Notes under the pieces: model-generated
Seen by the model: only the letters and a program-made list of their open reading frames with translations
Databases searched by the model: none
Told to the model about the DNA's origin: nothing
Program-made: the position numbers and the translations under genes
NCBI GenBank assembly: GCA_049515295.1
Contig: JBEKUF010000001.1
Location: 3,625 to 67,624 of the forward strand
Origin: Verrucomicrobiia bacterium
Lineage (GTDB): Bacteria; Verrucomicrobiota; Verrucomicrobiia; Palsa-1439
DNA length: 64,000 nt
Direction: 5' to 3'
Shown here: positions 1 to 64,000 of the stretch, in pieces
Layout of the letters: the number at the start of each line of letters is the position of its first letter
Numbering within the stretch: position 1 is the stretch's first letter

Positions 1-346
1 CTAACCAACCACCTTTCATGCGCTTGGCAGCGGTCGTTGCAGGCCGCAAGCCGAGTTCGACGAGACCCGAGCCGTGTTTGCCGGGCTCGGAACCCTCACG
101 CGGCGGTTGTTCGCTGTGCACCCCCCGCCGCAGACTTGCTGGTGGCGCAACCCCAACACGGCGTTTTCTGCACGCAAAACCGATCCTTACCCCGTCTTCA
201 ACCCCCAAACGAAGCCATTCCGGTACAAACGAAGCCAAGTGACAAACTGACGCACTCAGCCACCTAACCACCTGTAAGTCAATTGGATCGACATTCACTA
301 GTACCTCGGAAAATTGGCTTCGTTTGTCAGAATTGCGTTTTTCGAA

Positions 347-370
347 GCGACCATGTCGTGCCTGGGTCGC
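347..370. repeat. REP-like palindromic element family A, copy 1 (core gcgaccatgtcgtgccYRggtcgc)
   Basis: 6-bp stem gcgacc/ggtcgc around a 12-nt loop. Near-identical cores also at 2143-2166 and 10290-10313, with about 40 nt of similar 5' flank. Confidence 0.6.
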
Positions 371-455
371 AATTCACTTCTTTTGCTTCCCCATCCCCTG
401 GGCCCAATCGAGACGCGAGGGAAGCTCCAGCCGATCCGCGCCGTACTCCCCGGGT

Positions 456-490
456 GTCACCCTGAGCGCAGCGAAGGGTCTCTGTCGTTC
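456..490. repeat. short interspersed repeat family B, copy 1 (gtcaYYctgagcgcagcgaagRRtctctgtcgttc)
   Basis: 35-nt near-identical copy at 4365-4399. Both are intergenic, and both translate to spurious 'SERSE(E/G)SLSF' peptides in the ORF track. Confidence 0.6.
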
Positions 491-799
491 GCCGTTCCCA
501 TCCTCCCTTGAACGCTGAACGCCATTCCCCATTAACCATCCCCCATTCCACATCCCCACCAGCATTCCCGAACTTATTCATACCGCGGCAAATATATCTT
601 AAATCGATATGGCAGTCAAATGAAAAATCGATTCACGATCCAGCGTCGTGCAACAGCGGCGAGTGGTTCGCGCCGCGCCAGCCGAATGCCGCAGCCAGTA
701 CTGACGGACACCCAATACTAATTGGCTTGCATGTCTGGTCGCCCTTCCCTATACTGACAGCCGTCATCCCGTTTGTTTAATCAGTAGCGGAGTCCAAGG

Positions 800-1762
800 T
801 TGAAGACAAACCTTCCAGTCAGCACCGCCTCGTTCGCCCTAAGCTTGCTTTTGCTCGCCGCACCGGGAACCGGCCAAGCGGACATCGTTTATGTGACCGA
901 CTCCGGAAGTGACACGATTGAGGAATTCAACTCGGCAGGCACGGGCACGATCTTTGCCACAGCCAGCTCAGGACTCAGCACGCCACAAGGTTTGGCCATT
1001 GATGGTGCAGGCAATCTCTACGTGGCAAATGAAGGAAACAACACCATCGAGAAATTCGACTCGTCGGGAAATGGAACGGTCTTTGCCAGTTCAGGTCTGA
1101 ACAACCCGGGATTTCTGTGTTCTGATAGCAGTGGCCATCTCTACGTGCTGAACGGCGACGGTACTATCGAGAAATTCGACTCCACTGGGAACGGGTCACT
1201 TTTTGCCAGTATCGGGCTGAACATCGACTCGGGCATTACCTGCGACGGTAGCGGCAACGTCTACGTAGTAAGCGATCTCCTTCCTCATAGTGAGCTTACA
1301 GTGCGTAAGATCGACTCCAACGGAAATGCGTCTACTTTTTATAGTATCCTCCTTATCCCGCCCTATCCTTTTCTAGCCTCTGGCGGAATCGCCTTCGACG
1401 GGAACAGTAATCTCTATGTCGCAGCCGATCCATTCTCTGGACTTAATGCGCGATCCGGTGTTATCGAAAGAATCAATTCCGTTGGCGCAGGGTCGCCCTT
1501 CACAAGCTCTGGAGCATCTCCCTTCGGAGCTCTTGCTTTTGGTAGCGATGGCGACCTGTACGCGGTAAGTGGGAGCATTATCGAGGAGTTTGATTCGAGC
1601 GGGAATGGAACACTGTTTGCCTCCGGATTGTTTGACGATGTGGGGATTGCAGTGGAGGCCGTCCCAGAGCCTTCCGCTGCGATGTTGCTCGCCGCCGCCC
1701 TGATCACGCTGCTTCCGTTAATGCGCCGACGGGTCTCTAGCAGCACCCCCGCTTACCGGTAG
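800..1762 (+). CDS. NHL-repeat protein with C-terminal PEP-CTERM sorting signal
   Basis: TTG start with a GGAG 7 nt upstream. Signal peptide (…SLLLLAAPGTGQA). Repeated YV(T/A)xxGxxTIExF(D/N)SxGxG NHL/beta-propeller blades. C-terminus VPEPSAAMLLAAALITLLPLMRRR (PEP motif, TM helix, basic tail) marks an exosortase substrate. Confidence 0.7.
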   Translation: MKTNLPVSTASFALSLLLLAAPGTGQADIVYVTDSGSDTIEEFNSAGTGTIFATASSGLSTPQGLAIDGAGNLYVANEGNNTIEKFDSSGNGTVFASSGLNNPGFLCSDSSGHLYVLNGDGTIEKFDSTGNGSLFASIGLNIDSGITCDGSGNVYVVSDLLPHSELTVRKIDSNGNASTFYSILLIPPYPFLASGGIAFDGNSNLYVAADPFSGLNARSGVIERINSVGAGSPFTSSGASPFGALAFGSDGDLYAVSGSIIEEFDSSGNGTLFASGLFDDVGIAVEAVPEPSAAMLLAAALITLLPLMRRRVSSSTPAYR

Positions 1763-2016
1763 TACCAGCCGCCGCCACGGTAGTAGTAATACCCGCGCGG
1801 TGCGCAATAATACCGATACGCTGGACGCCCGTAGTAGTAGGCCGGTGGCGCGCAATAATAGCCGTAGGCCGGGTAATACGCCGGACCGTAGAAGAACGGG
1901 AACCCAAACCCGACGTTCACAAACACGCGTGCCTGGGCCGGCGCTGACAGCAGACACACCAGCGTCACCACCGCTGCGAAACCACCAAGTGCTTTCAGGA
2001 TTCTTTTCATTTTCAA
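1753..2016 (-). CDS. small secreted Tyr/Gly-rich protein (87 aa, unknown function)
   Basis: GGAGGA sits 6 nt upstream of the ATG. Textbook signal peptide MKMKRILKALGGFAAVVTLVCLLSAPAQA. Mature 58 aa contain about 19 Tyr and two YYCAP(P/R) repeats. Convergent with the NHL gene and overlapping its 3' end. Confidence 0.6.
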   Translation of the reverse strand: MKMKRILKALGGFAAVVTLVCLLSAPAQARVFVNVGFGFPFFYGPAYYPAYGYYCAPPAYYYGRPAYRYYCAPRGYYYYRGGGWYYR

Positions 2017-2106
2017 TCCTCCAACTTACTTGTCCACCTTCACTATATTCCAACACCATTAGACGGCAAATGTGTCGCCCGGGTTACGCCTAAACCGGTG
2101 TAGCGT

Positions 2107-2215
2107 GCGAAGCCGAGTCCGACGGAGCCGAGTCTTCGAGACGCGACCATGTCGTGCCCAGGTCGCAAACGCGCCGAATGTTCGCCGGCGGCGCAATCCT
2201 CAGCGCATCCGGGCG
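2107..2215. repeat. REP-like element family A, copy 2 (extended element)
   Basis: gccgagtccgacggagccgagtcttcgagacgcgaccatgtcgtgcccaggtcgcaaacgcgcc… Intergenic between the Tyr-rich gene and the ABC permease. The 5' half also resembles 40-110. Confidence 0.6.
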
Positions 2216-2308
2216 GGCACTTGCATAGTTTCGGCTGGGACAGCCGACGCTACAGTGGTGGCAGTATTAAGGTGTCGTAGAACCTGGTCAGAAACCGCCC
2301 CTTTTTCG

Positions 2309-3319
2309 TCACCCTTTCAGCGCGCCCAACTGTATCCCGCTAACAAACCATTTCTGCCCCACAACAAACACAAGTATCATCGGCAGAATCATCATCATCG
2401 ACCCGGCCATCAGCAGGTTCCATTGCGTGCTGTACAGGCCCATGAACGACAACAGTCCCAAGGGCAGCGTCTTCATCGAATCCTGCGTCAGCACAATCAG
2501 CGGCCAGTAAAAACTCTGCCAGTTGCCCATGAACGTGAATATCGTCAGCGTCGCCAGCGCCGGTTTGCTCAGCGGCAAAATGATGGTCGTGAAGATCCGT
2601 AACAGCCCGCACCCGTCGATCGTCGCCGCCTCTTCCAGATCGCGCGGGATGCTCATGAAATACTGCCGCAGCATGAACGTGCCGTACGCCGAGAACATCG
2701 CCGGCACCGCCAGCGCAAAATACGAATCCAGCCCCACCAACCGCCCCGCTTCATACGTCCGCCCGAACATCGACACCGCGCGCGGCGTATCCCAATCCAC
2801 CATCGGCGCGACCGCCGTCAGCCATTCCGTAATCTTCCGCATCAGGATGAAGTTCGGAATCATCGTCACCGCGCCCGGGATCATCATCGTCGCCAGATAA
2901 CCGAGAAACAGCTTGTCGCGTCCCGGAAATTTCAGCCGCGCGAACGCATACGCCGCGCACGCGCTGGTCGTCACCTGACCGAGCGTGACCACCACGGCCA
3001 CCAGCAGGCTGTTCAAATACCACCGCGCAAACCCGCCGCCCATGGCCTGCGTCGTGTCGTACACGCGGGAAAAATTCCGCCATTCCGTTTTCGCCGGAAC
3101 CAACGCCTTGATCGGATTGTCCACCGAGGCGAACACGTCCCCCCCTGGTTTCACCGATGTCGACAGCATCCACAGAAACGGCAGCAGCATGAATAGCCCG
3201 ACGCCGCCGAGCACGAGATACGCCGCGGTCTTCCTTGCCGCCCGTTTCAGTTTCACCTCATCCTTCATCCCCCCGCCCTTATCCTTCAGTAGTGGCTTCG
3301 GTTTCGCCTCATCCCTCAT
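2309..3319 (-). CDS. carbohydrate ABC transporter permease (MalG/UgpE-like)
   Basis: Six-TM permease with EAA-loop region typical of the binding-protein-dependent transport family. Start could be the internal Met at 3268. Confidence 0.8.
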   Translation of the reverse strand: MRDEAKPKPLLKDKGGGMKDEVKLKRAARKTAAYLVLGGVGLFMLLPFLWMLSTSVKPGGDVFASVDNPIKALVPAKTEWRNFSRVYDTTQAMGGGFARWYLNSLLVAVVVTLGQVTTSACAAYAFARLKFPGRDKLFLGYLATMMIPGAVTMIPNFILMRKITEWLTAVAPMVDWDTPRAVSMFGRTYEAGRLVGLDSYFALAVPAMFSAYGTFMLRQYFMSIPRDLEEAATIDGCGLLRIFTTIILPLSKPALATLTIFTFMGNWQSFYWPLIVLTQDSMKTLPLGLLSFMGLYSTQWNLLMAGSMMMILPMILVFVVGQKWFVSGIQLGALKG

Positions 3320-3335
3320 CCTTCATCCCTCATCC

Positions 3336-4256
3336 TTAGTAGTGCACAATCCGCCCTCCCAGCCGCCAGTTCGCCAGCGTCACGGCGAACACGACTGCAA
3401 ACAGCGCCCACGCTATCGCCGCCGCGTAGCCCATGTGGTTCCACGCGAACGCGTGATTGTAAATGTAATAACTGATCGTCGTCGTCGCGCCCGCCGGTCC
3501 GCCCCGCGTCATGACAAATGCCTGCTCGAATCCGCCCTGCAATCCGCCAATCAGGCTCATCGTGAACACGAAAAACGTCGTCGGACTCACCATCGGCCAC
3601 GTGATCGCCCAAAACCGTTGCCAGGCGTTCGCGCCGTCGATGTTCGCCGCCTCGTACAACTCGGGCGACACGCCCTGCAGCGCCGCGAGATACAGAATCA
3701 TGTTGTAGCCGCCCACGACCGTCCAGAAACTCATGAACATCAGCGCGGGCTTGGCCCACGTCACTGAGTTCAGCCATTGCGGCGGCCAGTCCACGCCCAG
3801 CCCGCGAATCCCGTCGTTCAACCACCGCGGAAACCAACTCGCGATGATGGTATTGATCAGCCCGTAGTCGGGACTGTAAATCCAGCGCCACAACAGATAC
3901 GTGCCAACCCCCGCCACGATGCTCGGCAGGAAATACATCGTGCGAAACACGACGATCCCCCGCAGTTTCTGGTTCATCACCACCGCCAACAGCAGCGACC
4001 CCAGTATGTTCACGGGAATCGCCAGCATCAGGAACACCGTGTTGTACGCGTAATACCAGAAATCGCGGTCGCGCATCAGCGCGATGAAATTGTGTAGCCC
4101 GACGAACTTCGGCGGCGTGAACAGGTCCCACGCGTAGAAACTCAGCGCCAGCGACGCCACCACCGGCAGCAGCGTGAACGCGAGAAAGCCGAGCAGGTTC
4201 GGCAATAAAAACAAATACCCCGCCAGCGCGCCGCGCCCCCGTGTCGTTTGTGCCAT
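3336..4256 (-). CDS. carbohydrate ABC transporter permease (MalF/UgpA-like)
   Basis: N-terminus GYLFLLPNLLGFLAFTLLPV, and …EAANIDGANAWQRFWAITWPM… contains the EAAxxDGA permease signature. Confidence 0.85.
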   Translation of the reverse strand: MAQTTRGRGALAGYLFLLPNLLGFLAFTLLPVVASLALSFYAWDLFTPPKFVGLHNFIALMRDRDFWYYAYNTVFLMLAIPVNILGSLLLAVVMNQKLRGIVVFRTMYFLPSIVAGVGTYLLWRWIYSPDYGLINTIIASWFPRWLNDGIRGLGVDWPPQWLNSVTWAKPALMFMSFWTVVGGYNMILYLAALQGVSPELYEAANIDGANAWQRFWAITWPMVSPTTFFVFTMSLIGGLQGGFEQAFVMTRGGPAGATTTISYYIYNHAFAWNHMGYAAAIAWALFAVVFAVTLANWRLGGRIVHY

Positions 4257-4364
4257 CCGAGATCTCCTTGGAATCTCGCCGCCTTCTTACACCGCCCCCC
4301 GCCGCCACCGCAAGCCATTTGGCACCCGGGTGCATCGGGATACCTGCTCCGACCGAAAGGCTTT

Positions 4365-4399
4365 GTCATTCTGAGCGCAGCGAAGAATCTCTGTCGTTC
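4365..4399. repeat. short interspersed repeat family B, copy 2
   Basis: gtcattctgagcgcagcgaagaatctctgtcgttc versus gtcaccctgagcgcagcgaagggtctctgtcgttc at 456-490. Confidence 0.6.
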
Positions 4400-4564
4400 C
4401 CAGATGGACATTGGCATGTGGGCGTACAACTCCGCGTCTGCCCGTCGTGCCCAAATCATAGAGCCGCCGTTGTCAGAGCAATCCCAAGGCGGCCCCGGCG
4501 ACCAGGCTTGCACTCGAAGCGCAGACCTGTAAGCTGGGAGTAATTTCACAGGAGGGTACCGCGT

Positions 4565-4975
4565 ATGAGAAGATTACAAGGATTCGTCGTTCTGTCGCTG
4601 CTGCTCGCCGCGCCGCTGGCGTTGCGAGCGCAATCGAACAACCAGACAACGATTGGCGATGTGAAGCAGGCCGGCAAGAACGCCGCCGTGACTGCCGGAC
4701 ATTACACCGAGCAGCAGATCAAGGATCTCAACAAGGCCGCCGAGAAACAGTTCCACGAGCTGGGCAAGAAATTGAATGACCTGAAGTCCAATGCCCAGAC
4801 GCAAACCGGGCAGGCCAAGGCTGACATGGACAAGAAAATCGCCGAAGCCGAAAAGAAAATGGATGATCTCAAGCCGAAGCTGAAGGAACTCAAGACCGCC
4901 ACCACCAACGCTTGGGCCGACGTCAAGTCGGCCTTCGACAACGGAATCAAAGACCTGCAGAAAACGTTCCAGTGA
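4565..4975 (+). CDS. secreted K/E-rich coiled-coil protein (hypothetical)
   Basis: AGGAGG RBS. Signal peptide LLLAAPLALRAQS. The rest is low-complexity Lys/Glu/Ala heptad-like sequence. Confidence 0.55.
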   Translation: MRRLQGFVVLSLLLAAPLALRAQSNNQTTIGDVKQAGKNAAVTAGHYTEQQIKDLNKAAEKQFHELGKKLNDLKSNAQTQTGQAKADMDKKIAEAEKKMDDLKPKLKELKTATTNAWADVKSAFDNGIKDLQKTFQ

Positions 4976-4987
4976 CGCACGCGTTCA

Positions 4988-6112
4988 TCAAGCGCGCAAT
5001 TCTTCCCGCAACGCGCCGATGAACCGCCGGTTCTCTTCCATCGTGCCGACTGTCACCCGCACCCACGCGGGCATTTTGTAGCCGCGCATCGGACGCACGA
5101 TCACGCCCCGCCGTTGCAGCCCGCGGAAAACGGCGTCCCCATCGCCCACATTGACCAGCACGAAGTTGGCACAACTTGGCACGTATTCGAGCTTGAGCCG
5201 CTCGAATTCCCGGTAAAGATACGCCAGACCGCGCCGCGTCACCGACTTGGTCTTGCGAATGTGCGCGGTGTCGTCCAGCGCCGCCAGCGCGCCGGCCTGG
5301 GCGATGGCGTTGGTGTTGAACGGTTGCCGGACCCGTTGCAGCAGATCGATGCATTCCTTCTGCGCCATGCCGTAGCCGATGCGCAGCCCCGCCAACCCGA
5401 CAATCTTCGAGAACGTGCGCAGCACCACCACGTTGTGCTTGAGCGCCCAGTCAATCGATGGCGGCGGATCATCCAGGAATTCGATGTACGCTTCGTCCAG
5501 CACCGCCATGACGTGCGACGGCAAAGCGCGGATGAATTCATCGAGTTCGGCATTCGTCACGCGCGTGCCGGTCGGATTATTCGGATTGGCAACGAACACC
5601 AACTTCGTCTTCGGCGTGATCGCCGCCAGCATCGCTTTCAGGTCGTGCGTGTGACCCTTGAACGGCACTTCGATGCACCGCGCCTGAAACATCTTCGCCA
5701 TGATCGCGTAAATCACAAATGCCCGGTCGCCCGCGATGATTTCGTCGCCGGGTGAAACAAACGCGTGATACAAAAACTCGATGATCTCGTTCGACCCCGT
5801 GCCGAGAATGATGTTGTCAATCTCGACTTTGGAGGGCCTCGCTCCTGCGAGGCCGCCGCCGTTCAGTTTCTCCGCCAACGCCTGCCGCAGATAAAATCCA
5901 CCCCCATCGGGATACAGATGCGATGTCGCCAGCGCCTTGCGCATCGCCGCCACTGCTTTCGGCGACGGCCCCAGCGGGTTCTCGTTCGACGCCAGCTTGA
6001 TGATCGACTTCGGGTTCAGCCCCAACTCCCGCGCCACTTCCTCAATCGGCCGCCCCGGCTCATACACCGGCACATCACAGACATACCTGTTGGCAAGAGA
6101 TTGAAAATTCAT
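4988..6112 (-). CDS. hisC: histidinol-phosphate aminotransferase
   Basis: 374 aa class-II aminotransferase. N-terminal …YVCDVPVYEPGRPIEEVARELGL…IKLASNENPLGPSP matches the HisC family. Confidence 0.85.
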   Translation of the reverse strand: MNFQSLANRYVCDVPVYEPGRPIEEVARELGLNPKSIIKLASNENPLGPSPKAVAAMRKALATSHLYPDGGGFYLRQALAEKLNGGGLAGARPSKVEIDNIILGTGSNEIIEFLYHAFVSPGDEIIAGDRAFVIYAIMAKMFQARCIEVPFKGHTHDLKAMLAAITPKTKLVFVANPNNPTGTRVTNAELDEFIRALPSHVMAVLDEAYIEFLDDPPPSIDWALKHNVVVLRTFSKIVGLAGLRIGYGMAQKECIDLLQRVRQPFNTNAIAQAGALAALDDTAHIRKTKSVTRRGLAYLYREFERLKLEYVPSCANFVLVNVGDGDAVFRGLQRRGVIVRPMRGYKMPAWVRVTVGTMEENRRFIGALREELRA

Positions 6113-6270
6113 GACCGAATCCTATCAAATGCATTTCTCACAGGGAAGCCGAAGCGGAGCGGAGACGCGGCTACGCCGTTCAAATCCCACACGGAAACGT
6201 GCGTGCGTTGTCAGGACATCACACAGTCAACGTGAGCCCGGTAGTCGCCCCTGCCAAACCTTGGAATCGA

Positions 6271-7341
6271 CTACTCGTTCACATTTGGATAACTGCCGAG
6301 GATCTTCACGAACATCGTGTGCTTGGCCAGTTCGGCCAGTGCTTTCTTGACGCGCGCGTCTTCGCAATGTCCAAGCACGTCCACGAAAAAGTAATACTCC
6401 CACGCCTTCTTCTTGCTCGGTCGCGATTCGATCTTGGTCATGTTGATCTTGAACTTCTTGAATGACGCAATCGAATCATGCAACGCGCCGACGCGGTCCT
6501 GCACGCAGAACATCATCGACGTCTTGTCGTTGCCCGTCCGCCCGGGATATTTGCGTCCGATCACGAGGAACCGCGTCACGTTCTCGCTCGAATCCTGGAT
6601 GTTCGGCTCCAGAATCGTCAGCCCGTACATTTCCGCCGCCAGCACGCTCGCCAACGCGCCCGCGTTCGCCTCCTCCTTCGCGATCTGCGCCGCGCGGGTG
6701 CTACTCGAGGTTTCAATCACCTCGACATGTGGCAGGTTCGTCTGCAGCCATTGCCGGCACTGCGCCAGCACCTGCGGAATCGAGTACAGCTTCCGGATCT
6801 GGTCGCGCGGGCAGGCGGCCATCAGGTTGTGGCGAATCCGCAGGACAATCTGCGCGCAAATCTTCAGTTCGCTATCCAGAAACATGTCATAGGTGTGCGT
6901 GACCGCGCCCTCGGTCGAATTCTCAATCGGCACAACGCCGTAATCGGCGCGCCCCTTCGAGACTTCCATGAATACATCCGTGATGCTCGGCAGCGGCTCG
7001 TATTTGAGACTCGACCCGAACTTCTTAATCACCGCCATGTGCGAATACGTGGCTTCAGGCCCGAGATAAGCGATCACCAGCGGTTTCTCGAGCGCCAGCG
7101 ATGCGGACATGACTTCGCGATAGATGGCCCGCAGCGAATCCGCAGGAAGCGGTCCCTCCCCTTTCTCGACTATCCGCCTCAACACCGCGTCTTCGCGGTC
7201 GGGCGCATAGATCTCCTCGCCCGAGGCGTGCTTGATCTTCCCGATCTCGAGCACGAGTTTCGTCCGCTCGTTCAGCAGGCGCACGAGTTTCGCGTCGATC
7301 TCGTCGATCTTATTGCGCTGTTGCTGAAGTTTGTCCTTCAT
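6271..7341 (-). CDS. pheA: bifunctional chorismate mutase / prephenate dehydratase (P-protein)
   Basis: N-terminal CM_2 helix (IDEIDAKLVRLLNERTKLVLEIG), then a PDT domain (IAYLGPEATYSHMA…ESTEGAV) and a C-terminal ACT domain. Confidence 0.85.
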   Translation of the reverse strand: MKDKLQQQRNKIDEIDAKLVRLLNERTKLVLEIGKIKHASGEEIYAPDREDAVLRRIVEKGEGPLPADSLRAIYREVMSASLALEKPLVIAYLGPEATYSHMAVIKKFGSSLKYEPLPSITDVFMEVSKGRADYGVVPIENSTEGAVTHTYDMFLDSELKICAQIVLRIRHNLMAACPRDQIRKLYSIPQVLAQCRQWLQTNLPHVEVIETSSSTRAAQIAKEEANAGALASVLAAEMYGLTILEPNIQDSSENVTRFLVIGRKYPGRTGNDKTSMMFCVQDRVGALHDSIASFKKFKINMTKIESRPSKKKAWEYYFFVDVLGHCEDARVKKALAELAKHTMFVKILGSYPNVNE

Positions 7342-7996
7342 TCGCTTCGGATGCCTCTGGGGTCGTGTTCGCCGCGGCTTCCTTCGCCTTCGCTTCTTCC
7401 GCCTTTTGTTCCGCCGTCTTCAACGCCGCCGCCTGCAAACGCAACTCCGCCGCCTTCGGCATGTCGTCGATGTCGCGGAGGCCGAAATGTTCGAGGAACT
7501 TCTGCGTCGTGCCGTACAACATCGGCCGGCCCGGCGCGTCGCTCTTGCCGACGATGGTAATCAAATCGCGTTCCAACAACGTCTTGATCACGCCGTCCAC
7601 CTCCACCCCGCGAATCGCCGCGATGTCCGCGCGCGAAATCGGTTGCCGCAAGGCGATGATCGCCAGCGTCTCCAACGACGGCGGCGAAAGCCGGTGCGGA
7701 CGCGCTTCATCCAACAGTTTCTTCACCCACGGCGCGCACTCGGACCGCGTCACCAATCGCCACCCGCCGGCGATTTCCACAAGCTGATAACTATGCTGCT
7801 GCAGCTCGCATTCCGCTTTCAATTCATCCAGCGCCGCCACGATCTGCGCCTCGCGCACATTACGGAATGGTTCGGTCGCGCCGGGATTTTCTTCATCGGT
7901 CGCCTCGGCAAAAATGGTGCGGATTTCCTTCGGCGCGAGCGGTCGCTCCGCCGAGAACAGCAGCGCCTCAATGATTTTCTTCAGTTCCAGTGTCAT
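7310..7996 (-). CDS. scpB: segregation and condensation protein B
   Basis: MTLELKKIIEALLFSAERPL… with two winged-helix repeats and an acidic/Lys-rich tail. The tool ORF is extended upstream; the true ATG at 7994-7996 overlaps the scpA stop by 4 nt. Confidence 0.8.
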   Translation of the reverse strand: MTLELKKIIEALLFSAERPLAPKEIRTIFAEATDEENPGATEPFRNVREAQIVAALDELKAECELQQHSYQLVEIAGGWRLVTRSECAPWVKKLLDEARPHRLSPPSLETLAIIALRQPISRADIAAIRGVEVDGVIKTLLERDLITIVGKSDAPGRPMLYGTTQKFLEHFGLRDIDDMPKAAELRLQAAALKTAEQKAEEAKAKEAAANTTPEASEANEGQTSATAQ

Positions 7997-8748
7997 GCCA
8001 CTTTCAATACCCGTATTTCGCCAAACGCTTCGACCTGCAAAACCTTCAACCGCTTCAACCGGATCAATTCCAGCAAGGCCAGAAACGTCACCACCACCTC
8101 GGCCCGCGAACTGGCCGTCGCAAACAGCTCGCTGAATATCATCTCCGATCGGTCCCGCAGAGTATAGAGGATTTCTTCGATTTTGTCGCTGACCGTGAAT
8201 TTCTCCTCCATGATCTCGCGGAAATCCTCGCGGGCGCTGGCCTTCTTCAACACGTCGTTGAACGCGTTGATGAGATCGAAAATACTCACTTCCGCCAGGG
8301 GCACGTCTTTGTCGACCTCGATGCCCGAGGCCGCGCTTCCCCGTGAGAAGATGTTGGCCTGCTGCTCCTCGCGCCGGCCGAGTTGCAATCCCGCGTCCTT
8401 GAACTTCTTGTATTCGACGAGCTGGCGGATGAGTTCCCAGCGCGGGTCCTCGCCCTCCTCCGTCTCGGTGTCGGTGACCTGCTGGTCGACCGGCAGCAAC
8501 ATGCGGCTCTTGATGTACATCAGCGTGGCGGCCATCACGAGAAACTCGCCGGCGACTTCCAGATTGAGCAGTTGCATCAGCGTCAGGTACTCCATGTACT
8601 GGTTGGTGATGCGCTCGATCGGAATATCGTAGATGTCCACCTCCTCCTTCTTGATGAGGTAGAGCAGCAAATCGAGCGGCCCCTCGAACACCGCCAGTTT
8701 GACTTTGTAATCGGATTCCACGGTAAGTGTTTCGACCTTCCCTATCAC
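7993..8748 (-). CDS. scpA: segregation and condensation protein A
   Basis: …KLAVFEGPLDLLLYLIKKEEVDIYDIPI… is the ScpA kleisin N-terminus. GTG start likely. Confidence 0.8.
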   Translation of the reverse strand: MIGKVETLTVESDYKVKLAVFEGPLDLLLYLIKKEEVDIYDIPIERITNQYMEYLTLMQLLNLEVAGEFLVMAATLMYIKSRMLLPVDQQVTDTETEEGEDPRWELIRQLVEYKKFKDAGLQLGRREEQQANIFSRGSAASGIEVDKDVPLAEVSIFDLINAFNDVLKKASAREDFREIMEEKFTVSDKIEEILYTLRDRSEMIFSELFATASSRAEVVVTFLALLELIRLKRLKVLQVEAFGEIRVLKVA

Positions 8749-8825
8749 AAGCCGGCACCCCCCGCAATACGTGATTCAGGATTCCGCCTTGACGGGCTGC
8801 GCGGCGGCCCGTATGCAGTCGGGAC

Positions 8826-9461
8826 ATGGACGCAGCCAGCGTCGTCGCGATGATCGGTAAGGGCGTGCTGCTCGGTCTGGGCGCGGCGGCGCCAATTGGG
8901 CCCGTGAACGTCGAGATCGCACGACGGTCATTGCGCGGTGGATTCCGCGCTGGCTTCCTGCTCGGCTGCGGTGCGGTAACCGTGGACGTCACCTACGCGA
9001 TCCTCACCAGCCTCGGCGTGCGACCGTTGTTGGGTCGGCCCCGAGTGATGGCGGCGCTGGGGATTGCCGGTGCGGCGGTGTTGGTGTACCTGGGCGTGAT
9101 GTGCTTTGTCAGCGCCGCCCGGCAATGGCGCGGCGCCGCCACCAACGGCGACCCGGAGAAGCCAGCCGAGCGGCATTATGTGACCGGCCTGGCGATGACG
9201 AGCCTGAACCCGATGACCTTGGCGTTTTGGTGCGTGGTCGTGCCGGGCATGGTCGGGCAGTGGTCGGCGAACCCGGTCCGCGACCTGCCGTGGGTTTGCG
9301 TCGGCGTGTTTTCCGGAGCGATGTCCTGGGTGATCGCCTTTACCGGCACGATGAGTTGGCTCGGCCGCCGCGGCAAACGCGCCACCTGGCTCATCGCCGA
9401 TCTCGCCGGCGGCGCGATGCTCCTCGCTTTCGCCGCCTACGCCCTATGGCGCGTCCTTTGA
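8826..9461 (+). CDS. LysE/RhtB-family amino-acid exporter
   Basis: Six-TM, about 210 aa, Gly/Ala-rich helices (LGLGAAAPIGPVN…) typical of the LysE translocator family. Confidence 0.7.
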   Translation: MDAASVVAMIGKGVLLGLGAAAPIGPVNVEIARRSLRGGFRAGFLLGCGAVTVDVTYAILTSLGVRPLLGRPRVMAALGIAGAAVLVYLGVMCFVSAARQWRGAATNGDPEKPAERHYVTGLAMTSLNPMTLAFWCVVVPGMVGQWSANPVRDLPWVCVGVFSGAMSWVIAFTGTMSWLGRRGKRATWLIADLAGGAMLLAFAAYALWRVL

Positions 9462-9750
9462 CCGACGTGACGGCAATCTACATCCGACAGCCGTAGCGAG
9501 ACAAAGCGCGGGACGGTCGCCATCGAGCCTCACAACGTCAAGAGTACAGGCCTGGTCATATGTCGTTTCGTGTCATTCAACGACGTTCCCGGCGGTAGCA
9601 ATCTGGTGTTAGAATACCTAAAATTAACTTGTGGACAACATCACAGAGGATAAAGTGACGACAAATGCAACCCAACATCTCGCGATGGTGGCGGGCATAA
9701 GTCATATGGGAAACGTCGGCTAATACAGGTTAGACGAAGGTGCATGCAGC

Positions 9751-10146
9751 ATGAAGAAAATCGACGCCTTAATTCTCGCGTTTGTAATTAGCTCGTGGGC
9801 AAGTTTTGGCGTCGGCGGATTCGCGCGGCAGTTCATCGGTGGTGAAGCGCGTTTTGGCAAGGTCGAGGGGTCGCGTTACTATACGTACAGCCAAGGTAGA
9901 TACACGGAGGTGTCTCGTTGGATGTTCTACCTTAGCAAGGCCCACTCGGCGTACATCGTGATCACCGGGCCCATTTCCGTTGTGTGCGGCCTCGTCTGGA
10001 TGGCGCTGTTCACCCGTCGCACCCCACGCAGGGAGCAGGACGCCCTATTGAAGCAGGCCGCGAAGCGTTATTCGTATGTTAGTTGGGGCGTGCCGACGTT
10101 GTGGGTGCTTGCGTATTTGGTCTGCGCATTTATCCCGAGAGGATGA
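9751..10146 (+). CDS. hypothetical small membrane protein (low-GC islet)
   Basis: ATG ORF of 131 aa with two predicted TM helices in a stretch of visibly lower GC (9480-10150). No recognisable motif. Confidence 0.4.
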   Translation: MKKIDALILAFVISSWASFGVGGFARQFIGGEARFGKVEGSRYYTYSQGRYTEVSRWMFYLSKAHSAYIVITGPISVVCGLVWMALFTRRTPRREQDALLKQAAKRYSYVSWGVPTLWVLAYLVCAFIPRG

Positions 10147-10254
10147 TATTGTGTGGCAATCCGATTGCACGCACAACTTAGCCGTGATGATAGCAGTTGG
10201 GGTCAGACCTGCATTCGCAATAGCTTCGCTGACGCCGATACTTCTGAGCGTAGT

Positions 10255-10320
10255 AAACGTCGAGTCCGCCGCAGCCGAGCCTTCCAGACGCGACCATCCT
10301 GTGTCCCGGTCGCAAACACC
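10255..10320. repeat. REP-like element family A, copy 3
   Basis: cgagtccgccgcagccgagccttccagacgcgaccatcctgtgtcccggtcgcaaacacc, located between the low-GC ORF and trpS. Confidence 0.55.
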
Positions 10321-10323
10321 GCC

Positions 10324-11289
10324 CTACCGCAACCCGACCGCTTTCCTGACCTTCCCCATCGTCTCGTCGGCCACGGCGTTGGCGCGCTCCGCGCCCTTGC
10401 GTAACACCTCGTGCACGTAATCGAGGTTCTTCACGAGTTCCTCCCGCTTCTGGCGAAGCGGCGCAAAGTAATCCATCAACGCCGCGAGCAATTCCTTCTT
10501 GGCCTCGCCGTAGCCGAAGCCGCCCGCGGCCAGCTTCGCCTGCAATTCATTGGCTTTGTCCGGCGTTGCGACCAACTTGTAGAGCTGCAACGGGATATTC
10601 TTATCGAGGTCCGCTTTCGGCGCTTCCACGGGCTGCGAGTCGGTCACAATGCTCATGATTTTCTTGCGGGCCGCTTTCTCGTCACCGAAAATCTCGATGG
10701 TGTTATTGTAGCTTTTCGACATCTTGCGTCCGTCAATTCCCGGCAACGTGGCGACGTCCGGCTTGATATCGGCCTGGGGAATTACGAATACCTCGCCGTA
10801 TTGGCGATTGAACGTTCCCGCAATGTCGCGCGTCATCTCCACGTGCTGCTTCTGATCTTTGCCAACGGGAACCCGTTCGCCCTGCACGATCAGGATGTCC
10901 GCCGCCATCAACACGGGATAGGTGAACAGGCCCGCATTGGGCTTCAGCCCCTGGGCAATCTTGTCCTTGTAGCTGTGCGCGTTCTCCAGCATCGGCACGG
11001 GCGTCACACTGGAAAGGATCCAGGTCAACTCGGTCACCTGCGGCACATCGCTTTGCCGGTAGAACACCGTGCGGCTCGGATCGAGACCGCAGGCGAGGAA
11101 ATCGAGCGCGACATCCTGGACGTTCGCGCGTAACTCGTCAGGGCTGGAAATCGATGTCAGCGCATGGTAGTCCGCGATGAAATAGAACGCCTCGCCCTTC
11201 TGCGCCAGTTCGAGCGCGGGGCGCATCATGCCGAAGTAGTTGCCAATGTGCAACTTGCCGCTAGGCTGGATTCCAGAAAGAATTCGCAT
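10324..11289 (-). CDS. trpS: tryptophan--tRNA ligase
   Basis: Class-I aaRS signatures: HIGN(Y) at the N-terminus and KMSKS. Length 321 aa. Confidence 0.9.
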   Translation of the reverse strand: MRILSGIQPSGKLHIGNYFGMMRPALELAQKGEAFYFIADYHALTSISSPDELRANVQDVALDFLACGLDPSRTVFYRQSDVPQVTELTWILSSVTPVPMLENAHSYKDKIAQGLKPNAGLFTYPVLMAADILIVQGERVPVGKDQKQHVEMTRDIAGTFNRQYGEVFVIPQADIKPDVATLPGIDGRKMSKSYNNTIEIFGDEKAARKKIMSIVTDSQPVEAPKADLDKNIPLQLYKLVATPDKANELQAKLAAGGFGYGEAKKELLAALMDYFAPLRQKREELVKNLDYVHEVLRKGAERANAVADETMGKVRKAVGLR

Positions 11290-11356
11290 GTCCCGGGCAA
11301 GATACGAAATGCGCGGCGAGCGTTGCGAGGAAAAAATCAGCAGCCCGCGATGTCGC

Positions 11357-12115
11357 TCAGTACTTGTACACCAGCGAGCTGATCAACAGAATGTCGTTTT
11401 CCTTCTTACCCGATGCTGGTCGGCTGTCGAAGTGGTCGTCGGCCACAACTCGCAAACTGAAGCGGGTGTTGAAGGCAGCTTCCGCACCGACCTCACTGTT
11501 CAGTAGATAGTTATTGAAGTCGTCAACCTGTGGCATGAAATCGACTTCTTCCCAGACTTTCGCTGTTTTGGCTTTGTTTAGCGTGTGCTCGCCGCGTTCG
11601 GAGAAGCGTATCGTCACGTAACTCTCCGTATTGCTGCCCAACTTCTGGTCGACAAACGAGGGGCCAATCTCACCATTCAATTTCGATGCGTCGCTCTTGA
11701 TGAAGTAGTAGCCTGCCGCCGGCCCGACGATGATGCGGTATCGAACTTCCGCAATATCATCGTGGTACCCGTCAATGCGCGCACTCCCATAAAACCGCTC
11801 GGTGAACAGGCGTTTGTAGTCGATAAATCCGTGAATCGCTTCCGTCGACTGGGTTTGATTCGTCTGGCCCCAGTTGTTCAGCCCATACTGGCCATCGGCA
11901 CCCAACTTCAAGTGGTTTTGTTCCCAGATGTTTTCAGCCGTGGCGCTGCCGCTCAACAGGAACGTATTGGCGTTGCCCCGAGCCAACGACAAGCCGATCG
12001 ACCCGTCTCCATGCCATACCGGTGCACCGGACGCGGCGGAGGTTTGCGCCCATGCGCCATTACAGGCGATCAAGAACAGTACTGAAAGAGTAATTGCGAC
12101 GATCCGAGTTTTCAT
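11357..12115 (-). CDS. DUF481-family outer-membrane beta-barrel protein
   Basis: Signal peptide (VLFLIACNGAWAQ). Alternating hydrophobic beta-strand pattern ending …LISSLVYKY (aromatic C-terminus). Start refined to the internal ATG at 12113-12115. Confidence 0.6.
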   Translation of the reverse strand: MKTRIVAITLSVLFLIACNGAWAQTSAASGAPVWHGDGSIGLSLARGNANTFLLSGSATAENIWEQNHLKLGADGQYGLNNWGQTNQTQSTEAIHGFIDYKRLFTERFYGSARIDGYHDDIAEVRYRIIVGPAAGYYFIKSDASKLNGEIGPSFVDQKLGSNTESYVTIRFSERGEHTLNKAKTAKVWEEVDFMPQVDDFNNYLLNSEVGAEAAFNTRFSLRVVADDHFDSRPASGKKENDILLISSLVYKY

Positions 12116-12199
12116 GCGTTCCTTCTCCAGTTCGATTTCTGAATCCCTCACCAAGCGGGAGCAAAAATGCCCTAGAAATGCAGGATCGGTCAAGAGTTT

Positions 12200-13405
12200 T
12201 TAGTGCGCCTGCAGCAGCTCATTTCCAGACGATTCCATGGCTCGGGCGGCATCGGCGGGTGTCAACCGGCCCAGCGCCACCGCGTCGGCGATCTCGAAAA
12301 ATGCCTTCTGGTTGAATTCGTCCCAAAACGCGTAGCCCCACGGATTGTCGAGGTGCGAATACTTCAACGCGTCCATCATCGCCGGCGGAAACTGCGCGGT
12401 GGCGGCAGCCGCTTTCAACGCTGGGATCGCGTCGCGGCTCGTCGCAGCCAGCATCGCGCCTTCCGTCGAATAGAACCGTGCGAACTCCGCAGCCTCTTGT
12501 GGATGTTTCGTTCCGCGCCACACGCAGTTGCCGCCAATGGACAGTCGCGACCAGCGCACCTTGCCTTTCGGCACCGCCGCCACGTCCCATCGGAAATCCG
12601 AGACATGGTCAAATTCCGTCAACATGTACGTGCGGCCCACGAGCAGCGGGATTTTTCCGTCACGAAACAAATTCACGCCGTCGAACGCCTCCACCTCGCC
12701 CATTGCCGCCGTCGTGGGGGCCACTCCTCGCGCGACGAGATCCCGATAGAACTGTAACGCCGCAATTGTTTCCGGCGACTTTATCGTGCACTTGCCGCCG
12801 GCGAACAGGACGCCGCCGAACGATTGCACCAGAAGCAGCGGGCGCGGCAAAACGGTGGCGATCTTGTTTTGGCGCTGTGCCGCTTGTCCCGATCTGAGAG
12901 GGGCAAGACGAGAGCCGACATCGGCGAACTTCTGCCAGTCCCACGAGTCATCCGGCGGCGGCTCACCGCCCTTCTCAAACCAGTCGCGATTGTAGAAGAG
13001 CGCATCGGTGCTGAAATGAAATGGCACCATGTAGAGGACACCGTTGACCCGGCAGGCGTCGATCACCTCCGCATAATACCGGTCGGCCACCGGCGCGAGG
13101 TTCGTCGTCATATCAGCGACCTGACCGCGCTGCGCCAGCGACGGAAGGCGATCCACAATATAGTAAAACAAATCGGGAGCGGTTTTGCCCGCCAGTTGGA
13201 CGTTCAATTTTTGGAACTTGGATGTGTCGTAAATCACCCGCACGTGGATTTGCGGATGAGTGTGTTCAAACTGGGCGATAATCTTCTGATGAAGCGCCTG
13301 CTGCTGCGGCAGCGTCTCAATGGTCTGGTAGGTGATCTCCACCCGATTGTCCGCCGGTCGGGCGCAACTCGCGAGCAGCAGCAGGACGATCAGCAACCAC
13401 CTCAT
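12200..13405 (-). CDS. ABC transporter substrate-binding lipoprotein (family 1, sugar/muropeptide)
   Basis: Lipobox LLLLASCA after MRWLLIV (start at 13403-13405). Extracellular solute-binding fold. Overlaps the upstream murK-murQ stop by 4 nt. Confidence 0.7.
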   Translation of the reverse strand: MRWLLIVLLLLASCARPADNRVEITYQTIETLPQQQALHQKIIAQFEHTHPQIHVRVIYDTSKFQKLNVQLAGKTAPDLFYYIVDRLPSLAQRGQVADMTTNLAPVADRYYAEVIDACRVNGVLYMVPFHFSTDALFYNRDWFEKGGEPPPDDSWDWQKFADVGSRLAPLRSGQAAQRQNKIATVLPRPLLLVQSFGGVLFAGGKCTIKSPETIAALQFYRDLVARGVAPTTAAMGEVEAFDGVNLFRDGKIPLLVGRTYMLTEFDHVSDFRWDVAAVPKGKVRWSRLSIGGNCVWRGTKHPQEAAEFARFYSTEGAMLAATSRDAIPALKAAAATAQFPPAMMDALKYSHLDNPWGYAFWDEFNQKAFFEIADAVALGRLTPADAARAMESSGNELLQAH

Positions 13406-15111
13406 CGCAGGGCCTTTTTCACGTTCCAGCCACAACGAATCAACCGCCGGCGCGCTTCGTCCTCGCTGCCGCCCTGTAGCGCGGCCACGATGCGGCACGC
13501 CCGCGCGCGCAGCTTGGCATTGGTCGGTTTCACGTCCACCATTAGGTTGCTAACGACTTTGCCGAGGCGAATCATCGAGACCGTCGTCAGTGTATTGAGC
13601 ACGATTTTTGTCGCCGTGCCCGCTTTGAGCCGGGTCGAACCGGTGATTGCCTCTGGTCCCACGTGGAACAACAACAGCCTGTGCGTGGTCGACCGTGGCG
13701 GAGAAAAACACAGAAGGAACGTCTCGGCCCCCAATCGTTCCGCCTCGTCCAGCGCGCCCAACACGAACGGCGTCGAACCGCTGGCGGCGATGCCGACGAT
13801 CACGTCGCGCCGGCCAACGCCGCGTGCCCGCACGGCCTCCGCGCCCGCTGCCTGATCGTCCTCCGCACCTTCCACGGCCCGATGGAGCGCTGTCGCGCCC
13901 CCGGCGATGATCGCCTGGACCTTCTCGGGATCGGTGGAGAACGTCGGGGGACATTCGCTCGCGTCCAACACGCCCAACCGACCGCTCGTCCCTGCGCCGA
14001 TATAAAACAATCGCCCGCCCCGTTTGAATGCGCGCACGATGCCGCTGACGGCGCGTTCGATGGCGGGCTTGTTTTTCCGCAACGCGGGAACGACGCGCGC
14101 CTCCTCGCCCAGCATCACGTCGACAAGTTGCGACACGGACCGCTTGTCCAAATCCATCGTGCGTGGGTTGCGGTTCTCGGTAACTGGCACGGATAAGGAA
14201 GCGGTTTGCGGAGTCGATACAGACCGCGCGGACGCAAGGCCGGCCAGTTTCAACGCGCCGATCGCGGACTCGCCCCGCATCGGAATGATCTTCGCTCCCG
14301 GCAACAGGGTGCGGACACGGTTCCCGACGAGGATTGCCAGTTTTCGGTTGTGCCGTAACACGCCGCCGCTGAGCGCGACGCGCGGTTTCTCCAAGCTCAA
14401 TTTCTGCGCGACCGCGTGGCAATCCTGCGCGAGAAACGAAGCCGCCTGCAGCATCAACCCGGCATCCCCCTCGAGCATGTCCGTCGCCAGGGCCGCCACC
14501 GCATCCTTGCTGGCGTTCTGGATCCATCCCACAAGTTCGTCCGGCGAATTCAAACACAGGCGCCGAAGTGCGCGTTGCAAACGATGGCTAACGCGACCGT
14601 GCCGATCAAATTCACGGATCGCGGCTCTCAACCCCGTCAACGCGATCCAGTAGCCGCTGCCATGATCGCCCAACAGGTGCCCCCAGCCGCCCGCTCGCGC
14701 CACCCGCGCGCCGTTGCGACCGACCACACACGACCCGGTGCCGCTCACGATCACAATGCCGGAACCGTGCGGACCGAAGGCCGCCGCCAGAGCCGAATCG
14801 GTGTCACTGCCCACATACGCATCCGCGCCCGGCCAGACGCGCTCCGCCAGTGCGCGGGCCCGGGAACGGTCGGCATCTGTTCGGCAACCGGCGAGGCACA
14901 GGGCCAACGATGTGGGACGGGATGCGAGACCGCGTTTGATCCCGCGGAGCCGCTGCCGGGCCTCGGCGTCCGACAGAAGTTTGAGGTTGAAGGGACCGGA
15001 TTCGAGTCGAGAGAGGATTCGACCGTGTCGATCGGCCAGAAGCGCAACGGTTCGCGTGCCGCCGCCCTCGATGCCGAGAAAATATGCGTCAGGTGTGGGT
15101 TCCCCGCCCAT
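13402..15111 (-). CDS. murQ: fusion protein: BadF/BcrA-type sugar kinase (MurNAc/GlcNAc kinase-like) plus N-acetylmuramic acid 6-phosphate etherase
   Basis: N-terminal 300 aa carry FLGIEGGGTRT…GSGYWIA (ASKHA/BadF kinase). C-terminal 300 aa carry SIS-domain MurQ motifs (…NKPAIERAVSGIVRAFKRGGRLFYIGAGTSGRLGVLDASECPPTF…). Single uninterrupted ORF. Confidence 0.75.
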   Translation of the reverse strand: MGGEPTPDAYFLGIEGGGTRTVALLADRHGRILSRLESGPFNLKLLSDAEARQRLRGIKRGLASRPTSLALCLAGCRTDADRSRARALAERVWPGADAYVGSDTDSALAAAFGPHGSGIVIVSGTGSCVVGRNGARVARAGGWGHLLGDHGSGYWIALTGLRAAIREFDRHGRVSHRLQRALRRLCLNSPDELVGWIQNASKDAVAALATDMLEGDAGLMLQAASFLAQDCHAVAQKLSLEKPRVALSGGVLRHNRKLAILVGNRVRTLLPGAKIIPMRGESAIGALKLAGLASARSVSTPQTASLSVPVTENRNPRTMDLDKRSVSQLVDVMLGEEARVVPALRKNKPAIERAVSGIVRAFKRGGRLFYIGAGTSGRLGVLDASECPPTFSTDPEKVQAIIAGGATALHRAVEGAEDDQAAGAEAVRARGVGRRDVIVGIAASGSTPFVLGALDEAERLGAETFLLCFSPPRSTTHRLLLFHVGPEAITGSTRLKAGTATKIVLNTLTTVSMIRLGKVVSNLMVDVKPTNAKLRARACRIVAALQGGSEDEARRRLIRCGWNVKKALR

Positions 15112-15134
15112 ACAACAGCGGGATGTTAACAGAT

Positions 15135-16361
15135 TCAGGACGCCAGCGGCAAGTAGACGCTGAACGTGCTGCCTTGCCCGACCGTGCTCTGGACGTCGAT
15201 GGCGCCGCCGTAACGGGCGACGAGTTCACAGACGATGGCCAGGCCCAGACCCGTGCCTTCCTTCTTACTGGTGAAGTACGGCTGAAAGATCTTGCTGATG
15301 TTCTCAGGCTTGATCCCCGCGCCGTTGTCGGCCATAACAATCTTTGCCATCGGCCTCTGCGGATCAAACGAGTCCGGCCGGAAAGCAAACTCCGACGGCA
15401 TGGACGTGGCGACCGTGGCGGAAAGCTCCAGGGTTCCGCCCCCATTCATGGCATGCAGGGCGTTCACACCGAGATTGATCAGCACCTGCAGGATTTCGGC
15501 GGGACTGACTGTCAGGGTCGGATCCGGATCGCTGACCGTGAACTTGATTTCCGCGGCCCGGTTGGCAGGATGCGCCTTGATCAAGGCCGCCGCGTCTTCC
15601 AGCAGCTTGCTGGCACTGATTGTCTCTGGTGCCTCCTGACGGCCTCGCGAGAAATTCAAAAACCGCCGCGCGATGTCCTTGCAACGATCAATCTCCCGCT
15701 GAATGGACGCAAGGCGCTGTTTGACCTGTCGCGAGGTCTCCTGGTCGGAAACGTTGAGGGAAGCCAGATCGCGCCCGAGCAGGTCCGCGTAGCCGGCGAT
15801 GATCGCCAGTGGATTGTTCATCTCATGCACGACCCCGGCCGAGAGCACGCCCGCCTCGACGGCGCGGCTGAGTTGCGCCAACTCGCCCGCCAGTTGGTCG
15901 TTCGTTCGTTCGAGGGTGCGGAAGGTTTCCTCGGATGCGAGCTTTTCCTGGCGGCGTTTCATGCACTTGTCGAGCACCTCACGCACCGAGAATACATCAA
16001 ACGGCTTGTTGAGGTAATCCGCGGCGCCGTAGCGCACCGCCGCGCGAGCGGTCTCGATTGTCTCGTAGCCGGTCAGCATCACGCATTCGATGTCGGGGTC
16101 GATCTCCTTCAACTCGCGCAATACATCCACGCCGCTAAGGTCCGGCATCTTGATGTCGAGGACGGCCGCGTCCACGACGTGACTGCGCGCGTATTCAATG
16201 CCCTCACGACCGCAGGTGGCGATCACACAACTGTAGCGGTCCTTGAAAACAATGCGGAGCGATTCGCGTGGCCCCGGTTCATCATCCACGATGAGCAACG
16301 TCGGTTTCTCGCCCACCTTGGCTGGCGGAGGTTCTATCGTCAGTGTTTCCAATGTTCCCAT
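15135..16361 (-). CDS. hybrid receiver-histidine kinase (N-terminal REC, C-terminal HisKA+HATPase)
   Basis: REC (LLIVDDE…D…K). H-box VVHEMNNPLAII. N/G boxes (…NLGVNALHAM…, GTGLGLAIV). Confidence 0.8.
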   Translation of the reverse strand: MGTLETLTIEPPPAKVGEKPTLLIVDDEPGPRESLRIVFKDRYSCVIATCGREGIEYARSHVVDAAVLDIKMPDLSGVDVLRELKEIDPDIECVMLTGYETIETARAAVRYGAADYLNKPFDVFSVREVLDKCMKRRQEKLASEETFRTLERTNDQLAGELAQLSRAVEAGVLSAGVVHEMNNPLAIIAGYADLLGRDLASLNVSDQETSRQVKQRLASIQREIDRCKDIARRFLNFSRGRQEAPETISASKLLEDAAALIKAHPANRAAEIKFTVSDPDPTLTVSPAEILQVLINLGVNALHAMNGGGTLELSATVATSMPSEFAFRPDSFDPQRPMAKIVMADNGAGIKPENISKIFQPYFTSKKEGTGLGLAIVCELVARYGGAIDVQSTVGQGSTFSVYLPLAS

Positions 16362-16377
16362 GGTCTATTCTCGCTGG

Positions 16378-17610
16378 CTAGAATTTCAGACTGGTTGTGA
16401 GCAGGACCGCGTTGGCGCTGGTTTCCCACGTGCCGTCCGCTGCCGTCAGGCCGTTGGCGATCCGCGCCGGGCTGCTGCTGACCGTGCGATCCGGCGAGTA
16501 ACTGTATTGGTAAGCAATGTCCACACTGAATCGCGTCGTCGTGTAGCCGAGCCCAACGCTGAACACGTGCCGCTCGCTGTCCGGCAGCGTGGGGGAGAAC
16601 GTGCTATTGGGCACCGTGTTTTGGGAGTAGATATAGCCGCCGCGCACCGTCCAATGTTGGTTCACGTCGTATTGTACGCCGAACTCATAGAAGAAACTGT
16701 CCATCCAGTTGAAATGGATGGTCTCGCCATTGAGCCCTGAACCGGGCGCATGCACGACCACGTTGTTCAGTGTGTTCCAATCGGTCCACTCTATATCGGC
16801 TTCCAGCTTCAACTTCGGGACGGGCCGAAACGCGTACCCCGCAGCCACCGATTGCGGGAACGGAATCGATGTTTGAGCGGAGTTCGATGTCTTGATAACG
16901 GGCGGAACACTCACGTCGGCGTTGCCCTTCAGCGTGACCGTAAACGGGCTGCGATACACCAGCCCGATGGTGTGTTGCGGCGTAATCTTCCACATCAATC
17001 CCGCCGTGGCTCCCAACGCCAGGCCATCCCCATTAAAATGGGCATGACCATCCGGAAGTGGTGCCGCGGGAACGTGGCTGTTCAATCCACTATACGCGTC
17101 GTAGATGTTGAGGCCGGCCCCGAGTGACAGGTGCTCGTTGAACTTATAAGCCACCGTCGGCTGAATGTTGATTACCTGCAACGCGTCGCTCGTGAGGATA
17201 TATCGAAACGGCCCGTTGGGCGCGTAGTCCGCACGGTTGCCGTAGGGAACGTTGACACCGACGCCGAAACGCCACGGCGACTTCGATGCGCCGAAGTCAG
17301 TCGAGAGATACAGGTGCGGGATGAACGACATCGAATTCATTTCACCGCCCGAACCAGCCCCTTTCAACTGAAAATCCGGAAAGTTGACCATCCCGCCGCC
17401 CGTAACTTCCGTGCCTTGAATCTGAGTCAGCCCGCCCGGATTGTAATAGATCGCCGACGCATCATCCGCCTGCGCAACGAACGCTTCTCCCTGCGCCGTG
17501 GCGCGGGCATCCTGGTCGGGGTTCTTGAAGCCGAGCGCGAATACCTCGGGCATACCGGTACCGATTGCCAGCGCTACCGCGCCGATCATCCTGCATGTGT
17601 GCTTGTTCAT
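16378..17610 (-). CDS. FadL/OmpP1/TodX-family outer-membrane channel for hydrophobic compounds
   Basis: Signal peptide. Conserved N-terminal hatch region NPAG-like (…AIYYNPGGL…). About 410 aa beta-barrel ending …LTTSLKF. Start refined to 17608-17610. Confidence 0.65.
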   Translation of the reverse strand: MNKHTCRMIGAVALAIGTGMPEVFALGFKNPDQDARATAQGEAFVAQADDASAIYYNPGGLTQIQGTEVTGGGMVNFPDFQLKGAGSGGEMNSMSFIPHLYLSTDFGASKSPWRFGVGVNVPYGNRADYAPNGPFRYILTSDALQVINIQPTVAYKFNEHLSLGAGLNIYDAYSGLNSHVPAAPLPDGHAHFNGDGLALGATAGLMWKITPQHTIGLVYRSPFTVTLKGNADVSVPPVIKTSNSAQTSIPFPQSVAAGYAFRPVPKLKLEADIEWTDWNTLNNVVVHAPGSGLNGETIHFNWMDSFFYEFGVQYDVNQHWTVRGGYIYSQNTVPNSTFSPTLPDSERHVFSVGLGYTTTRFSVDIAYQYSYSPDRTVSSSPARIANGLTAADGTWETSANAVLLTTSLKF

Positions 17611-17836
17611 GGCTCCGTCCTCCTGGCTGCCGTGTCGTTCCGCCTGTCGAAACGAGACTGCTGCATCCCCATTCAGCAATGCGTATGCCACGGGACGACA
17701 GGGAGACAGAGAAAGTATCTGGGTTGCCCCGGAACCAGTAGTTCCGAAGGGCGTGTGTGCCTGGAAGCCATGGCCCCGTTCACCGGAGCGCAAAATTGGC
17801 CAACCAACTGGTGTTTTGCGGACAACTTTGGATGGG

Positions 17837-19321
17837 TCACATCGCCGCCGGCGTGTTCTTGTCCAACTCCTCCGGTTCTTCGTCCGGTTCTCCCGCCCGA
17901 CTCGAGGCTATGTGAAGCTTGTCCATCTTGTAACGCAGCATTCGCCGGGTGATGTGCAGCGCACGCGCGGCTTCCGTGATCACCCCGTCCGTGCGACGCA
18001 AGGCCTCCTCGATGGCGCGGCGCTCCAGGTCCTCCGTGACCTTCGGCAGGTCCAACCCGGTGTCGTTGAACTCCCATTTCTCCCCCAGATCGACCTGGGG
18101 CGTGGTCGCCGCCAGTCGCGAGGTGATTTGCGCAGTCGCCTGATCCGCCTGTGAAATCACAAACGGCAGGTCTTCCGCGCTGATCTTGGTGGCGTCGCAG
18201 GTAACCAACAAGCGCTCGATGGCGTGCTCCAACTCGCGCACATTGCCCGGCCACGGGTACGACAGCAGTAAGTCCATGGCCGATGGCGAAAATTGCGGGG
18301 CCTCGCGGTTCAATTCCTTGGCAAAGCGCTGCGCGAAATGCAACACCAACTGCGGGATATCGTCTTTGCGGTCGCGCAACGCGGGAACTGTGATCGGCAC
18401 CACGTTGATGCGGTAGTACAGGTCTTCGCGAAACGCGCCCCGGGCAATTTCCTTCTCCAGATCGCGGTTGGTGGCGCACACCAGCCGAACATTGATGCTG
18501 ATCGTTTCCTGGCCACCCACGCGGCGGATTTCGCGCTCCTGGATTGCCCGCAACAGCTTGCTTTGGGTGCCGAGCGGCATCTCGCCAATCTCATCAAGGA
18601 ACAACGTCCCCCCACCTGCCGCCTCGAACATTCCGATGCGCCGCTGCAGCGCGCCTGTAAAGGAGCCCTTCTCATGCCCAAACAACTCGCTTTCCAACAA
18701 CTCGCCGGGAATGGCGGCACAGTGTACGGGAATAAACGGGCCCTCCCGACGGACGCTGTTGTAATGCAGGGCGCGAGCGACGAGCTCCTTGCCCGTGCCC
18801 GTCTCGCCCAGCACCAAAACGGTCGTTTCCGTATCCACAACGCGTTGCACAAGGGCGTAGACCTTTTGCATCGCCGCGCTGGACCCGACAATATTCTCGA
18901 ACTTGCTGACCGCCTGGAGTTCTGTGCGCAACCGGCCCACCTCGCGTTCGAGCGCCTTCTCCTTGAGGATGCGATCCACCACCAACCGAATCTCGTCTAC
19001 ATCGAACGGCTTGTTCAGGTAATCGGCGGCACCCATCTTCATCGCCTGAACGGCCGGTTTGGCTTCGGTGATGGCGGTGACCATAACCACGGGCATCGTC
19101 GGATTGAGCTGCAAAATCTTTGAAAGGACTTCCAGCCCGTCCATGCCGGGCATTTTCATGTCGAGCAGCACGATGTCGAAACGCTCCTCCCGGCCCATCA
19201 CTTCCAACCCGCTGGTACCGTCCCCCATGAGCGTCACATCGTAGCGGTCCTTCAAAATGAACCGTAACGACTCGCGTGGACTCTCCTCGTCGTCAATGAC
19301 CAGAATCCTTGCCTTTGACAT
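17837..19321 (-). CDS. sigma-54-dependent response regulator (NtrC family: REC + AAA+ + HTH)
   Basis: REC (ILVIDDEE…D…K). AAA+ Walker A GETGTGKE. GAFTGA-like ESELFGHEKGSFTGA. C-terminal Fis-type HTH. Confidence 0.85.
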   Translation of the reverse strand: MSKARILVIDDEESPRESLRFILKDRYDVTLMGDGTSGLEVMGREERFDIVLLDMKMPGMDGLEVLSKILQLNPTMPVVMVTAITEAKPAVQAMKMGAADYLNKPFDVDEIRLVVDRILKEKALEREVGRLRTELQAVSKFENIVGSSAAMQKVYALVQRVVDTETTVLVLGETGTGKELVARALHYNSVRREGPFIPVHCAAIPGELLESELFGHEKGSFTGALQRRIGMFEAAGGGTLFLDEIGEMPLGTQSKLLRAIQEREIRRVGGQETISINVRLVCATNRDLEKEIARGAFREDLYYRINVVPITVPALRDRKDDIPQLVLHFAQRFAKELNREAPQFSPSAMDLLLSYPWPGNVRELEHAIERLLVTCDATKISAEDLPFVISQADQATAQITSRLAATTPQVDLGEKWEFNDTGLDLPKVTEDLERRAIEEALRRTDGVITEAARALHITRRMLRYKMDKLHIASSRAGEPDEEPEELDKNTPAAM

Positions 19322-19399
19322 CTGTTTGTCTCCTCCTTCGATCCATTCTCTGTTCCACCTTGTGGCCAACCGGCGACCGCGCCCTCCCCCGGTGCCTCG

Positions 19400-21739
19400 T
19401 CACGGCTGGTCGCTCCGACGGCCAGCGTCCGGATCCCAGCGTTCCGTAACCCGGTTGCGGACGGCGTTGGCTTCGGTTGACGGGGGCGGACCCGCCAAAG
19501 CTTCTGCGCTCAAGCCCTCGCTCAAAACATCGTCGTCCGCGGGTCGCTGGGCTTTGACCGGCACCACCATCGAGACGGTCGTGCCCCGGCCCAGCATGCT
19601 GTCAACGTCCAACCGGCCACCGTGCCGCTCGATGATCTTCTTCACAATCGTCAGCCCCAACCCGACCCCGACGTTGCGCGTGGTCACAAACGGCTCGGTC
19701 ACGCGTTTCAGATTTTCCAAGGCGATTCCCTCGCCCGTGTCCTGCCAATCGATCCGCACGGCACCACCTGCGGGTAGCGTTCCGCCCGGAAAATCCGTCG
19801 GCAGTGCATCGACCGTATTGATCGAGAGCCGGCCACCACGGGGCATGGATTGCACGGCATTCCGCAGCACATGCTCAAACGCCTGCATCAAGCGAATCCG
19901 GTCCCCCTCCAACCGCGCAAACTTGTGGGCGAAATTCTTCTTCACGGTCACCACGGGCGCCGGCGCGGGCTCGGGCGCTTTTTCGCCCACGGCCATTACA
20001 TACGCAATTTGTTTTCGGCTGAATTCCTGGGTCGCGTTCTTGACGCACGTGTCGATCAGGTCGCCCAGCACAATCTCCTCATTGACCAACAGCAACGGAT
20101 GCGCGAAGAACGTCAGATTATTCACCAGCACATCGACTCGGTTCACCTCGTTGGCAACGGTGGTGCTGAACTGCTCGCGAAACTCCTTGTCATCGTGCCG
20201 CTCGGGCAGCAATTGCGCGAAGATCTTGATGGACACCAGCGAGTTCTTCAATTCATGAGACAACCGCGCCGCCAGCCGCGTGAAAAACTCCTTATCGGCC
20301 AATTCGCGGGCCCGAGCCTGCTGCAGGCGGACCTGCGAGAGGTCTTCAATGAGCGCGACCGCGATCAATCCTTCTCCACCCGCCACGTGGCTGTCCGCCC
20401 CCATGTCAAACCGCGTGGCGCTGATGCCGAGCGGGCGATGTCCCCGGGGCAGCACCACTTCTCGCTGACGAATATCCCCGCCCGTCTGCAGGACCTCGAA
20501 CACGACGTCCGCGACCCGGCCCGGCAGCCGCCGGATGTCCTGCCCCACCACGGATTTCTCTTCGATGTCGAGCAATTCACACGCGCGGTGATTCACGGTG
20601 AGGATGCGATTGTTCTGCCCGACCACCACCACACCCGTCTGGACATGCGCCAGCACTTCGTTCACAAAGCGTTGCTGGCTGGCCACGCGCTCGCGCAGAC
20701 GAAGATTGCGAATCGCCTGGGCCAACTGCCCCATCAAGTAGTACACCAGCTCCAATTCCTGGTTGGTCAGTGGCTCTCCCGTGATCTTGCCGCTGAAAGT
20801 CAACACGCCCCACAACTGGTCTTCATCGAAAATCGGCACGGCGACATCGGCCCCGAGCGTATCGAATTCGCGGGCCACTTCCGGATCGTAATCCAGCGCC
20901 AGCGAGTCCGTGACTTGGGCCCGCAGCAGGATCCGCGCTTCGCGCGTCAGATAACTGACAATGCCGGAGTCGGCGCTCAACCGGAAGTGCTCCACCAGGT
21001 GCAGCGCCAGACCGGTGCTGCGAGCGACCACAAATTGTTCACCGCCAGCCGTGGGAGGTCCGGCAAACAGGTCGCTCGGCACCCGTCGGGTGAAAATCGC
21101 TGCCTTGCCGATGCCGAGCAACTCGCGGACGAGACGCAGGAACTCGGACACCAACTCGCCTTCGCTGACATACTGGCTCAGGATTCGCGACAAATCCTTC
21201 AGGGCACCGCGGTACCGGTATGCGTCAAACGCCGGAGCGAGCGACGGCAGGTGGGTCGGAGCCGCCACGGGGCGTGACTGCGAGGCGACCGCCGGCACTG
21301 GAGCTGCGGCCTGTCGCTGACGCGCGATCACGGCATCTGCCCGCTTTAGCTTCGACTGGGCGTCGCGCAATTCGAAAAACGTGCCCAGCGCCTGCTTCAA
21401 ACGGTCAGCAGAATCCACGTCGGAAACGACGAGCCAGTCTTCGGGAACGGAATACAGGGTTTGTTGGGCCGCCGTGGCCCGCATAACAACAGCCTGGTTT
21501 TCCTCTAGGCGCGAGGATGCCAGTGACTCCATCGCCCATCGCGTGGTTTCTCCCAATGAGACAGCGTCCAGGATCACGGCATCCACCAATCGCAACCAAG
21601 TGGAAAACAGGCCGTCGAATCGTTGTCGAGACGGTTCGGACGGCAACGGCAACAAGACGATGTTCGTTTTCTCACCGAGAATGTCCGTGAGAAGTCGCTG
21701 TGTCTCGGCCGAATTGGTCAGTAACAATGCTGTCTTCAT
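19400..21739 (-). CDS. soluble multidomain sensor histidine kinase (receiver-like N-domain, GAF, PAS, HisKA, HATPase)
   Basis: No TM segments. H-box LSHELKNSLVSIKIFAQLLPERHDDKEFREQF. C-terminal HATPase (GVGLGLTIV). Start codon overlaps the upstream ketosynthase stop (ATGA). Confidence 0.8.
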   Translation of the reverse strand: MKTALLLTNSAETQRLLTDILGEKTNIVLLPLPSEPSRQRFDGLFSTWLRLVDAVILDAVSLGETTRWAMESLASSRLEENQAVVMRATAAQQTLYSVPEDWLVVSDVDSADRLKQALGTFFELRDAQSKLKRADAVIARQRQAAAPVPAVASQSRPVAAPTHLPSLAPAFDAYRYRGALKDLSRILSQYVSEGELVSEFLRLVRELLGIGKAAIFTRRVPSDLFAGPPTAGGEQFVVARSTGLALHLVEHFRLSADSGIVSYLTREARILLRAQVTDSLALDYDPEVAREFDTLGADVAVPIFDEDQLWGVLTFSGKITGEPLTNQELELVYYLMGQLAQAIRNLRLRERVASQQRFVNEVLAHVQTGVVVVGQNNRILTVNHRACELLDIEEKSVVGQDIRRLPGRVADVVFEVLQTGGDIRQREVVLPRGHRPLGISATRFDMGADSHVAGGEGLIAVALIEDLSQVRLQQARARELADKEFFTRLAARLSHELKNSLVSIKIFAQLLPERHDDKEFREQFSTTVANEVNRVDVLVNNLTFFAHPLLLVNEEIVLGDLIDTCVKNATQEFSRKQIAYVMAVGEKAPEPAPAPVVTVKKNFAHKFARLEGDRIRLMQAFEHVLRNAVQSMPRGGRLSINTVDALPTDFPGGTLPAGGAVRIDWQDTGEGIALENLKRVTEPFVTTRNVGVGLGLTIVKKIIERHGGRLDVDSMLGRGTTVSMVVPVKAQRPADDDVLSEGLSAEALAGPPPSTEANAVRNRVTERWDPDAGRRSDQP

Positions 21740-23025
21740 AGGCCGCCAGCTTCGCCCCCGCCATTTCGTACGTTGGTCTGACCGTTTCGATATCGTTCGA
21801 CCACCAGGGTGGTGTTGCGCCCCCCGAACCCCAGCGAGTTGCTCACCGCGATGTCGACACGGCGGTGACGCGCCACGTTCGGGACAAAATCCAAATCACA
21901 TTCGGGATCGGGGAATTCGTAATTGATGGTCGGCGGGATAACATTGTCGCGGATGGCCAGGCAACAAGCTCCCAGCTCCACGGCGCCGCATGCGCCTTGC
22001 ATGTGCCCCAGTGCCGCCTTGATCGAGCTGATGGGCAGATCGTATGCCCGGTCTCCAAAAGCTTTCTTTATGACGGTGGTTTCCGCGCGATCCCCCAATG
22101 GCGTTGACGTGCCGTGGGCATTCAGGTAGTCCACCTGCTCCGGCCGCACGCCGGCCCGCGCCAGGGCTGTTCGCACGCAACGCACGGCCTGCGTCCCCTC
22201 GGGGTCGGGCTGACACATGTGGTAGGCGTCGCACGTGGACGCCCACCCAGTCAATTCCCCATGGATGCGGGCCTTGCGTTGCAACGCATGTTCCAACTCC
22301 TCGACCACTAGGACACCCGCGCCTTCGGACATGACGAATCCATCGCGCTTTTGGTCGAATGGCCGTGACGCGTGTGCCGGTTCATCATTTCGCGAGGACA
22401 TCGCGTGGCTGGTGCCGACCGCCGCCACAACGATCGGGTGAACCGGCGCTTCCGCCCCGCCAGCCAACATGACGTCCACATCACCAGCCACAATCATGTC
22501 GGCAGCCTGTGCAATGGCCGCACTGGCGCAGTCGCAACCGGTGGCAATCGTGAAACTGGGGGCGTGCAATCCAAAGTGCAGTGAAACCTGTCCACCACAC
22601 GACCCCGTGAACACGGCGATGCTGGTGTAGGCGCTCATGGCATCGAAGCCCCGCGTCTTAAACGTATCGTACTCCTGGCAGGCGAATCCCCAGCCCGCGT
22701 ACGCCGTACCCAGCGCCAAACCGATACGTTCGCGCGCCTCTTTCTCAAGTTTCAACCCGGCATCCGTAATCGCGATGTACGACGCCACAAGACCAAAGTG
22801 GGCAAAGCGATCCATGCGCCGCACGTCCTTGCGACTGATCCAATCCTCGGGACGAAAATCGCGCACCTCACCGGCAACTTTCCACGGGCAGTCGGAGTTC
22901 ATCAATGCGGGAGAAAGAGCCACGCCGGACTTTCCCGCGAGAATATTCGACCAAAACGGCTCGGTGCCAATCCCCAACGGCGTCAGCAATCCAATTCCCG
23001 TAATGACAACTCGACGTCTCTTCAT
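21736..23025 (-). CDS. free-standing beta-ketoacyl synthase (FabF-like, KAS II family)
   Basis: VVITGIGLLTPLG N-terminus, active-site Cys region (TIATGCDCASAA), His-His pair (YLNAHGTSTPLGD, ALGHMQGACG), C-terminal SNSLGFGGRNT. Start refined to 23023-23025. Confidence 0.8.
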   Translation of the reverse strand: MKRRRVVITGIGLLTPLGIGTEPFWSNILAGKSGVALSPALMNSDCPWKVAGEVRDFRPEDWISRKDVRRMDRFAHFGLVASYIAITDAGLKLEKEARERIGLALGTAYAGWGFACQEYDTFKTRGFDAMSAYTSIAVFTGSCGGQVSLHFGLHAPSFTIATGCDCASAAIAQAADMIVAGDVDVMLAGGAEAPVHPIVVAAVGTSHAMSSRNDEPAHASRPFDQKRDGFVMSEGAGVLVVEELEHALQRKARIHGELTGWASTCDAYHMCQPDPEGTQAVRCVRTALARAGVRPEQVDYLNAHGTSTPLGDRAETTVIKKAFGDRAYDLPISSIKAALGHMQGACGAVELGACCLAIRDNVIPPTINYEFPDPECDLDFVPNVARHRRVDIAVSNSLGFGGRNTTLVVERYRNGQTNVRNGGGEAGGL

Positions 23026-23192
23026 CAATAACACCTGTAGTACACGTAGACGAGGGACAAAATCGTCCGCCCGCGTCAGCGCGTACGACGCGTGCCTCCT
23101 CCAAACAGGTTCCCCACACCACAGATTATACAAGGATTGCCCATAGTGTAAAGCACTTATTTGATCGGTTGGACAATTTTGTCCGGCAGGCC

Positions 23193-25304
23193 CTACTTGA
23201 CGGGGAGATTGATCTGGAAAGTTGTTCCCTTGCCCTCGACACTCGAAACGGTGATGGTCCCGCCGTGGTCGCGGACGATCTTTTGTGAAATGGACAGCCC
23301 CAGACCCGTACCCTCCTTCTTCGTGGTGAAAAACGGGTCGAATAGGCGACCTCGAACCGCAGCGGGAATGCCGGGGCCGTTGTCTGATACCTCGATAACA
23401 GCGGAGTTTCGGCTCCCGTTGCCGCTGGCGCTGATGTCCAGTTGTGTCACCCCCGTTGCCACCCGGACCTTGCCTCGCTCCTGAAGCGCATCGGCAGCGT
23501 TGCCCAGCAAATTGACCAGCACTTGCAGGATCTGGTGCTTGTCTACCTTGATGGTTGGATTCCCGTGAAACGCCCGGGTCAATTCGATGCGCTTGGCCTT
23601 CAGGCGCGGCTGCACCAAAAGAATCGCCTCTTCGACAAGGTCATTGGCGGGCTGTTCCTGGATGTTCACCTGAGCCGGCCGCGCAAAGGCCAGCATGCTC
23701 TCGATTACCTTCGTAATCCGGTCCACGTCCTTCAGCACGAGTTTGCCGAATTCATTTCGGAACTCCGGGTCGTCGACGCGCTCGGGCATCAACTGCGCGA
23801 ACGTCTTGATGGACGCCAATGGATTACGTATCTCATGCGCGACACCGGCGGCGATCGTTCCCAACTCGACCAGGCGGTTTTTGCGGAGCGCTTCGTCTTC
23901 GATGCGGCGGTATTTCACCGCCAGTGCGACTTCAGTGGCAAGCGTTTCCAGAACACGCAAGTCACTGGCGAAAAACATGTCGCGGTTCAGTTTCTCGCCG
24001 AGACCAATGAGCCCCACCAACCGGCCGTCGAGGATCATCGGCACGCACAAGGCAACCTTGAGCAGGCTCATCTCCTCCTCCAACAGTTGTCGCACTCGCG
24101 GGGGCTCGCGCCGCATCATTTCATCGCGCACGAGTTCATCTTGCTTGTCCTGCAGCCATTTCATGATGGCCGCGTCTTCATGCAGAACGAGCGCGTCCAC
24201 ATCATCCTGGGGTCCCAGGCCACTTTCCGCCTGCAATCGGAGGTCTCCCGACAGCGCATCCTGCACCAGCACCAGCACCCGCGACACCTGCATCTGGGAA
24301 TGCAAAGTGGTCGCGACCGTCGCGAGCACCTGGTCAATCGTCGGCAATGTGCTCAATTCCCTGACCAACCCGGAAAGGGCGTCCTGATAGCCGTAACGCG
24401 TTCCGAACATCCGTTCCTGCATCATCCGTTCCGCGCGTGGCAGCAGTTTGGGCAGACTGATCGTCAGGCCCATGCCGATGGCCATGGCCATCGTAAACGA
24501 AAATATCAGCTGTGCCTCGTTCATGAATTGAGGCGCAATCAGGGTCACGCCCCCGATGAAGATCAGGCTGACAACGGCGGTCACAATCATGGTGACCAAG
24601 TAGAGGAACACCCGCGCGATGACCACGTTGTAGTCCGCCAACCGCGCCTTGTTCATGACCCGCACGAGGAAAATGAGGTTCAGCGGCAGAACGAAAAAGC
24701 CAAACGGCGGAATATTGACGTTGTACTCCAGCGGAAAGATGACCGAACTTGTCGTCAAGAACAGGATCAACCAGGCGCCAAGGAAATACATCAATTGCGA
24801 CCGGCGATACCCGACTTGCTGTTGGGCATTGCGCCAAACCAATGCCGCGCCCACAAATTGGGTGCTACAGAGATAGGCCATCAGCCATGGATAAAACGTC
24901 CGGTTGTAGTGGACGTAATGGTGCATGAACGGACAGGCGCGCAACCCGACAATCAGCTCTCCTCGCACCAGCAGAATCAGCAACAACGCTGCACTCCCAT
25001 AGGCGGCCAGGATTAGCCATTTCATTCGCCGCAGCCGGTCCGCCAGGGCACAGAGTGTGTGAAACCAGGCCGCATGCGCTGAAATGGAGAACGTCAATGT
25101 CAAGTAGGCGGCGAGCAACGCGTGGTCTCGCGACAATGGGTAGTAATAAAACGAAAACCCTGCAGTCCAGGCACCCATCACCCCCAAAGTCAGGCCGAAC
25201 AGCGGTCCCAAAGTTATGTAGCGATTTCGCCATGCCACAGCCGCCGCGGCCACGAAGCAGACCGCGGCGTTGACCCACACCACAAAAAAAATCAACGTCG
25301 TCAT
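23193..25304 (-). CDS. membrane sensor histidine kinase (N-terminal multi-pass 7TM-type domain, GAF, HisKA, HATPase)
   Basis: About 300 aa of 8-10 TM helices with no periplasmic domain, then GAF-like, then H-box VAHEIRNPLASIKTFAQLMPERVDDPEFRNEF, paralogous to the 19400 kinase. HATPase GTGLGLSIS. Confidence 0.8.
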   Translation of the reverse strand: MTTLIFFVVWVNAAVCFVAAAAVAWRNRYITLGPLFGLTLGVMGAWTAGFSFYYYPLSRDHALLAAYLTLTFSISAHAAWFHTLCALADRLRRMKWLILAAYGSAALLLILLVRGELIVGLRACPFMHHYVHYNRTFYPWLMAYLCSTQFVGAALVWRNAQQQVGYRRSQLMYFLGAWLILFLTTSSVIFPLEYNVNIPPFGFFVLPLNLIFLVRVMNKARLADYNVVIARVFLYLVTMIVTAVVSLIFIGGVTLIAPQFMNEAQLIFSFTMAMAIGMGLTISLPKLLPRAERMMQERMFGTRYGYQDALSGLVRELSTLPTIDQVLATVATTLHSQMQVSRVLVLVQDALSGDLRLQAESGLGPQDDVDALVLHEDAAIMKWLQDKQDELVRDEMMRREPPRVRQLLEEEMSLLKVALCVPMILDGRLVGLIGLGEKLNRDMFFASDLRVLETLATEVALAVKYRRIEDEALRKNRLVELGTIAAGVAHEIRNPLASIKTFAQLMPERVDDPEFRNEFGKLVLKDVDRITKVIESMLAFARPAQVNIQEQPANDLVEEAILLVQPRLKAKRIELTRAFHGNPTIKVDKHQILQVLVNLLGNAADALQERGKVRVATGVTQLDISASGNGSRNSAVIEVSDNGPGIPAAVRGRLFDPFFTTKKEGTGLGLSISQKIVRDHGGTITVSSVEGKGTTFQINLPVK

Positions 25305-25354
25305 ACCGCTACTCGATCGCGCCGCTTCGCCTGTGCACGAGCATTCTCCGTGGG

Positions 25355-25933
25355 CTAATGGTCCACAGTCCCCAGTCGCCGCAAGGGTAGGAACGCACAC
25401 ACGTGTCGGCGGTACTCTTCATATTCCGTCCCAAACTTCGCGATCATCTCCCGTTCCTCCCGCCGCCAACGAGCCAGCAGTAGCGGGATATACACTCCCA
25501 CCGATAGCACCATTGTCCACCAGGCATTTCCCACCAGCGGAATCGAAATCACCTCCAGCATAATGGCCGAATAGGCCGGGTGACGCATGTACCGGTAAAC
25601 TCCTTCACGAATCAACTGATGATCCCCCCGAATTTCCAGATTCAGACTCCAATACCGTCCCAAAGTCCGGATCGCCACGAGCCGAAGTGCCAATGATCCC
25701 GCAAACATGACCAGCCCAAGGATGACCAGCGGGATATTTACTGGCCGTCGCAGAAGGAAATACTCCAGACCGGTTGCCAAATAGATCAGCGAGTGCAGGA
25801 TGTGAAACGCCACATACGACCACAGCATCTTCACCTCGCCACGCTTGGCTTGGACGCTGAAACGGCGCTCATACAAGCGTTCGGCAACGGCGAAGACCAG
25901 AAAACCGAATAGAAACCAACCGAATTTCCCCAC
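25355..25933 (-). CDS. isoprenylcysteine carboxyl methyltransferase (ICMT)/phospholipid-methyltransferase family membrane protein
   Basis: Five-TM, 192 aa. C-terminal signature …YRYMRHPAY…E…EE… matches PF04140/PF04191. Probable GTG start. Confidence 0.65.
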   Translation of the reverse strand: MGKFGWFLFGFLVFAVAERLYERRFSVQAKRGEVKMLWSYVAFHILHSLIYLATGLEYFLLRRPVNIPLVILGLVMFAGSLALRLVAIRTLGRYWSLNLEIRGDHQLIREGVYRYMRHPAYSAIMLEVISIPLVGNAWWTMVLSVGVYIPLLLARWRREEREMIAKFGTEYEEYRRHVCAFLPLRRLGTVDH

Positions 25934-26003
25934 GAAGTCATTGTAACGGTTGTCTCCAGTCCGTCAAAGACTTAATTCCGCGGCGCGCCGATTGGCGAAA
26001 TAG

Positions 26004-28484
<2,481 letters not shown>

Positions 28485-28504
28485 TCTGCTAACGGGAACC
28501 GGCT

Positions 28505-28864
28505 ATGAAACTCACCATCCAAGCACTTAGCAGTTCGGGCGGAAACCACCCTGTCGATTTCACAGACGAATCTGGTGTTCTCCAAGTGTTCTGCCATTGT
28601 CAAGCTGGCGTATTACAGCAGATGTGCAAGCACAAACTTGCTCTTCTCAGGGGCGATTCCAAGATGCTCTATGACCTAAAGCAAACGAAACTGCTTCAAG
28701 AAGTTCTTTCTTCGAAGGCATACCCTGCGTTGAAGACCAGACTCGATGAGTATGAACTGGAGCTTGCCGAAACGGAAAGGGAGATGGCCAAACTCAAAGA
28801 GCGTGAGAAAAACCTGAAGACCGGGTTCGCATACGAGCTGACACATGGCCGAAGACCGCGGTAG
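28505..28864 (+). CDS. SWIM-type zinc-finger small protein (hypothetical)
   Basis: CHCQAGVLQQMCKH fits the SWIM CxCxnCxH signature, followed by a coiled-coil tail. Low GC. Starts 21 nt after ligA. Confidence 0.5.
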   Translation: MKLTIQALSSSGGNHPVDFTDESGVLQVFCHCQAGVLQQMCKHKLALLRGDSKMLYDLKQTKLLQEVLSSKAYPALKTRLDEYELELAETEREMAKLKEREKNLKTGFAYELTHGRRPR

Positions 28865-28911
28865 CCACAAATCCATGGCAATCCGTGTGAATCTGTGGCT
28901 AAAATTACGTT

Positions 28912-29460
28912 ATGTCAGACTGGCGATTGACTCCGCAAAATTCGGCGCTCGTGGTCATCGACGTGCAGGAGAAGCTGATGAACGCCATGCCCCGACGAGC
29001 GGAGCTTGTCGGGGCGATCCAGAAACTCATCGGTGTGGCGCGTGTGCTGAAGCTACCGACTTTGGTGACCGCGCAATACATCAAAGGGCTCGGCCCGGTC
29101 TGTACCGAGATCGTCGAGGCGACGCCGGGTATCACACCGATGGAAAAGATGGCGTTCTCCTGCTGCGGTTCCGAGGAATTCCTGCGCGCGGTGAAAGACC
29201 TGCGGCGTCAGCGAATCATTCTCTGTGGAATCGAGGCGCACGTCTGCGTCCAGCAAACCGCCATCGATCTGATGAAGGATTATTTCGTATACGTCGCCGC
29301 CGACGCGATCGGCTCGCGGGATCGACATGATCACAAGGTCGCCGTCGAGCGGATGCGCGATTGCGGCGCGGTCATCACCACCGTCGAGTCCGTCGTCTTT
29401 GAACTTCTCCGCGAAGCCGGCACGGAGGCATTCAAACAAATCCTGCCGCTCTTCAAGTAG
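28912..29460 (+). CDS. isochorismatase-family cysteine hydrolase
   Basis: …ALVVIDVQEK… and catalytic Cys region (…RIILCGIEAHVCVQQTAIDL…) typical of the YcaC/isochorismatase fold. Confidence 0.75.
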   Translation: MSDWRLTPQNSALVVIDVQEKLMNAMPRRAELVGAIQKLIGVARVLKLPTLVTAQYIKGLGPVCTEIVEATPGITPMEKMAFSCCGSEEFLRAVKDLRRQRIILCGIEAHVCVQQTAIDLMKDYFVYVAADAIGSRDRHDHKVAVERMRDCGAVITTVESVVFELLREAGTEAFKQILPLFK

Positions 29461-29464
29461 TACG

Positions 29465-29698
29465 TCAATGATGGTGCCGGCCGCCGACGCAACCACAGCC
29501 GCCGGGACGCCCGCAGGCGCGGGGCGTCGGCGCGGAGGCTGTCGAAGCACCACCCTGTGCGGCAAAGACAGAAAGTTTCTTCGTCAGCTTCTTCGAGCCG
29601 CAATGCGGACAGGCAACAGTGCCTTCCCAGTTGGCGGAACGCACGAGCGACTCGAAATCCTTTTCGCACTTGCTGCAGACAAATTCGTAGAGCGGCAT
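29465..29698 (-). CDS. FmdB-family zinc-ribbon regulatory protein
   Basis: MPLYEFVCSKCEKDFE…VACPHCGS is the CxxC…CxxC FmdB/Zn-ribbon pattern. AGGAGA RBS. The tool ORF is extended upstream; coordinates ±1 nt. Confidence 0.65.
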   Translation of the reverse strand: MPLYEFVCSKCEKDFESLVRSANWEGTVACPHCGSKKLTKKLSVFAAQGGASTASAPTPRACGRPGGCGCVGGRHHH

Positions 29699-29714
29699 AC
29701 GGTTTCTCCTCAAT

Positions 29715-30155
29715 CTACTGCGGCGTGGCATCCAACAATTGCTGCATCTCCGGGCTGGATTGTTTGCGCGGGGCCTGTACCGACCGAACGTGGGCCTGCG
29801 TGACATTCTCACGACAGGGGATGCCGAGGATGCGCTGGACGTAATCCACCTTGATGGTCACGAGTTTGTTGACAAAATCCACACCGATCTTCTTGCCGAC
29901 CAGATTCTGAGCGACGCTGCGTTGTTCCGTGTCCTCGTAGGTAATATGAATGTCGTTGGTTGTGATATCGATCCCCAGGCTCTTCGCGTCGGCAACGACA
30001 TTCTGCTTCACGGTGTCCATCGAATTCTCGTCGACAGAATCGAGCTGACGAGCCACGCGGTCGTTGAAGTCGATGTTCGTCTTGAAGATCTCCATCCACT
30101 GGACGATCCCGTACCCGATCAGCACAACGACCACGGCGATGATGATGCCCTTCAT
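29715..30155 (-). CDS. membrane-anchored hypothetical protein
   Basis: N-terminal TM helix (IIIAVVVVLIGYGIV), then a soluble 120-aa domain. Start overlaps the rnhC stop by 4 nt. Confidence 0.45.
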   Translation of the reverse strand: MKGIIIAVVVVLIGYGIVQWMEIFKTNIDFNDRVARQLDSVDENSMDTVKQNVVADAKSLGIDITTNDIHITYEDTEQRSVAQNLVGKKIGVDFVNKLVTIKVDYVQRILGIPCRENVTQAHVRSVQAPRKQSSPEMQQLLDATPQ

Positions 30156-31078
30156 TTCGGCGCTCCTTCCAACACTTTCTGTGACGTGCGAAAATGCATC
30201 TTGGCCACCTTGCCCAGCGCATCGCGTCCGTGTTTCGCTACCAGTTGCACCGCCGCTTCCTCCACGGCCGTGGACGCGCCCTTGGGCAATTCCACGCCAT
30301 ATTCCTTGCCCAACCGCCGCAGTTTCATCACAAATTCGTCCCGCGCGATGATCGACGCCGCCGCCACCGCCAGATCGCTCTCGGCCTTGTGCCGTTGCAC
30401 GAGTTGAATCTTCCGTCCGCGCTTCATCAACGCCTGCTCGATAATCCGCTTGTTGCCGAACTGGTCGGAGATGGCCTTGGGACTGTCCACCCGCTCCAGC
30501 AGGTTTTCAATCACCCGCGCGTGGCCCCAACCCAGCATCTCGTTCACGTTCTTCATCCTCGCGTGCAACTCATTGTACTTCTCCGGCCCGATGGCGACAA
30601 CATTGGTCAAGCAGCCTTCGGTCAGGCGAATCTGCTTCGCAATCTCGGCGATTCGCGCGTCGCTCTTGATGAGTTTACTGTCCCGCACCCCGATTTCCAT
30701 CATGTTCTGCGCCGCCGCTTCGTCGACAAACACGCCGGCGATCACCAGCGGCCCAAAAAAATCGCCCTTGCCGCTTTCGTCCACGCCGATGCGCGGCTCC
30801 AGCATCGTCGGATCCAGGATGTGTTCGTAACCGAGCTTCGCTTCGCCCAGCAGTTGCGGTTCGAGGTAGAACTGCACGAAATCGGTCGTCCCCTTCCCCT
30901 GCACGACCAGCTTGCCGCTGGTGTACATGGCGACGCTGACCTTTTCGCCACGGTGTTCGGCCCCAAAGTATGCGTACGGCACATCCCGAAACATGAACCC
31001 GCGCGCTTCCAGGTCCCGTTTCAACTGCGGAATCTTGCCAGCATCCAGCTGGCATGTGTAAGATGTGCGCTCGGCCAT
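30152..31078 (-). CDS. rnhC: ribonuclease HIII
   Basis: N-terminal TBP-like domain followed by an RNase HII-fold carrying DESGKGD. About 308 aa. Start refined to 31076-31078. Confidence 0.7.
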   Translation of the reverse strand: MAERTSYTCQLDAGKIPQLKRDLEARGFMFRDVPYAYFGAEHRGEKVSVAMYTSGKLVVQGKGTTDFVQFYLEPQLLGEAKLGYEHILDPTMLEPRIGVDESGKGDFFGPLVIAGVFVDEAAAQNMMEIGVRDSKLIKSDARIAEIAKQIRLTEGCLTNVVAIGPEKYNELHARMKNVNEMLGWGHARVIENLLERVDSPKAISDQFGNKRIIEQALMKRGRKIQLVQRHKAESDLAVAAASIIARDEFVMKLRRLGKEYGVELPKGASTAVEEAAVQLVAKHGRDALGKVAKMHFRTSQKVLEGAPK

Positions 31079-32120
31079 GGCGACACGATTCCACACACCC
31101 ACCGTGCGGGTCAACAACGGAGTGCGTGCCGCGTTTCACCGCCACCTGCGGCGCTGGTATCGGTGCCACCACCGCCGGCTTCCCTGGCGGGCCACGCGCG
31201 AACCGTATCGCATTTGGGTCAGCGAAATCATGCTGCAGCAAACACGGGTCGAAACCGTGCGACCGTATTACACGCGCTGGTTGCGGACGTTCCCGACCCT
31301 CCAGGCGTTGGCCCGCGCCTCAGACGACCACGTGCTGAAACTGTGGGAGGGCCTGGGCTACTACTCGCGCGCGCGCAACCTGCGCCGGGCGGCCCAAGCC
31401 GTCATCCGCGAACGCGGAGGCCAACTGCCCCGCACGGTCGAGGAATTGCGCCAACTTCCAGGAATCGGCCACTACACGGCTGGCGCCATCGCCAGCATCG
31501 CCTTCGGCGAACGGGTGCCGCTCGTGGACGGAAACGTGGCCCGGGTGTTCGCTCGAATCTTCGCCATCCGTGAAAGCGTGAAATCTCCCCGCACGTTGCA
31601 GTCGCTCTGGAGACTTGCCGAAGACCTGCTCCCCGACACCGACACGGGCGAGTTCAATCAGGCATTGATGGAACTCGGCGCACTGGTGTGCACGCCCGCC
31701 AACCCGCATTGCGACCCGTGTCCCCTGCGGCGGGTCTGCGCGGCGCAGGCGAGCGGGCTCGTCCATCGATTGCCGAACCGTGGCGACAAGCCGCGAACGG
31801 TGCATCTCGTGACCCGGGCGGCATTTGTCAAACGCGGCGGCCGGATTCTGTTGCGGCGGCGTTCCCGGCAGGGTCTGCTCGCGGATTTCTGGGAACTGCC
31901 GCCAGTCGATGCGCGGCAGTTCCGCGTGGGCCGCCGAATCCACGAACTGCGGCATACGATCACCCACCGCCGAATCCTCCTCCAGGTGCACGAATGCGCT
32001 CCGATGATGAAATTCCGTTCGAACGGGCAGTGGCGATGGGTCACGCGCAAAGACTTGAAGACACTGGCACTGCCCGCGGCGCACCGGCGGGCCATCGAAC
32101 ACGTTCTATCAGCGAAGTAA
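31065..32120 (+). CDS. mutY: A/G-specific adenine DNA glycosylase
   Basis: HhH-GPD domain (…LPGIGHYTAGAIASIAFGE…), [4Fe-4S] cluster loop CxxxxxxCxxC…C (CTPANPHCDPCPLRRVC) and C-terminal NUDIX-like domain. Exact start uncertain (ATG at 31065 or 31077). Confidence 0.8.
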   Translation: MRSAMATRFHTPTVRVNNGVRAAFHRHLRRWYRCHHRRLPWRATREPYRIWVSEIMLQQTRVETVRPYYTRWLRTFPTLQALARASDDHVLKLWEGLGYYSRARNLRRAAQAVIRERGGQLPRTVEELRQLPGIGHYTAGAIASIAFGERVPLVDGNVARVFARIFAIRESVKSPRTLQSLWRLAEDLLPDTDTGEFNQALMELGALVCTPANPHCDPCPLRRVCAAQASGLVHRLPNRGDKPRTVHLVTRAAFVKRGGRILLRRRSRQGLLADFWELPPVDARQFRVGRRIHELRHTITHRRILLQVHECAPMMKFRSNGQWRWVTRKDLKTLALPAAHRRAIEHVLSAK

Positions 32121-32936
32121 TAGCACGGGGCTGTCGGTCACCCGCAAAAGCTTGACCAAGACGTCGTTCACCAGCCGATTCGAGAATTTCGCCCGCGTCC
32201 TCGGGGCCATTACGATGAGGTCGATCGGCGTTTTCTTGACGAAATCAAGCAGGTTGGGCAGTCGTTTGTCGGGTTTGGCAAACAGCAGGATGTTGGTTTG
32301 CGCAGGCCTGATCCTGGCCACTTCGCGCAGGGGATGGTCTTCGGGCGAACTCCCCGTGCGACTCGTGATCAGCGGGAACACATGGAGCATGCTGTTGAAT
32401 TTGTGAACCAACGGCAGGATTTTCAGCAACGTTTCCGCGCCGGCCGCTCCCAGTTCGGTCAACGACAGCACGTGCTTGAATCGCGGCCGCTTCCAGTCCT
32501 TGTCCTTGATCGGGCGCCCGCGAACACACAGCACGTGGCAGGACGTGCCGGCGATGATCGACTCGATGACGCTTCCGACCGACCACCAGGCCAGATTGAC
32601 CCCATCGTTGTTGGAAGCCATACAGATGAGATCGACCTTCTTGCCCAGCGCCGATTCCGCAATCGCCGCGGCGCGGTCTTTCTTGTACAGGTACATCTTG
32701 GCGATGGGCACGGCTTTCCTCAGCGGCGGCAGGTCGGGGGCGCCCACATCGAGCGCCAACATCCTCGTCAGTTTCGGAAAATCCACGAGGTTCTCCGGCC
32801 CCTTGAGCGAAGCGGGATCCATCACATGCAGCAGGTACAGCTTGCTGTGGAATGCCTGGGCCAGCGTCACCGCATACGGAATGACGGAATTCGATTCGTC
32901 GGATAGATCGCTCGGTACGAGTATTTTCTCCAGCAT
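32109..32936 (-). CDS. tandem universal stress protein (2x UspA domain)
   Basis: Two about 135-aa USP repeats, each ending with the …DLIVMG/A… ATP-binding motif. Confidence 0.7.
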   Translation of the reverse strand: MLEKILVPSDLSDESNSVIPYAVTLAQAFHSKLYLLHVMDPASLKGPENLVDFPKLTRMLALDVGAPDLPPLRKAVPIAKMYLYKKDRAAAIAESALGKKVDLICMASNNDGVNLAWWSVGSVIESIIAGTSCHVLCVRGRPIKDKDWKRPRFKHVLSLTELGAAGAETLLKILPLVHKFNSMLHVFPLITSRTGSSPEDHPLREVARIRPAQTNILLFAKPDKRLPNLLDFVKKTPIDLIVMAPRTRAKFSNRLVNDVLVKLLRVTDSPVLLLR

Positions 32937-33244
32937 CGTCGGACGCGCGTCCTTTGGTTTGCCCCCTCGCGAGGAATTCTAGGAACTCCGCGCGCTCGAT
33001 GCAACGCATTTTCCGTGCTCGGGCTCTGTTCATAACATGCGGAGTCGGTGGTGCCGGTCGCCGCACGGCGGCGTCTTGATTTAACCTTGTCGTCTGAAAG
33101 CGAGAGGAGGTATCCTGTGGTGCATGTTACTCAACAGCCGGTTATGGCAGGCTGGGCTGGGGTTCCAATCCGATTTCGCCGAGGCCGCAGACCGTTCCGT
33201 GGACGGCAACGACCCGCTGACACCAATCGATTTGACCTTTGCAC

Positions 33245-34903
33245 ATGCGCGCTAGGCCTGGACCGACGTGGGCGCAATTTGTAGCCCGCCCGCACCGCGC
33301 GCTGGCTGTCATCCTTACTCTCGCGGCTGGTTATCTCCACATTCTGGTTGTTACCCACGCCGGTGCGCTCTGGCGGGATGAGGCCGGCACGCTGGGGCTG
33401 GCCACACTTCCAGATATTGCTGATACCTGGCGGATGCTGGCACACAATGCGGACCCGATTCTGTTTCCGTTCCTGGTTCGGGTCTGGGCAGCCTGGGGTT
33501 TGGACCGTACTGATCTTGGCCTGCGAATGCTGGGTTGTGTCATTGGACTCTCTCTGATCACAGCCATTTGGTTTGGCGGCCGACGGATGCGAATCACCTG
33601 GCCGGTGCTGTCGCTGGCCTTACTGGCGACAAATTTGCCACTCGTACGCTGGGGCGATTCATTGCGACCTTATGGATTGGGTAGCGCGCTCCTGTTGTTC
33701 GTCGTGGGTTCAGTCTGGTCTTTCGTAAGTTGTCCCTCCCGCAAACGTTATTTGATAGCCGCGATTGTGGGTGTATTGAGCGCGCAATGTTTGTATCAAG
33801 ACTCTTTTCTTCTCTTGGCGACGTGTTGCAGCGGCGCGATAGTTTGCCTGCGGCGCAAACAGCGGCGGGAAGGGATCGCTGCCTTATGCATCGGGCTTCC
33901 CGCGGCACTGTCCGTTGTGCCGTACGCTCGGTTGATTGTGGAGGCCCATGTCTGGCTGGCGACGCAATCAGCCGGGTTCCATCCCTTCCTCATGTGGATT
34001 CGTTTTTTCGATGTTCTCGATTCATCGGTCAGTGAAATGCACTGGGTCTGGCTGGCGCTGCTTCTGCTCGCACTGGGAGTCGGCGGGGCGACGCTCGCGA
34101 CCGGCGGGCAAACAGCCTCGGCGGATCCGTGCGACCTGCCCGTCTTCGCCAGCTTGAATCTGATCTTCGGCATGGCCGGGCTTCTTGTTTTCCACTGGAT
34201 CGCGAAGTTTCCAATCTATCCGTGGCATTGGCTGCCGGCCCTGGTGTTTGCCGCTGTGAACATGGAAGCGGCTCTCACCCGGTGGGCGCAACGTATCCAG
34301 ACTCCCTGGCTGGTTCTGCTCTGTTTGATGTCGCTCGCGTCATTTCCCGCCGCTGTCCGCGGCGCGAAATGTGCCCACACCAACTTGGACGTCGTCGCCG
34401 CTCAACTGTCGAGGCGCGCCGAAGCGGGCGACGTGATTGTCGTTTATCCGTGGTATCTTGGCATCACGTTCGCCCGCTACTACACGGGTTCCGTGGAATG
34501 GGTAACATTGCCTCCAGTGAATGACCTGCGGTTCCACCGCTACGACCTCGTCACGCAGGACATGCTTGCCGGTAAACCGATCAAACCCGTGTTGGATCGC
34601 GTCGAACAGGCGTTGGCTTCGGGTCACCGCGTGTGGCTGGTTGGCGGCCTGCCTGGCTGGAAACCAGGAGAAACCGAGACTCCCCATCTTCCGCCTGCGC
34701 CACCGCCCAACACCCCAACCGGATCTCTTGTCGCAGATTACTCGTATGATTGCGGCCGACAGGCGGCAGACTTTCTGTCGAAACACGCCCAACACACCTG
34801 GTTACTGGAAATGCCCGTGGATCATTGCCTGATCGGATTTGAAACGGCGCCAGTTTTCGTGGTCGCGGGCTGGAAAAGTACAAAGAATGATGTAAGTCCA
34901 TGA
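33245..34903 (+). CDS. polytopic membrane protein, possible GT-C (ArnT/PMT-like) glycosyltransferase
   Basis: About 10 TM helices in the first 380 aa, then a soluble C-terminal domain. Architecture resembles the GT39/GT83 families. Call is by architecture only. Confidence 0.4.
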   Translation: MRARPGPTWAQFVARPHRALAVILTLAAGYLHILVVTHAGALWRDEAGTLGLATLPDIADTWRMLAHNADPILFPFLVRVWAAWGLDRTDLGLRMLGCVIGLSLITAIWFGGRRMRITWPVLSLALLATNLPLVRWGDSLRPYGLGSALLLFVVGSVWSFVSCPSRKRYLIAAIVGVLSAQCLYQDSFLLLATCCSGAIVCLRRKQRREGIAALCIGLPAALSVVPYARLIVEAHVWLATQSAGFHPFLMWIRFFDVLDSSVSEMHWVWLALLLLALGVGGATLATGGQTASADPCDLPVFASLNLIFGMAGLLVFHWIAKFPIYPWHWLPALVFAAVNMEAALTRWAQRIQTPWLVLLCLMSLASFPAAVRGAKCAHTNLDVVAAQLSRRAEAGDVIVVYPWYLGITFARYYTGSVEWVTLPPVNDLRFHRYDLVTQDMLAGKPIKPVLDRVEQALASGHRVWLVGGLPGWKPGETETPHLPPAPPPNTPTGSLVADYSYDCGRQAADFLSKHAQHTWLLEMPVDHCLIGFETAPVFVVAGWKSTKNDVSP

Positions 34904-34965
34904 GGAAGTTCCATGCTTCCGGACGCACACGGGCGGGCGGCAAACCGCCAGATCCGTAAACCCGG

Positions 34966-35859
34966 TCACACCAACGGCAACTGCTCGTCGCCGTCGGGCA
35001 CGGTGCAGGCGGCGATGGATGGATAACGCTCCCGCAACGCGACGGGCGCGCGGATGGCGACCGTGAGCGCCAGGCGCGCTTTCAGTTGCAGCGCATTGGA
35101 GAACGCCTTGGCGTCCTTGTGATTGTTGAATACGGCGAACGTCTTCTTCGTGCGCGCCGCGATCTTCGCGATGTGCCCGAGGAGATCGTCCAACTCCGTC
35201 GCCGAGTACAAGTAATCGTATCGTCCGCCATACGCGTCTTGTTCTTCCCGGAACCAGTTCTTCGCGTTGCGCCCATGCAGACGGAAGTAGCCGACATCCG
35301 CGGTCGCATGCGCGGTCGGCGCGATGCAATGACCCAACACGGGCTGATCGATATTGCAAAACGCGATCCGTCGCTCGCGGAGGAATGTGAACGTGTCATC
35401 CACCAGCCACGAGTCGTGTCGGACTTCGACCGCTACCGGCCACTCGGCAAACGCGTCGGCGACGGCCCGAAGCCAGTCGCGGTTTCGCGGGTCGTTGCGG
35501 AACGACCAGGGGAATTGGAACAGCAGCGCGTCGAGCCGGCCAGCTTCCCGCAACGGCTCCACACCGGTGGTGAACAGGTCGAACTCGGCTCTTGACCAAG
35601 CCGACGAACGTTCATGCGTAAACCGTTGCCATGCCTTGGCCAGGAACCGGAATCGCGGTTGCTGATCGACGGCCCGGACCCAGCTTTCCGTGGCCCGGGC
35701 GGTCGGGGGACGATAAAATGAGCTGTCGACTTCCACGCAGTCGAGGTACCGGGCAATCGTGCCGAGCCGATTCCCTGCGTTACCGCGCGGATAAACCAGG
35801 TTCTCCCAGTCGGGATAACTCCAACCCGCAGTGCCGACGAGTATGGGGCCGCTGGCCAT
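34966..35859 (-). CDS. DUF72 (YecE-like) family protein
   Basis: …GTAGWSYPDW… N-terminus and overall TIM-barrel-like DUF72 pattern. Confidence 0.65.
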   Translation of the reverse strand: MASGPILVGTAGWSYPDWENLVYPRGNAGNRLGTIARYLDCVEVDSSFYRPPTARATESWVRAVDQQPRFRFLAKAWQRFTHERSSAWSRAEFDLFTTGVEPLREAGRLDALLFQFPWSFRNDPRNRDWLRAVADAFAEWPVAVEVRHDSWLVDDTFTFLRERRIAFCNIDQPVLGHCIAPTAHATADVGYFRLHGRNAKNWFREEQDAYGGRYDYLYSATELDDLLGHIAKIAARTKKTFAVFNNHKDAKAFSNALQLKARLALTVAIRAPVALRERYPSIAACTVPDGDEQLPLV

Positions 35860-35976
35860 GGTGCGGGTTCATTGTAGCGTGCCCGGCTCGCCTGCAAAAC
35901 CTTTTTGACTTTGGAGCAGGCTACTGACACACTTTGGCACACCGACTTGACCGAGCGAGCGTTGAAGGAGGCTCGC

Positions 35977-37713
35977 GTCGCACTGATGAGTCCCAAGAAA
36001 TCAGCATCCGTTTCCGCGGCACGCCAATCGCGACAGCCAGAAGCTGAAGCGGGTCCGAAAACCAGGCTGTGGCCAGCGGCCGGGTTCCTCACTCATGTAG
36101 CCGTCGCCTTCGTGCTCGGCGCCATCGTGTTGTTCACGTACTGCAACACGTTGTACAACACGGGGTTCGCGCTGGATAACAAGTTCATCATTCTCGAAGA
36201 TCCGCGCCTGCGCGAGGCCAACCAGCACAACCTCCACCTTGTTTTTACCCAGGACTATTGGTGGCCCAAAGCCGTGAGCGGATTGTATCGCCCGTTGACA
36301 ACGTTGTCGTATCTGTTCAACTACAGCACCCTCGGCAACGGCGCCCACGCCGCCGGCTATCACTGGGTCAACTTCGTCCTGCACTGGGCCAACGCGGTAC
36401 TGGTCTACTTTGCGGTGTTGGCGCTGATGAAGCATGTTTGGCCGGCATTTTTCGTGGCGGCGTTATTCGGCACTCATCCCGTCGCCACCGAGTCGGTGGC
36501 CAACATCGTCGGACGCGCCGACTTGTTCGCCACGATGTGGGTGTTGGTTGGCTTCCTCTGTTATGCCAAGAGCGCTGCCGCCGAGAGCAAGACCGAAACG
36601 GAGACCAAACCGCTGGTTGTGGCGGGAGCAATTTCCGCGCTGCTGGTGGCGTTCATCGTGATCAGTTGGAAACACCCGACACTGCTGCCCGCCAACGTGC
36701 AAAGCGGCTTGGTTGTCTCCATGGCGCTCGTCGCGCTCGGCGTAAGCACCGTGGCGTTGGCCTGCCTCGCCGGCGGCTGGAGGAAAATGCTGCCGCTGAC
36801 GATCTTGATGCTGACGACCGCCGTCAGCGTCTTCTGCAAGGAATCGGGTGTGGTGGTGTTCGGCGTGATCATGCTCTACGACTTTTTGTACCGCCTGCGC
36901 CGCAAACAACCCAACTGGCTGGCCAACCTCGTGTCGAATTTCTCGGAGTTCGCCCTCAAAGGTTACGTGGTCCTGGTCGCGCCCGTTCTGACGATGTTCT
37001 ACGTCCGCAGCCAGGTTTTTGGGCAACTGCGCCCGCCGGAGTTGCCCTGGGTGGACAACCCGTTGGCCATGCCGGGTGTGAGCTTCCTGACCGCGCGCAT
37101 CACGGCCATCAAGGTCATTGGCAAATACTTCTGGCTGCTCCTCTGGCCGCGACAGTTGTCCTGCGACTATTCCTACAATCAAATCCCCATCGTGACCTGG
37201 CATTTCAACACGTGGGAAGACTGGAAAGCCATCGTCGCCCTGGTGTCCATCGTGATCGTGCTGCTCGTCACGATCCGCAGTTATCACCGCAACAAGCCGC
37301 TGTTCTTCTTCGTGTTCTTTTTCTTCGGCACGCTGCTGCCTTCATCCAACTTGATCCCCAATCCAACGTTTGGTGGCCAGTCGCTGTTCGACAAGATCTC
37401 GTGGTGCATCGGCAGCATCATGGCCGAACGGTTTCTGTACCTGCCATTGATCGGGTTCGCCGGCTGCGCGGTGCTGGCGGTCTATGCGATCTGTCGTCGT
37501 CTGGTTCCGCACCTGGATGTCTCACCGTGGGCGCAACGCATCTGGTTGCAGGTGGTGGCGCGTACGGCCCTGAGCTTGGTCGTGGTTGCCTACGGCGTGC
37601 GGGCCTTTAACCGGAACGAGGATTGGAAGGATGATGAAACGCTGTGGACCAAAGCTGTCGGGACACGTCTCGACGGCCTTGGTCCACAGGTCCCTTGCGT
37701 TCGCGCTCTATGA
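35977..37713 (+). CDS. TMTC-like membrane protein, N-terminal DUF1736 membrane part (upstream fragment of a frameshifted TMTC-like gene)
   Basis: AAGGAGG lies upstream of ATG 35977. Many TM helices. …FNRNEDWKDDETLW… is the DUF1736 region. The ORF ends at TGA 37711 inside an overlap with the downstream TPR ORF. Confidence 0.55.
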   Translation, partial: VALMSPKKSASVSAARQSRQPEAEAGPKTRLWPAAGFLTHVAVAFVLGAIVLFTYCNTLYNTGFALDNKFIILEDPRLREANQHNLHLVFTQDYWWPKAVSGLYRPLTTLSYLFNYSTLGNGAHAAGYHWVNFVLHWANAVLVYFAVLALMKHVWPAFFVAALFGTHPVATESVANIVGRADLFATMWVLVGFLCYAKSAAAESKTETETKPLVVAGAISALLVAFIVISWKHPTLLPANVQSGLVVSMALVALGVSTVALACLAGGWRKMLPLTILMLTTAVSVFCKESGVVVFGVIMLYDFLYRLRRKQPNWLANLVSNFSEFALKGYVVLVAPVLTMFYVRSQVFGQLRPPELPWVDNPLAMPGVSFLTARITAIKVIGKYFWLLLWPRQLSCDYSYNQIPIVTWHFNTWEDWKAIVALVSIVIVLLVTIRSYHRNKPLFFFVFFFFGTLLPSSNLIPNPTFGGQSLFDKISWCIGSIMAERFLYLPLIGFAGCAVLAVYAICRRLVPHLDVSPWAQRIWLQVVARTALSLVVVAYGVRAFNRNEDWKDDETLWTKAVGTRLDGLGPQVPCVRAL

Positions 37714-38521
37714 GAAAGATCCCGAGGGAAAGAATATCGATCGCATCATCGAAGAAGGCGAAAAAGCCCGTCAGGTGACGGACCAGACGCAGATCGTCCT
37801 GCTCCATCTCGGTGCCTACTATCGCATCAAGGGCGACACCTACGCCCAACGCGCGACCGACGGAGTCACTCTGCTGCCGTCGCCGCAAAGCATGCCGTGG
37901 TATCAGAAGTCGGTGGAAGCGCTGTCGAAAGCCGTGCCCCTCGACAAGCAATTCAATGAGGATAACCACCGGAAAGAGTTGGCGCGCGGCCGCAATCCAA
38001 ACGAAATCCCGGACATCGGCAACCACGAAATCTATTGGAATCTCGGCATCTCCTACATGCGTCTGTCGGAATACCAAAAGGCACTGGATGCCTATTTGTA
38101 CATGCGCCATCTTTCGCCCACGAATCCGGACGCGTACCTGAGCATCGCTTCCGTATATCTCGCGACCGGCCATCCCGATGAGGCCGGTATTTCGCTGCTG
38201 GAAGCTTTGTTGTTGGATGGCAGCCGCACCCAGGCGTTGCGGCTGCTGGCGGATATCTACCGGCAAATTGACAAGGAAGGTTGCGCCGTCATCATGAATC
38301 AGGGAGAACCCCGCCTGAATTTGGACTGCGCCATTGTCCGCAATCATATCTGCTCGGCCTACTACGGATTGATTCAAGCTTTCCTTGAAACCAAGGACCA
38401 GGATTTGCATCGAAGAGCGGTGGAAGCAGAGCAAAACGCCGAGCACAACTACCGTTGCCCCGCCGATGCCTTCAAAAAGCTGTTCCCCGACCAACCGACT
38501 ACTGTGAGTTCGACCAAATGA
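37586..38521 (+). CDS. TPR-repeat domain (downstream, different-frame part of the frameshifted TMTC-like gene)
   Basis: Different reading frame from the DUF1736 ORF, with a 128-nt overlap. Several TPR units (…YWNLGISYMRLSEYQKALDAYLYM…). Sequence reads continuously across a putative +1 shift near 37660. Confidence 0.5.
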   Translation: MPTACGPLTGTRIGRMMKRCGPKLSGHVSTALVHRSLAFALYEKDPEGKNIDRIIEEGEKARQVTDQTQIVLLHLGAYYRIKGDTYAQRATDGVTLLPSPQSMPWYQKSVEALSKAVPLDKQFNEDNHRKELARGRNPNEIPDIGNHEIYWNLGISYMRLSEYQKALDAYLYMRHLSPTNPDAYLSIASVYLATGHPDEAGISLLEALLLDGSRTQALRLLADIYRQIDKEGCAVIMNQGEPRLNLDCAIVRNHICSAYYGLIQAFLETKDQDLHRRAVEAEQNAEHNYRCPADAFKKLFPDQPTTVSSTK

Positions 38522-39873
38522 CCAGAATTCTCCACGGCCTGGCGGCCGCTTCGATGATCTTATCCACCGTACGCCTGATCCAGGCAGCGCCCACCAACGC
38601 GATCCCCGAGACCTTGAGACTGCAGGATTGTATTGACCTCGCCCTCCGTCAAAACCCAACCATCCTCAAAGCCAGGGAAGAAATCCGCCGCACCCACGGG
38701 ATCATTATCGAAACCCGCGCCCAGGCGATCCCACAAATCACCGCCTCGGGCAGCTATCAGCAGGTCGCCAAGAGCACGATCGACTCAATTCCAGTCCCCG
38801 GGTTCCCCAGCGTCTTTGATAACCAGGAACAACCTTGGACCGCACAAATCCAGATCTCTCAGCTTGTCTACGCCGGCGGGCGCGTCAGCGCCGCGCTTCG
38901 CGCCGCGAATTTGTCCGATCAGGTGGCCGCCTTGGGGTTCCAAAGCACCGTGGCCGATACCGTCTTGGAAGTGCGAAAGGATTTCTACCAAATCCTGCTC
39001 GACACAGCGCTGGTCGAGGTTCGCCAACAATCGGTAACGCTCCTGGAAGAACAACTTCGCGACGCACAGTCCCGATTCGATGTCGGGTCCGTTCCACGCT
39101 TCAACGTCCTGCGGGCTGAAGTCGAATTGGAAAACGCCAAACCTCCGCTCATTCGCGCCCAGAACGACCTCCGCCTTTCGAAAGAGGCACTCGTGAAAGT
39201 TCTGGCTCTCGACAGCTCGAGCCGGACCAATGCGTTCACTCCTATCAATTTCGAGGGCAAACTCGTTTATGAACACCGTGATTGGGATCTGCCGGCCGCG
39301 CTGCAACAGGCTCTTCAACTCCGACCCGAATTACAGGCGTCGGAACGCAACATCAACGTTGCCAAAGCCAACGTTCAAGTCGCCTCCTCCGGCTATAAAC
39401 CCCAGGCATCCGTGTTTGGAAATTATGGGTGGCATGACTATGCGTTCACTAACCGGCTGGAAGACACCCGTGAGGGCTGGATCTTGGGCGCCAACGTGAG
39501 TTGGGCGTTGTTCGACGGCATGCTCACGCGCGGAAAAGTCACCGAGGCCCGCGCGCAATTGCAGGAGGCCAACCTCGATTACGCCGACACGCGCCGCCAG
39601 GTGGAACTGGAAGTCCGCCAGGCGTACTCCGACTACCTGCAAACGCTTGAATTGATTGAAGCACAGAAGAAAACCGTGGAGGAAGCCGAGGAAAGCCTGC
39701 GGTTGGCGGAAGCGCGCTTCCGCGCCGGCACGGGCACGCAGCTCGATGTTCTCAGCGCCCAGACCGCGCTCACCGAAGCCCGGTCCAACGAGATCCAGGC
39801 GCTCCACGACTACAACGTCGCCATCGCCACGCTCGAACGCGTCACCGGTATGACCGTGCGTATGGCCGATTGA
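38518..39873 (+). CDS. TolC-family outer-membrane efflux channel
   Basis: Signal peptide. Two TolC repeats with coiled-coil stretches (…DLALRQNPTILKAREEIRR…, …LDYADTRRQVELEVRQAY…). ATGA overlap with the TPR ORF. Confidence 0.8.
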   Translation: MTRILHGLAAASMILSTVRLIQAAPTNAIPETLRLQDCIDLALRQNPTILKAREEIRRTHGIIIETRAQAIPQITASGSYQQVAKSTIDSIPVPGFPSVFDNQEQPWTAQIQISQLVYAGGRVSAALRAANLSDQVAALGFQSTVADTVLEVRKDFYQILLDTALVEVRQQSVTLLEEQLRDAQSRFDVGSVPRFNVLRAEVELENAKPPLIRAQNDLRLSKEALVKVLALDSSSRTNAFTPINFEGKLVYEHRDWDLPAALQQALQLRPELQASERNINVAKANVQVASSGYKPQASVFGNYGWHDYAFTNRLEDTREGWILGANVSWALFDGMLTRGKVTEARAQLQEANLDYADTRRQVELEVRQAYSDYLQTLELIEAQKKTVEEAEESLRLAEARFRAGTGTQLDVLSAQTALTEARSNEIQALHDYNVAIATLERVTGMTVRMAD

Positions 39874-39876
39874 GCC

Positions 39877-40497
39877 ATGCCATGGGAAACCTTCGCGCCG
39901 TTGCGCCAGATCCCCTTTATCACCCACGCGTTCACCCTCCGCACGAGCGACGACACCAAGGCGGATGATTTTGAAGTCCGCGCCCTGAATTCGCTCGGTT
40001 TCTCCTCCAGCCAATTTGCTTCGGCGGAACAGACACACGGAAACGGCGTGGCCGCTGTGTTCGAAACCACGGGCGAGCGCGTGCCGATGGTCGATGCGCT
40101 GGTGACGGCCACGAAAAACCTGCCGCTGGTGATTCGCTGCGCCGATTGCGCCGCGGTGTTTATCGTGGACCAACGGACTCCGGCCATCGCTCTGGTTCAC
40201 TCCGGGAAAAAAGGTACGCTCGCCAATATTGTCAGAAATACCCTGATCGTAATGACGCAACGGTTTGGCACGGACCCGCGTGATTGCCGGGCGTTAATCA
40301 GCCCGTCGATCGGCCCGTGTCACTACGAAATCGACATCTGGGGCGGTATCGAAGGGCAACTTCGCGAGGCGGGCGTGTGCGACGTCCACAATCCGCGGGT
40401 CTGCACCGCCTGCCATCTCGACCGATACTTTTCGTATCGCGCCGAGAAAGGCAGCACCGGACGGATGCTGGCCATCCTGGCATTGAAATCGCCATGA
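39877..40497 (+). CDS. pgeF: PgeF/YfiH (DUF152, laccase-domain) peptidoglycan-editing/purine nucleoside enzyme family
   Basis: …QTHGNGV… and Cys/His cluster (…IRCADCAAVF…HSGKKG…CTACH…) of the Cu-oxidase_4 family. Confidence 0.7.
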   Translation: MPWETFAPLRQIPFITHAFTLRTSDDTKADDFEVRALNSLGFSSSQFASAEQTHGNGVAAVFETTGERVPMVDALVTATKNLPLVIRCADCAAVFIVDQRTPAIALVHSGKKGTLANIVRNTLIVMTQRFGTDPRDCRALISPSIGPCHYEIDIWGGIEGQLREAGVCDVHNPRVCTACHLDRYFSYRAEKGSTGRMLAILALKSP

Positions 40498-41210
40498 GCC
40501 TGCTCGTCCCGCCCCGACGGTTCGATCCTGCCGTCCCCGAAATGATGGACCGCCGAGGGAACGACCCCGCACTGCTTCGCGCCGATCTCCATGTGCTGGG
40601 AAACTTCAACCGCTTTCTGGGCGGCCATCGCATCGCGCTGGGGTACCTGGATGAACTTTTGGAAAAGCTGCCGACGAGTCGCGTCTCGGTCTTGGACCTG
40701 GCTACTGGCGGCGCGGACGTGCCGCGAATCATCGCACAGTGGGCGCGCCAGCGGGGTGTCCGCGTCGAGATCACCGCGGTGGATGGGAATCCCGAGATTC
40801 TGCGGATTGCGCGCGAACAATGCGCTTCCTGGCCAGAGATTCGAATCGAACAGCACGACCTGCTGACGTTGCCCTACCCAGTGGCCAGCTTTGACGTCGT
40901 TCTCTGTTCGCTCACGCTGCACCACTTCTCCGCGCCCAATGTAGTTGCAATCCTGCGACGCATCCATGATATTGCGCGGGTTGGTTACATCATCAACGAT
41001 CTGCGGAGGAATCGAGTCGCGATCGGGCTGAGCAAGCTCATGGCGCGCACGGTCATCAGCAATCCCATTGCGCGTTTCGACGCCCCAGCTTCCTGTGAAC
41101 GCGCCTTCAGCGTCGCCGAACTGCGCGTGATGGCCGTGCAGGCTGGTCTGGGCAACTTTGTGATCCGCCGACACGGGTTCTTTCGCATGGCGATTGCGGG
41201 ACGCAAATGA
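40494..41210 (+). CDS. class I SAM-dependent methyltransferase
   Basis: Motif I VLDLATGGADV, motif post-I/II …ITAVDGNPEIL…, Methyltransf_11/25-like. ATGA overlap with pgeF. Confidence 0.7.
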   Translation: MSLLVPPRRFDPAVPEMMDRRGNDPALLRADLHVLGNFNRFLGGHRIALGYLDELLEKLPTSRVSVLDLATGGADVPRIIAQWARQRGVRVEITAVDGNPEILRIAREQCASWPEIRIEQHDLLTLPYPVASFDVVLCSLTLHHFSAPNVVAILRRIHDIARVGYIINDLRRNRVAIGLSKLMARTVISNPIARFDAPASCERAFSVAELRVMAVQAGLGNFVIRRHGFFRMAIAGRK

Positions 41211-41656
41211 GCGTGCGCACCGAGAGTTCCATCGTCATCAAGGCCCCGCTGGCCAGGGTTTTCCAGGATACGTCCAATTTGCTTCTCTGGCCAAAGGTGC
41301 TTCCCCACTATCGCTGGATCCGCGTTCTGAACGTGGGGGATGATGGCCTCGTTGTGAAAATGGGGGCGTGCCGCGGCTGGCTGCCCATTCGATGGACCTG
41401 TCGATTTCAGGTCGACCCGAGCAGGCCGGAACTGCACTTTGAGCATCTCAAGGCGTTCACGCGCGGGATGAAGGTCCGATGGACGTACACCGCCACCCCC
41501 GACGGCGTGTTGGTCAGCATCACTCATGAACTCAATCGACCTTCCGCGTTTGGACGCTGGTTCGCGCAGCGTGTGCTGAGTGAAATGTTCATTCAGCCAA
41601 TTGCCGCTCGCACGTTGTCCCATTTCAAGAAGTACCTGGAACAGAACGAGGGCTGA
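41207..41656 (+). CDS. SRPBCC (Bet v1/START, polyketide cyclase/dehydrase-like) protein
   Basis: 149 aa, …VIKAPLARVFQDTSNLLLWPK… start and helix-grip pattern. Overlaps the methyltransferase by 4 nt. Confidence 0.6.
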   Translation: MSVRTESSIVIKAPLARVFQDTSNLLLWPKVLPHYRWIRVLNVGDDGLVVKMGACRGWLPIRWTCRFQVDPSRPELHFEHLKAFTRGMKVRWTYTATPDGVLVSITHELNRPSAFGRWFAQRVLSEMFIQPIAARTLSHFKKYLEQNEG

Positions 41657-41669
41657 GCACTCCCAATGT

Positions 41670-42932
41670 ATGGAAGCCATGTCACCACGCGTGGTCGTCA
41701 CCGGCATCGGGGCAATAACGGCCATCGGCAGCGGCCGAGACGGGCTGTGGCGCGGAATTTTGCGCGGCAAGTCCGGCATCCGCCCTATCGCCCACTTCGA
41801 TCCGTCACCGTTTGACTCCCAAATCGCCGGTGAGGTGACCGATTTCGACCCGTTGGCGTATTTCCCGGCGCGGCGTGTGAAACGCCTCGACCGGTTCGCC
41901 CAGTTCGCCCTCGTAGCCGCGAAAATGGCCCTCGACGATTCGAACGAGTGTGGCCGGCCGTTGTTCACGGAACGGCCTCCCCTCCCGCAGATCGGCGTCT
42001 GCACCGGCACGGCGTTGGGCGGTGTGGCGCTGGCCGAGCACCAACATGAGTTATTCATGCGTCAGGGCATCCGTGCGGTGAATCCGGCACTGGCATTTCT
42101 CGTGTTCGGCGGCTCCGGCGGTTCCCATGTCGCAATCGAACTTGGCTTCACCGGACCGGGTCACACGAATTCGAACAGTTGCGGCTCCGGTGCGATCGCG
42201 CTGGGAGAAGCGTTCCGCTTGATCCGGGGAGGTCAGGCACTGGCGATGGTAGCCGGCGCGGCCGAAGCGCCGTTGGCGCCGTTGACGTTTGGCGCGTTTG
42301 ACGTGCTCCACGCCCTGAGCCGGAACAACGCCGACCCGGCCGGGGCCTGTCGGCCATTTGATGCGACGCGCGACGGATTCGTTATGGGTGAAGGAGCGGC
42401 GATGTTCATACTCGAAGAGCGCCGCCATGCCCTCTTGCGCGGAGCGCATATCTATGCCGAGATCCTCGGCTACGCTTCCAACAATGACGCCTATCACATG
42501 CTGGCGCCCCGCCCCGACGCGTCCTGCGCGGCGCGCTGCATCCGCAACGCGCTGGCAGACGCGCGTGTTTCTCCGGCGGACATCGATTACATCAATGCCC
42601 ACGCCACGGGCACGGCACTCGGGGATGCCGCGGAAACGCTCGCCATCAAACAGGTGTTCGGCGAGCGCGCCCATCGGATCCCCGTCAGTTCCACCAAACC
42701 GTTTCACGCCCACGCGCTGGGCGCGTCGGGCGCGATGGAGATGGCCCTATGCGCCCTGGCGCTGGAGCACGATTACCTGCCGCCGACCCTGAACCTGAGG
42801 CAGCCCGATCCCGAGTGTGATCTGGATTACATTCCCAACGAAGGTCGGCGGGCACGGGTGAACCACGTTGTATCGAACAGCTTCGGCTTTGGCGGCATCA
42901 ATGCCAGCCTTGTTCTTGGCCGTCATGAGTGA
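41670..42932 (+). CDS. beta-ketoacyl synthase, FabF-like
   Basis: VVVTGIGAITAIG; Cys region TNSNSCGSGAIALGEA; His-His pair (YINAHATGT, HAHALGASG); C-terminal SNSFGFGGINASLVL. Confidence 0.8.
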   Translation: MEAMSPRVVVTGIGAITAIGSGRDGLWRGILRGKSGIRPIAHFDPSPFDSQIAGEVTDFDPLAYFPARRVKRLDRFAQFALVAAKMALDDSNECGRPLFTERPPLPQIGVCTGTALGGVALAEHQHELFMRQGIRAVNPALAFLVFGGSGGSHVAIELGFTGPGHTNSNSCGSGAIALGEAFRLIRGGQALAMVAGAAEAPLAPLTFGAFDVLHALSRNNADPAGACRPFDATRDGFVMGEGAAMFILEERRHALLRGAHIYAEILGYASNNDAYHMLAPRPDASCAARCIRNALADARVSPADIDYINAHATGTALGDAAETLAIKQVFGERAHRIPVSSTKPFHAHALGASGAMEMALCALALEHDYLPPTLNLRQPDPECDLDYIPNEGRRARVNHVVSNSFGFGGINASLVLGRHE

Positions 42933-44031
42933 ATTCGACGTGATCGTGGTCGGTGGCGGGCCGGCCGGCGCGGCGGCGGCCGCGGGTTGTGCGCAACGGG
43001 GATTGCGCGTCGCGCTGTTCGAGCACGCCCGGTTTCCCCGCCATAAGGTCTGTGGTGATGTTCTCAATCCGAATTGCTGGCCGATCTTCGAACGACTCGG
43101 CGTGGCGCGGAGAATCCAGCAGTTGCCACATCACGCGATTGAGGGCGCCTGTTTCACCACAACAGGCCGTCACACTCTCAGTGTCCCTCTGCCGCACACG
43201 ACGGTAGCCATCCGCCGCAGTCTACTGGACGCGGCGTTGCTCGATCACGCCGGGTCGTGTGGAGTGCATGTCATGGAAGGCGAAACGGTCCACGACGTCC
43301 TGACCAACGGACGCGTGCGAACCAGCCACGGGGAATACGTGGCCCGAAATGCCATTATCGGTGCTGACGGACGGCATTCGGTGGTTGCACGCAAAGCCGG
43401 TCTGGCCCGTTTCCGGCGCCGAGGCAACGAACATGTGGCGTTCCAATCGCATTTCCGGGCACCGACGACGCTGGATCACCGCGTGCAATTACACCTGTAC
43501 CGGGGCGGCTACTGCGGTCTGGTGCGCGTGGACACGGAGCGCGCCAATCTTTGCATCGTGACCGGCCCATGGGCTGCCCAATTCCACCGTGACTGCGAAG
43601 CGCTCTTTGCGCACACCGTCTGGCAGAACCCCCATTTCCGTGAGTTGGGAATTGCTCCCGAACCACTCGAATCTCTGCGAATCGCTCATCCACTCCAGGC
43701 ACCGGCCTGCCGTGCAACCGGACACGGGGTCTTCCTTGCCGGCGACGCGCTACGGGTGATGGAACCCTTCACGGGTCAGGGGATCTTCTTGGCATTGCGA
43801 ACAGGAGAGCTCGTAGCGGAAGCCATCAGTGATCATTCTCACAGCGAGCGTCTGTATGCGACCGCGGTGGCGAGACTATACCGGCAACGTGGCCGCACCA
43901 ACACATGCCTGCGTCACGCGATGTACCGAGAGCGGGCCGCGCGCGCCATCATCCCGCTCGTGCAACACGCGCCCCAACTGGCACGCTGGCTTGCTGACAA
44001 CGTTCTTGGCGGCGATACGGGATTTCGGTAG
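42925..44031 (+). CDS. FAD-dependent oxidoreductase (geranylgeranyl-reductase/monooxygenase family)
   Basis: N-terminal DVIVVGGGPAGAAAA (GxGxxG), GD motif VFLAGDALRVMEPFTGQGI. Overlaps the ketosynthase by 8 nt. Confidence 0.7.
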   Translation: MSEFDVIVVGGGPAGAAAAAGCAQRGLRVALFEHARFPRHKVCGDVLNPNCWPIFERLGVARRIQQLPHHAIEGACFTTTGRHTLSVPLPHTTVAIRRSLLDAALLDHAGSCGVHVMEGETVHDVLTNGRVRTSHGEYVARNAIIGADGRHSVVARKAGLARFRRRGNEHVAFQSHFRAPTTLDHRVQLHLYRGGYCGLVRVDTERANLCIVTGPWAAQFHRDCEALFAHTVWQNPHFRELGIAPEPLESLRIAHPLQAPACRATGHGVFLAGDALRVMEPFTGQGIFLALRTGELVAEAISDHSHSERLYATAVARLYRQRGRTNTCLRHAMYRERAARAIIPLVQHAPQLARWLADNVLGGDTGFR

Positions 44032-44043
44032 GCTGCGTCCTCG

Positions 44044-44178
44044 ATGAACCGCAACGCCAGCGATCGTGCTGTCTTCCTCGATCGGGACGGGACACTCATG
44101 GAGGATTCCAACTACGTCGGGGAGGTTGAGCGCGTCGTACCGATCCCGGACGCCGCGGAAGCGCTCCAGCAATTGCGG
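44044..44178 (+). pseudogene. gmhB: 5' fragment of a gmhB-like HAD-IIIA phosphatase (D,D-heptose-1,7-bisphosphate phosphatase family)
   Basis: AVFLDRDGTLMEDSNYVGEVERVVPIPDAAEALQQLRRPGF reproduces the HAD-IIIA motif I and the start of motif II. It then degenerates where the convergent HAD gene begins. Confidence 0.5.
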
Positions 44179-44197
44179 CGTCCGGGATTCTCAATCT

Positions 44198-44860
44198 CTA
44201 CTCTCGAATCGAATCTCGAATTAAGATCGGCAGACTTAATAATTCGGCGATGTTCTGCAACACGTGGTCGGCAGACGTAAGGTACTCTTTCCCCAAGGTG
44301 GTCTCGATGGCCACGCAGCGCATCCCCGCATTGCGTGCCGCCTCAATGCCGAGCGGCGCATTTTCCACTACAACGCATTCTTCAGGACGCAATCCGAGCT
44401 GGCGGGCCGCCGTAAGAAAGGGATCAGGAAACGGCTTGGCTCGCGGAACCTCATCGCCTGTGATGATGAAATCAAAACGGGCCTGCTGCTCGCCATTGAG
44501 GGAATGCTGCATGTTCTTTAAGGCGCAGGCCGTGACGAGCGCCACTTTGAATCCGCGCCGGCGCAGCTCGCCGATTGTCTCAAATGCTTCGGGATATGTG
44601 GTGACCCGCACAATGCTCCGATAATAGGCGCGCTTCTCCTCTATAAAAGCAGCCTGTCGGGCATCGGGAATCGTGACCCCTGTTTCCTTCATGAGAATCG
44701 GCAGAATCTCTCGGGAGTTCCTCCCTTCGTGCAGAAGCACCGTCAGCTCGCTTACAGGGGAGCCGCCGTGTTTTTCGAACATGTGCTTCCAGGCGAGATA
44801 GTGGTAGTGAAGGGTATCGACGATCACGCCGTCAAGGTCGAATAACACGCCGCGGATCAT
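44198..44860 (-). CDS. HAD-IA family hydrolase (beta-phosphoglucomutase/CbbY-like phosphatase)
   Basis: Motif I LFDLDGVIVDT, motif III lysine in …TGDEVPRAKPFPD…, motif IV …VVVENAPLGIEAARNAGM…. Confidence 0.75.
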   Translation of the reverse strand: MIRGVLFDLDGVIVDTLHYHYLAWKHMFEKHGGSPVSELTVLLHEGRNSREILPILMKETGVTIPDARQAAFIEEKRAYYRSIVRVTTYPEAFETIGELRRRGFKVALVTACALKNMQHSLNGEQQARFDFIITGDEVPRAKPFPDPFLTAARQLGLRPEECVVVENAPLGIEAARNAGMRCVAIETTLGKEYLTSADHVLQNIAELLSLPILIRDSIRE

Positions 44861-45060
44861 ATGGTCTCGTATTATTTATTTCCGTGCTTCTGACACTTCC
44901 CGACGCGCCTCGGCAAGTTCTGGTTATTGGTCATGACCTGCGCTCATACATGATACCACATGCTATGTGAGTGTTTCTAGTGTTTGATCGTTGGGGGCCA
45001 GACGCCAACGAGTCGTAACCCCTGTATTTCCTGAGTTGCAGTCCGAAGTCTTTTGAGGGA

Positions 45061-45930
45061 TTGTATGGACAAGTATTTCGACCCGTGAAAGCCCTTCGAG
45101 AACCTGATCGAAAAGCGCTGGCCAAACTGCTGGCGGACGAGGACCCGCGCACCGTCCAGTTGCTGCAGGAAACGCTGGCGGGACGGGGCGAAGAGGGCAT
45201 CCGCTTGCTGGAATCCGTCGTCCACGATGGGGAGCCCACGGCGCAACGCAACGCCACGCAAATCCTGCGGGTCCTGCGCGAGGCGGTGGCATGGGAGGCC
45301 CTGGCACAGTTTTGCGCCACGTGCGGAAGTCACTTCGACCTCGAGGTGGCCAGTTGGCTGGTGGCGAAGACGCGTTACCCGGAGTTCGATGAGCCCGCGT
45401 ATCGGACGCGGATCGATCAAATGGCCCAGGAGCTGCGCGAGCGATTGACGGGGCGGGAAACGCCGCGGGCAACTGTTGAGGTCTGCAACCATTACCTGTT
45501 TCGCACGCTCGGCTTCCGCGGCAACCGCCAGGATTACTATGACCCGGACAACTCCTACCTCAACCGCGTGCTGGATCGTCGGCTGGGCATCCCGATCAGT
45601 TTGTCGGTGTTGTATCTACTGCTGGCGCGACGGCTGCACCTTCCGTTGGTCGGCATCAACATGCCGGCGCACTTTCTCCTCAAATGGCATTCCACCACGG
45701 CGAGTTTTTATTTTGATCCGTTTCATGAGGGCGAGTTGCTGGACGAGGCGGATTGCCGGGAATTGTGTAAGCGATTGGGCGTGGCATTCAACCCGGTCTT
45801 CCTGACTCCCACGACACCGCAGATCATCCTGCTGCGGATGTGCAACAATCTTCAGGCCATCTATGCCGATCGTGAACCGGCGCGGGCGGAGCAATTGGGC
45901 CGGTGTGCCGCCAGGCTGTCGCGGGTGTGA
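45061..45930 (+). CDS. transglutaminase-like/SirB1 (UPF0162) family protein with C-terminal TPR-like region
   Basis: …VCNHYLFRTLGFRGNRQDYYDPDNSYLNRVLDRRLGIPISLSVLYLLLARRLHLPLVGINMPAHFLLK… is characteristic of the SirB1 transglutaminase-like fold. Non-ATG (TTG/GTG) start. Confidence 0.55.
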   Translation: MYGQVFRPVKALREPDRKALAKLLADEDPRTVQLLQETLAGRGEEGIRLLESVVHDGEPTAQRNATQILRVLREAVAWEALAQFCATCGSHFDLEVASWLVAKTRYPEFDEPAYRTRIDQMAQELRERLTGRETPRATVEVCNHYLFRTLGFRGNRQDYYDPDNSYLNRVLDRRLGIPISLSVLYLLLARRLHLPLVGINMPAHFLLKWHSTTASFYFDPFHEGELLDEADCRELCKRLGVAFNPVFLTPTTPQIILLRMCNNLQAIYADREPARAEQLGRCAARLSRV

Positions 45931-45993
45931 CGGACACCCCTTCCTGTGACGGTGCGGCTTTCACGCGCCAAGGCGCTGCCACCATGCCATTCA

Positions 45994-48222
45994 TTACGGG
46001 CTGGTAACCGTGATCTTCAGCTTGCCGTATTGGCCAACCGGGCCTTCCCCGACGATGTAGAACGTGTTGGTCCCGTCCGTGTTGAAACTGAGTTGCACTC
46101 CTTCGTTGCCGATGTTGTTATCCGCACAGGCCACTTCGGTGAGGCCGTTACTTCCGCAGGAACCCGTCCAAACGTCCAGCATCGTGTAGAAATTGCTCCC
46201 CGCCGTGGATACGGTGAACTGCCTTCCGTTGATACCGACGGTCGGGATGATTTGCCACACGGCATCCGGACCACCGCCGCCGGGACCCCCGCTGCTGCCC
46301 AGGCATATCGTCGAGGGCGGCATATTGTTCGTGTAGGAGTTCAGGCTGACACTTGCCGTGAACACGGCCCTGGCAAATGGGTCGGAACTGTTCGGGAACA
46401 CCACGACCTGGGCCGCTGCGCAGGAGTCGTTAACACCGGGACACGTGGCTTGTAGCATCGGGTCCTGGGAGATTTGCTTCAATGTGATTTTGTTGGTTTC
46501 GGTGCCAGATACGATGGGAATCTTGCCCGTCTGTGCGTTGCATTCCAGCAGCCCGTTTGGCAGATTGTTGGTCACGCCGCTGTTGTTGAATTTCTTGAGG
46601 AGCGCGGTCATGGTATTAATGGCCACGGGATCGTAGCCGGCGCCAACTGTTTGGGCCTGTGAGATCAAGTCGGGCGGAAAATTCGTCGTGACTTTACCGT
46701 TGAGGTATGTCGCATTGCCCGGGAAGGTGCCAAACAACGAGGCGTTAGCCGTGGCAGCGATCAATTCCACCGCCAACTTTTTTCGCGCCACACACAATGC
46801 GGAAGCCCTGAGCTTCGCAGCCTGTGAACCTCCGGGCTCACCAGTCACCCCGGTCGATCTCCAGTAGAAGCTGAGCGCCTCGATAAGGGTGTCGTAGGCG
46901 TCGATCACGTTGTCCGCGTTGCGGTCGGCCGTGGGCAGGACGGTAAATCCGAGGTTCATCACGCTGCCATTGGCCTGAATGGCGTTCAGCAGCGTGGCGC
47001 AATTCGTGTCCGTAAGAGAGAACCCATGGGTAAACCAAAAACGCGAGTTTCGCGTAACCACCTGGGTACTGGCCGTACTAGTCAGGCTGACATCCAGAGC
47101 GGACAGCACCGCCCCGATGGGATTGGCAAAGACGTTCTCACCAATTGAGTCTCCGGCAAACAGCAGGCCCACGGCATTGTTGTCGGCGTCGACAACCGGC
47201 GACCCCGAGTCCCCCGGCAAAGCGAACGCGTTTGTCGCAATGATCGGTTGAACCAGGATCTGATTGGTGAAAATCCCTGTCCCGCAGGTGGTGGTGCAGG
47301 GGGACGGTTCCGAATAGTCAACCGCGATTGTCATATTGATCCCGGCCACGATCCCTTCGGTGCAATCCGTGGTTCGCCCGTTTTTTCTGACGAACTGCCC
47401 GATGAAGGCGGGGACGACATTGTTCACCTGCGGCCCGAGATTCAGAATGTTGGCGGATATGGCCGCATCGGAGCATTGAACGTAGCCGCAGTCAACCTCA
47501 TTGTCTGCGAGGCCGGAAAAATCGATTGGGACGGTTCGGACAAGGGTGCCAATGTTCTGGCCCGGGTTGCAATTGACATCTACCGCACCGGGTTGATACT
47601 CCGGCGTGCCAAAGGGCGCCGTGCTCGGGCATCCATCGACGCCATGACCGACGACGTGGTTGTTGCTAATCCAACCGATCGCGCCGCTGGCGTTATCACG
47701 GACTTTGAACCCGATGGTGCCGCTGGCGCAACAGCCGCCAAACAGGAGCGCATTCCCTCCCGAAACCCCCAGTGGCACGGGGAGAGGGTACGCAATCTGA
47801 GGGTTGTTTGCCCCGCATTGCTCGGCGTGGATCACTCCCACCACCACCACCTGCACCGGAAAACCGTCCAAGCTGCTCGGCAGCAGAGCCGCAGTATTTG
47901 TATTATCGACGAGCACCAGCAGCGACAAGCTTTCGCCTGACCCGCCGATGCCGATCCCTTTCACGCCTTCGGTTGCGAGAAGCGCCGGTTGGTTTGCCGC
48001 TTGCACCGCCATCGCCCTGCCCAAATCCGGGTTGTACGGGAACGGTTGGAGAGATTGTGCGTCGGAAGTTGTCCCGCAGACCCCCAGGACTGCGATGAAC
48101 CCACAGACCAGCAAAGTCAGTACACGAATGCTGTTACGCTCCGACCGCCGCTTGTTGAGAACATCGGGTTGGCGCACGGTCAATTTCTCTTCCCGGTTCC
48201 TACATATGCGCATTCGTTTCAT
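45994..48222 (-). CDS. secreted multidomain protein with trypsin-fold (S1, alpha-lytic-like) serine protease domain
   Basis: Signal peptide (…IRVLTLLVCGFIAVLGVCG). His (…WISNNHVVGHG…) and catalytic-Ser motif ALPGDSGSPVV. About 400-aa C-terminal region of unknown fold. Start uncertain (48222, 48213, or an internal GTG). Confidence 0.65.
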   Translation of the reverse strand: MKRMRICRNREEKLTVRQPDVLNKRRSERNSIRVLTLLVCGFIAVLGVCGTTSDAQSLQPFPYNPDLGRAMAVQAANQPALLATEGVKGIGIGGSGESLSLLVLVDNTNTAALLPSSLDGFPVQVVVVGVIHAEQCGANNPQIAYPLPVPLGVSGGNALLFGGCCASGTIGFKVRDNASGAIGWISNNHVVGHGVDGCPSTAPFGTPEYQPGAVDVNCNPGQNIGTLVRTVPIDFSGLADNEVDCGYVQCSDAAISANILNLGPQVNNVVPAFIGQFVRKNGRTTDCTEGIVAGINMTIAVDYSEPSPCTTTCGTGIFTNQILVQPIIATNAFALPGDSGSPVVDADNNAVGLLFAGDSIGENVFANPIGAVLSALDVSLTSTASTQVVTRNSRFWFTHGFSLTDTNCATLLNAIQANGSVMNLGFTVLPTADRNADNVIDAYDTLIEALSFYWRSTGVTGEPGGSQAAKLRASALCVARKKLAVELIAATANASLFGTFPGNATYLNGKVTTNFPPDLISQAQTVGAGYDPVAINTMTALLKKFNNSGVTNNLPNGLLECNAQTGKIPIVSGTETNKITLKQISQDPMLQATCPGVNDSCAAAQVVVFPNSSDPFARAVFTASVSLNSYTNNMPPSTICLGSSGGPGGGGPDAVWQIIPTVGINGRQFTVSTAGSNFYTMLDVWTGSCGSNGLTEVACADNNIGNEGVQLSFNTDGTNTFYIVGEGPVGQYGKLKITVTSP

Positions 48223-48484
48223 ACAAGCCTCCAAAGATCCACGCATCCGCACCCACCACGAGGCTTCAGCGGCTGCCCGATACATGGTTCCGCTGGCACT
48301 CCCGTGGCGATCAGCCTTTTCACCCCATCGGTCATGCTTCTCACGGCCGTTCCTCTCATAGCTCCAAATCCCTTCACGAAAGAAGAAAGAATCAATCGTA
48401 GTCTGCCTCGTCTTCCAACCGGGCTGTCGACGATGCCGCCCGGTTTTCCGATGGCCGGCGCCAAGCCTTTCCATTGGTCCGGGC

Positions 48485-51400
48485 CTACTTCGCCAACGCC
48501 GTTATTCGCACCGTGTCTTGCTGCGCTGTGTCGCTGACCGATGTGAATGTCAATGTGAAGGTCGCCTGGGTCCCCTTCTTCACGAGGGTCTTGTCCGCGA
48601 ACACTTCCGCTCGAATCATCGTCGAATCCCCCGTGACCGCCCCCGTTTCCATCGCAGCGGTTTCATAGGTTCCCGCCTGGACCGCAGTTGTTATATCCAT
48701 GCTTTCGGACGGGTTCGCGCCAATGTAGTAATTCACCGTCCAGCCCGAGCCCCCGCTGACTTGCGTACTCTGCACTGTGAACTGGTCGGGCCCTGAACCG
48801 TCGTTCTCCACAGCCACATAGTACCTCACGCCATGTCTGCCCTTCTCAATAGCCTTCTGAATAGCAGTGGGCGTCTGCAGATTGATATTTTGAACAATTT
48901 CCTGTCCGACGCCGGTCGTGTTGATGACGCCAAAGCCCACGAACTTCTTCAAATTACTAAACGACTTGCTAATCGCGGCATCCGGCTGACTGAGCGCTCC
49001 CATGCCGCTCAGGGACACCAGTTGGGGCGGCAGAATATTGTTGCTGCTGATAATGGACAAAGTGGCCGACCGCAGCCCTCCAGCCGTGGGAGCAAACTTC
49101 AGACTAACCACGCAGGTGGCGCCGCTTGAAATCGTCGTGCATGGCGTGGAAACAACAAGGAAATCACCCGTATTTCCCGCCGTGGTGGCAATGTTGCTGA
49201 TCACCAGCGGAGCGGTTCCGCAATTCGTGATCGTCACGCTCTGCACCGATCCGGTGACATTCACGGCGACACTGCCAAAGTCTATCGAACTGCTGCTGAG
49301 GCAGATGGCGGGCGCAGGCGCGACGCCGACGCCCTGCAGTGTCACCGTGGTCGGACTGCCCGCCGCGTCATCCGCGATGACAAGATTCGCGTGAAAAGCC
49401 CCTGCGACCGTTGGAGCAAACGCCACGTTCATCGTGCAAGTGCCCTCAACAGAAATGGGCGAGTTCGTACAAAGCGTCGCCACTGAGAAATTCGCCGACC
49501 CCGCTCCGCTGATCGTCACACCGGAAACGGTCAGCGGGATCGAACCGCAATTCGTGAGGGTAACGCTCTGCACGCTGCCGGTTGTCCCGATCACTTGGTT
49601 GGAGAAGGTAATCGACGTGCCGGTACTCAGGCACACCAGTGGAGCCGGTGCCGTCGCGTAGCCGGTCAAGGGGATGCTGCGCGGACTGCCGGTCTGGTTG
49701 TCCGTAAACACCAAATTCGCCACCAACGTCCCCACATCGTTGGTCACCGGTGAAAATGCCACAGTCACGAAGCAATCGGCCCCCGGACCCACGCGTCCGC
49801 CCGTACAGCCGTCATTAACAACCGTGAAGTCAGCCGCGTTCGACCCAGTGATCGACACGCTTTGGATGCTTGCCCCGACAGTCGTACCGTTCATATAGGT
49901 GACGACCTGTTGGGTGCTGACGGTGCCGGCAACCTGGCTGCCGAACGTCAAACTCGTGGGAGAAATCGTGATCGGCACCGTGCCTGGTGGCACGTTCACG
50001 TTGAGCACCATGGTCCCGCCGTCGCCGTCGTTTTGCGGCTCGACCACGATATAATAATCGTTTGACCCATCCGCCGTGAAGTTGACCTGGGCCGGCACGC
50101 TATTGGTGGATACGACCTCCGTCAGCGCCCCACAGTCGCCACGCACATTGAGCGCCTCCGGAAGCACCTTCACTTCCCAGACTGACAATAGCGGGGGCCC
50201 GCCGGAAAACGAACTGCCAAGCGTGCTAATGGTGAACACGGCACCGGGAGTCGGCAATGCAATCTTGAAGAATTCGTCGGCACCACCACGCCCCGCCGTG
50301 GGACTGGGCTGCACGTTTCGGTAGACCGCCTTCGTGAGATTGTTCGTGAACGCAAACGGGAATTGCGTGACGGGCATGGCGGTCTGGCAGGCGTTGTTGG
50401 TCGCCAGATTCGGAACGTCGGACAGCGTATTGGTCGCCGCGTTGTAAATGACCAGGGCAAAATCCTGATTGAGGGTGTTGGACCCGCCCGGCGTCGGCTC
50501 GCCCACATTCGGCACGCCCTGGCCCGCAATATTCGCGGCGCGCACGATGACCTGGAACGGGGCACCGGACGTCACTCCGGGAATGCCGTTGAGCAGTGTG
50601 GACGGATTCAAGAACACACTCTGCAGGTTGTTGATGGTGTCGATTCGGGAATTGGCTGTCGACACGTTCTCGAAAAACTGGTTGCCATTGTAGATGGCGG
50701 CATTCGAGCCGGCTCCGAGGGTCACCTGCAAATTAAGGTCGTTGACGAGTTGATTGCTGGCCGAAGCCGCCGGGTTGCCGGGTGGGTCGAGCCACACCAG
50801 CGTCACGCGGAACGGTAAGCCGTTGCTGGCGATCCGGCCGGTGACTTCGTAAGACTGCCCCGACTGGCTGAAGTACGTCTGCTGCGGCGCGGGATTCGTG
50901 GCGATGAGGGGCGTGTCAATCGCTCGCGGGGAACTCTCATCCCGAATCGCCCGAGGCACCCCGTCAAACATCGTGGCCAAATCCAGTTCGCCCATGCCCT
51001 GGGCAATGGAGGGCAGGGTGTCCAGTGTTCCGGGATACTGAGGACTTTGAATCGGCATATATCGGGCTGCGTTGCACAGGTAGGCCTTGGCCATGGCCGG
51101 GCTGGGCTGCAGCAATGCGCTGCCGAGTTCGTTCGTCAGTCGATGCTGGAAATACCACCACAGAAGCTGGATCGCCCCGGAAACCTCCGGTGCCGCATAA
51201 CTGCTGCCGGAATCGCAGTCGTACTCCCCGCCTATGGGACTTGGAAAACTGTCGGGAAACGACGCACTAGTATTGGTGAAACAAGCGTCAAAGAGCTTGG
51301 GCGGACTACAGTAAAGATTCGTCTCCGAACAGGAAAACACCGCCCCGCCGCCAAGAACCCCATTAGGGTCCTCGTTTATTACAGGTATGATTCCAAGCAC

Positions 51401-53533
51401 GGGATCGATTGCCACCGCCAGCAATGACTTTGCCGCCCAAACCGAGGTGGCCGGCGCCACTATCTCGGGCTTGATCCGCCCCTCCAACGTTGGCCCGAAC
51501 TCTGAAAGGTCATACATCTCCAGCGAGTCAGTCGCTTGATCGTCACAGGCGCTGCCATCCAGGCGCACGCTCTGGGAAGAACAAACAGTGATGACGTTCT
51601 TCGCGGTGCCCGGAGAGGTAATTCGGATGTCTCCGATCCCGCCGGTGCCCGGTATCACGCCGACATCGCTGCGAATCGAGAGGCCCGCAAACACGATGAT
51701 AAACTCCTGATTCAAGGGGAATGGAGTGGGAACATTGTTCGAATCTCCCACCAGCAATGCATCGCGAACGCCCGTGTCATAGATTTGAGCGTCAAGATCA
51801 TACCTGCCGCCGTTGTCGCCGGTGGAACTCATTTCTTCGCCCCAGCTATCGTTCTGAATACGCGCCCCGAACGTATACGCATGGAAGAAGAGCGTCGGAT
51901 AGAAACCCTCCATGCACGGCAGAGTGGGTTGAGGATTGGGCAGCAGACGCGCATGGGGCGGCGTGCCAGTGGTGTCCGCCGCCTGGTGCCAGATGCGCGA
52001 GCTGCCGATCAAGCCGAACGGGGAAACGCCAAGCCCCAGTTGGAACCCGCTCGGATCCTGGTAGACGAAGCTAACCACCTGCGTGACAATCACCTCTGTC
52101 AGGAGATCCACTGTGAAAAACGGGATTCCAGGACCTGAGCAGTTATAAGTCTCATTTGTGGTGAGCTCACACGGACTCGTTGGGAAAGTAATGGTGATGG
52201 ATCCGCCGCCGGCACTCAGACACAGCCCGTTGTAACCGAACGTCTGCGTTACGATCGTCGAATAAATGGACAACTGATCAAGAACGTTCGTCCGTTGGTC
52301 GAATCCGACAATTACGGAAGCCACCCGTGTGCCGTGGTCGTAAAAATCTTCCGTCCCGATGAAATTGAGGCTGAGTGGCGAGCATCCCGAATCTACCGTG
52401 GAACCGTCGAAGTAACCATTCTGGCCGGGCTCCATATAGGCCACGCGACCGCGCAACGAGGGCTGCACCACGGGGTCGCCTACGTCAAGACCGGTGTCCG
52501 CGACGTCGACAATCGGGTAGTTGGTTGGTTCCAGAAAAGATGGCAATCCACCACCGACCGTGTTGGTCAGGAAATCGATGTAGTTGGTGAACAGGGCCGT
52601 TACGCCGCCCAGGTAATTCGTGAAGAACCTGGCGCCCCCGGTCGAATTGGTCGGCCCGAAGCCGGGTTGGCTGGAGGTCTGCTCGGCGAGAAGGAGGTCC
52701 TGGACTTCATCCAGCAAAATCTTTCGCTCCACGCTCTCAATCCACAGTACGCCTTCCAGCCGGGCAATGCGGGGAATGTCCGAAAACGGCACGGTCATTC
52801 GCGCGACCTTTCTGTCGGCGGCATGGTAGCCGGATTGTATCAGCCCAAACTTCTTGAGCGCAGCCATGGTTTGCTCCGCCGCCGATCCTCCCGCCATCGC
52901 GATCTGTACGTCGACCAACGACTGGCCATTCTCCTTGATGGCATTCAACAGTCCCCGCCCGATCTTGTAGTACGGGTGGTAGGAACCGATCCACTGAATT
53001 GGGCTGTCGGCGCCCTGCCCGCTGCGCAGTTCGCTCTCCGCCACCTCGTCGACCAGAACCAGATAAGCGTTATTCGGTACATACGACACGACTTGCGCCC
53101 CCTTGGACGTGATCAACCGCAGCCATTCCGGGGTGATGGGGCCACGAAATTGCACCAGCCGTAAGCGCTCGCCCTTGCCCTCCGCTTGCCGATACTGCGG
53201 CGGAACCGGGGGCTCACCAACGCTGGTGTCAAAGGATGCAGAGCCCAGCTCGATGCGATTGAACCGGTTATTCACTGCGGCCCGCGCGCCGTACAGGTGC
53301 GTCAACTCGTCTACTTGCGCATCCGTCGCTTCCACCAACCAGTAGGAACCGTAATTACGAACCCGGGTGAATCCCCGCTGTCGCAACTGGTCAAAGGTCT
53401 CGTCGCCAGTGGGGTAAATGATCACCTTGTTGTTGCTGGGCGGTAACGTGGGCGTAGCGTGGCTGTGCACCCCCATGAAAATAAGGCCCGCCAAAACAAC
53501 CAGTACGCACCACCTGCTTACGGAGAATTTCAT
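48485..53533 (-). CDS. giant secreted subtilase (S8 peptidase) with more than 10 C-terminal Ig-like/choice-of-anchor-type repeats (1682 aa)
   Basis: Signal peptide. D (…VADTGLDVGD…), H (…DHGTRVASV…) and S (…GSSYAAPEVSGA…) triad of the S8 family. The C-terminal half is about 100-aa repeats of …(T)NCG…PL.VS…FS…C…I..G.C.(V)..F.PT..G…A.L.I. Confidence 0.8.
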   Translation of the reverse strand: MKFSVSRWCVLVVLAGLIFMGVHSHATPTLPPSNNKVIIYPTGDETFDQLRQRGFTRVRNYGSYWLVEATDAQVDELTHLYGARAAVNNRFNRIELGSASFDTSVGEPPVPPQYRQAEGKGERLRLVQFRGPITPEWLRLITSKGAQVVSYVPNNAYLVLVDEVAESELRSGQGADSPIQWIGSYHPYYKIGRGLLNAIKENGQSLVDVQIAMAGGSAAEQTMAALKKFGLIQSGYHAADRKVARMTVPFSDIPRIARLEGVLWIESVERKILLDEVQDLLLAEQTSSQPGFGPTNSTGGARFFTNYLGGVTALFTNYIDFLTNTVGGGLPSFLEPTNYPIVDVADTGLDVGDPVVQPSLRGRVAYMEPGQNGYFDGSTVDSGCSPLSLNFIGTEDFYDHGTRVASVIVGFDQRTNVLDQLSIYSTIVTQTFGYNGLCLSAGGGSITITFPTSPCELTTNETYNCSGPGIPFFTVDLLTEVIVTQVVSFVYQDPSGFQLGLGVSPFGLIGSSRIWHQAADTTGTPPHARLLPNPQPTLPCMEGFYPTLFFHAYTFGARIQNDSWGEEMSSTGDNGGRYDLDAQIYDTGVRDALLVGDSNNVPTPFPLNQEFIIVFAGLSIRSDVGVIPGTGGIGDIRITSPGTAKNVITVCSSQSVRLDGSACDDQATDSLEMYDLSEFGPTLEGRIKPEIVAPATSVWAAKSLLAVAIDPVLGIIPVINEDPNGVLGGGAVFSCSETNLYCSPPKLFDACFTNTSASFPDSFPSPIGGEYDCDSGSSYAAPEVSGAIQLLWWYFQHRLTNELGSALLQPSPAMAKAYLCNAARYMPIQSPQYPGTLDTLPSIAQGMGELDLATMFDGVPRAIRDESSPRAIDTPLIATNPAPQQTYFSQSGQSYEVTGRIASNGLPFRVTLVWLDPPGNPAASASNQLVNDLNLQVTLGAGSNAAIYNGNQFFENVSTANSRIDTINNLQSVFLNPSTLLNGIPGVTSGAPFQVIVRAANIAGQGVPNVGEPTPGGSNTLNQDFALVIYNAATNTLSDVPNLATNNACQTAMPVTQFPFAFTNNLTKAVYRNVQPSPTAGRGGADEFFKIALPTPGAVFTISTLGSSFSGGPPLLSVWEVKVLPEALNVRGDCGALTEVVSTNSVPAQVNFTADGSNDYYIVVEPQNDGDGGTMVLNVNVPPGTVPITISPTSLTFGSQVAGTVSTQQVVTYMNGTTVGASIQSVSITGSNAADFTVVNDGCTGGRVGPGADCFVTVAFSPVTNDVGTLVANLVFTDNQTGSPRSIPLTGYATAPAPLVCLSTGTSITFSNQVIGTTGSVQSVTLTNCGSIPLTVSGVTISGAGSANFSVATLCTNSPISVEGTCTMNVAFAPTVAGAFHANLVIADDAAGSPTTVTLQGVGVAPAPAICLSSSSIDFGSVAVNVTGSVQSVTITNCGTAPLVISNIATTAGNTGDFLVVSTPCTTISSGATCVVSLKFAPTAGGLRSATLSIISSNNILPPQLVSLSGMGALSQPDAAISKSFSNLKKFVGFGVINTTGVGQEIVQNINLQTPTAIQKAIEKGRHGVRYYVAVENDGSGPDQFTVQSTQVSGGSGWTVNYYIGANPSESMDITTAVQAGTYETAAMETGAVTGDSTMIRAEVFADKTLVKKGTQATFTLTFTSVSDTAQQDTVRITALAK

Positions 53534-54083
53534 TCCTCGCTGTCCTCCAACCGAGCTGTCATTCGGAAAGATTTGTTGGTACCGTTAAAACTATCAAAAG
53601 GAGTTTTCTGATTGCAACCAGAATGTTCATCAAATTTCTCGGCCATAGGAGTCACCCACGCGGCATCCAGCCGCAATGCGTGAATCTCTCGCCCCTGTTT
53701 CGTAACACCAGAACCCTGGCGGCGTCTCGTGGAAAAATGGAATTACTACATTCCCTATTTCCGACCGGGAATTCACCCTAGAAAATTCACCCTGAAAAAG
53801 CTGTGACCGCTGCCGGCGGCAACGGGCAAGAGCACGACAACCAAAACGATGGTCAAGGCACCCTGTTCGTTTTCTTGTTTGCTTACGTCTGTTCCCTTGT
53901 AGTGCCGCCCGTCCTTCGCCCCGTGTCGTGAAGCTGACATTGGAGGGTTTTTACGGAGCCGCTCCAATGCGCGTGTAAAGGCCGATTGCGAGACCGACAG
54001 GTCTTTTTACACCACTGCCGCACCGCTCACCCGTGAGTAGCTGTTACGTCAGGCAGTTTTTGCAATGGCTCGCTGCAAGGTGC

Positions 54084-55235
54084 TTACCGCGCGCCTTCCA
54101 ACACCGATGTGATGACGCGCGCCGTGGCGTCCCAACTGAACTTCGCGGCGTGCCTGCGCCCGCCCTCACCCAATTGCTGTCGCAACACGGAATCAGCCAG
54201 CAGTCGCCGAAACGCCTCCGCCAGCGCCTCGATGTCACCCTCGGCCACCAGCAATCCCGTCTCCCCGTCCACCACCGCCTCCCCCACGCCGCCGCTGCGA
54301 TAACCGACAACCGGTTTCCCATGAAAGCCGGCCTCAAGGTAGCTGATCCCAAAGCCCTCCACGCTCCTCTTCAACGAGCGGCTTGTCATGGCGCAGATGT
54401 CACACTGGTGATACGTCATGGCGACCGTGTCCGGATTGATCTGCCCCAGATGCTCGAAACCAATCCCCGCCTCCCGACACACCGCCTCGACCTTGCGCAA
54501 GTACAACGCGTCGCCAACGCCCCCGATTTGGTAAATGATTCGCGACCGGAGCTCGTTCGGCAACCGCGCCAGCGCCTGCGCGGTGTCGAGCTGTCCCTTG
54601 CGTGGATGCACCCGGGCCAGGGTCAGGACGCGGACCCGTCCATCCGCGGCCACTTTCCCCGGGCACGGCCGCATCGCCGCCGTACTGCACGCGCAGGGAG
54701 CGATCACAATCCGCCGCGCCAACAACGAAAGGAAACTGTGTTGAATCAGCGATTGCGAGTACCTCGACACGGTGAATACGCATTCGACCCGCGGGAAAAA
54801 GCGCCGCGCCCAAAACCTCCACAACCCGCTGTTTTGGAATCGCAGCACCTCCGAGCCATGAAGCACCGAAAGGATGCGCCGGCATTTCACCCGACCCAAC
54901 GGCACAAGAACCATGAACGCCAGATGCGCCCCGACGCTCGTCAGCACCACCGTCGCCTCCTCCAATTGCTTCCGCCGGGACGACAGTTCAATGGCGAACC
55001 GGACCATGTCCCCGAACCGCAAACTCCCGCCTCCGCGCAGCCGCACCACCGGGAATCGGTCCCCATCGACCGCTCCCAACCCTCCATAATCCGGCGCCCA
55101 GACCTCGACCCCCTGCCCCGCCCGGTGCAGGGCCGCCGCCAGTTCCTCGCTATACGTGGCCACACCGCCACGAAACGGGGTGAATTCGTGCGTGCAGATC
55201 ACGATCTTCGGTTTGGGCTGTGGTGTGTGTGTCAT
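54084..55235 (-). CDS. GT4-family glycosyltransferase
   Basis: GT-B fold with the C-terminal E-x7-E-type region (…ISYLEAGFHGKPVVGYRSGGVGEAVVDGETGLLV…). Confidence 0.75.
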   Translation of the reverse strand: MTHTPQPKPKIVICTHEFTPFRGGVATYSEELAAALHRAGQGVEVWAPDYGGLGAVDGDRFPVVRLRGGGSLRFGDMVRFAIELSSRRKQLEEATVVLTSVGAHLAFMVLVPLGRVKCRRILSVLHGSEVLRFQNSGLWRFWARRFFPRVECVFTVSRYSQSLIQHSFLSLLARRIVIAPCACSTAAMRPCPGKVAADGRVRVLTLARVHPRKGQLDTAQALARLPNELRSRIIYQIGGVGDALYLRKVEAVCREAGIGFEHLGQINPDTVAMTYHQCDICAMTSRSLKRSVEGFGISYLEAGFHGKPVVGYRSGGVGEAVVDGETGLLVAEGDIEALAEAFRRLLADSVLRQQLGEGGRRHAAKFSWDATARVITSVLEGAR

Positions 55236-55370
55236 AGATCGACAACGATCATCTCACCAGACCCGTGCCGCCCTGCCAACCGAAAAATCTGGGCCGGCTT
55301 CCAGACCAACATCATCAGCGGCTTGACCAGCAATTGGCCAAGCCACTATTACGTCGGCTCCGGCAAGTGT
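55022..55370. repeat. segmental duplication, copy A (GT4 5' end, spacer, PEP-CTERM-gene 5' fragment)
   Basis: 55022-55085 is about 88% identical to 57586-57648. 55296-55335 matches 57841-57880 (38/40, encoding FQTNIISG(L/V)TSNW). Spacing is similar in both copies (about 200 nt). Confidence 0.6.
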
Positions 55371-55947
55371 TTTTGTGAAGGAAGCCCCGGCAAGCGGTAA
55401 CGGCGTCGCGGCAACGCAACCGTAGGTCGATTGGCGGACGCGCCGATCACAGCGGTTGCAACTTGCCCGCCGCAGACCCAGCGGATGTTCCGACCAGTAG
55501 GAAGAGCCGACAGCGGCGAACGCATTTGGGTCCGCCCGAGTCAGAAGAATCTCCCGCAACAAAAATGGACCCGGCAAAACCGTTGCAGACTGAACGCCAT
55601 CCCGCGGCGCAATCCTCCGACTTTGGTCATGGGGTCTGGCCGCGGTAGCTCGGGAAAACCAGCAATGCGTATAATCAACCAGTTCTTTGACGACTTGCCG
55701 GTTCCGGGTAAAAGTTGCCATTGAAAAAGTAATCGAATAAGCCGAACTTCGGTTGCACACGATGGTTTCGACCACAGTCTTATTAGGCCTATGAGCAGGG
55801 AACCTGAGATCATTGCGAAATCCAGTTTGGCTCCGAAACGGAATAACACCACTGGCAATTCGACAATCTCTGCTGATCTGCGAAGTCGGGAACTGGAAAG
55901 TGGTAAGACCAGCATTGGGTACTTGTTGGGCATGGAGGCAACACAAA

Positions 55948-57465
55948 ATGAGCGCTACGAAAACAAACGCTGACTGGGGCCGGAACGGCCCACAACTATC
56001 CCAAGCACGGCCGGCTGATGGACCGGGTCTACCGAAACGTTCTGCCGCCGCTCAAGGGCGATCATCGCTTCGACGCCAGTCGCTCGGTCAAGGAGACCGC
56101 TCGCGAAGTGCGGGACGCGGTCATGCACTTCCATTGCTTTTGCTCCTTCTGTGTGGCTGTGCCGCAACTCCGCCGACGCCCGCACCGACCGGTTCCGGCG
56201 TTTCGTGGCTGATGTGTTCCGGCGCCGGTGGCTTCTACAGCAACGGCGTGTGCTCGGCGGTGCCAACGACCCAAATCATCAACCGTGTCTCCCTGTGGCA
56301 ACCCGTATGGATGCACTTCGGTATTCCTATCCGTATCTGCTGCCCTAGTCCGGGAACTTGCGACTGGTCCTACGTGGACGCCGTCATCGCCAGCAACCGG
56401 ATCTGGCAGGCCCCGTACGAGACGAAGGTCAAGGCCTACATGGACTGGGGGTCCTACGTGACGCTGAACTACCGCAACGGCATCGCTATCTACAGCACCA
56501 ACACGACCTACGACATCATGCCACTGTGGTTCTACAATCTTGCCCGGAGACCCCAAGATCTGTCCGGCGGCGCCATGGCCGGCGCTGAACTCTTCGACGC
56601 GCAGGTGCCGGCTGCTTCCCGGATCGTCAGCAACCTGCTCGTCCACGAAGCCGGGAGGATTTCCGTTCTGGGACTCACGTGGGAACCAGATTGGGGAACC
56701 AACTACGCCATTCCTCTTGCGATGGTTGCCAGTTCCGTAGTGAACGTGGCGAGGTCCACCGGAGTTTCCCTGGCCATGGGTGAATTTGGCCAACCAGTCT
56801 ATGGAGTGTTCACTAGTTACTGCGGCTACTACAACGGCTCAAACTGGTATGACGCCATCGTCTGGCACGACGATCATTGGATTTCGTGGCCTCCGGATCG
56901 CCGGGCGGGCCCCAACAGTCCCCCCAACCTGCGGTATGACCAACTGTTCGACCGACTGGCATCGCTGGGCAAAATGATGATGCAGGACTACATGGAGTTT
57001 TTCTACTGCTGTGACCCAACGGAGGACGCCCTCTACGCCGACCGCATCGTCAAGGGCATCTTGATGATGCGAAAATCCGGTGTGGCAGTTATTGCGCCCA
57101 ACGCCTATCCCTACGCCTCGACTTGCGCCCCCGACAATGTACTCAGCAACAACTTCGGCGGGGCCTACACGGGATACGTGAACAACGCCATGACGGCGTC
57201 CGGCGTGGCCATTTCCAATCTGCTTTCGCTAATCGGCAACAGCGCCTGCTCGACCTCGTCAGTGCACTACCCATACTACTGCTATCAATTTGGGTCGAAT
57301 ACCTTTGCCTGGATCGCGGAGGGGTATCCATCGGAAGCCATGACGCTTTCGGGCTGGGCGTCCGGACCGACCTACGTCCGAGATGCCACTGCGGCCCCAA
57401 CCAATGCGCTGGGCAACAGCCCGATTGTGCTTTCCGGTACAGGCGAAATAAATACAGGACGGTGA
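55948..57465 (+). CDS. hypothetical secreted lipoprotein (Cys/Tyr/Trp-rich, about 505 aa)
   Basis: Lipobox LLLLLLCGCAATP after an unusually long basic N-region. No recognisable catalytic motif. Upstream 550 nt is low GC. Confidence 0.5.
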   Translation: MSATKTNADWGRNGPQLSQARPADGPGLPKRSAAAQGRSSLRRQSLGQGDRSRSAGRGHALPLLLLLLCGCAATPPTPAPTGSGVSWLMCSGAGGFYSNGVCSAVPTTQIINRVSLWQPVWMHFGIPIRICCPSPGTCDWSYVDAVIASNRIWQAPYETKVKAYMDWGSYVTLNYRNGIAIYSTNTTYDIMPLWFYNLARRPQDLSGGAMAGAELFDAQVPAASRIVSNLLVHEAGRISVLGLTWEPDWGTNYAIPLAMVASSVVNVARSTGVSLAMGEFGQPVYGVFTSYCGYYNGSNWYDAIVWHDDHWISWPPDRRAGPNSPPNLRYDQLFDRLASLGKMMMQDYMEFFYCCDPTEDALYADRIVKGILMMRKSGVAVIAPNAYPYASTCAPDNVLSNNFGGAYTGYVNNAMTASGVAISNLLSLIGNSACSTSSVHYPYYCYQFGSNTFAWIAEGYPSEAMTLSGWASGPTYVRDATAAPTNALGNSPIVLSGTGEINTGR

Positions 57466-57585
57466 TGGACAGCGGAAGCCCCAGCCAACCAGCGCTCAAA
57501 AATAATTACCGACGAGCGAGCCAGGGAAGACGGTCACATCTGGGCGGAGTGATTGTTCAACCGCCCAATCCACTGGACAGACACA

Positions 57586-57920
57586 ACTCCCGCCCCGCGC
57601 AGCCGCACCACCGGGAATCCGAACCCATCCGCCGCTCCCAAATTGTGAATGTTTTCACTTGGAATCCTGTCGGGACGGGAGCATACTCTTTTCCTGCCGG
57701 CTAGGGTAACTGTCACCACGCAGGTCTGGACACCACCAGACAAGAGGAACGCATGAAGGGATTGCGACGCCGCTATCTGATCGTGGGAATTCTCATTGGG
57801 GCCGTAGTCGGCCCCTGCCCCTCCAAGGCCCAGTACACCGCCGACTTCCAAACCAACATCATCAGCGGCGTGACCAGCAATTGGGACGACTTTTACGCCC
57901 TCGGAGCCACTAATTCTGGC
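57586..57920. repeat. segmental duplication, copy B (GT4 fragment remnant plus intact PEP-CTERM gene start)
   Basis: See copy A. Here the GT4 part is a non-coding remnant (minus-strand frame reads …FPVVRLRG… as in the real GT4), while the PEP-CTERM gene is intact. Confidence 0.6.
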
Positions 57921-59573
57921 GATGTGTTGCTCGTAGAGAACGGCGGCGTGCTCGTCGACGGCTTCGCCTCTATTGGGTCTCAAGCCGGAGCAAATAACAA
58001 TGTCGCAATTATCTCCGATCCAGGATCCATCTGGTCGAACGGCAGCTTTCTGAATATCGGAGAGTCGGGTTCGGGCAACGAGTTGTTCATCACTGACGGA
58101 GCTGCCGTTAATGACCAGTATGGGTACGTGGGCTCCAATGCTAGCAGCAGCAACAACACAGCGGTGGTCGACGGTAGTCGCTCAGTCTGGAATAACACGC
58201 AGGAATTCACTTTCGGCTGGTTCGGGTCGGGAAACAGATTGATTGTCACCAACGGCGGCGCGATCTATGGCTGGGATTGCTACTTGGGCGGGGGAAACAC
58301 GAGCGTCGGCAACACCGTTTCAGTAAGCGGGAGCGGGTCGACCGTGGGTGCAAGCAGTAACCTTTATATTGGCTATGTAAGCGCTGGTAATCGAGTCACC
58401 ATCAGTGACGGCGGCTTGGTCTTCGACGCAAACGGTTACGTAGGCACTTCCAGCAACAACTTCGTCGTGGTCACGGGCAGCGGCTCGGTGTGGAGCAACC
58501 GCGCCGATCTTACTATCGGGACATCTGAGTATATGCCCGGCAATCAACTAACCATCACCAACGGCGGAGCCGTCTATGACAACAACGGGTCTGTAGACGG
58601 GAGCCCGTACCCGACCAGCACCGTGGTGTCGGTCAGCGGCAATGGCGCCCGTTGGTGCAATTCCGGCAATCTCTCCGTCGGCGGCGGCGAGGGGCTGGGG
58701 AATTGTGTTACGATTGGCGAAGGCGGTTCCGTAGTGGCCAGCAACTCGTATGTCTCCCCTGTAACGGGATCGACTTCATACAATGGGATCACCGTCTGCG
58801 GCGGTGCCTTGTTTGTGACCAACGCTCTTCATACTGGCACGTATCAGAACACAGGCCTGCTCACTCTCAACAGCGGAACCCTCACCGTCGATAGCCTGAT
58901 CTCCACTCAATCATCACACATCGTCTTCAGTGGCGGTGTATTAAACGCTAAGAGTTCGGCCATCAGCACGCTTGCCGTCGGCAACGGCACGAATGTGGCA
59001 ATCTTCAATCTTGCCCCCGGTGGGTCAGGGATCCACTGGTTTACCTACCAGGGTTTGAGTATCTCCAGCAACGCCATGCTGACGGGCGGCGGCACGATCA
59101 TTGGCCGAACCACCGTCCAAGCGGGCGGCACGCTCGTCCCCGGTGGTGGTGCAGGCAGCATCGCCTTCAGCAGCAATCTGACGCTTGCGGCCGGATCAAC
59201 TCTCGCCATCACCATCGACGGTCCCGGAGCAGGTCAATACAGCCAGATCACCGGCTTGGGTACGATCAGCGTCAGCAACTGTGTCCTGAGCGTATCGCTC
59301 GGCTATACGCCATCACCGGGCGACTCGTTCACGATCATCAGCAATCTCACTTCGATGGCGGTGCTCGGGACCTTCGTGGATACAGCGGGCGCCGCGCTGC
59401 CCAACGGCGCCGACTTCGTCGTGGACAACACAACATTCCAGATTGATTACAGCGCTAACTGCGATGGCATGGATGTAGCCCTAACCGCGCTGATTCCCGA
59501 GCCGTCCTCGCTTTTGCTGACCGCCCTCGGCGCGGTCGCCCTGTGCGCGCTTCTGAGGCGTCGACGGCATTGA
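57753..59573 (+). CDS. PEP-CTERM protein with autotransporter-associated beta-strand repeats
   Basis: Signal peptide. Conserved N-terminus QYTADFQTNIISGVTSNWDD. Repeated (V/I)TNGG(A/G)(I/V)Y… units. C-terminus IPEPSSLLLTALGAVALCALLRRRRH is a PEP-CTERM signal. Confidence 0.75.
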   Translation: MKGLRRRYLIVGILIGAVVGPCPSKAQYTADFQTNIISGVTSNWDDFYALGATNSGDVLLVENGGVLVDGFASIGSQAGANNNVAIISDPGSIWSNGSFLNIGESGSGNELFITDGAAVNDQYGYVGSNASSSNNTAVVDGSRSVWNNTQEFTFGWFGSGNRLIVTNGGAIYGWDCYLGGGNTSVGNTVSVSGSGSTVGASSNLYIGYVSAGNRVTISDGGLVFDANGYVGTSSNNFVVVTGSGSVWSNRADLTIGTSEYMPGNQLTITNGGAVYDNNGSVDGSPYPTSTVVSVSGNGARWCNSGNLSVGGGEGLGNCVTIGEGGSVVASNSYVSPVTGSTSYNGITVCGGALFVTNALHTGTYQNTGLLTLNSGTLTVDSLISTQSSHIVFSGGVLNAKSSAISTLAVGNGTNVAIFNLAPGGSGIHWFTYQGLSISSNAMLTGGGTIIGRTTVQAGGTLVPGGGAGSIAFSSNLTLAAGSTLAITIDGPGAGQYSQITGLGTISVSNCVLSVSLGYTPSPGDSFTIISNLTSMAVLGTFVDTAGAALPNGADFVVDNTTFQIDYSANCDGMDVALTALIPEPSSLLLTALGAVALCALLRRRRH

Positions 59574-59703
59574 CGACGGCTGCTCCCCGCAGCGTTTCGC
59601 GCCGCCTGATTCTCCGCCGACCGAAAAAATCGCTTTCTCTTTGGCCCCGGGTTTGGTATCAGTCCCCTCGCCAGGAAGGACCAGCACACGCGCGTCGCTT
59701 CAC

Positions 59704-60630
59704 ATGAATATAACGTTGACTGATACCGAAGTGGCCGACCTCAAAGACGGATTGCGCCGATGCAGTCCCAAAACCATCGAAGCCGCCGTTCGCTACCGCG
59801 AAACGGGCGACCCCAACACCATCCCAACCATCGTGTACGGGATTCTGGAGCGCTATCAGCCCTCCACCGCGCCCGTGAAACTCTCCGCGGCCGATGAAAA
59901 CGCCCGGCTCATCGAAGACCTCGGCCTCGATTCGCTGACCTTGCTCGAAATCGTGCTGTCGATTGAGGAGGTCCTCAAGTTGCACATTGAAAATGAGGAG
60001 CTTCGCGAAATCCGTACGATGGGGAACCTGAACAGGTTTCTCCACGCCAAGATTACCGGCGCCGCCACCGGGGCGCCGTCGAAGGTTTATTCGCGCGAAC
60101 AGATTGCGCTCGTGCTCCCGCAACAGCCGCCGTTCATGTTCCTTGACGAAGCGTCGCTGAACGCCGAGACACTCAAGGCCAGCTATACCGTCAAAGGCAA
60201 CGAGTTCTTCCTCGAAGGCCATTTCAAGGACGACCCCGTTTTCCCCGCCTCGATCGTCTTCGAAGCCCTGGGCCAGGCCGCGTGCCTGTGGGTGCTGGAG
60301 AAAGCACCGGCGCAGATCGGCAAGGAGATCAAGTCCAACCACGTCTATTTTGCGTCGATGGACGGCGCGCACTTTTACCAAAAGACCAGGCCGGGGGATA
60401 AACTCGAGTTCGAGTTGAAGCTGGCGCGGCTTCGCGAGCCGCTGGCCGTTTTCGAGGGAACAGTGACCTCGCAGGGGCGGCGTGTGGCCAAGATCGAACG
60501 TCTCGTGCTCGCGTTTGGCGAACAACTTCTTCCCGAAAACCTGTCGTCATCCGAATCGTCCGCGTCCGACGCCCCCGCGCCGACCCCCGTTCCGGTCACG
60601 CCCAACGGCCCGGACGGTGGCCGGTCCTGA
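59704..60630 (+). CDS. fusion of acyl carrier protein and FabZ-type 3-hydroxyacyl-ACP dehydratase (hot-dog)
   Basis: N-terminal 90 aa carry the ACP helix-II motif LIEDLGLDSLTLLEIVLSIEE (pantetheine Ser in DSL). C-terminal part carries …FLEGHFKDDPVFPASIVFEALGQAAC… (His/Glu FabZ signature) and ends in a Ser/Pro-rich tail. Confidence 0.7.
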   Translation: MNITLTDTEVADLKDGLRRCSPKTIEAAVRYRETGDPNTIPTIVYGILERYQPSTAPVKLSAADENARLIEDLGLDSLTLLEIVLSIEEVLKLHIENEELREIRTMGNLNRFLHAKITGAATGAPSKVYSREQIALVLPQQPPFMFLDEASLNAETLKASYTVKGNEFFLEGHFKDDPVFPASIVFEALGQAACLWVLEKAPAQIGKEIKSNHVYFASMDGAHFYQKTRPGDKLEFELKLARLREPLAVFEGTVTSQGRRVAKIERLVLAFGEQLLPENLSSSESSASDAPAPTPVPVTPNGPDGGRS

Positions 60631-60647
60631 ATTCGCATCGACCCAAC

Positions 60648-61925
60648 TTGTCAATGAAGCGCGTCGCCGTCACGGGCCTGGGGTTCATCACCAGCATTGG
60701 CAACAACCGTCAGCAGGTTGTCCGCAGCCTCCGGGAATGTATCACCGGCGTCGAGCCATTCGACGAGTTTGACGTTCCCGATGCGCCGGTAAAACTGGCT
60801 GGCACCGTCAAGGGATTTCACTTTCCCACGGCCTACTTCGAGGATTGGACGCTTCCACCCGACTACAAGCTCACCCGCGAGCAATTGCGACCGATGGCGC
60901 CGAATTCCTTGTACGCCTACGGGGCCATGCAACAGGCCATCGCCGAAGCCAGGCTGACGCCCGACGAGGTGTCCAACCCGCGCACCGGCGTCATGTGCGC
61001 CTCCGGCGGTTCCATGTGGCTCGCTTATGACAACCTGCACACGATGGTCACTCGCGGCGTCGCCCGATGCCACCCCATGGCCATCATCAACAGCATCCCC
61101 GGCTCCTTGTACATCAATCTGGTCACTTGCTACAAAATCAAGGGCGGGGCCCTGGGCTTTTCCAGCGCGTGTTCGTCCTCCGCCCACGCGCTCGGCACCG
61201 CCGCCGACCTTATCCGACTCGGTCGTCAGGATATCGTCTTTGTCGTCGGCGCCGAGGACTGCAACAAGTTCAGCATTCTTCCGTTTGCCGGCATCCGTGC
61301 ATTGAGCCTGCAGACCGACCCGGCCAAAACACCGTGCGCGTTCGATGTGAAGCGCGATGGTTTCGTCGGCACGGGCGGGGCCGCGGTTCTGGTGCTGGAA
61401 GAACTGGGGCGCGCCCAACGCCGCGGCGCCCCGATCGCCGCCGAGGTCCTGGGTTGGGGCCAGTCAGCCGACGGATACAACGTCCTCGCACCCGATCCCG
61501 AAGGCGACGGATTGCGGCGCGCCATGGAAGAAGCGCTGGGCGATGCCCATCTGGCGAAGGAGGAAGTCGATTACATCAACGCTCATGCGACATCGACCAC
61601 CGTGGGCGATGTCAGCGAATGCCGCGCCATCCGCGCCGTGTTCGGCAACGGCCGGACGCCTCACGTCAGCAGCACCAAGAGCCTGACCGGCCACGGCCTT
61701 TCCCTGGCGGGCGCGATGGAGGCCGCCTTCTGCGTGCTGGCGCTGCAGGTGGGTTTCACCCCGGTTTCCGCGCACATCACCCAGCTCGACCCGCAGTGCG
61801 CCATCGCGCCCATCGTCACGAAACCGGTCCCGGACAAACCTCGCATCGCCCTGAGCAACTCGAGCGGCTTCGGAGGCACCAATGTTTGCCTCGCGCTACG
61901 CCGATGGGACAATGGCGCCGAATGA
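60648..61925 (+). CDS. beta-ketoacyl-ACP synthase, FabB-like (KAS I family)
   Basis: Recalled E. coli FabB matches block by block: GLGFITSIGNNRQQVVRSLREC, Cys SSACSSSAH, GRQDIVFVVGAED, His-His (YINAHATST, LTGHGLSLAG), SNSSGFGGTNVCLAL. Confidence 0.8.
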   Translation: MSMKRVAVTGLGFITSIGNNRQQVVRSLRECITGVEPFDEFDVPDAPVKLAGTVKGFHFPTAYFEDWTLPPDYKLTREQLRPMAPNSLYAYGAMQQAIAEARLTPDEVSNPRTGVMCASGGSMWLAYDNLHTMVTRGVARCHPMAIINSIPGSLYINLVTCYKIKGGALGFSSACSSSAHALGTAADLIRLGRQDIVFVVGAEDCNKFSILPFAGIRALSLQTDPAKTPCAFDVKRDGFVGTGGAAVLVLEELGRAQRRGAPIAAEVLGWGQSADGYNVLAPDPEGDGLRRAMEEALGDAHLAKEEVDYINAHATSTTVGDVSECRAIRAVFGNGRTPHVSSTKSLTGHGLSLAGAMEAAFCVLALQVGFTPVSAHITQLDPQCAIAPIVTKPVPDKPRIALSNSSGFGGTNVCLALRRWDNGAE

Positions 61926-62733
61926 CACTCCGAAGGTCTTCCTGACCGGTGCCAGTTCCGGCATCGGGCTGGAAACGGCCAAATTGCTTGCCGCGCAGGG
62001 ATTCGAACTCTGGGGAACCTCCCGCGACCCGGCCCGTCTGCCCCAACTGCCGCGGTTCCATGGCGTGCCGATGGATCTGACTCAAACGGATTCAATCCGT
62101 CAAGGTTTCGCCGTCGCCTTGAAGGAAGCGGGCGCATTCGACGTGTTGATCAACAACGCTGGTGCCGGCGCGTTCGGGGCCATCGAAACCATGCCCGCAG
62201 AAATGGTGCGCGAACAGTTTCAGCTGCTGGTGGACGCGCCCTTGGAGTTGATCCGCCGGGCGCTTCCCGCCATGCGCCAGCGCGGTCGCGGCACAATCAT
62301 CAACGTCACGTCGCTCGCCGCGCAATTCCCCATTCCCTTCATGGCCCCATACAGCGCGGCGAAATCCGCCCTCAGCGCGTTTACGGCGGGATTGCGGGTG
62401 GAACTTTCCAACACGCCGATCCGTGTCGTCGAGATTCGCCCCGGCGACATCAACACCCCGTTTCACGATCGGACAAGGCGTGTCGAAGTCGCGAGCAACC
62501 CGGAAGAGGAACGCCGGATGAAATCAGCTTGGGAAACCCAGTTGCGAAATATGGCGGCATCGCCGCGGCCGGATCGGGTCGCGCGGGCCGTGCTGCGGGC
62601 GATTAGGACACCGAATCCGCCACCGGTTCTGGTCGTGGCAGGTTTATTCCAGGCGTGGCTGGCGCCTTGGGGCGCGCGGCTCTTGCCGCTTCGAGTACAG
62701 GAATTCGTTCTGCGGAAATACTATCGGCTCTAA
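61912..62733 (+). CDS. SDR-family oxidoreductase (possible ketoacyl reductase)
   Basis: TGASSGIGLETAK (TGxxxGxG) and catalytic YSAAK. Start overlaps the ketosynthase 3' end. Confidence 0.7.
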   Translation: MAPNDTPKVFLTGASSGIGLETAKLLAAQGFELWGTSRDPARLPQLPRFHGVPMDLTQTDSIRQGFAVALKEAGAFDVLINNAGAGAFGAIETMPAEMVREQFQLLVDAPLELIRRALPAMRQRGRGTIINVTSLAAQFPIPFMAPYSAAKSALSAFTAGLRVELSNTPIRVVEIRPGDINTPFHDRTRRVEVASNPEEERRMKSAWETQLRNMAASPRPDRVARAVLRAIRTPNPPPVLVVAGLFQAWLAPWGARLLPLRVQEFVLRKYYRL

Positions 62734-63871
62734 CGCCGAGGCCGGCGATCATCTTCACAATATCGCTCGGATGCAACGGCGGACAGGCCCGTTGCATCGC
62801 CCGACGAATCGCCGCCGGCAACTCGGGCCGCGTCCGCCACTCGGTGATAATTCCCGCCAACTCTTCGGGGCTGCGCACCAGTTGCGCCACGCCGTGGTCA
62901 CGACAGAATTTCACCGTGATACGCTCCTGGGGCATGATCCCGCCGAGACTGTTCAGCAATAATGGACAACAACTCACAATCGCTTCGCTGGTTGTACCCG
63001 TGCCCGGGCGGGCGACGATCGCCGACACCGAACGCATCAATTGGCCAACATTGGTGTTGTGCGGGAGCAACCGCACCCGCGCCGACGGGTTGGCCTTGGC
63101 CCACGCGGAAATCTCGCTCTCGGCAATTGGCGATTTGCCGCACAACAATACCACCTGTATATCCACTCCCTGCCGCCGCAACGCGTCGAGAAACCGCACG
63201 TGATTGTGGGCGCCCCGGCTCGATGCGCTCAACAGAAGAATGAATTCGCCGGGGTCGAGCCGCAGTTTCTCGTGTATGAAGGCCGCGCGCTCCGTTTCGT
63301 CCTCCGGCGGATCGTAGAACGATCGACGCAATAGAAAGCCGCCCAGCCGGGTCCGTTCGGCGGCCATCCCCCAGCGTACCGCTGCCTGGCAGGTCTCCGG
63401 AACCGCGCCGATAAACAGGTCCGCGGACGGATTGACCCAGTGTCGGCTGAACCCGTAGCCGCCGGACAATTCACCGCAGTACGTGACGCACTTCACACGA
63501 TCTTCGCCCAGCACCACGCGCGCGTATTCAAAAAAACCGTGGTTCAGCGAGTCATGCACGCTGATCAAGACATCGGGCTGAAGTTCTTCCAGGACCTTCC
63601 GGTACTTGGCCGCGCCCAGCGGTTTGCGGGTGCGGACAATCGGCACCACCTCCAAAAAGTTGAAATACACGTGATGCAGAAACGGGGCGGTGCGCTGGAT
63701 CCAGTTGTACAGCCAGACGCCGAATGCGTAAATGGGGTGCGATTTTTCGAGCGGACGATGGAGTTGCACCGAGAGATCAAGCGACGGCTCAGCCTGCGCC
63801 CATTCCTGGAACGCGCGCGCTCGCATGTTGTGGCCTCCCCCGGTACTCGATGTGAGTATCAGAACTCGCAT
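62603..63871 (-). CDS. GT28-family glycosyltransferase (MGDG synthase / UgtP-like diacylglycerol glycosyltransferase)
   Basis: N-terminal VLILTSSTGGGHN is the MGDG_synth signature. GT-B C-terminal domain. The 3' end overlaps the convergent SDR gene by about 130 nt. Confidence 0.65.
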   Translation of the reverse strand: MRVLILTSSTGGGHNMRARAFQEWAQAEPSLDLSVQLHRPLEKSHPIYAFGVWLYNWIQRTAPFLHHVYFNFLEVVPIVRTRKPLGAAKYRKVLEELQPDVLISVHDSLNHGFFEYARVVLGEDRVKCVTYCGELSGGYGFSRHWVNPSADLFIGAVPETCQAAVRWGMAAERTRLGGFLLRRSFYDPPEDETERAAFIHEKLRLDPGEFILLLSASSRGAHNHVRFLDALRRQGVDIQVVLLCGKSPIAESEISAWAKANPSARVRLLPHNTNVGQLMRSVSAIVARPGTGTTSEAIVSCCPLLLNSLGGIMPQERITVKFCRDHGVAQLVRSPEELAGIITEWRTRPELPAAIRRAMQRACPPLHPSDIVKMIAGLGVRADSISAERIPVLEAARAARPKAPATPGINLPRPEPVADSVS

Positions 63872-64000
63872 GGGCAATCGGAGTATACAGATCGCCCCTC
63901 CCACTACAAGCCCCGAAGTGACCCCGGCAAAACCGCCGATAGCATCGGTCGTTGCCGGTCAACAATCCCGGTGCGAAGTATCCTGCCAAAAAAAGTGTTA

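Follow-up and report, generated by a model that had tools for sequence, protein, structure and literature searches.

Foreign DNA is integrated into bacterial genomes by illegitimate, or double illegitimate, recombination at microhomologies, which may leave small target duplications or deletions, as in the transformation of Acinetobacter and Streptococcus. Patches of 3 to ~100 bp, derived from intragenomic or foreign single strands, are inserted at microhomologies by SPDIR, which occurs below 1e-12 in wild-type Acinetobacter baylyi (bioRxiv 10.1101/2023.11.22.568220). The locus described here lies in a 64-kb stretch of DNA (the window) from a peat-bog Verrucomicrobium and carries an insert with two surface-protein genes. 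It provides a base-resolution record of such genes entering a conserved biosynthetic locus of an uncultured organism without mobile-element machinery, and the case is best regarded as ordinary genome evolution, a product of transposase-free illegitimate recombination. The initial annotation had proposed that a segment of ~350 bp was duplicated around a lipoprotein gene, splitting an ancestral divergent pair of a GT4 glycosyltransferase gene and a PEP-CTERM gene. This tidy picture of a cassette between duplications dissolves on comparison with related genomes, and the real event was larger and messier.

A lineage-specific insertion upstream of the GT4 gene

The neighbourhood of the GT4 gene was mapped by tblastn of 19 loci, and the features of the locus are collected in Table 1. 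Both GT4 domains were recognized in the product of the resident gene with scores above the cut-offs (PF13439, N-domain, 46.1 bits; PF00534, C-domain, 97.1 bits), orthologs that are 60-82% identical hold the same position in related loci, and the gene had been called correctly. In 15 related loci (4 genome MAGs and 11 metagenome loci, with GT4 39-82% identical), the divergent neighbour of GT4 is not a PEP-CTERM gene but the ACP-dehydratase gene, with about 120-130 nt between the two starts in all relatives. The ACP-dehydratase gene is the ancestral divergent neighbour of GT4. Neither a lipoprotein nor a PEP-CTERM gene was found between these two genes in the related loci (0/15), and because of this the stretch 55290-59615, in the short divergent spacer between GT4 and the ACP-dehydratase/KS/KR cluster, is an insertion specific to this lineage. 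In the closest relative, L008, positions 9949-11150 correspond to window positions 55287-54086, and positions 5588-9954 to window positions 64000-59623. In a GT4 tree this locus is sister to L008 and nested among empty-site lineages. The GC content of the insert is below that of its flanks.

Table 1. Features of the GT4/ACP-dehydratase locus, in window coordinates
Feature	Position	Strand	Remarks
GT4 glycosyltransferase gene, resident, intact	54084..55235	-	383 aa; Pfam Glycos_transf_1 1e-27, Glyco_transf_4 7e-12
Block 1A	55022..55079	-	GT4 codons 53-71 (LGAVDGDRFPVVRLRGGGS); source or partner of the 58-nt patch
GT4-proximal part of the ancestral GT4/ACP-dehydratase spacer	55236..55289	.	aligns with the uninterrupted spacer of L008-L011 up to an A-run
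Left target-repeat copy	55275..55289	+	GCCAACCGAAAAA-TC; weaker similarity back to 55264
Lineage-specific insertion	55290..59615	+	4326 nt; missing from 15 related loci
Relic of a TIGR04393-family (PEP-CTERM) paralog	55293..55364	+	AGFQTNIISGLTSNWPSHYYVGSG; 72 nt; holds block 2A (55293-55337)
Lower-GC non-coding stretch, 'leader' of the lipoprotein gene	55365..55947	.	GC 50-56%
Lipoprotein gene, rare family	55948..57465	+	505 aa; GGAGG 9-13 nt ahead of ATG 55948
Block 1B, non-coding copy of resident GT4 codons 53-71	57585..57641	-	57 nt; 1-nt deletion; sharp borders on both sides
Native upstream region of the PEP cassette	57642..57752	+	palindrome TGTGA-N6-TCACT at 57644-57659
T5SS/PEP-CTERM-associated repeat protein gene, intact	57753..59573	+	606 aa; TIGR04393 5e-29 in 4 stretches; TIGR02595 PEP_CTERM 2e-4; Pfam PEP-CTERM
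Block 2B	57840..57884	+	PEP-CTERM gene codons 30-44
Right target-repeat copy	59598..59631	+	core 59616-59631 (GCCGACCGAAAAAATC); weaker extension from 59598
ACP/FabZ-like dehydratase fusion gene, first of the KS-KR cluster	59704..60630	+	Pfam FabA, PP-binding; NCBIfam FabZ/ACP

The presence of an insertion that carries the lipoprotein gene, with copies of resident DNA on both sides of that gene, had been recognized from the outset. The lipoprotein gene is missing from the loci of relatives; GT4 does not adjoin a PEP-CTERM gene there, as that gene is likewise missing. Rather than being a resident partner of GT4, the PEP-CTERM gene belongs to the inserted DNA. An assembly artefact is excluded by contigs from independent assemblies, which come from at least 6 metagenome samples, are 98.4-100% identical to the window and jointly cross every junction. 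One of these contigs (L004) crosses all junctions, three (L002, L052 and L066) cross the left junction and three (L005, L006 and L007) cross the inner and right junctions.

The insert is bracketed by an imperfect direct target repeat of 13-16 nt (GCCRACCGAAAAA[A]TC), and it is this repeat, and not a duplication of ~350 bp, that forms the true bracket. Junction alignments reveal one target copy in relatives and two at this locus. When the 64 kb were searched for the 13-mer of the repeat with at most 1 mismatch, it was found at the two junctions only. An extended alignment of 55264-55287 with 59598-59628, which includes a 7-nt gap, had a score that was reached by 8/2000 shuffles. Beyond these 13-16 nt, the case for an extended repeat is modest. 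It should be noted that a short direct repeat would be expected just as much if DNA had been integrated at a microhomology, or if a larger segment had been duplicated, as from the insertion of an IS or transposon.

Two repeated blocks and the composition of the insert

Two non-random direct-repeat blocks are present where the initial annotation had placed them. Block 1 spans 58 nt with 89.7% identity and one 1-nt indel (E 4e-14), block 2 spans 45 nt with 93.3% identity (E 2e-12), and the core of each occurs only twice in the 64-kb window, compared to 0 occurrences expected from shuffles. The blocks are co-linear and in the same, direct orientation, with start-to-start distances of 2562 nt for block 1 and 2547 nt for block 2. 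Smith-Waterman alignments were used to assess the stretches between the blocks (213 versus 198 nt) as well as the sequence to the left and right of them, and similarity was no higher than that of shuffled sequence. In each of these three tests (middle, left and right) the observed score was reached by at least 37/500 shuffles (7%). Self-alignment of the window therefore returns two short blocks without a co-linear spacer, which is the outcome that the proposal of a ~350-bp duplication had itself named as contrary to it, because the ~200 nt between the blocks do not align.

In the case of block 1, the piece within the insert is a non-coding copy of the resident GT4 gene, as originally described. 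Set against 14 orthologs, block 1B and the resident gene have lineage-specific states in common (TTGGGAGCGG and ATTCCCGGTGGTG). Block 1B also keeps the GGGTT state of L008, which the resident GT4 has lost, and it differs from the resident sequence by 5 substitutions and the indel. No GT4 similarity was detected outside block 1B. The 58-nt copy ends exactly where the conserved upstream region of the PEP cassette begins.

As judged by sequence comparison, block 2 represents an N-terminal motif found throughout the TIGR04393 PEP-CTERM family, and the relic that holds block 2A comes from another paralog. In nine family genes drawn from other assemblies, DNA identity is 80-89% to block 2A and 82-96% to block 2B, and block 2B matches one of them (L101a) at 43/45 positions, compared to 42/45 for block 2A. 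Over its 72 nt, the relic matches the neighbouring PEP gene at 52/72 positions and unrelated family genes at 46-55/72, and it finds a better match in over 30 other family members than in the adjacent gene. Block 1B is closest to its other copy, the resident GT4, whereas the same is not true of the relic. The relic begins 3 nt from the left junction, at the extreme edge of the insert, and has neither a start codon nor a signal peptide. Its match to the family N-terminal HMM covers positions 3-26 only (24 residues, E 1e-10) and does not extend in any frame. As had been reported, a stop at 55398-55400 terminates the PEP-like fragment; the similarity of this fragment to the start of the PEP-CTERM gene is that of a family-wide N-terminal motif and not that of a duplicate of the neighbouring gene.

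The apparent 350-bp duplication is one genuine 58-nt copy of GT4 together with a family-wide N-terminal motif that is common to any paralog. On this reading, the near-equal spacing of the blocks would be a coincidence, the chance of which is estimated at a few percent, and this counts against the reading. The case is a warning that conserved 5' motifs in multi-copy families may mimic local duplications.

As a whole, the insert is probably best explained as a mosaic of two independent foreign segments that are separated by the 58-nt copy of the resident GT4. Segment 1 (55290-57584) consists of the 72-nt relic, a further 580 nt and the lipoprotein gene. In segment 2 (57642-~59597), a PEP-CTERM repeat-protein cassette is present in full, together with an upstream regulatory region of its own. 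This region is homologous to those of PEP relatives in two other loci (L047 and L051), and the homology begins at the border of block 1B.

Routes to the present arrangement

Two transposase-free illegitimate integrations are the likeliest history of the locus. The favoured mechanism, held with somewhat less than even confidence, is a staggered integration with a 268-bp duplication that was later overwritten by segment 2. Illegitimate recombination with staggered joins would have brought in segment 1, the left end of which joined after 55289 and the right end before the equivalent of 55022. As a result, 268 bp of resident DNA (GT4 codons 71 to 1 and 54 nt upstream) would have been duplicated, and the spare copy would have been open to disruption without harm. 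Segment 2 would have landed later in this spare copy, replacing about 184 bp and leaving 57585-57641 and 59598-59631. The target repeat may be the outer edge of the 268-bp target duplication (55022-55289). The resident-derived pieces are kept in resident order (block 1, spacer tail, repeat), which is what a half-overwritten tandem copy would predict. The surviving sequence from which the 268 bp were reconstructed amounts to 58 + ~34 nt only in the second copy. No intermediate genome with segment 1 alone or with the duplication alone was found.

A possible, if unlikely, alternative is that the 58-nt GT4 copy and the 72-nt relic are templated patches at the junctions of incoming DNA, with the flanking repeat arising from microhomology or a small target duplication and with no 268-bp duplication at all. 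A single process would then account for both relics, each of which is shorter than 100 nt, sharp-bordered and located exactly at a segment boundary (55293, and 57585-57641 between segments 1 and 2). Both are within the patch size of SPDIR and have an ectopic template. However, SPDIR is extremely rare in wild-type cells, and it has been described in the context of microindels rather than of kb-sized insertion junctions. Templated patches also leave unaccounted for the resident order of the pieces and the extension of the right repeat into the spacer tail, both of which the staggered integration would accommodate.

There is very little probability that a mobile element acted in trans, either as a transposon-like cassette that duplicated its target site or as an integrase islet with att core repeats. 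A direct target repeat does flank the insert, but it is imperfect and longer than typical IS duplications, and the insert is internally mosaic. Terminal inverted repeats were not found, the best alignment of the insert ends being at the shuffle mean. The ORFs of 42.8-64 kb contain no transposase or integrase domain, in agreement with the original report that no transposase is present, and no tRNA or tmRNA gene was detected in 45-64 kb.

The duplication of a ~350-bp GT4-spacer-PEP segment around the lipoprotein gene is hardly credible, even though the two blocks are co-linear, similarly spaced and in the same orientation, and each piece exists as one intact and one dead copy. Neither the ~200 nt in the middle nor the outer flanks align better than shuffled sequence, and the PEP gene that should have been half of the split pair is missing here in 15 relatives. 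In addition, the motif in block 2 is shared across the family, the relic is no closer to its neighbour than to other paralogs, and the region upstream of the PEP gene is one that PEP genes carry natively elsewhere. It is barely conceivable that the insert is ancestral and was lost by the relatives through deletion between the flanking direct repeats, which would allow precise deletion. The site is empty in 15/15 relatives and the insert is lower in GC than its flanks; this locus is sister to L008 and nested in the clade, so that relatives would have to have lost the insert precisely and independently at least 4-5 times, compared to one gain. Just as implausible is the retention of the patches by selection as putative reciprocal antisense elements, with a + strand transcript upstream of the PEP gene offering 58 nt complementary to GT4 mRNA and a - strand transcript upstream of GT4 offering 45 nt complementary to PEP mRNA: the geometry permits pairing and the similarity is limited to the two blocks, but there was no Rfam match and no promoter or terminator signal above background, the family motif of block 2 requires no selection here, and block 1B carries an indel and 5 substitutions.

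The inserted genes and comparison with known systems

The two inserted genes yielded side results of their own, namely a lipoprotein family that is very rare and has a predicted fold similar to that of PslG, and an unusual synonymous conservation of the PEP-CTERM N-terminal motif. The lipoprotein ORF had been assigned the right start, ATG 55948; no other plausible start in frame retains a signal sequence before the lipobox LLLLLLCGC. The signal peptide ends in the lipobox cysteine, with the caveat that the region ahead of the hydrophobic stretch is unusually long, at about 60 residues. The lipobox (ALPLLLLLLCGC) aligns with the LLAGC lipobox of one homolog (P0004), and other homologs have Sec signal peptides. 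Homologs are 49-54% identical and were found in 6 clusters among 5.8e9 proteins and in 8 representative clusters among 1.84e9. For the leader of this gene, no Rfam match was obtained, nor any blastn or tblastx match in the fetched loci or the rest of the window.

An AF2 model of the lipoprotein (pLDDT 74, pTM 0.81) predicts a clan GH-A TIM barrel followed by a C-terminal beta-sandwich, similar to PslG and GH39. The top Foldseek matches of the model were 5bx9 (PslG, E 1e-12), 5jvk (GH39, TM 0.57), 9g17 and 4zn2, with E ~1e-12 and TM 0.51-0.57. The Glu of WEPD and the Glu of GE[FL]G are invariant in 6 full-length members, and both follow adjacent strands in the model; the expectation for clan GH-A is an acid/base Glu after strand 4 and a nucleophile Glu after strand 7. 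With respect to membership of a curated GH family, 13 members gave no Pfam or NCBIfam match, and no PDB sequence match was obtained.

The N-terminal motif A[DN]FQTNIISGVTSNW is encoded by the 45-nt stretch of TIGR04393 PEP-CTERM genes that corresponds to block 2. In ten genes from different assemblies, identical residues within this motif use the same codon in 73% of cases, compared to 50% for the same amino acids elsewhere in the same gene pairs, and no other stretch of the gene shows as much synonymous conservation. A constraint at the nucleotide level as well, in the form of an mRNA element or of a shared recombination handle for the exchange of 5' ends and cassettes within this multi-copy surface-protein family, is a rather doubtful possibility. 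If a handle were involved, such an exchange would have left its footprint in the 72-nt relic at the insert's edge.

The insert resembles known products of illegitimate recombination in that it has no recombinase gene or inverted repeats, has short imperfect homology at its junctions, is mosaic and carries accessory cargo in an intergenic spacer. It differs in that the 268-bp target duplication, if real, exceeds what is usually described, and in being a single natural locus whose history is read from sequence. The patches of 58 and 72 nt are SPDIR-like in size and in their sharp borders, and the GT4 patch is intragenomic; SPDIR, as the source sets it out in its definition, concerns microindels within a gene, whereas kb-scale insertion junctions are involved here (bioRxiv 10.1101/2023.11.22.568220). 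Among glycoside hydrolases, PslG and GH39 enzymes (5bx9, 4zn2 and 5jvk) are the best match to the predicted barrel and beta-sandwich of the lipoprotein, but with 9-12% sequence identity, and the product encoded here is a lipoprotein of a very small family. The PEP-CTERM gene, which had been called correctly, has all the parts of a TIGR04393 protein: a signal peptide, the family N-terminal motif, four TIGR04393 repeat matches and a PEP-CTERM tail. Its scores are above the cut-offs for TIGR04393 (100.1 bits, cut-off 23), TIGR02595 (21.7 bits, cut-off 16) and PF07589 (20.8 bits, cut-off 20.7), and 433 homologs were found. The nearest of these are 51% identical and lie in other genomic contexts (e.g. 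adjoining uvrD), whereas this copy resides in a glycolipid or fatty-acid-type cluster.

Comparison of the locus with its relatives

Related loci were fetched from species-representative genomes and metagenomes with the GT4 protein as query. Four Verrucomicrobia MAGs (L008-L011) and 11 metagenome contigs (L054-L065) were found, with GT4 identities of 39-82%. In all 15 relatives the GT4 and ACP-dehydratase genes diverge, their starts approximately 120-130 nt apart, and within the fetched flanks none of the 15 has a homolog of the lipoprotein or of the PEP-CTERM protein. The closest empty-site relative, L008, matches the window on both sides of the extra DNA (L008 9949-11150 corresponds to window 55287-54086 and L008 5588-9954 to window 64000-59623), and this DNA is confined to contigs that share 98% identity or more with the window. 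A neighbour-joining GT4 tree places the window as the sister of L008, nested amid lineages whose site is empty. Because the site is empty in the relatives and the window is nested among them, 55290-59615 (4326 nt) is a derived insertion. The insertion of a lipoprotein gene claimed in the initial annotation is therefore real, but it is not an insertion of that gene alone, as the PEP-CTERM gene was inserted in addition. The ancestral divergent pair is GT4/ACP-dehydratase, as in the syntenic relatives, and not a GT4/PEP-CTERM pair that was later split. No conserved pairing of the lipoprotein gene or GT4 with the PEP-CTERM gene was found elsewhere; the contexts of the lipoprotein homologs (L042-L046) and of the PEP homologs (L047-L051, L099-L104) are unrelated. 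Independent assemblies from at least six samples show the same structure, which excludes an assembly artefact.

Coordinates and strands of the genes at the insertion locus
Feature	Position	Strand	Remarks
Secreted subtilase (Peptidase_S8), adjoining GT4	48485-53533	-	1682 aa; several ASH/HYDIN-type Ig-like domains
GT4 glycosyltransferase	54084-55235	-	
Lipoprotein ORF	55948-57465	+	ATG at 55948; GGAGG 9-13 nt upstream of ATG
T5SS/PEP-CTERM-associated repeat protein	57753-59573	+	TIGR04393 and TIGR02595 matches
ACP/FabZ-like dehydratase fusion (KS and KR genes follow)	59704-60630	+	

The subtilase is syntenic in the relatives yet only about 50% identical, which indicates much faster evolution than that of the adjoining biosynthetic genes.

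The relatives' spacer holds a single copy of GCCAA..AAAAAATC. The window holds two, GCCAACCGAAAAA-TC at 55275-55289 and GCCGACCGAAAAAATC at 59616-59631, and these two 13-mers are the only matches at one mismatch or fewer in 64 kb. A weaker repeat similarity, with a score attained by 8 of 2000 shuffles, reaches back to 55264 and 59598. The insertion point falls between conserved spacer boxes, each of which remains with its own gene. Across the relatives (L008-L011), the GT4/ACP-dehydratase spacer of about 125 nt (window 55236-55274 and 59632-59703) has the boxes CATCTCAACAGACC on the GT4 side and CTTTC.CTTTGG and GGGGTTTGGTATCAGTCCC on the dehydratase-gene side, and the insertion landed between them at an A-run, which leaves GT4 with 54 nt of its native upstream region.

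Terminal inverted repeats were absent from the insert ends, no tRNA gene was found in 45-64 kb, Rfam gave no match at E≤1, and promoter and terminator scans stayed at background level. As had been stated at the outset, there is no transposase: no transposase or integrase domain was detected from 42.8 to 64 kb.

Two short repeats of different origin

Two direct-repeat blocks are present where they had been reported. Block 1 pairs 55022-55079 with 57585-57641 (58 nt, 89.7% identity, one 1-nt indel, E 4e-14) and block 2 pairs 55293-55337 with 57840-57884 (45 nt, 93.3%, E 2e-12), as measured by a repeat search and blastn. In pattern searches each block core occurs twice in the 64-kb window, where none is expected by chance. 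The co-linear duplication of about 350 bp that had been drawn from these blocks is absent. In Smith-Waterman comparisons with shuffles, the sequence between the blocks (213 versus 198 nt) and the outer flanks aligned no better than shuffled sequence, and MAFFT, blastn at word size 7, Smith-Waterman, tblastn and a six-frame family HMM recovered no homology past the 58-nt GT4 stretch and the 72-nt PEP-family stretch. The similarity is thus confined to two short blocks without a co-linear spacer, the outcome that had been named in advance as refuting the duplication. Two tblastn extensions (PEP residues 21-134 and GT4 residues 53-101) were judged spurious on inspection. Strain variation is too sparse to inform on constraint on the blocks, with 24 differences over 4.7 kb in contig L052 and three over 2.5 kb in L066, none of them in any block; contig L053 has 81 mismatches to the window.

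The second copy of block 1 (block 1B, 57585-57641) and the resident GT4 share TTGGGAGCGG and ATTCCCGGTGGTG against 14 orthologs, and by these shared states block 1B is a real copy of the resident gene. The GGGTT state is kept in block 1B and in L008 and has since changed in the resident GT4, so both copies diverged after copying. The reported non-coding GT4 remnant is therefore confirmed, confined to block 1B. Its borders are abrupt on either side, and the GT4 similarity stops there.

Block 2 belongs to a family motif. Mature PEP-CTERM family proteins begin with the N-terminus A[DN][FY]QTN[IV]ISGVTSNW[PST]G.Y.VG[SN]. The relic at 55293-55364 (AGFQTNIISGLTSNWPSHYYVGSG), which begins 3 nt from the left junction, is a better match to more than 30 family members than to the adjacent gene, and the family HMM matched only its 24 residues, with no frame extending further. 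Over the 72 nt, identity to the neighbouring PEP gene is 52/72 as compared to 46-55/72 for unrelated family genes, and within the final 27 nt it is 10/27 for the neighbour, below the 12-16/27 of the WPG.YYVG class. In other assemblies, nine family genes show 80-89% DNA identity to the relic's block (2A) and 82-96% to the block in the intact gene (2B); one of them, with a protein only 33% identical, agrees with block 2B at 43/45 nt versus 42/45 for block 2A. The stretch is thus the relic of another paralog, rather than a dead start duplicated from the neighbouring gene as first proposed.

Codon use in the 45-nt motif (window 57840-57884 and 55293-55337, and the matching codons of L047, L048, L051, L099, L100, two genes in L101, L103 and L104) was compared among ten family genes. 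The same codon was used for identical residues in 366 of 498 comparisons (73%), against 50% expected from how these amino acids are encoded at other places in each gene pair. This synonymous-conservation excess was present in 41 of 45 pairs, which are non-independent, and no other 15-codon window along the gene ranks above the motif. Part of the excess could stem from stronger codon choice at conserved residues, and nucleotide-level constraint or recombination at the motif is conceivable from the sequences.

The two inserted cassettes

The PEP-CTERM cassette forms a unit with its own 5' region. Positions 57642-57667 (ATTGTGAATGTTTTCACTTGGAATCC) are homologous to the DNA ahead of the PEP relatives of L047 and L051, two unrelated loci, and the homology sets in precisely at block 1B's right border, so block 1B is flanking resident-derived DNA and not cargo. 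A palindrome, TGTGA-N6-TCACT, lies at 57644-57659 and is conserved in unrelated loci, about 95 nt ahead of the PEP relatives there (AGTGA-N6-TCACT in L047, ~9975-9995; L051, ~9905-9925); it resembles an operator for a dimeric CRP/FNR-type regulator. PEP-CTERM proteins in Verrucomicrobia are multi-copy exosortase substrates (PMC4960237). In other genomes, family members keep to conserved home positions: in L047 and L051 the homolog lies downstream of Tmemb_14 and uvrD, and in L099, L103 and L104 it lies between a phosphoribosyltransferase gene and coaE-rho. This suggests that the copy in the window has left such a position.

For the lipoprotein, no in-frame start other than the listed ATG plausibly keeps a signal sequence in front of the lipobox LLLLLLCGC, which aligns with the lipobox LLAGC of a homolog. 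In the precursor, some 60 residues rich in Arg precede the hydrophobic region and lipobox (55948-56145), an unusually long stretch. On the JGI contig L004 the gene was called as two ORFs, one of 64 aa in another frame and one of 417 aa that lacks a signal peptide. The family is very small, with six homolog clusters in 5.8e9 proteins and eight representative clusters in 1.84e9, and sequence searches of Pfam, NCBIfam and PDB gave no match. An AF2 model from 13 sequences (pLDDT 74, pTM 0.81) resembles clan GH-A hydrolases with a C-terminal beta-sandwich; structurally it scores best against PslG, a hydrolase of the Psl exopolysaccharide, and against a GH39 enzyme (E ~1e-12, TM 0.51-0.57). The protein is predicted to be PslG/GH39-like (clan GH-A), a likeness of the modelled fold only. 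Glu is invariant in the family's WEPD and GE[FL]G motifs. Around the homolog P0005 (L042-L045) lie a ChlI fragment and small hypothetical genes whose domains include AAA_25, HTH_3 and DUF2513; these surroundings resemble a mobile or variable island.

History of the insert

The insert is a mosaic of, in order, the 72-nt relic, 583 nt of unassigned DNA, the lipoprotein gene and its 3' flank, the 58-nt GT4 patch, the PEP cassette of about 1956 nt, and a spacer tail with the target repeat. Positions 55371-55947, 57466-57584, 57642-57752 and 59574-59615 matched nothing by blastn or tblastx, whether among the fetched loci or in the remaining window.

Staggered-join integration of a first segment (55290-57584) would duplicate 55022-55289 (268 bp), and a second segment would then replace about 184 bp of the redundant 268-bp copy. 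This reading explains the native order of the resident-derived pieces and the survival of GT4; it is put forward tentatively, as possible but short of probable. Alternatively, both short pieces would be templated filler or short-patch events at the junctions, such as SPDIR or template switching produces. Patches made by SPDIR range from 3 to ~100 bp and may have intragenomic single strands as their source (bioRxiv 10.1101/2023.11.22.568220), which fits the pieces seen here, and this origin is considered possible but somewhat less likely than the duplication. The near-equal block spacing is explained by neither the duplication nor the filler, and is regarded as a coincidence of a few percent, one favoured because relics can persist only in the approximately 1 kb of non-coding DNA of the insert. 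Duplication and filler alike are transposase-free illegitimate recombination. Part of the initial observation is confirmed, and part of its interpretation is supported. What the locus holds is a lineage-specific insertion of two cassettes, transposase-free and with patchwork junctions, a well-resolved example of an event type already known.

Follow-up and report, generated by a model that had tools for sequence, protein, structure and literature searches.

Genes of the cassette

The window, i.e., the whole stretch of DNA analysed (64,000 nucleotides from a Verrucomicrobiia bacterium), contains the following features:

54084-55235, - strand: GT4 glycosyltransferase, conserved divergent partner of the cassette (Pfam Glycos_transf_1/Glyco_transf_4)
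59704-60630, + strand: ACP-dehydratase fusion (ACP-DH), 308 aa from the ATG at 59704
59704-59820, + strand: N-terminal extension of the carrier domain, residues 1-39 (alignments A1 and A2; AlphaFold2 model)
59821-60057, + strand: ACP core, residues 40-118 (Pfam PP-binding; NCBIfam ACP models)
60076-60519, + strand: FabZ-fold hot-dog dehydratase domain, residues 125-272 (Pfam, PDB matches, Foldseek)
60654-61925, + strand: FabB-leaning elongating beta-ketoacyl synthase (KS), 423 aa (Pfam ketoacyl-synt N and C domains)
61912-62733 (alternative start 61882), + strand: classical SDR reductase (Pfam adh_short, E 1.4e-41)
62603-63871, - strand: GT28/UgtP/MGDG-synthase-like lipid glycosyltransferase, 422 aa (weak Pfam MGDG_synth and Glyco_tran_28_C)

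The fusion gene belongs to one continuous, stop-free open reading frame (59641-60630, + strand). Its carrier half opens with an extension that the AlphaFold2 model folds into two extra helices (residues 7-16 and 22-34) before the ACP bundle, and Cys20 of this extension, in an RRC motif, is nearly invariant in alignments A1 and A2. The same extension is possessed by stand-alone ACPs of 110-190 aa. The ACP core was matched by PP-binding at residues 66-109 (E 8.5e-5) and by NCBIfam ACP models at 30-38 bits, under their cut-offs, with the phosphopantetheine-attachment site at Ser77 (codon 59932-59934). In the dehydratase domain the predicted catalytic residues are His173 (60220-60222) and Glu187 (60262-60264), and a low-complexity tail follows the domain as far as 60630. 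The residues D76-S77-L78, H173, and E187 were invariant across 19 aligned homologues of 65-86% identity. Full-length homologues of the fusion numbered 497 (65-100% identity), and the fusion was in frame without a stop in 98 of 113 related loci; split and dehydratase-less forms of the carrier gene were also found. The ACP joined to a FabZ-type dehydratase, described in the initial annotation, is therefore real and conserved and not an artefact.

The ATG start of the KS at 60654 leaves a 23-nt spacer after the fusion gene, and the gene call on an identical JGI contig likewise starts from ATG. The 17 nt originally given between the two genes would require a TTG start at 60648. The SDR, which overlaps the KS end by 14 nt (start 61912) or 44 nt (start 61882), carries the motifs TGASSGIG (TGxxxGxG), NNAG, and YSAAK (YxxxK). 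Its NCBIfam matches were PRK06179-type (165 bits) and, over the full length, KdsR 3-ketodihydrosphingosine reductase (155 bits against a cut-off of 400), and its top 25 NCBIfam matches included no FabG model. Its role would be reduction of a 3-keto long-chain base or, alternatively, the beta-ketoacyl reduction step of an acyl arm. The GT28-like gene converges on the SDR with a 131-nt overlap at the 3' ends, and its product was matched over the full length by PRK13609 diglucosyl-DAG synthase (79 bits). Both the SDR overlap and the convergent GT28/UgtP-like gene were thus as first described; the start MRVLILTSSTGGGH given for the latter appears correct, and the JGI call at 63826 appears to truncate the gene.

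Comparison with fatty acid synthesis enzymes

The dehydratase domain was assigned to the FabZ type from several lines of data. The Pfam scan gave FabA-like (residues 139-264, E 3.4e-17) as the sole dehydratase family, while the NCBIfam scores were 70-77 bits for FabZ models versus 19-22 bits for FabA. The solved structures nearest by sequence were all FabZ, and the top Foldseek matches of the model were again FabZ (TM 0.81-0.86). Like E. coli FabZ, the domain has the hot-dog fold and the His/Glu dyad.

The KS has the thiolase fold and the Cys-His-His triad (Cys173/His311/His347) of E. coli FabB. Its best 17 PDB matches were all FabB, with 42.5% identity to FabB 7pps compared with 34.8% to a separate FabF-type KS encoded elsewhere in the window (482 bits). 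The NCBIfam scores were nearly even at 345 bits (FabB) and 352 bits (FabF), far under the curated cut-offs of 630 and 494, respectively. It also departs from FabB in having about 13 extra residues in the region 34-69 and Ser in place of Phe in the NSFGFGG motif. The claim that the KS matches FabB block for block was therefore overstated, although the leaning towards FabB stands.

The KS is nearer to solved FabB structures than to FabF, and a dehydratase gene lies directly upstream of it. In fabA-fabB operons, too, the dehydratase gene immediately precedes the KS. This arrangement would suit an anaerobic unsaturated-fatty-acid module in which the dehydratase isomerises an enoyl intermediate and the KS elongates it, a connotation carried by the initial annotation. 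The dehydratase is FabZ-type in score and in all fold matches, with Glu187 instead of Asp, and dehydratase-less variants of the locus occur; such a module would also leave the private-carrier fusion and the glycosyltransferase and serine-palmitoyltransferase (SPT) context unexplained. This reading was rejected as very unlikely.

A second possibility is ordinary FAS II, with the fusion and the KS acting as the phylum's FabZ and KAS I for bulk synthesis, their position next to envelope-glycolipid genes reflecting no more than the supply of fatty acids to the envelope. It is regarded as a live rival of minor probability. The intact catalytic residues, FabZ fold, and KS triad are all compatible with it. 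Against it, the scores fall far under the FabZ, FabB, FabF, and ACP equivalog cut-offs, AcpP lacks the conserved 40-residue carrier extension, and the window itself supplies a FabF-type KS. In contrast to the E. coli enzymes FabZ and FabB, the dehydratase shares one polypeptide with a carrier, and the genomic context is one of glycolipid rather than fab genes. All four cassette proteins scored under the curated FAS II/GT cut-offs; together with the recurring gene set and the separate FabF-type KS, this supports the earlier proposal of a dedicated, conserved unit for a specialised glycolipid and not canonical FAS II.

Gene linkage and minimal operons

The gene set (GT4 and, beside it, ACP-DH, KS, SDR, GT28-like, and GT4 genes) recurs down to 37-50% identity, and the KS adjoins the carrier gene in 25 of the 31 clusters with enough flank. 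A GT4 orthologue lies directly upstream of and divergent from ACP-DH in L002, L005, L008, most of L068-L144, and L146. In the window, the two are parted by a 4.4-kb lineage-specific insertion. The PEP-CTERM gene, noted initially as a neighbour, is such an insertion outside the cassette, and its adjacency is incidental. In a clade with about 50%-identical carrier domains and in L145/L146, the GT28-like orthologue comes after the SDR or KS and has the same orientation.

The genes in the 5 kb past the window encode glycosyltransferases, a single unknown protein, and an alpha-oxoamine synthase, and neither a second KS/CLF nor an acyltransferase, LolA, or MMPL is among them. An aryl-polyene-like system had been suggested as a lead for this downstream check. 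Weak precomputed ApeI-like Pfam matches on the dehydratase domain pointed the same way, and a KS, a KR-like SDR, and a DH without an enoyl reductase would suit the synthesis of a polyene by an aryl-polyene/flexirubin-like type II polyketide system. The Pfam scan in this analysis gave FabA-like only, and a chain-length factor or second KS, an ApeP partner, an adenylating enzyme, a LolA/MMPL exporter, and an acyltransferase were absent at every locus. This reading, effectively refuted by the downstream sequence, was rejected as extremely improbable.

The alpha-oxoamine synthase (400 aa) lies 7.8 kb downstream of the fusion gene start on the contig identical to the window. Its location outside the window accounts for its escaping the initial annotation. 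The best NCBIfam model was serine palmitoyltransferase (407 bits, short of the cut-off of 640) versus 355 bits for BioF, and the best solved relative was the Sphingobacterium SPT (331 bits, 42% identity) versus 259 bits for the best BioF/KBL match. Of the 45 non-redundant loci whose flanks reach at least 8.5 kb, 18 have an SPT-like orthologue 1.7-9.2 kb away, with carrier-domain identities of 46-99% and varying gene order and orientation; it was not seen in the fetched DNA of the other 27. The SPT-like gene immediately follows the SDR in L019 and the KS in L082/L084; in L061 it is two genes away from the KS. Spt-like genes have been reported for 22 Verrucomicrobiota MAGs.

The most compact arrangement was observed in L145, an endosymbiont-type contig of 162.7 kb with 28.6% GC and UGA read as Trp (code 4). 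Here the SPT, ACP-DH, KS, and GT28-like genes are contiguous on one strand and preceded by three GT4 genes, the SDR of the window being absent. The same four genes stand in a row, with the same fusion, in two endosymbionts of the same phylum, "Ca. Organicella extenuata" (Org646_00018-21) and "Ca. Pinguicoccus supinus" (Ping_00179-182), where they are annotated only, as "BioF homolog, unknown," "ACP+FabZ," "FabB," and "GT28" (PMC8204192 Suppl. Table 3; PMC7679464). In these tables GT28 is assigned to LPS; the "functionally complete FASII" of the Organicella paper includes FabZ and "FabB." The label "ACP+FabZ" favours ordinary FAS II as an annotation and not as a characterisation of the fusion. 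A FabZ search of the Organicella gene table returned the fused gene only, which must therefore also serve bulk elongation there. However, Organicella retains a separate FabG-AcpP-FabF set, and a genome of 163 CDS would not retain a second carrier and a second KS unless they had roles of their own, which argues against ordinary FAS II. Both endosymbionts are without phospholipid acyltransferases and Kdo2-lipid A genes, so the "BioF homolog" is left as the only acyl-ACP consumer found among their listed genes. Those annotation papers neither link the four genes nor offer a sphingolipid reading; the SPT context is the new point. Ordinary FAS II is further opposed by the survival of the SPT-like/glycosyltransferase linkage through rearrangements and by the dehydratase-less variants, which still group the extended ACP, the KS, and the SPT-like gene with an epimerase-family keto-reductase.

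The ACP-dehydratase-KS order is shared with the very-long-chain fatty-acid cluster of Rhizobiales, acpXL-fabZXL-fabF1XL-fabF2XL-lpxXL (PMC5613085). By analogy, the private ACP, dehydratase, and KS could build an unusual (very long or hydroxylated) fatty acid that an acyltransferase loads onto lipid A or another glycolipid, the SPT-like neighbour having a separate role. A YbgC-type thioesterase gene, which in 12 loci points the same way as the upstream GT4, fits this. So do MsbA-like, GT9 heptosyltransferase, or Kdo-transferase genes near some loci, which could also mean that the sugars belong to LPS and in that respect speak against the main reading given below. In the Rhizobiales cluster, however, ACP and dehydratase are separate genes, two KS are present, and the chain is consumed by LpxXL, which acylates lipid A. 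The present cassette has a single KS, the scanned neighbourhoods showed no LpxXL/LpxL-type acyltransferase, and the SPT-like enzyme, the one recurring enzyme that uses acyl thioesters, is the candidate consumer. The cassette is also retained in both endosymbionts despite the missing lipid A genes. Such a pathway is considered distinctly unlikely. What the two systems would share is an arm that feeds an outer-membrane glycolipid while relying on housekeeping FabG, FabI, and FabD.

A proposed acyl-chain arm for an envelope glycolipid

The best reading of the locus is a cluster in which ACP-DH, KS, and SDR form one operon, the acyl-chain arm, and in which the SPT-like alpha-oxoamine synthase, the GT28/UgtP-like glycosyltransferase, and several GT4 enzymes are the other conserved members. 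Building on the gene integrity, catalytic residues, folds, conservation, and linkage described above, the following chemistry is proposed. The KS would condense an acyl chain from housekeeping FAS II with malonate on the N-extended carrier, moving the chain to a private carrier, possibly with further elongation. The beta-keto group would be reduced by the SDR or FabG, the fused dehydratase would act in cis, and the housekeeping enoyl reductase would close the cycle. The SPT-like enzyme would then join the carrier-bound chain and serine to give a 3-keto long-chain base, the ketone of which may be reduced by the KdsR-like SDR in this lineage or by the epimerase-family reductase in dehydratase-less lineages. 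Attachment of sugars by the GT28-like and GT4 enzymes would give a glycosphingolipid-type lipid.

This interpretation is also consistent with known sphingolipid systems. In the AcpR/AasR/Spt system of Caulobacter and other "Rhodobacteria" (Padilla-Gomez et al. 2022, PMC9386255), a specialised carrier distinct from AcpP is encoded near SPT and hands over the acyl chain, as the candidate carrier here may do, and a separate keto-reductase is present in both. Where the dehydratase is missing, the Verrucomicrobiota layout (ACP, KS, epimerase-family reductase, SPT-like) is almost that of Caulobacter acpR-spt-cerR. The systems differ in that the FabB-like KS stands in place of an AasR-type acyl-ACP synthetase and would fill the role that AasR has towards AcpR, and in that the carrier is lengthened by 40 residues at its N terminus and in most cases fused to a dehydratase. 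Here there are also many glycosyltransferases, and the SPT-like protein is nearer to the Bacteroidota type. An N-acyltransferase (bacterial ceramide synthase, bCerS) was found in none of the clusters; the genes seen would therefore not suffice to complete a ceramide, which counts against the proposal.

In SgaAB of Pseudomonas fluorescens MYb115, an iterative type I PKS and an alpha-oxoamine synthase produce sphinganines (bioRxiv 10.1101/2024.02.06.579051). There, as proposed here, a KS/DH/KR/ACP assembly, using its own carrier, extends a fatty acyl primer, after which a stand-alone PLP enzyme condenses the carrier-bound chain with serine. SgaA combines all its domains, AT and ER included, in a single type I protein, whereas the parts here are dissociated (type II), with only ACP and DH fused and with neither AT nor ER in the cluster.

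A Verrucomicrobiota-wide envelope-glycolipid cluster, in which a dedicated acyl-carrier arm feeds the SPT-like enzyme and the product is then glycosylated, is thus a reading to which we would give an even chance. The product is most likely a sugar-bearing, sphingolipid-type lipid of the envelope rather than ordinary fatty acids.

The fused carrier-dehydratase and its ketosynthase

The cassette comprises four genes, given here in window coordinates.

59704-60630, + strand: ACP-dehydratase (ACP-DH) fusion gene, 308 aa, a single uninterrupted frame
60654-61925, + strand: ketosynthase (KS), 23 nt past the fusion (17 nt with TTG 60648 as the start)
61912 or 61882 to 62733, + strand: classical SDR, overlapping the KS stop
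62603-63871, - strand: GT28-like gene (UgtP/MGDG-synthase-like glycosyltransferase), convergent on the SDR

The initial annotation had described the first gene as an ACP joined to a FabZ-type dehydratase in one ORF. This was borne out by the stop-free frame, the presence of both domains, the catalytic residues, and the FabZ fold. Pfam assigned residues 66-109 to a phosphopantetheine-binding domain and residues 139-264 to a FabA-like hot-dog domain. D76-S77-L78, which includes the carrier serine, His173, and Glu187 were invariant across 19 homologues of 65-86% identity, with Glu187 lying at the position corresponding to the FabA active site. All of the top 50 Foldseek matches to the DH domain were FabZ (TM 0.76-0.86). 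The AlphaFold2 model of the fusion (mean pLDDT 79, pTM 0.51) was laid out as two extra helices, a four-helix ACP bundle, a linker, and then the hot-dog domain, with the mutual placement of the two domains being unreliable. The DH has the hot-dog fold and catalytic His/Glu of FabZ but, unlike the stand-alone FabZ protein of ~150 aa, is part of a 308-aa fusion. Its scores fell below both NCBIfam FabZ cut-offs (NF000582/TIGR01750; 77 bits against 113 and 70 against 155), and the FabA models gave 19-22 bits against cut-offs of 124-238, which does not amount to a FabA-type profile match. The carrier differs from housekeeping AcpP (~78 aa with Ser36) in that its DSL motif is at Ser77 behind a 40-residue extension, and the best ACP model scored 38 bits against a cut-off of 71. 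The cysteine of an RRC/KRC motif in this N-terminal extension, Cys20 (window 59761-59763), is invariant in the fused family and was also found in 11 of 12 diverse stand-alone extended ACPs.

The KS contains the triad Cys173/His311/His347, corresponding to the Cys-His-His of the elongating enzyme FabB. Its identity was 42.5% to a solved FabB and 34.8% to the other, FabF-type KS of the window, and its 17 best solved relatives were all FabB. The model scores were nearly equal for FabB (NF005935, 345 bits against 630) and FabF (352 bits against 494) and far below both cut-offs. Profile and PDB scores served as a proxy for a tree in this placement. The block-for-block match to FabB claimed initially is an overstatement. 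The KAS I/unsaturated-fatty-acid flavor ascribed to the KS was not retained, as the dehydratase active site is FabZ-type; the FabA partner expected of FabB is replaced by this FabZ-type DH. A FabA/FabB-type role in unsaturated fatty acid synthesis is poorly supported given such an active site and was deemed very unlikely. The KS protein with the TTG start had no exact match on record, and it was the fusion protein that led to the JGI contig identical to the window. Compared to FabB, the KS has a ~13-residue insertion within residues 34-69 and SNSSGFGG rather than SNSFGFGG at residues about 402-410. These changes may alter the shape of the acyl pocket or of the surface on which the carrier docks.

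At E values up to 0.001, 497 homologues of the fusion protein were found. The best 120 of these spanned 86-100% coverage and 65-100% identity and came from many independent assemblies, and those among them with an organism name were Verrucomicrobiae/Verrucomicrobiia MAGs. The genome scan located the fusion in Verrucomicrobiia, Chthoniobacteraceae, Puniceicoccaceae, Opitutales, and Ca. Moanabacter, plus one MAG labelled Blastochloridaceae; every genome match with both domains was an uncultured MAG, with no cultured carrier of the fusion among them. The possibility that a stop or frameshift between ACP and DH had been missed, making the fusion an artefact, was dispelled by the carrier-domain loci (n=113), where the DH followed in frame without a stop in 98, was split off in 2, and was missing behind the carrier in 10. 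The split form keeps the order (ACP of 117 aa, DH of 150 aa, then KS), and in many 50%-identity clusters the N-extended carrier stands alone as a protein of 110-190 aa. The KS adjoins the carrier gene in 25 of the 31 carrier clusters with enough flank. Since split and dehydratase-less forms occur beside the in-frame fusions, the fusion is one state of a conserved ACP-(DH)-KS module. The context of two stand-alone extended ACPs (P0208 and P0190) was uninformative, one contig being short and the other having no cluster. In one homologous locus (L063), a 152-aa ORF behind the SDR was considered as a detached dehydratase and was rejected for having no similarity.

The downstream SPT-like gene and the conserved neighborhood

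The JGI contig L001 has the same sequence as the window but runs 5 kb past the window end, with the following genes beyond the GT28-like gene.

MJ1255/VC2487-family glycosyltransferase
GT4 glycosyltransferase
269-aa protein without a family match
400-aa alpha-oxoamine synthase, - strand

The best model for the alpha-oxoamine synthase was serine palmitoyltransferase (SPT), with 407 bits against a cut-off of 640, followed by BioF at 355 bits, also below its cut-off. Its best solved relative was the Sphingobacterium multivorum SPT (331 bits, 42% identity over 372 residues), with which the PLP-lysine motif GSFSKS aligned. The other solved relatives scored lower, at 259 bits for the best BioF/KBL-type enzyme and 248 for the Sphingomonas SPT. 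A 409-aa aminotransferase near L063 was also considered as SPT-like and was rejected as a DapL-type enzyme.

An aryl-polyene system had been raised as a lead to be followed downstream. The lead fails because the 5 kb past the window end contains no second KS/chain-length factor (CLF), acyltransferase, LolA, or MMPL. The hallmarks as a set (KS/CLF, ApeI/ApeP pair, adenylating enzyme, and LolA/MMPL) were likewise not found downstream in L001 or in related loci. With its defining genes absent, this assignment is poorly supported and was judged exceedingly improbable.

Beyond generic SDR subfamilies, the nearest named model to the SDR was KdsR, the bacterial 3-ketodihydrosphingosine reductase (155 bits full-length, cut-off 400), and no FabG model was among its 25 best NCBIfam matches. 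In dehydratase-less loci an epimerase-family reductase is the candidate 3-keto reductase instead. The SDR could, however, be the beta-ketoacyl reductase of the acyl-carrier arm rather than a long-chain-base reductase. The GT28-like protein scored under its Pfam thresholds (MGDG_synth, 20.4 against 25; Glyco_tran_28_C, 20.8 against 22), aligned over its full length to PRK13609 (79 bits against a cut-off of 500), and carries the N-terminal motif ILTSSTGGGH. The start proposed for it in the initial annotation (MRVLILTSSTGGGH) is better than that of the public gene call, which is shorter. The 3' ends of the SDR and GT28-like genes overlap by 131 nt (window 62603-62733), and this overlap is kept in the close relatives L002, L005, L008, and L011. 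In the clade of ~50% carrier identity and in the more distant loci L145 and L146, the GT28-like gene is on the same strand, behind the cassette, which points to an inversion in the window lineage. A promoter/terminator scan of 59.3-64 kb gave nothing beyond shuffled expectation.

The window proteins were mapped onto 29 genome loci and 80 metagenome loci, and de novo ORF clustering agreed with the mapped neighborhood. The recurrent order was a divergent GT4, then ACP-DH, KS, SDR, GT28-like, one to three GT4, and the SPT-like gene, in many cases with a further GT4 behind it. This cluster is present in close relatives, in the large clade of ~50% carrier identity, and in L146, whose fusion protein has 43% identity. 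For the linkage count, loci were collapsed at 95% nucleotide identity, and those with 8.5 kb or more behind the carrier gene were used (n=45). An SPT-like orthologue lay 1.7-9.2 kb from the carrier gene in 18 of these 45 non-redundant loci, constituting a linkage of the SPT-like gene to a specialized carrier, and no such gene lay within the fetched flank in the other 27. By our own estimate, which was not computed, a once-per-genome enzyme would rarely fall within 10 kb by coincidence. The linkage outlasts changes of gene order and orientation, as in the following loci.

L019: SPT-like gene directly behind the SDR
L082/L084: SPT-like gene directly behind the KS
L061/L062: dehydratase-less carrier, KS, epimerase-family keto-reductase, SPT-like gene, then a Kdo-transferase homologue
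L025 (Opitutales): ACP-DH, KS, inserted transposase, GT4, GT9, SPT-like gene, two GT4, SDR

The central idea of the initial annotation, a dedicated cassette for a specialized glycolipid, is thus upheld by a conserved cluster with glycosyltransferases, whose key partner, the SPT-like gene, lies beyond the window.

Other genes of these loci were noted as follows. The transposase in L025, an Opitutales MAG, is a DDE enzyme (12396-13988) between the KS and the first GT4. The Verrucomicrobiota loci L020, L022, L023, and L028 have a ~620-aa MsbA-like ABC exporter directly upstream of ACP-DH and no adjacent KS, which is a different arrangement of the module; the L020 copy of the exporter is cut at the contig end, and L028 is the locus binned as 'Blastochloridaceae'. 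A YbgC/4HBT-type acyl thioesterase (L078 8199-8666 and 11 other loci, FAM 7; also L146 8142-8573) lies directly downstream of the divergent GT4, co-oriented, in the 50%-identity clade, and it could be a member of the system or inherited synteny with QueG. The upstream genes for QueG, shikimate kinase, a threonine-aldolase-like protein, and PurD were judged to be an inherited neighborhood outside the system. Further upstream, window 48485-53533 (- strand) encodes a secreted subtilisin-family (S8) protein of 1682 aa that contains repeats of Ig-like/ASH-type domains; many close relatives have it in synteny ahead of the cassette. Between GT4 and ACP-DH, the window lineage alone has a ~4.4-kb insertion (window 55300-59600). 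It contains a 64-aa ORF, a ~417-aa ORF without a family match, and a 606-aa protein that carries a PEP-CTERM sorting tag in addition to T5SS/PEP-CTERM-associated repeats. The PEP-CTERM gene, first noted as lying next to the cassette, was not counted as part of it.

A second lipid-like gene set is located at window 40284-44031 (+ strand), preceded by an outer-membrane efflux protein gene at 38455-39873. It encodes a PRK06202-like SAM methyltransferase, an SRPBCC/Polyketide_cyc2 protein, a FabF-type KS (482 bits on TIGR03150, and passing the PRK07314 cut-off), and a geranylgeranyl-reductase-family flavoprotein, and it looks like specialized lipid synthesis.

In Rhizobiales, a private ACP, FabZ, and KS make a special acyl chain for lipid A (PMC5613085). 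The gene order ACP-FabZ-KS is shared between that AcpXL very-long-chain cluster and the cassette (PMC5613085), and GT9, Kdo-transferase, and MsbA-like neighbors in some loci would fit an arm of the AcpXL type whose acyl chain passes to LPS or another glycolipid by way of an acyltransferase that escaped detection. The AcpXL cluster, however, has two KS and the LpxXL acyltransferase, whereas the cassette has a single KS and no Lip_A_acyltrans-type gene was found among the neighboring genes scanned. Such an arm was considered quite improbable.

A minimal operon in endosymbiont-type genomes

The most distant fused homologue followed (37% identity) was on L145 (JGI 3300075146, contig Ga0645784_00058, 162,744 bp). 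GC content was 28.6% over the 20.8-kb stretch analyzed, in which TGA codons lie in frame and read as Trp (code 4). Having been made with code 11, its public gene calls are fragmented. In code 4, one unbroken same-strand run was obtained of three GT4, a 449-aa protein without a family match, SPT-like, ACP-DH, KS, and GT28-like, with the SPT-like gene directly adjacent to ACP-DH and no SDR in the run. About 9 kb of L145 makes up this one glycolipid operon. In size as in gene order, the contig matches endosymbionts of the Ca. Pinguicoccus/Organicella type, which are Verrucomicrobiota with ~160-kb genomes living in the ciliate Euplotes.

For Organicella, Supplementary Table 3 of Williams et al. 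2021 (PMC8204192) lists Org646_00018 as 'GT28 (UgtP homolog)', Org646_00019 as 'FabB', Org646_00020 as 'ACP + FabZ' (266 aa), and Org646_00021 as 'BioF homolog' of function 'unknown', with Ping_00179-182 as the Ca. Pinguicoccus orthologues. The fusion is thus already in published annotation, where it is counted as ordinary FAS II and unlinked to the neighboring PLP enzyme. Both endosymbiont papers report that fatty-acid synthesis and several glycosyltransferases are retained and that phospholipid acyltransferases are missing (PMC8204192, PMC7679464), and the Organicella paper adds that the Kdo2-lipid A genes are missing (PMC8204192).

These genomes bear on a housekeeping FAS II role of the fusion and KS. 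A FabZ search of the Organicella gene table returned only the fused entry, which keeps this reading alive, and the fusion must then at least also serve bulk elongation there; a separate FabG-AcpP-FabF set is present as Org646_00029-31 (PMC8204192). Plain FAS II membership was nevertheless set aside, as the FabZ, FabB, FabF, and AcpP scores were all under the equivalog cut-offs, and the housekeeping role was regarded as unlikely.

Proposed route to a glycosylated long-chain base

The system would belong to bacterial sphingolipid-type synthesis with a specialized carrier. In Caulobacter and relatives, Spt prefers a chain on a specialized ACP, AcpR, which is charged by the acyl-ACP synthetase AasR (PMC9386255). 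A specialized carrier is linked to spt there, as it is to the SPT-like gene here, but no AasR-type enzyme is present in these clusters, since no AMP-binding enzyme was found in any annotated locus. In Pseudomonas MYb115, an iterative PKS extends the chain on its own carrier and a stand-alone alpha-oxoamine synthase condenses it with serine (bioRxiv 10.1101/2024.02.06.579051). By analogy, the cassette would appear to combine the logic of these two systems with that of the Rhizobiales cluster.

We give an even chance to a private acyl-carrier arm feeding the SPT-like enzyme for a glycosylated envelope lipid. Gene integrity, folds, catalytic residues, and linkage were established directly, whereas each chemical step of this pathway was inferred. 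The KS would shift an acyl chain onto the private carrier via condensation with carrier-bound malonate, possibly in more than one round, and the fused dehydratase would act in cis on the carrier-bound chain. The SPT-like enzyme would then turn the acyl-carrier into a 3-keto long-chain base, to be reduced by the SDR, or by the epimerase-family reductase in other lineages, and glycosylated by the GT28-like and GT4 enzymes. The cluster genes scanned contained no acyltransferase domain, and ceramide formation is thus unaccounted for; a bCerS-type N-acyltransferase (ceramide synthase) could be encoded elsewhere in the genome. The conserved 269-, 339-, and 449-aa proteins of the clusters had no family match.

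More tentatively, the cluster may be a complete and hitherto unrecognized Verrucomicrobiota route to a glycosylated sphingoid lipid, in which a FabB-like KS, not an acyl-ACP synthetase, commits chains to a private, usually DH-fused carrier feeding the SPT-like enzyme, and whose product is the only membrane lipid that Ca. Organicella/Pinguicoccus can still make. This would explain the retention of FAS II and eight glycosyltransferases without phospholipid or lipid A genes. In fused lineages, exit of the chain at the enoyl stage is a further possibility and would give a 4-unsaturated (sphingosine-type) base without a desaturase.

The gene set is already in public annotation tables without interpretation, and the new element is the link of the cluster to the SPT-like gene. 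No paper was found describing the cluster, its SPT-like link, an ACP-dehydratase fusion in Verrucomicrobia, or verrucomicrobial glycosphingolipids; the sole related record found was a count of Spt-like genes in 22 Verrucomicrobiota MAGs.

To our knowledge, Proteobacteria and Bacteroidota are the only groups in which bacterial sphingolipid synthesis has been worked out in detail. If the proposal is true, the cluster would represent a third architecture for it, with a carrier charged by condensation hand-off rather than by ATP-dependent ligation. It would imply that Verrucomicrobiota genomes are systematically mis-annotated at these genes (as BioF homologue, FabZ, and FabB) and would offer a testable answer to the puzzle, stated in the two endosymbiont papers, of the odd lipid gene content of the ~160-kb Euplotes endosymbionts. 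Verrucomicrobiota are abundant in soils, peat, and fresh water, and the pathway would give lipid geochemists a possible origin for glycosylated long-chain bases in samples from peat and lakes.
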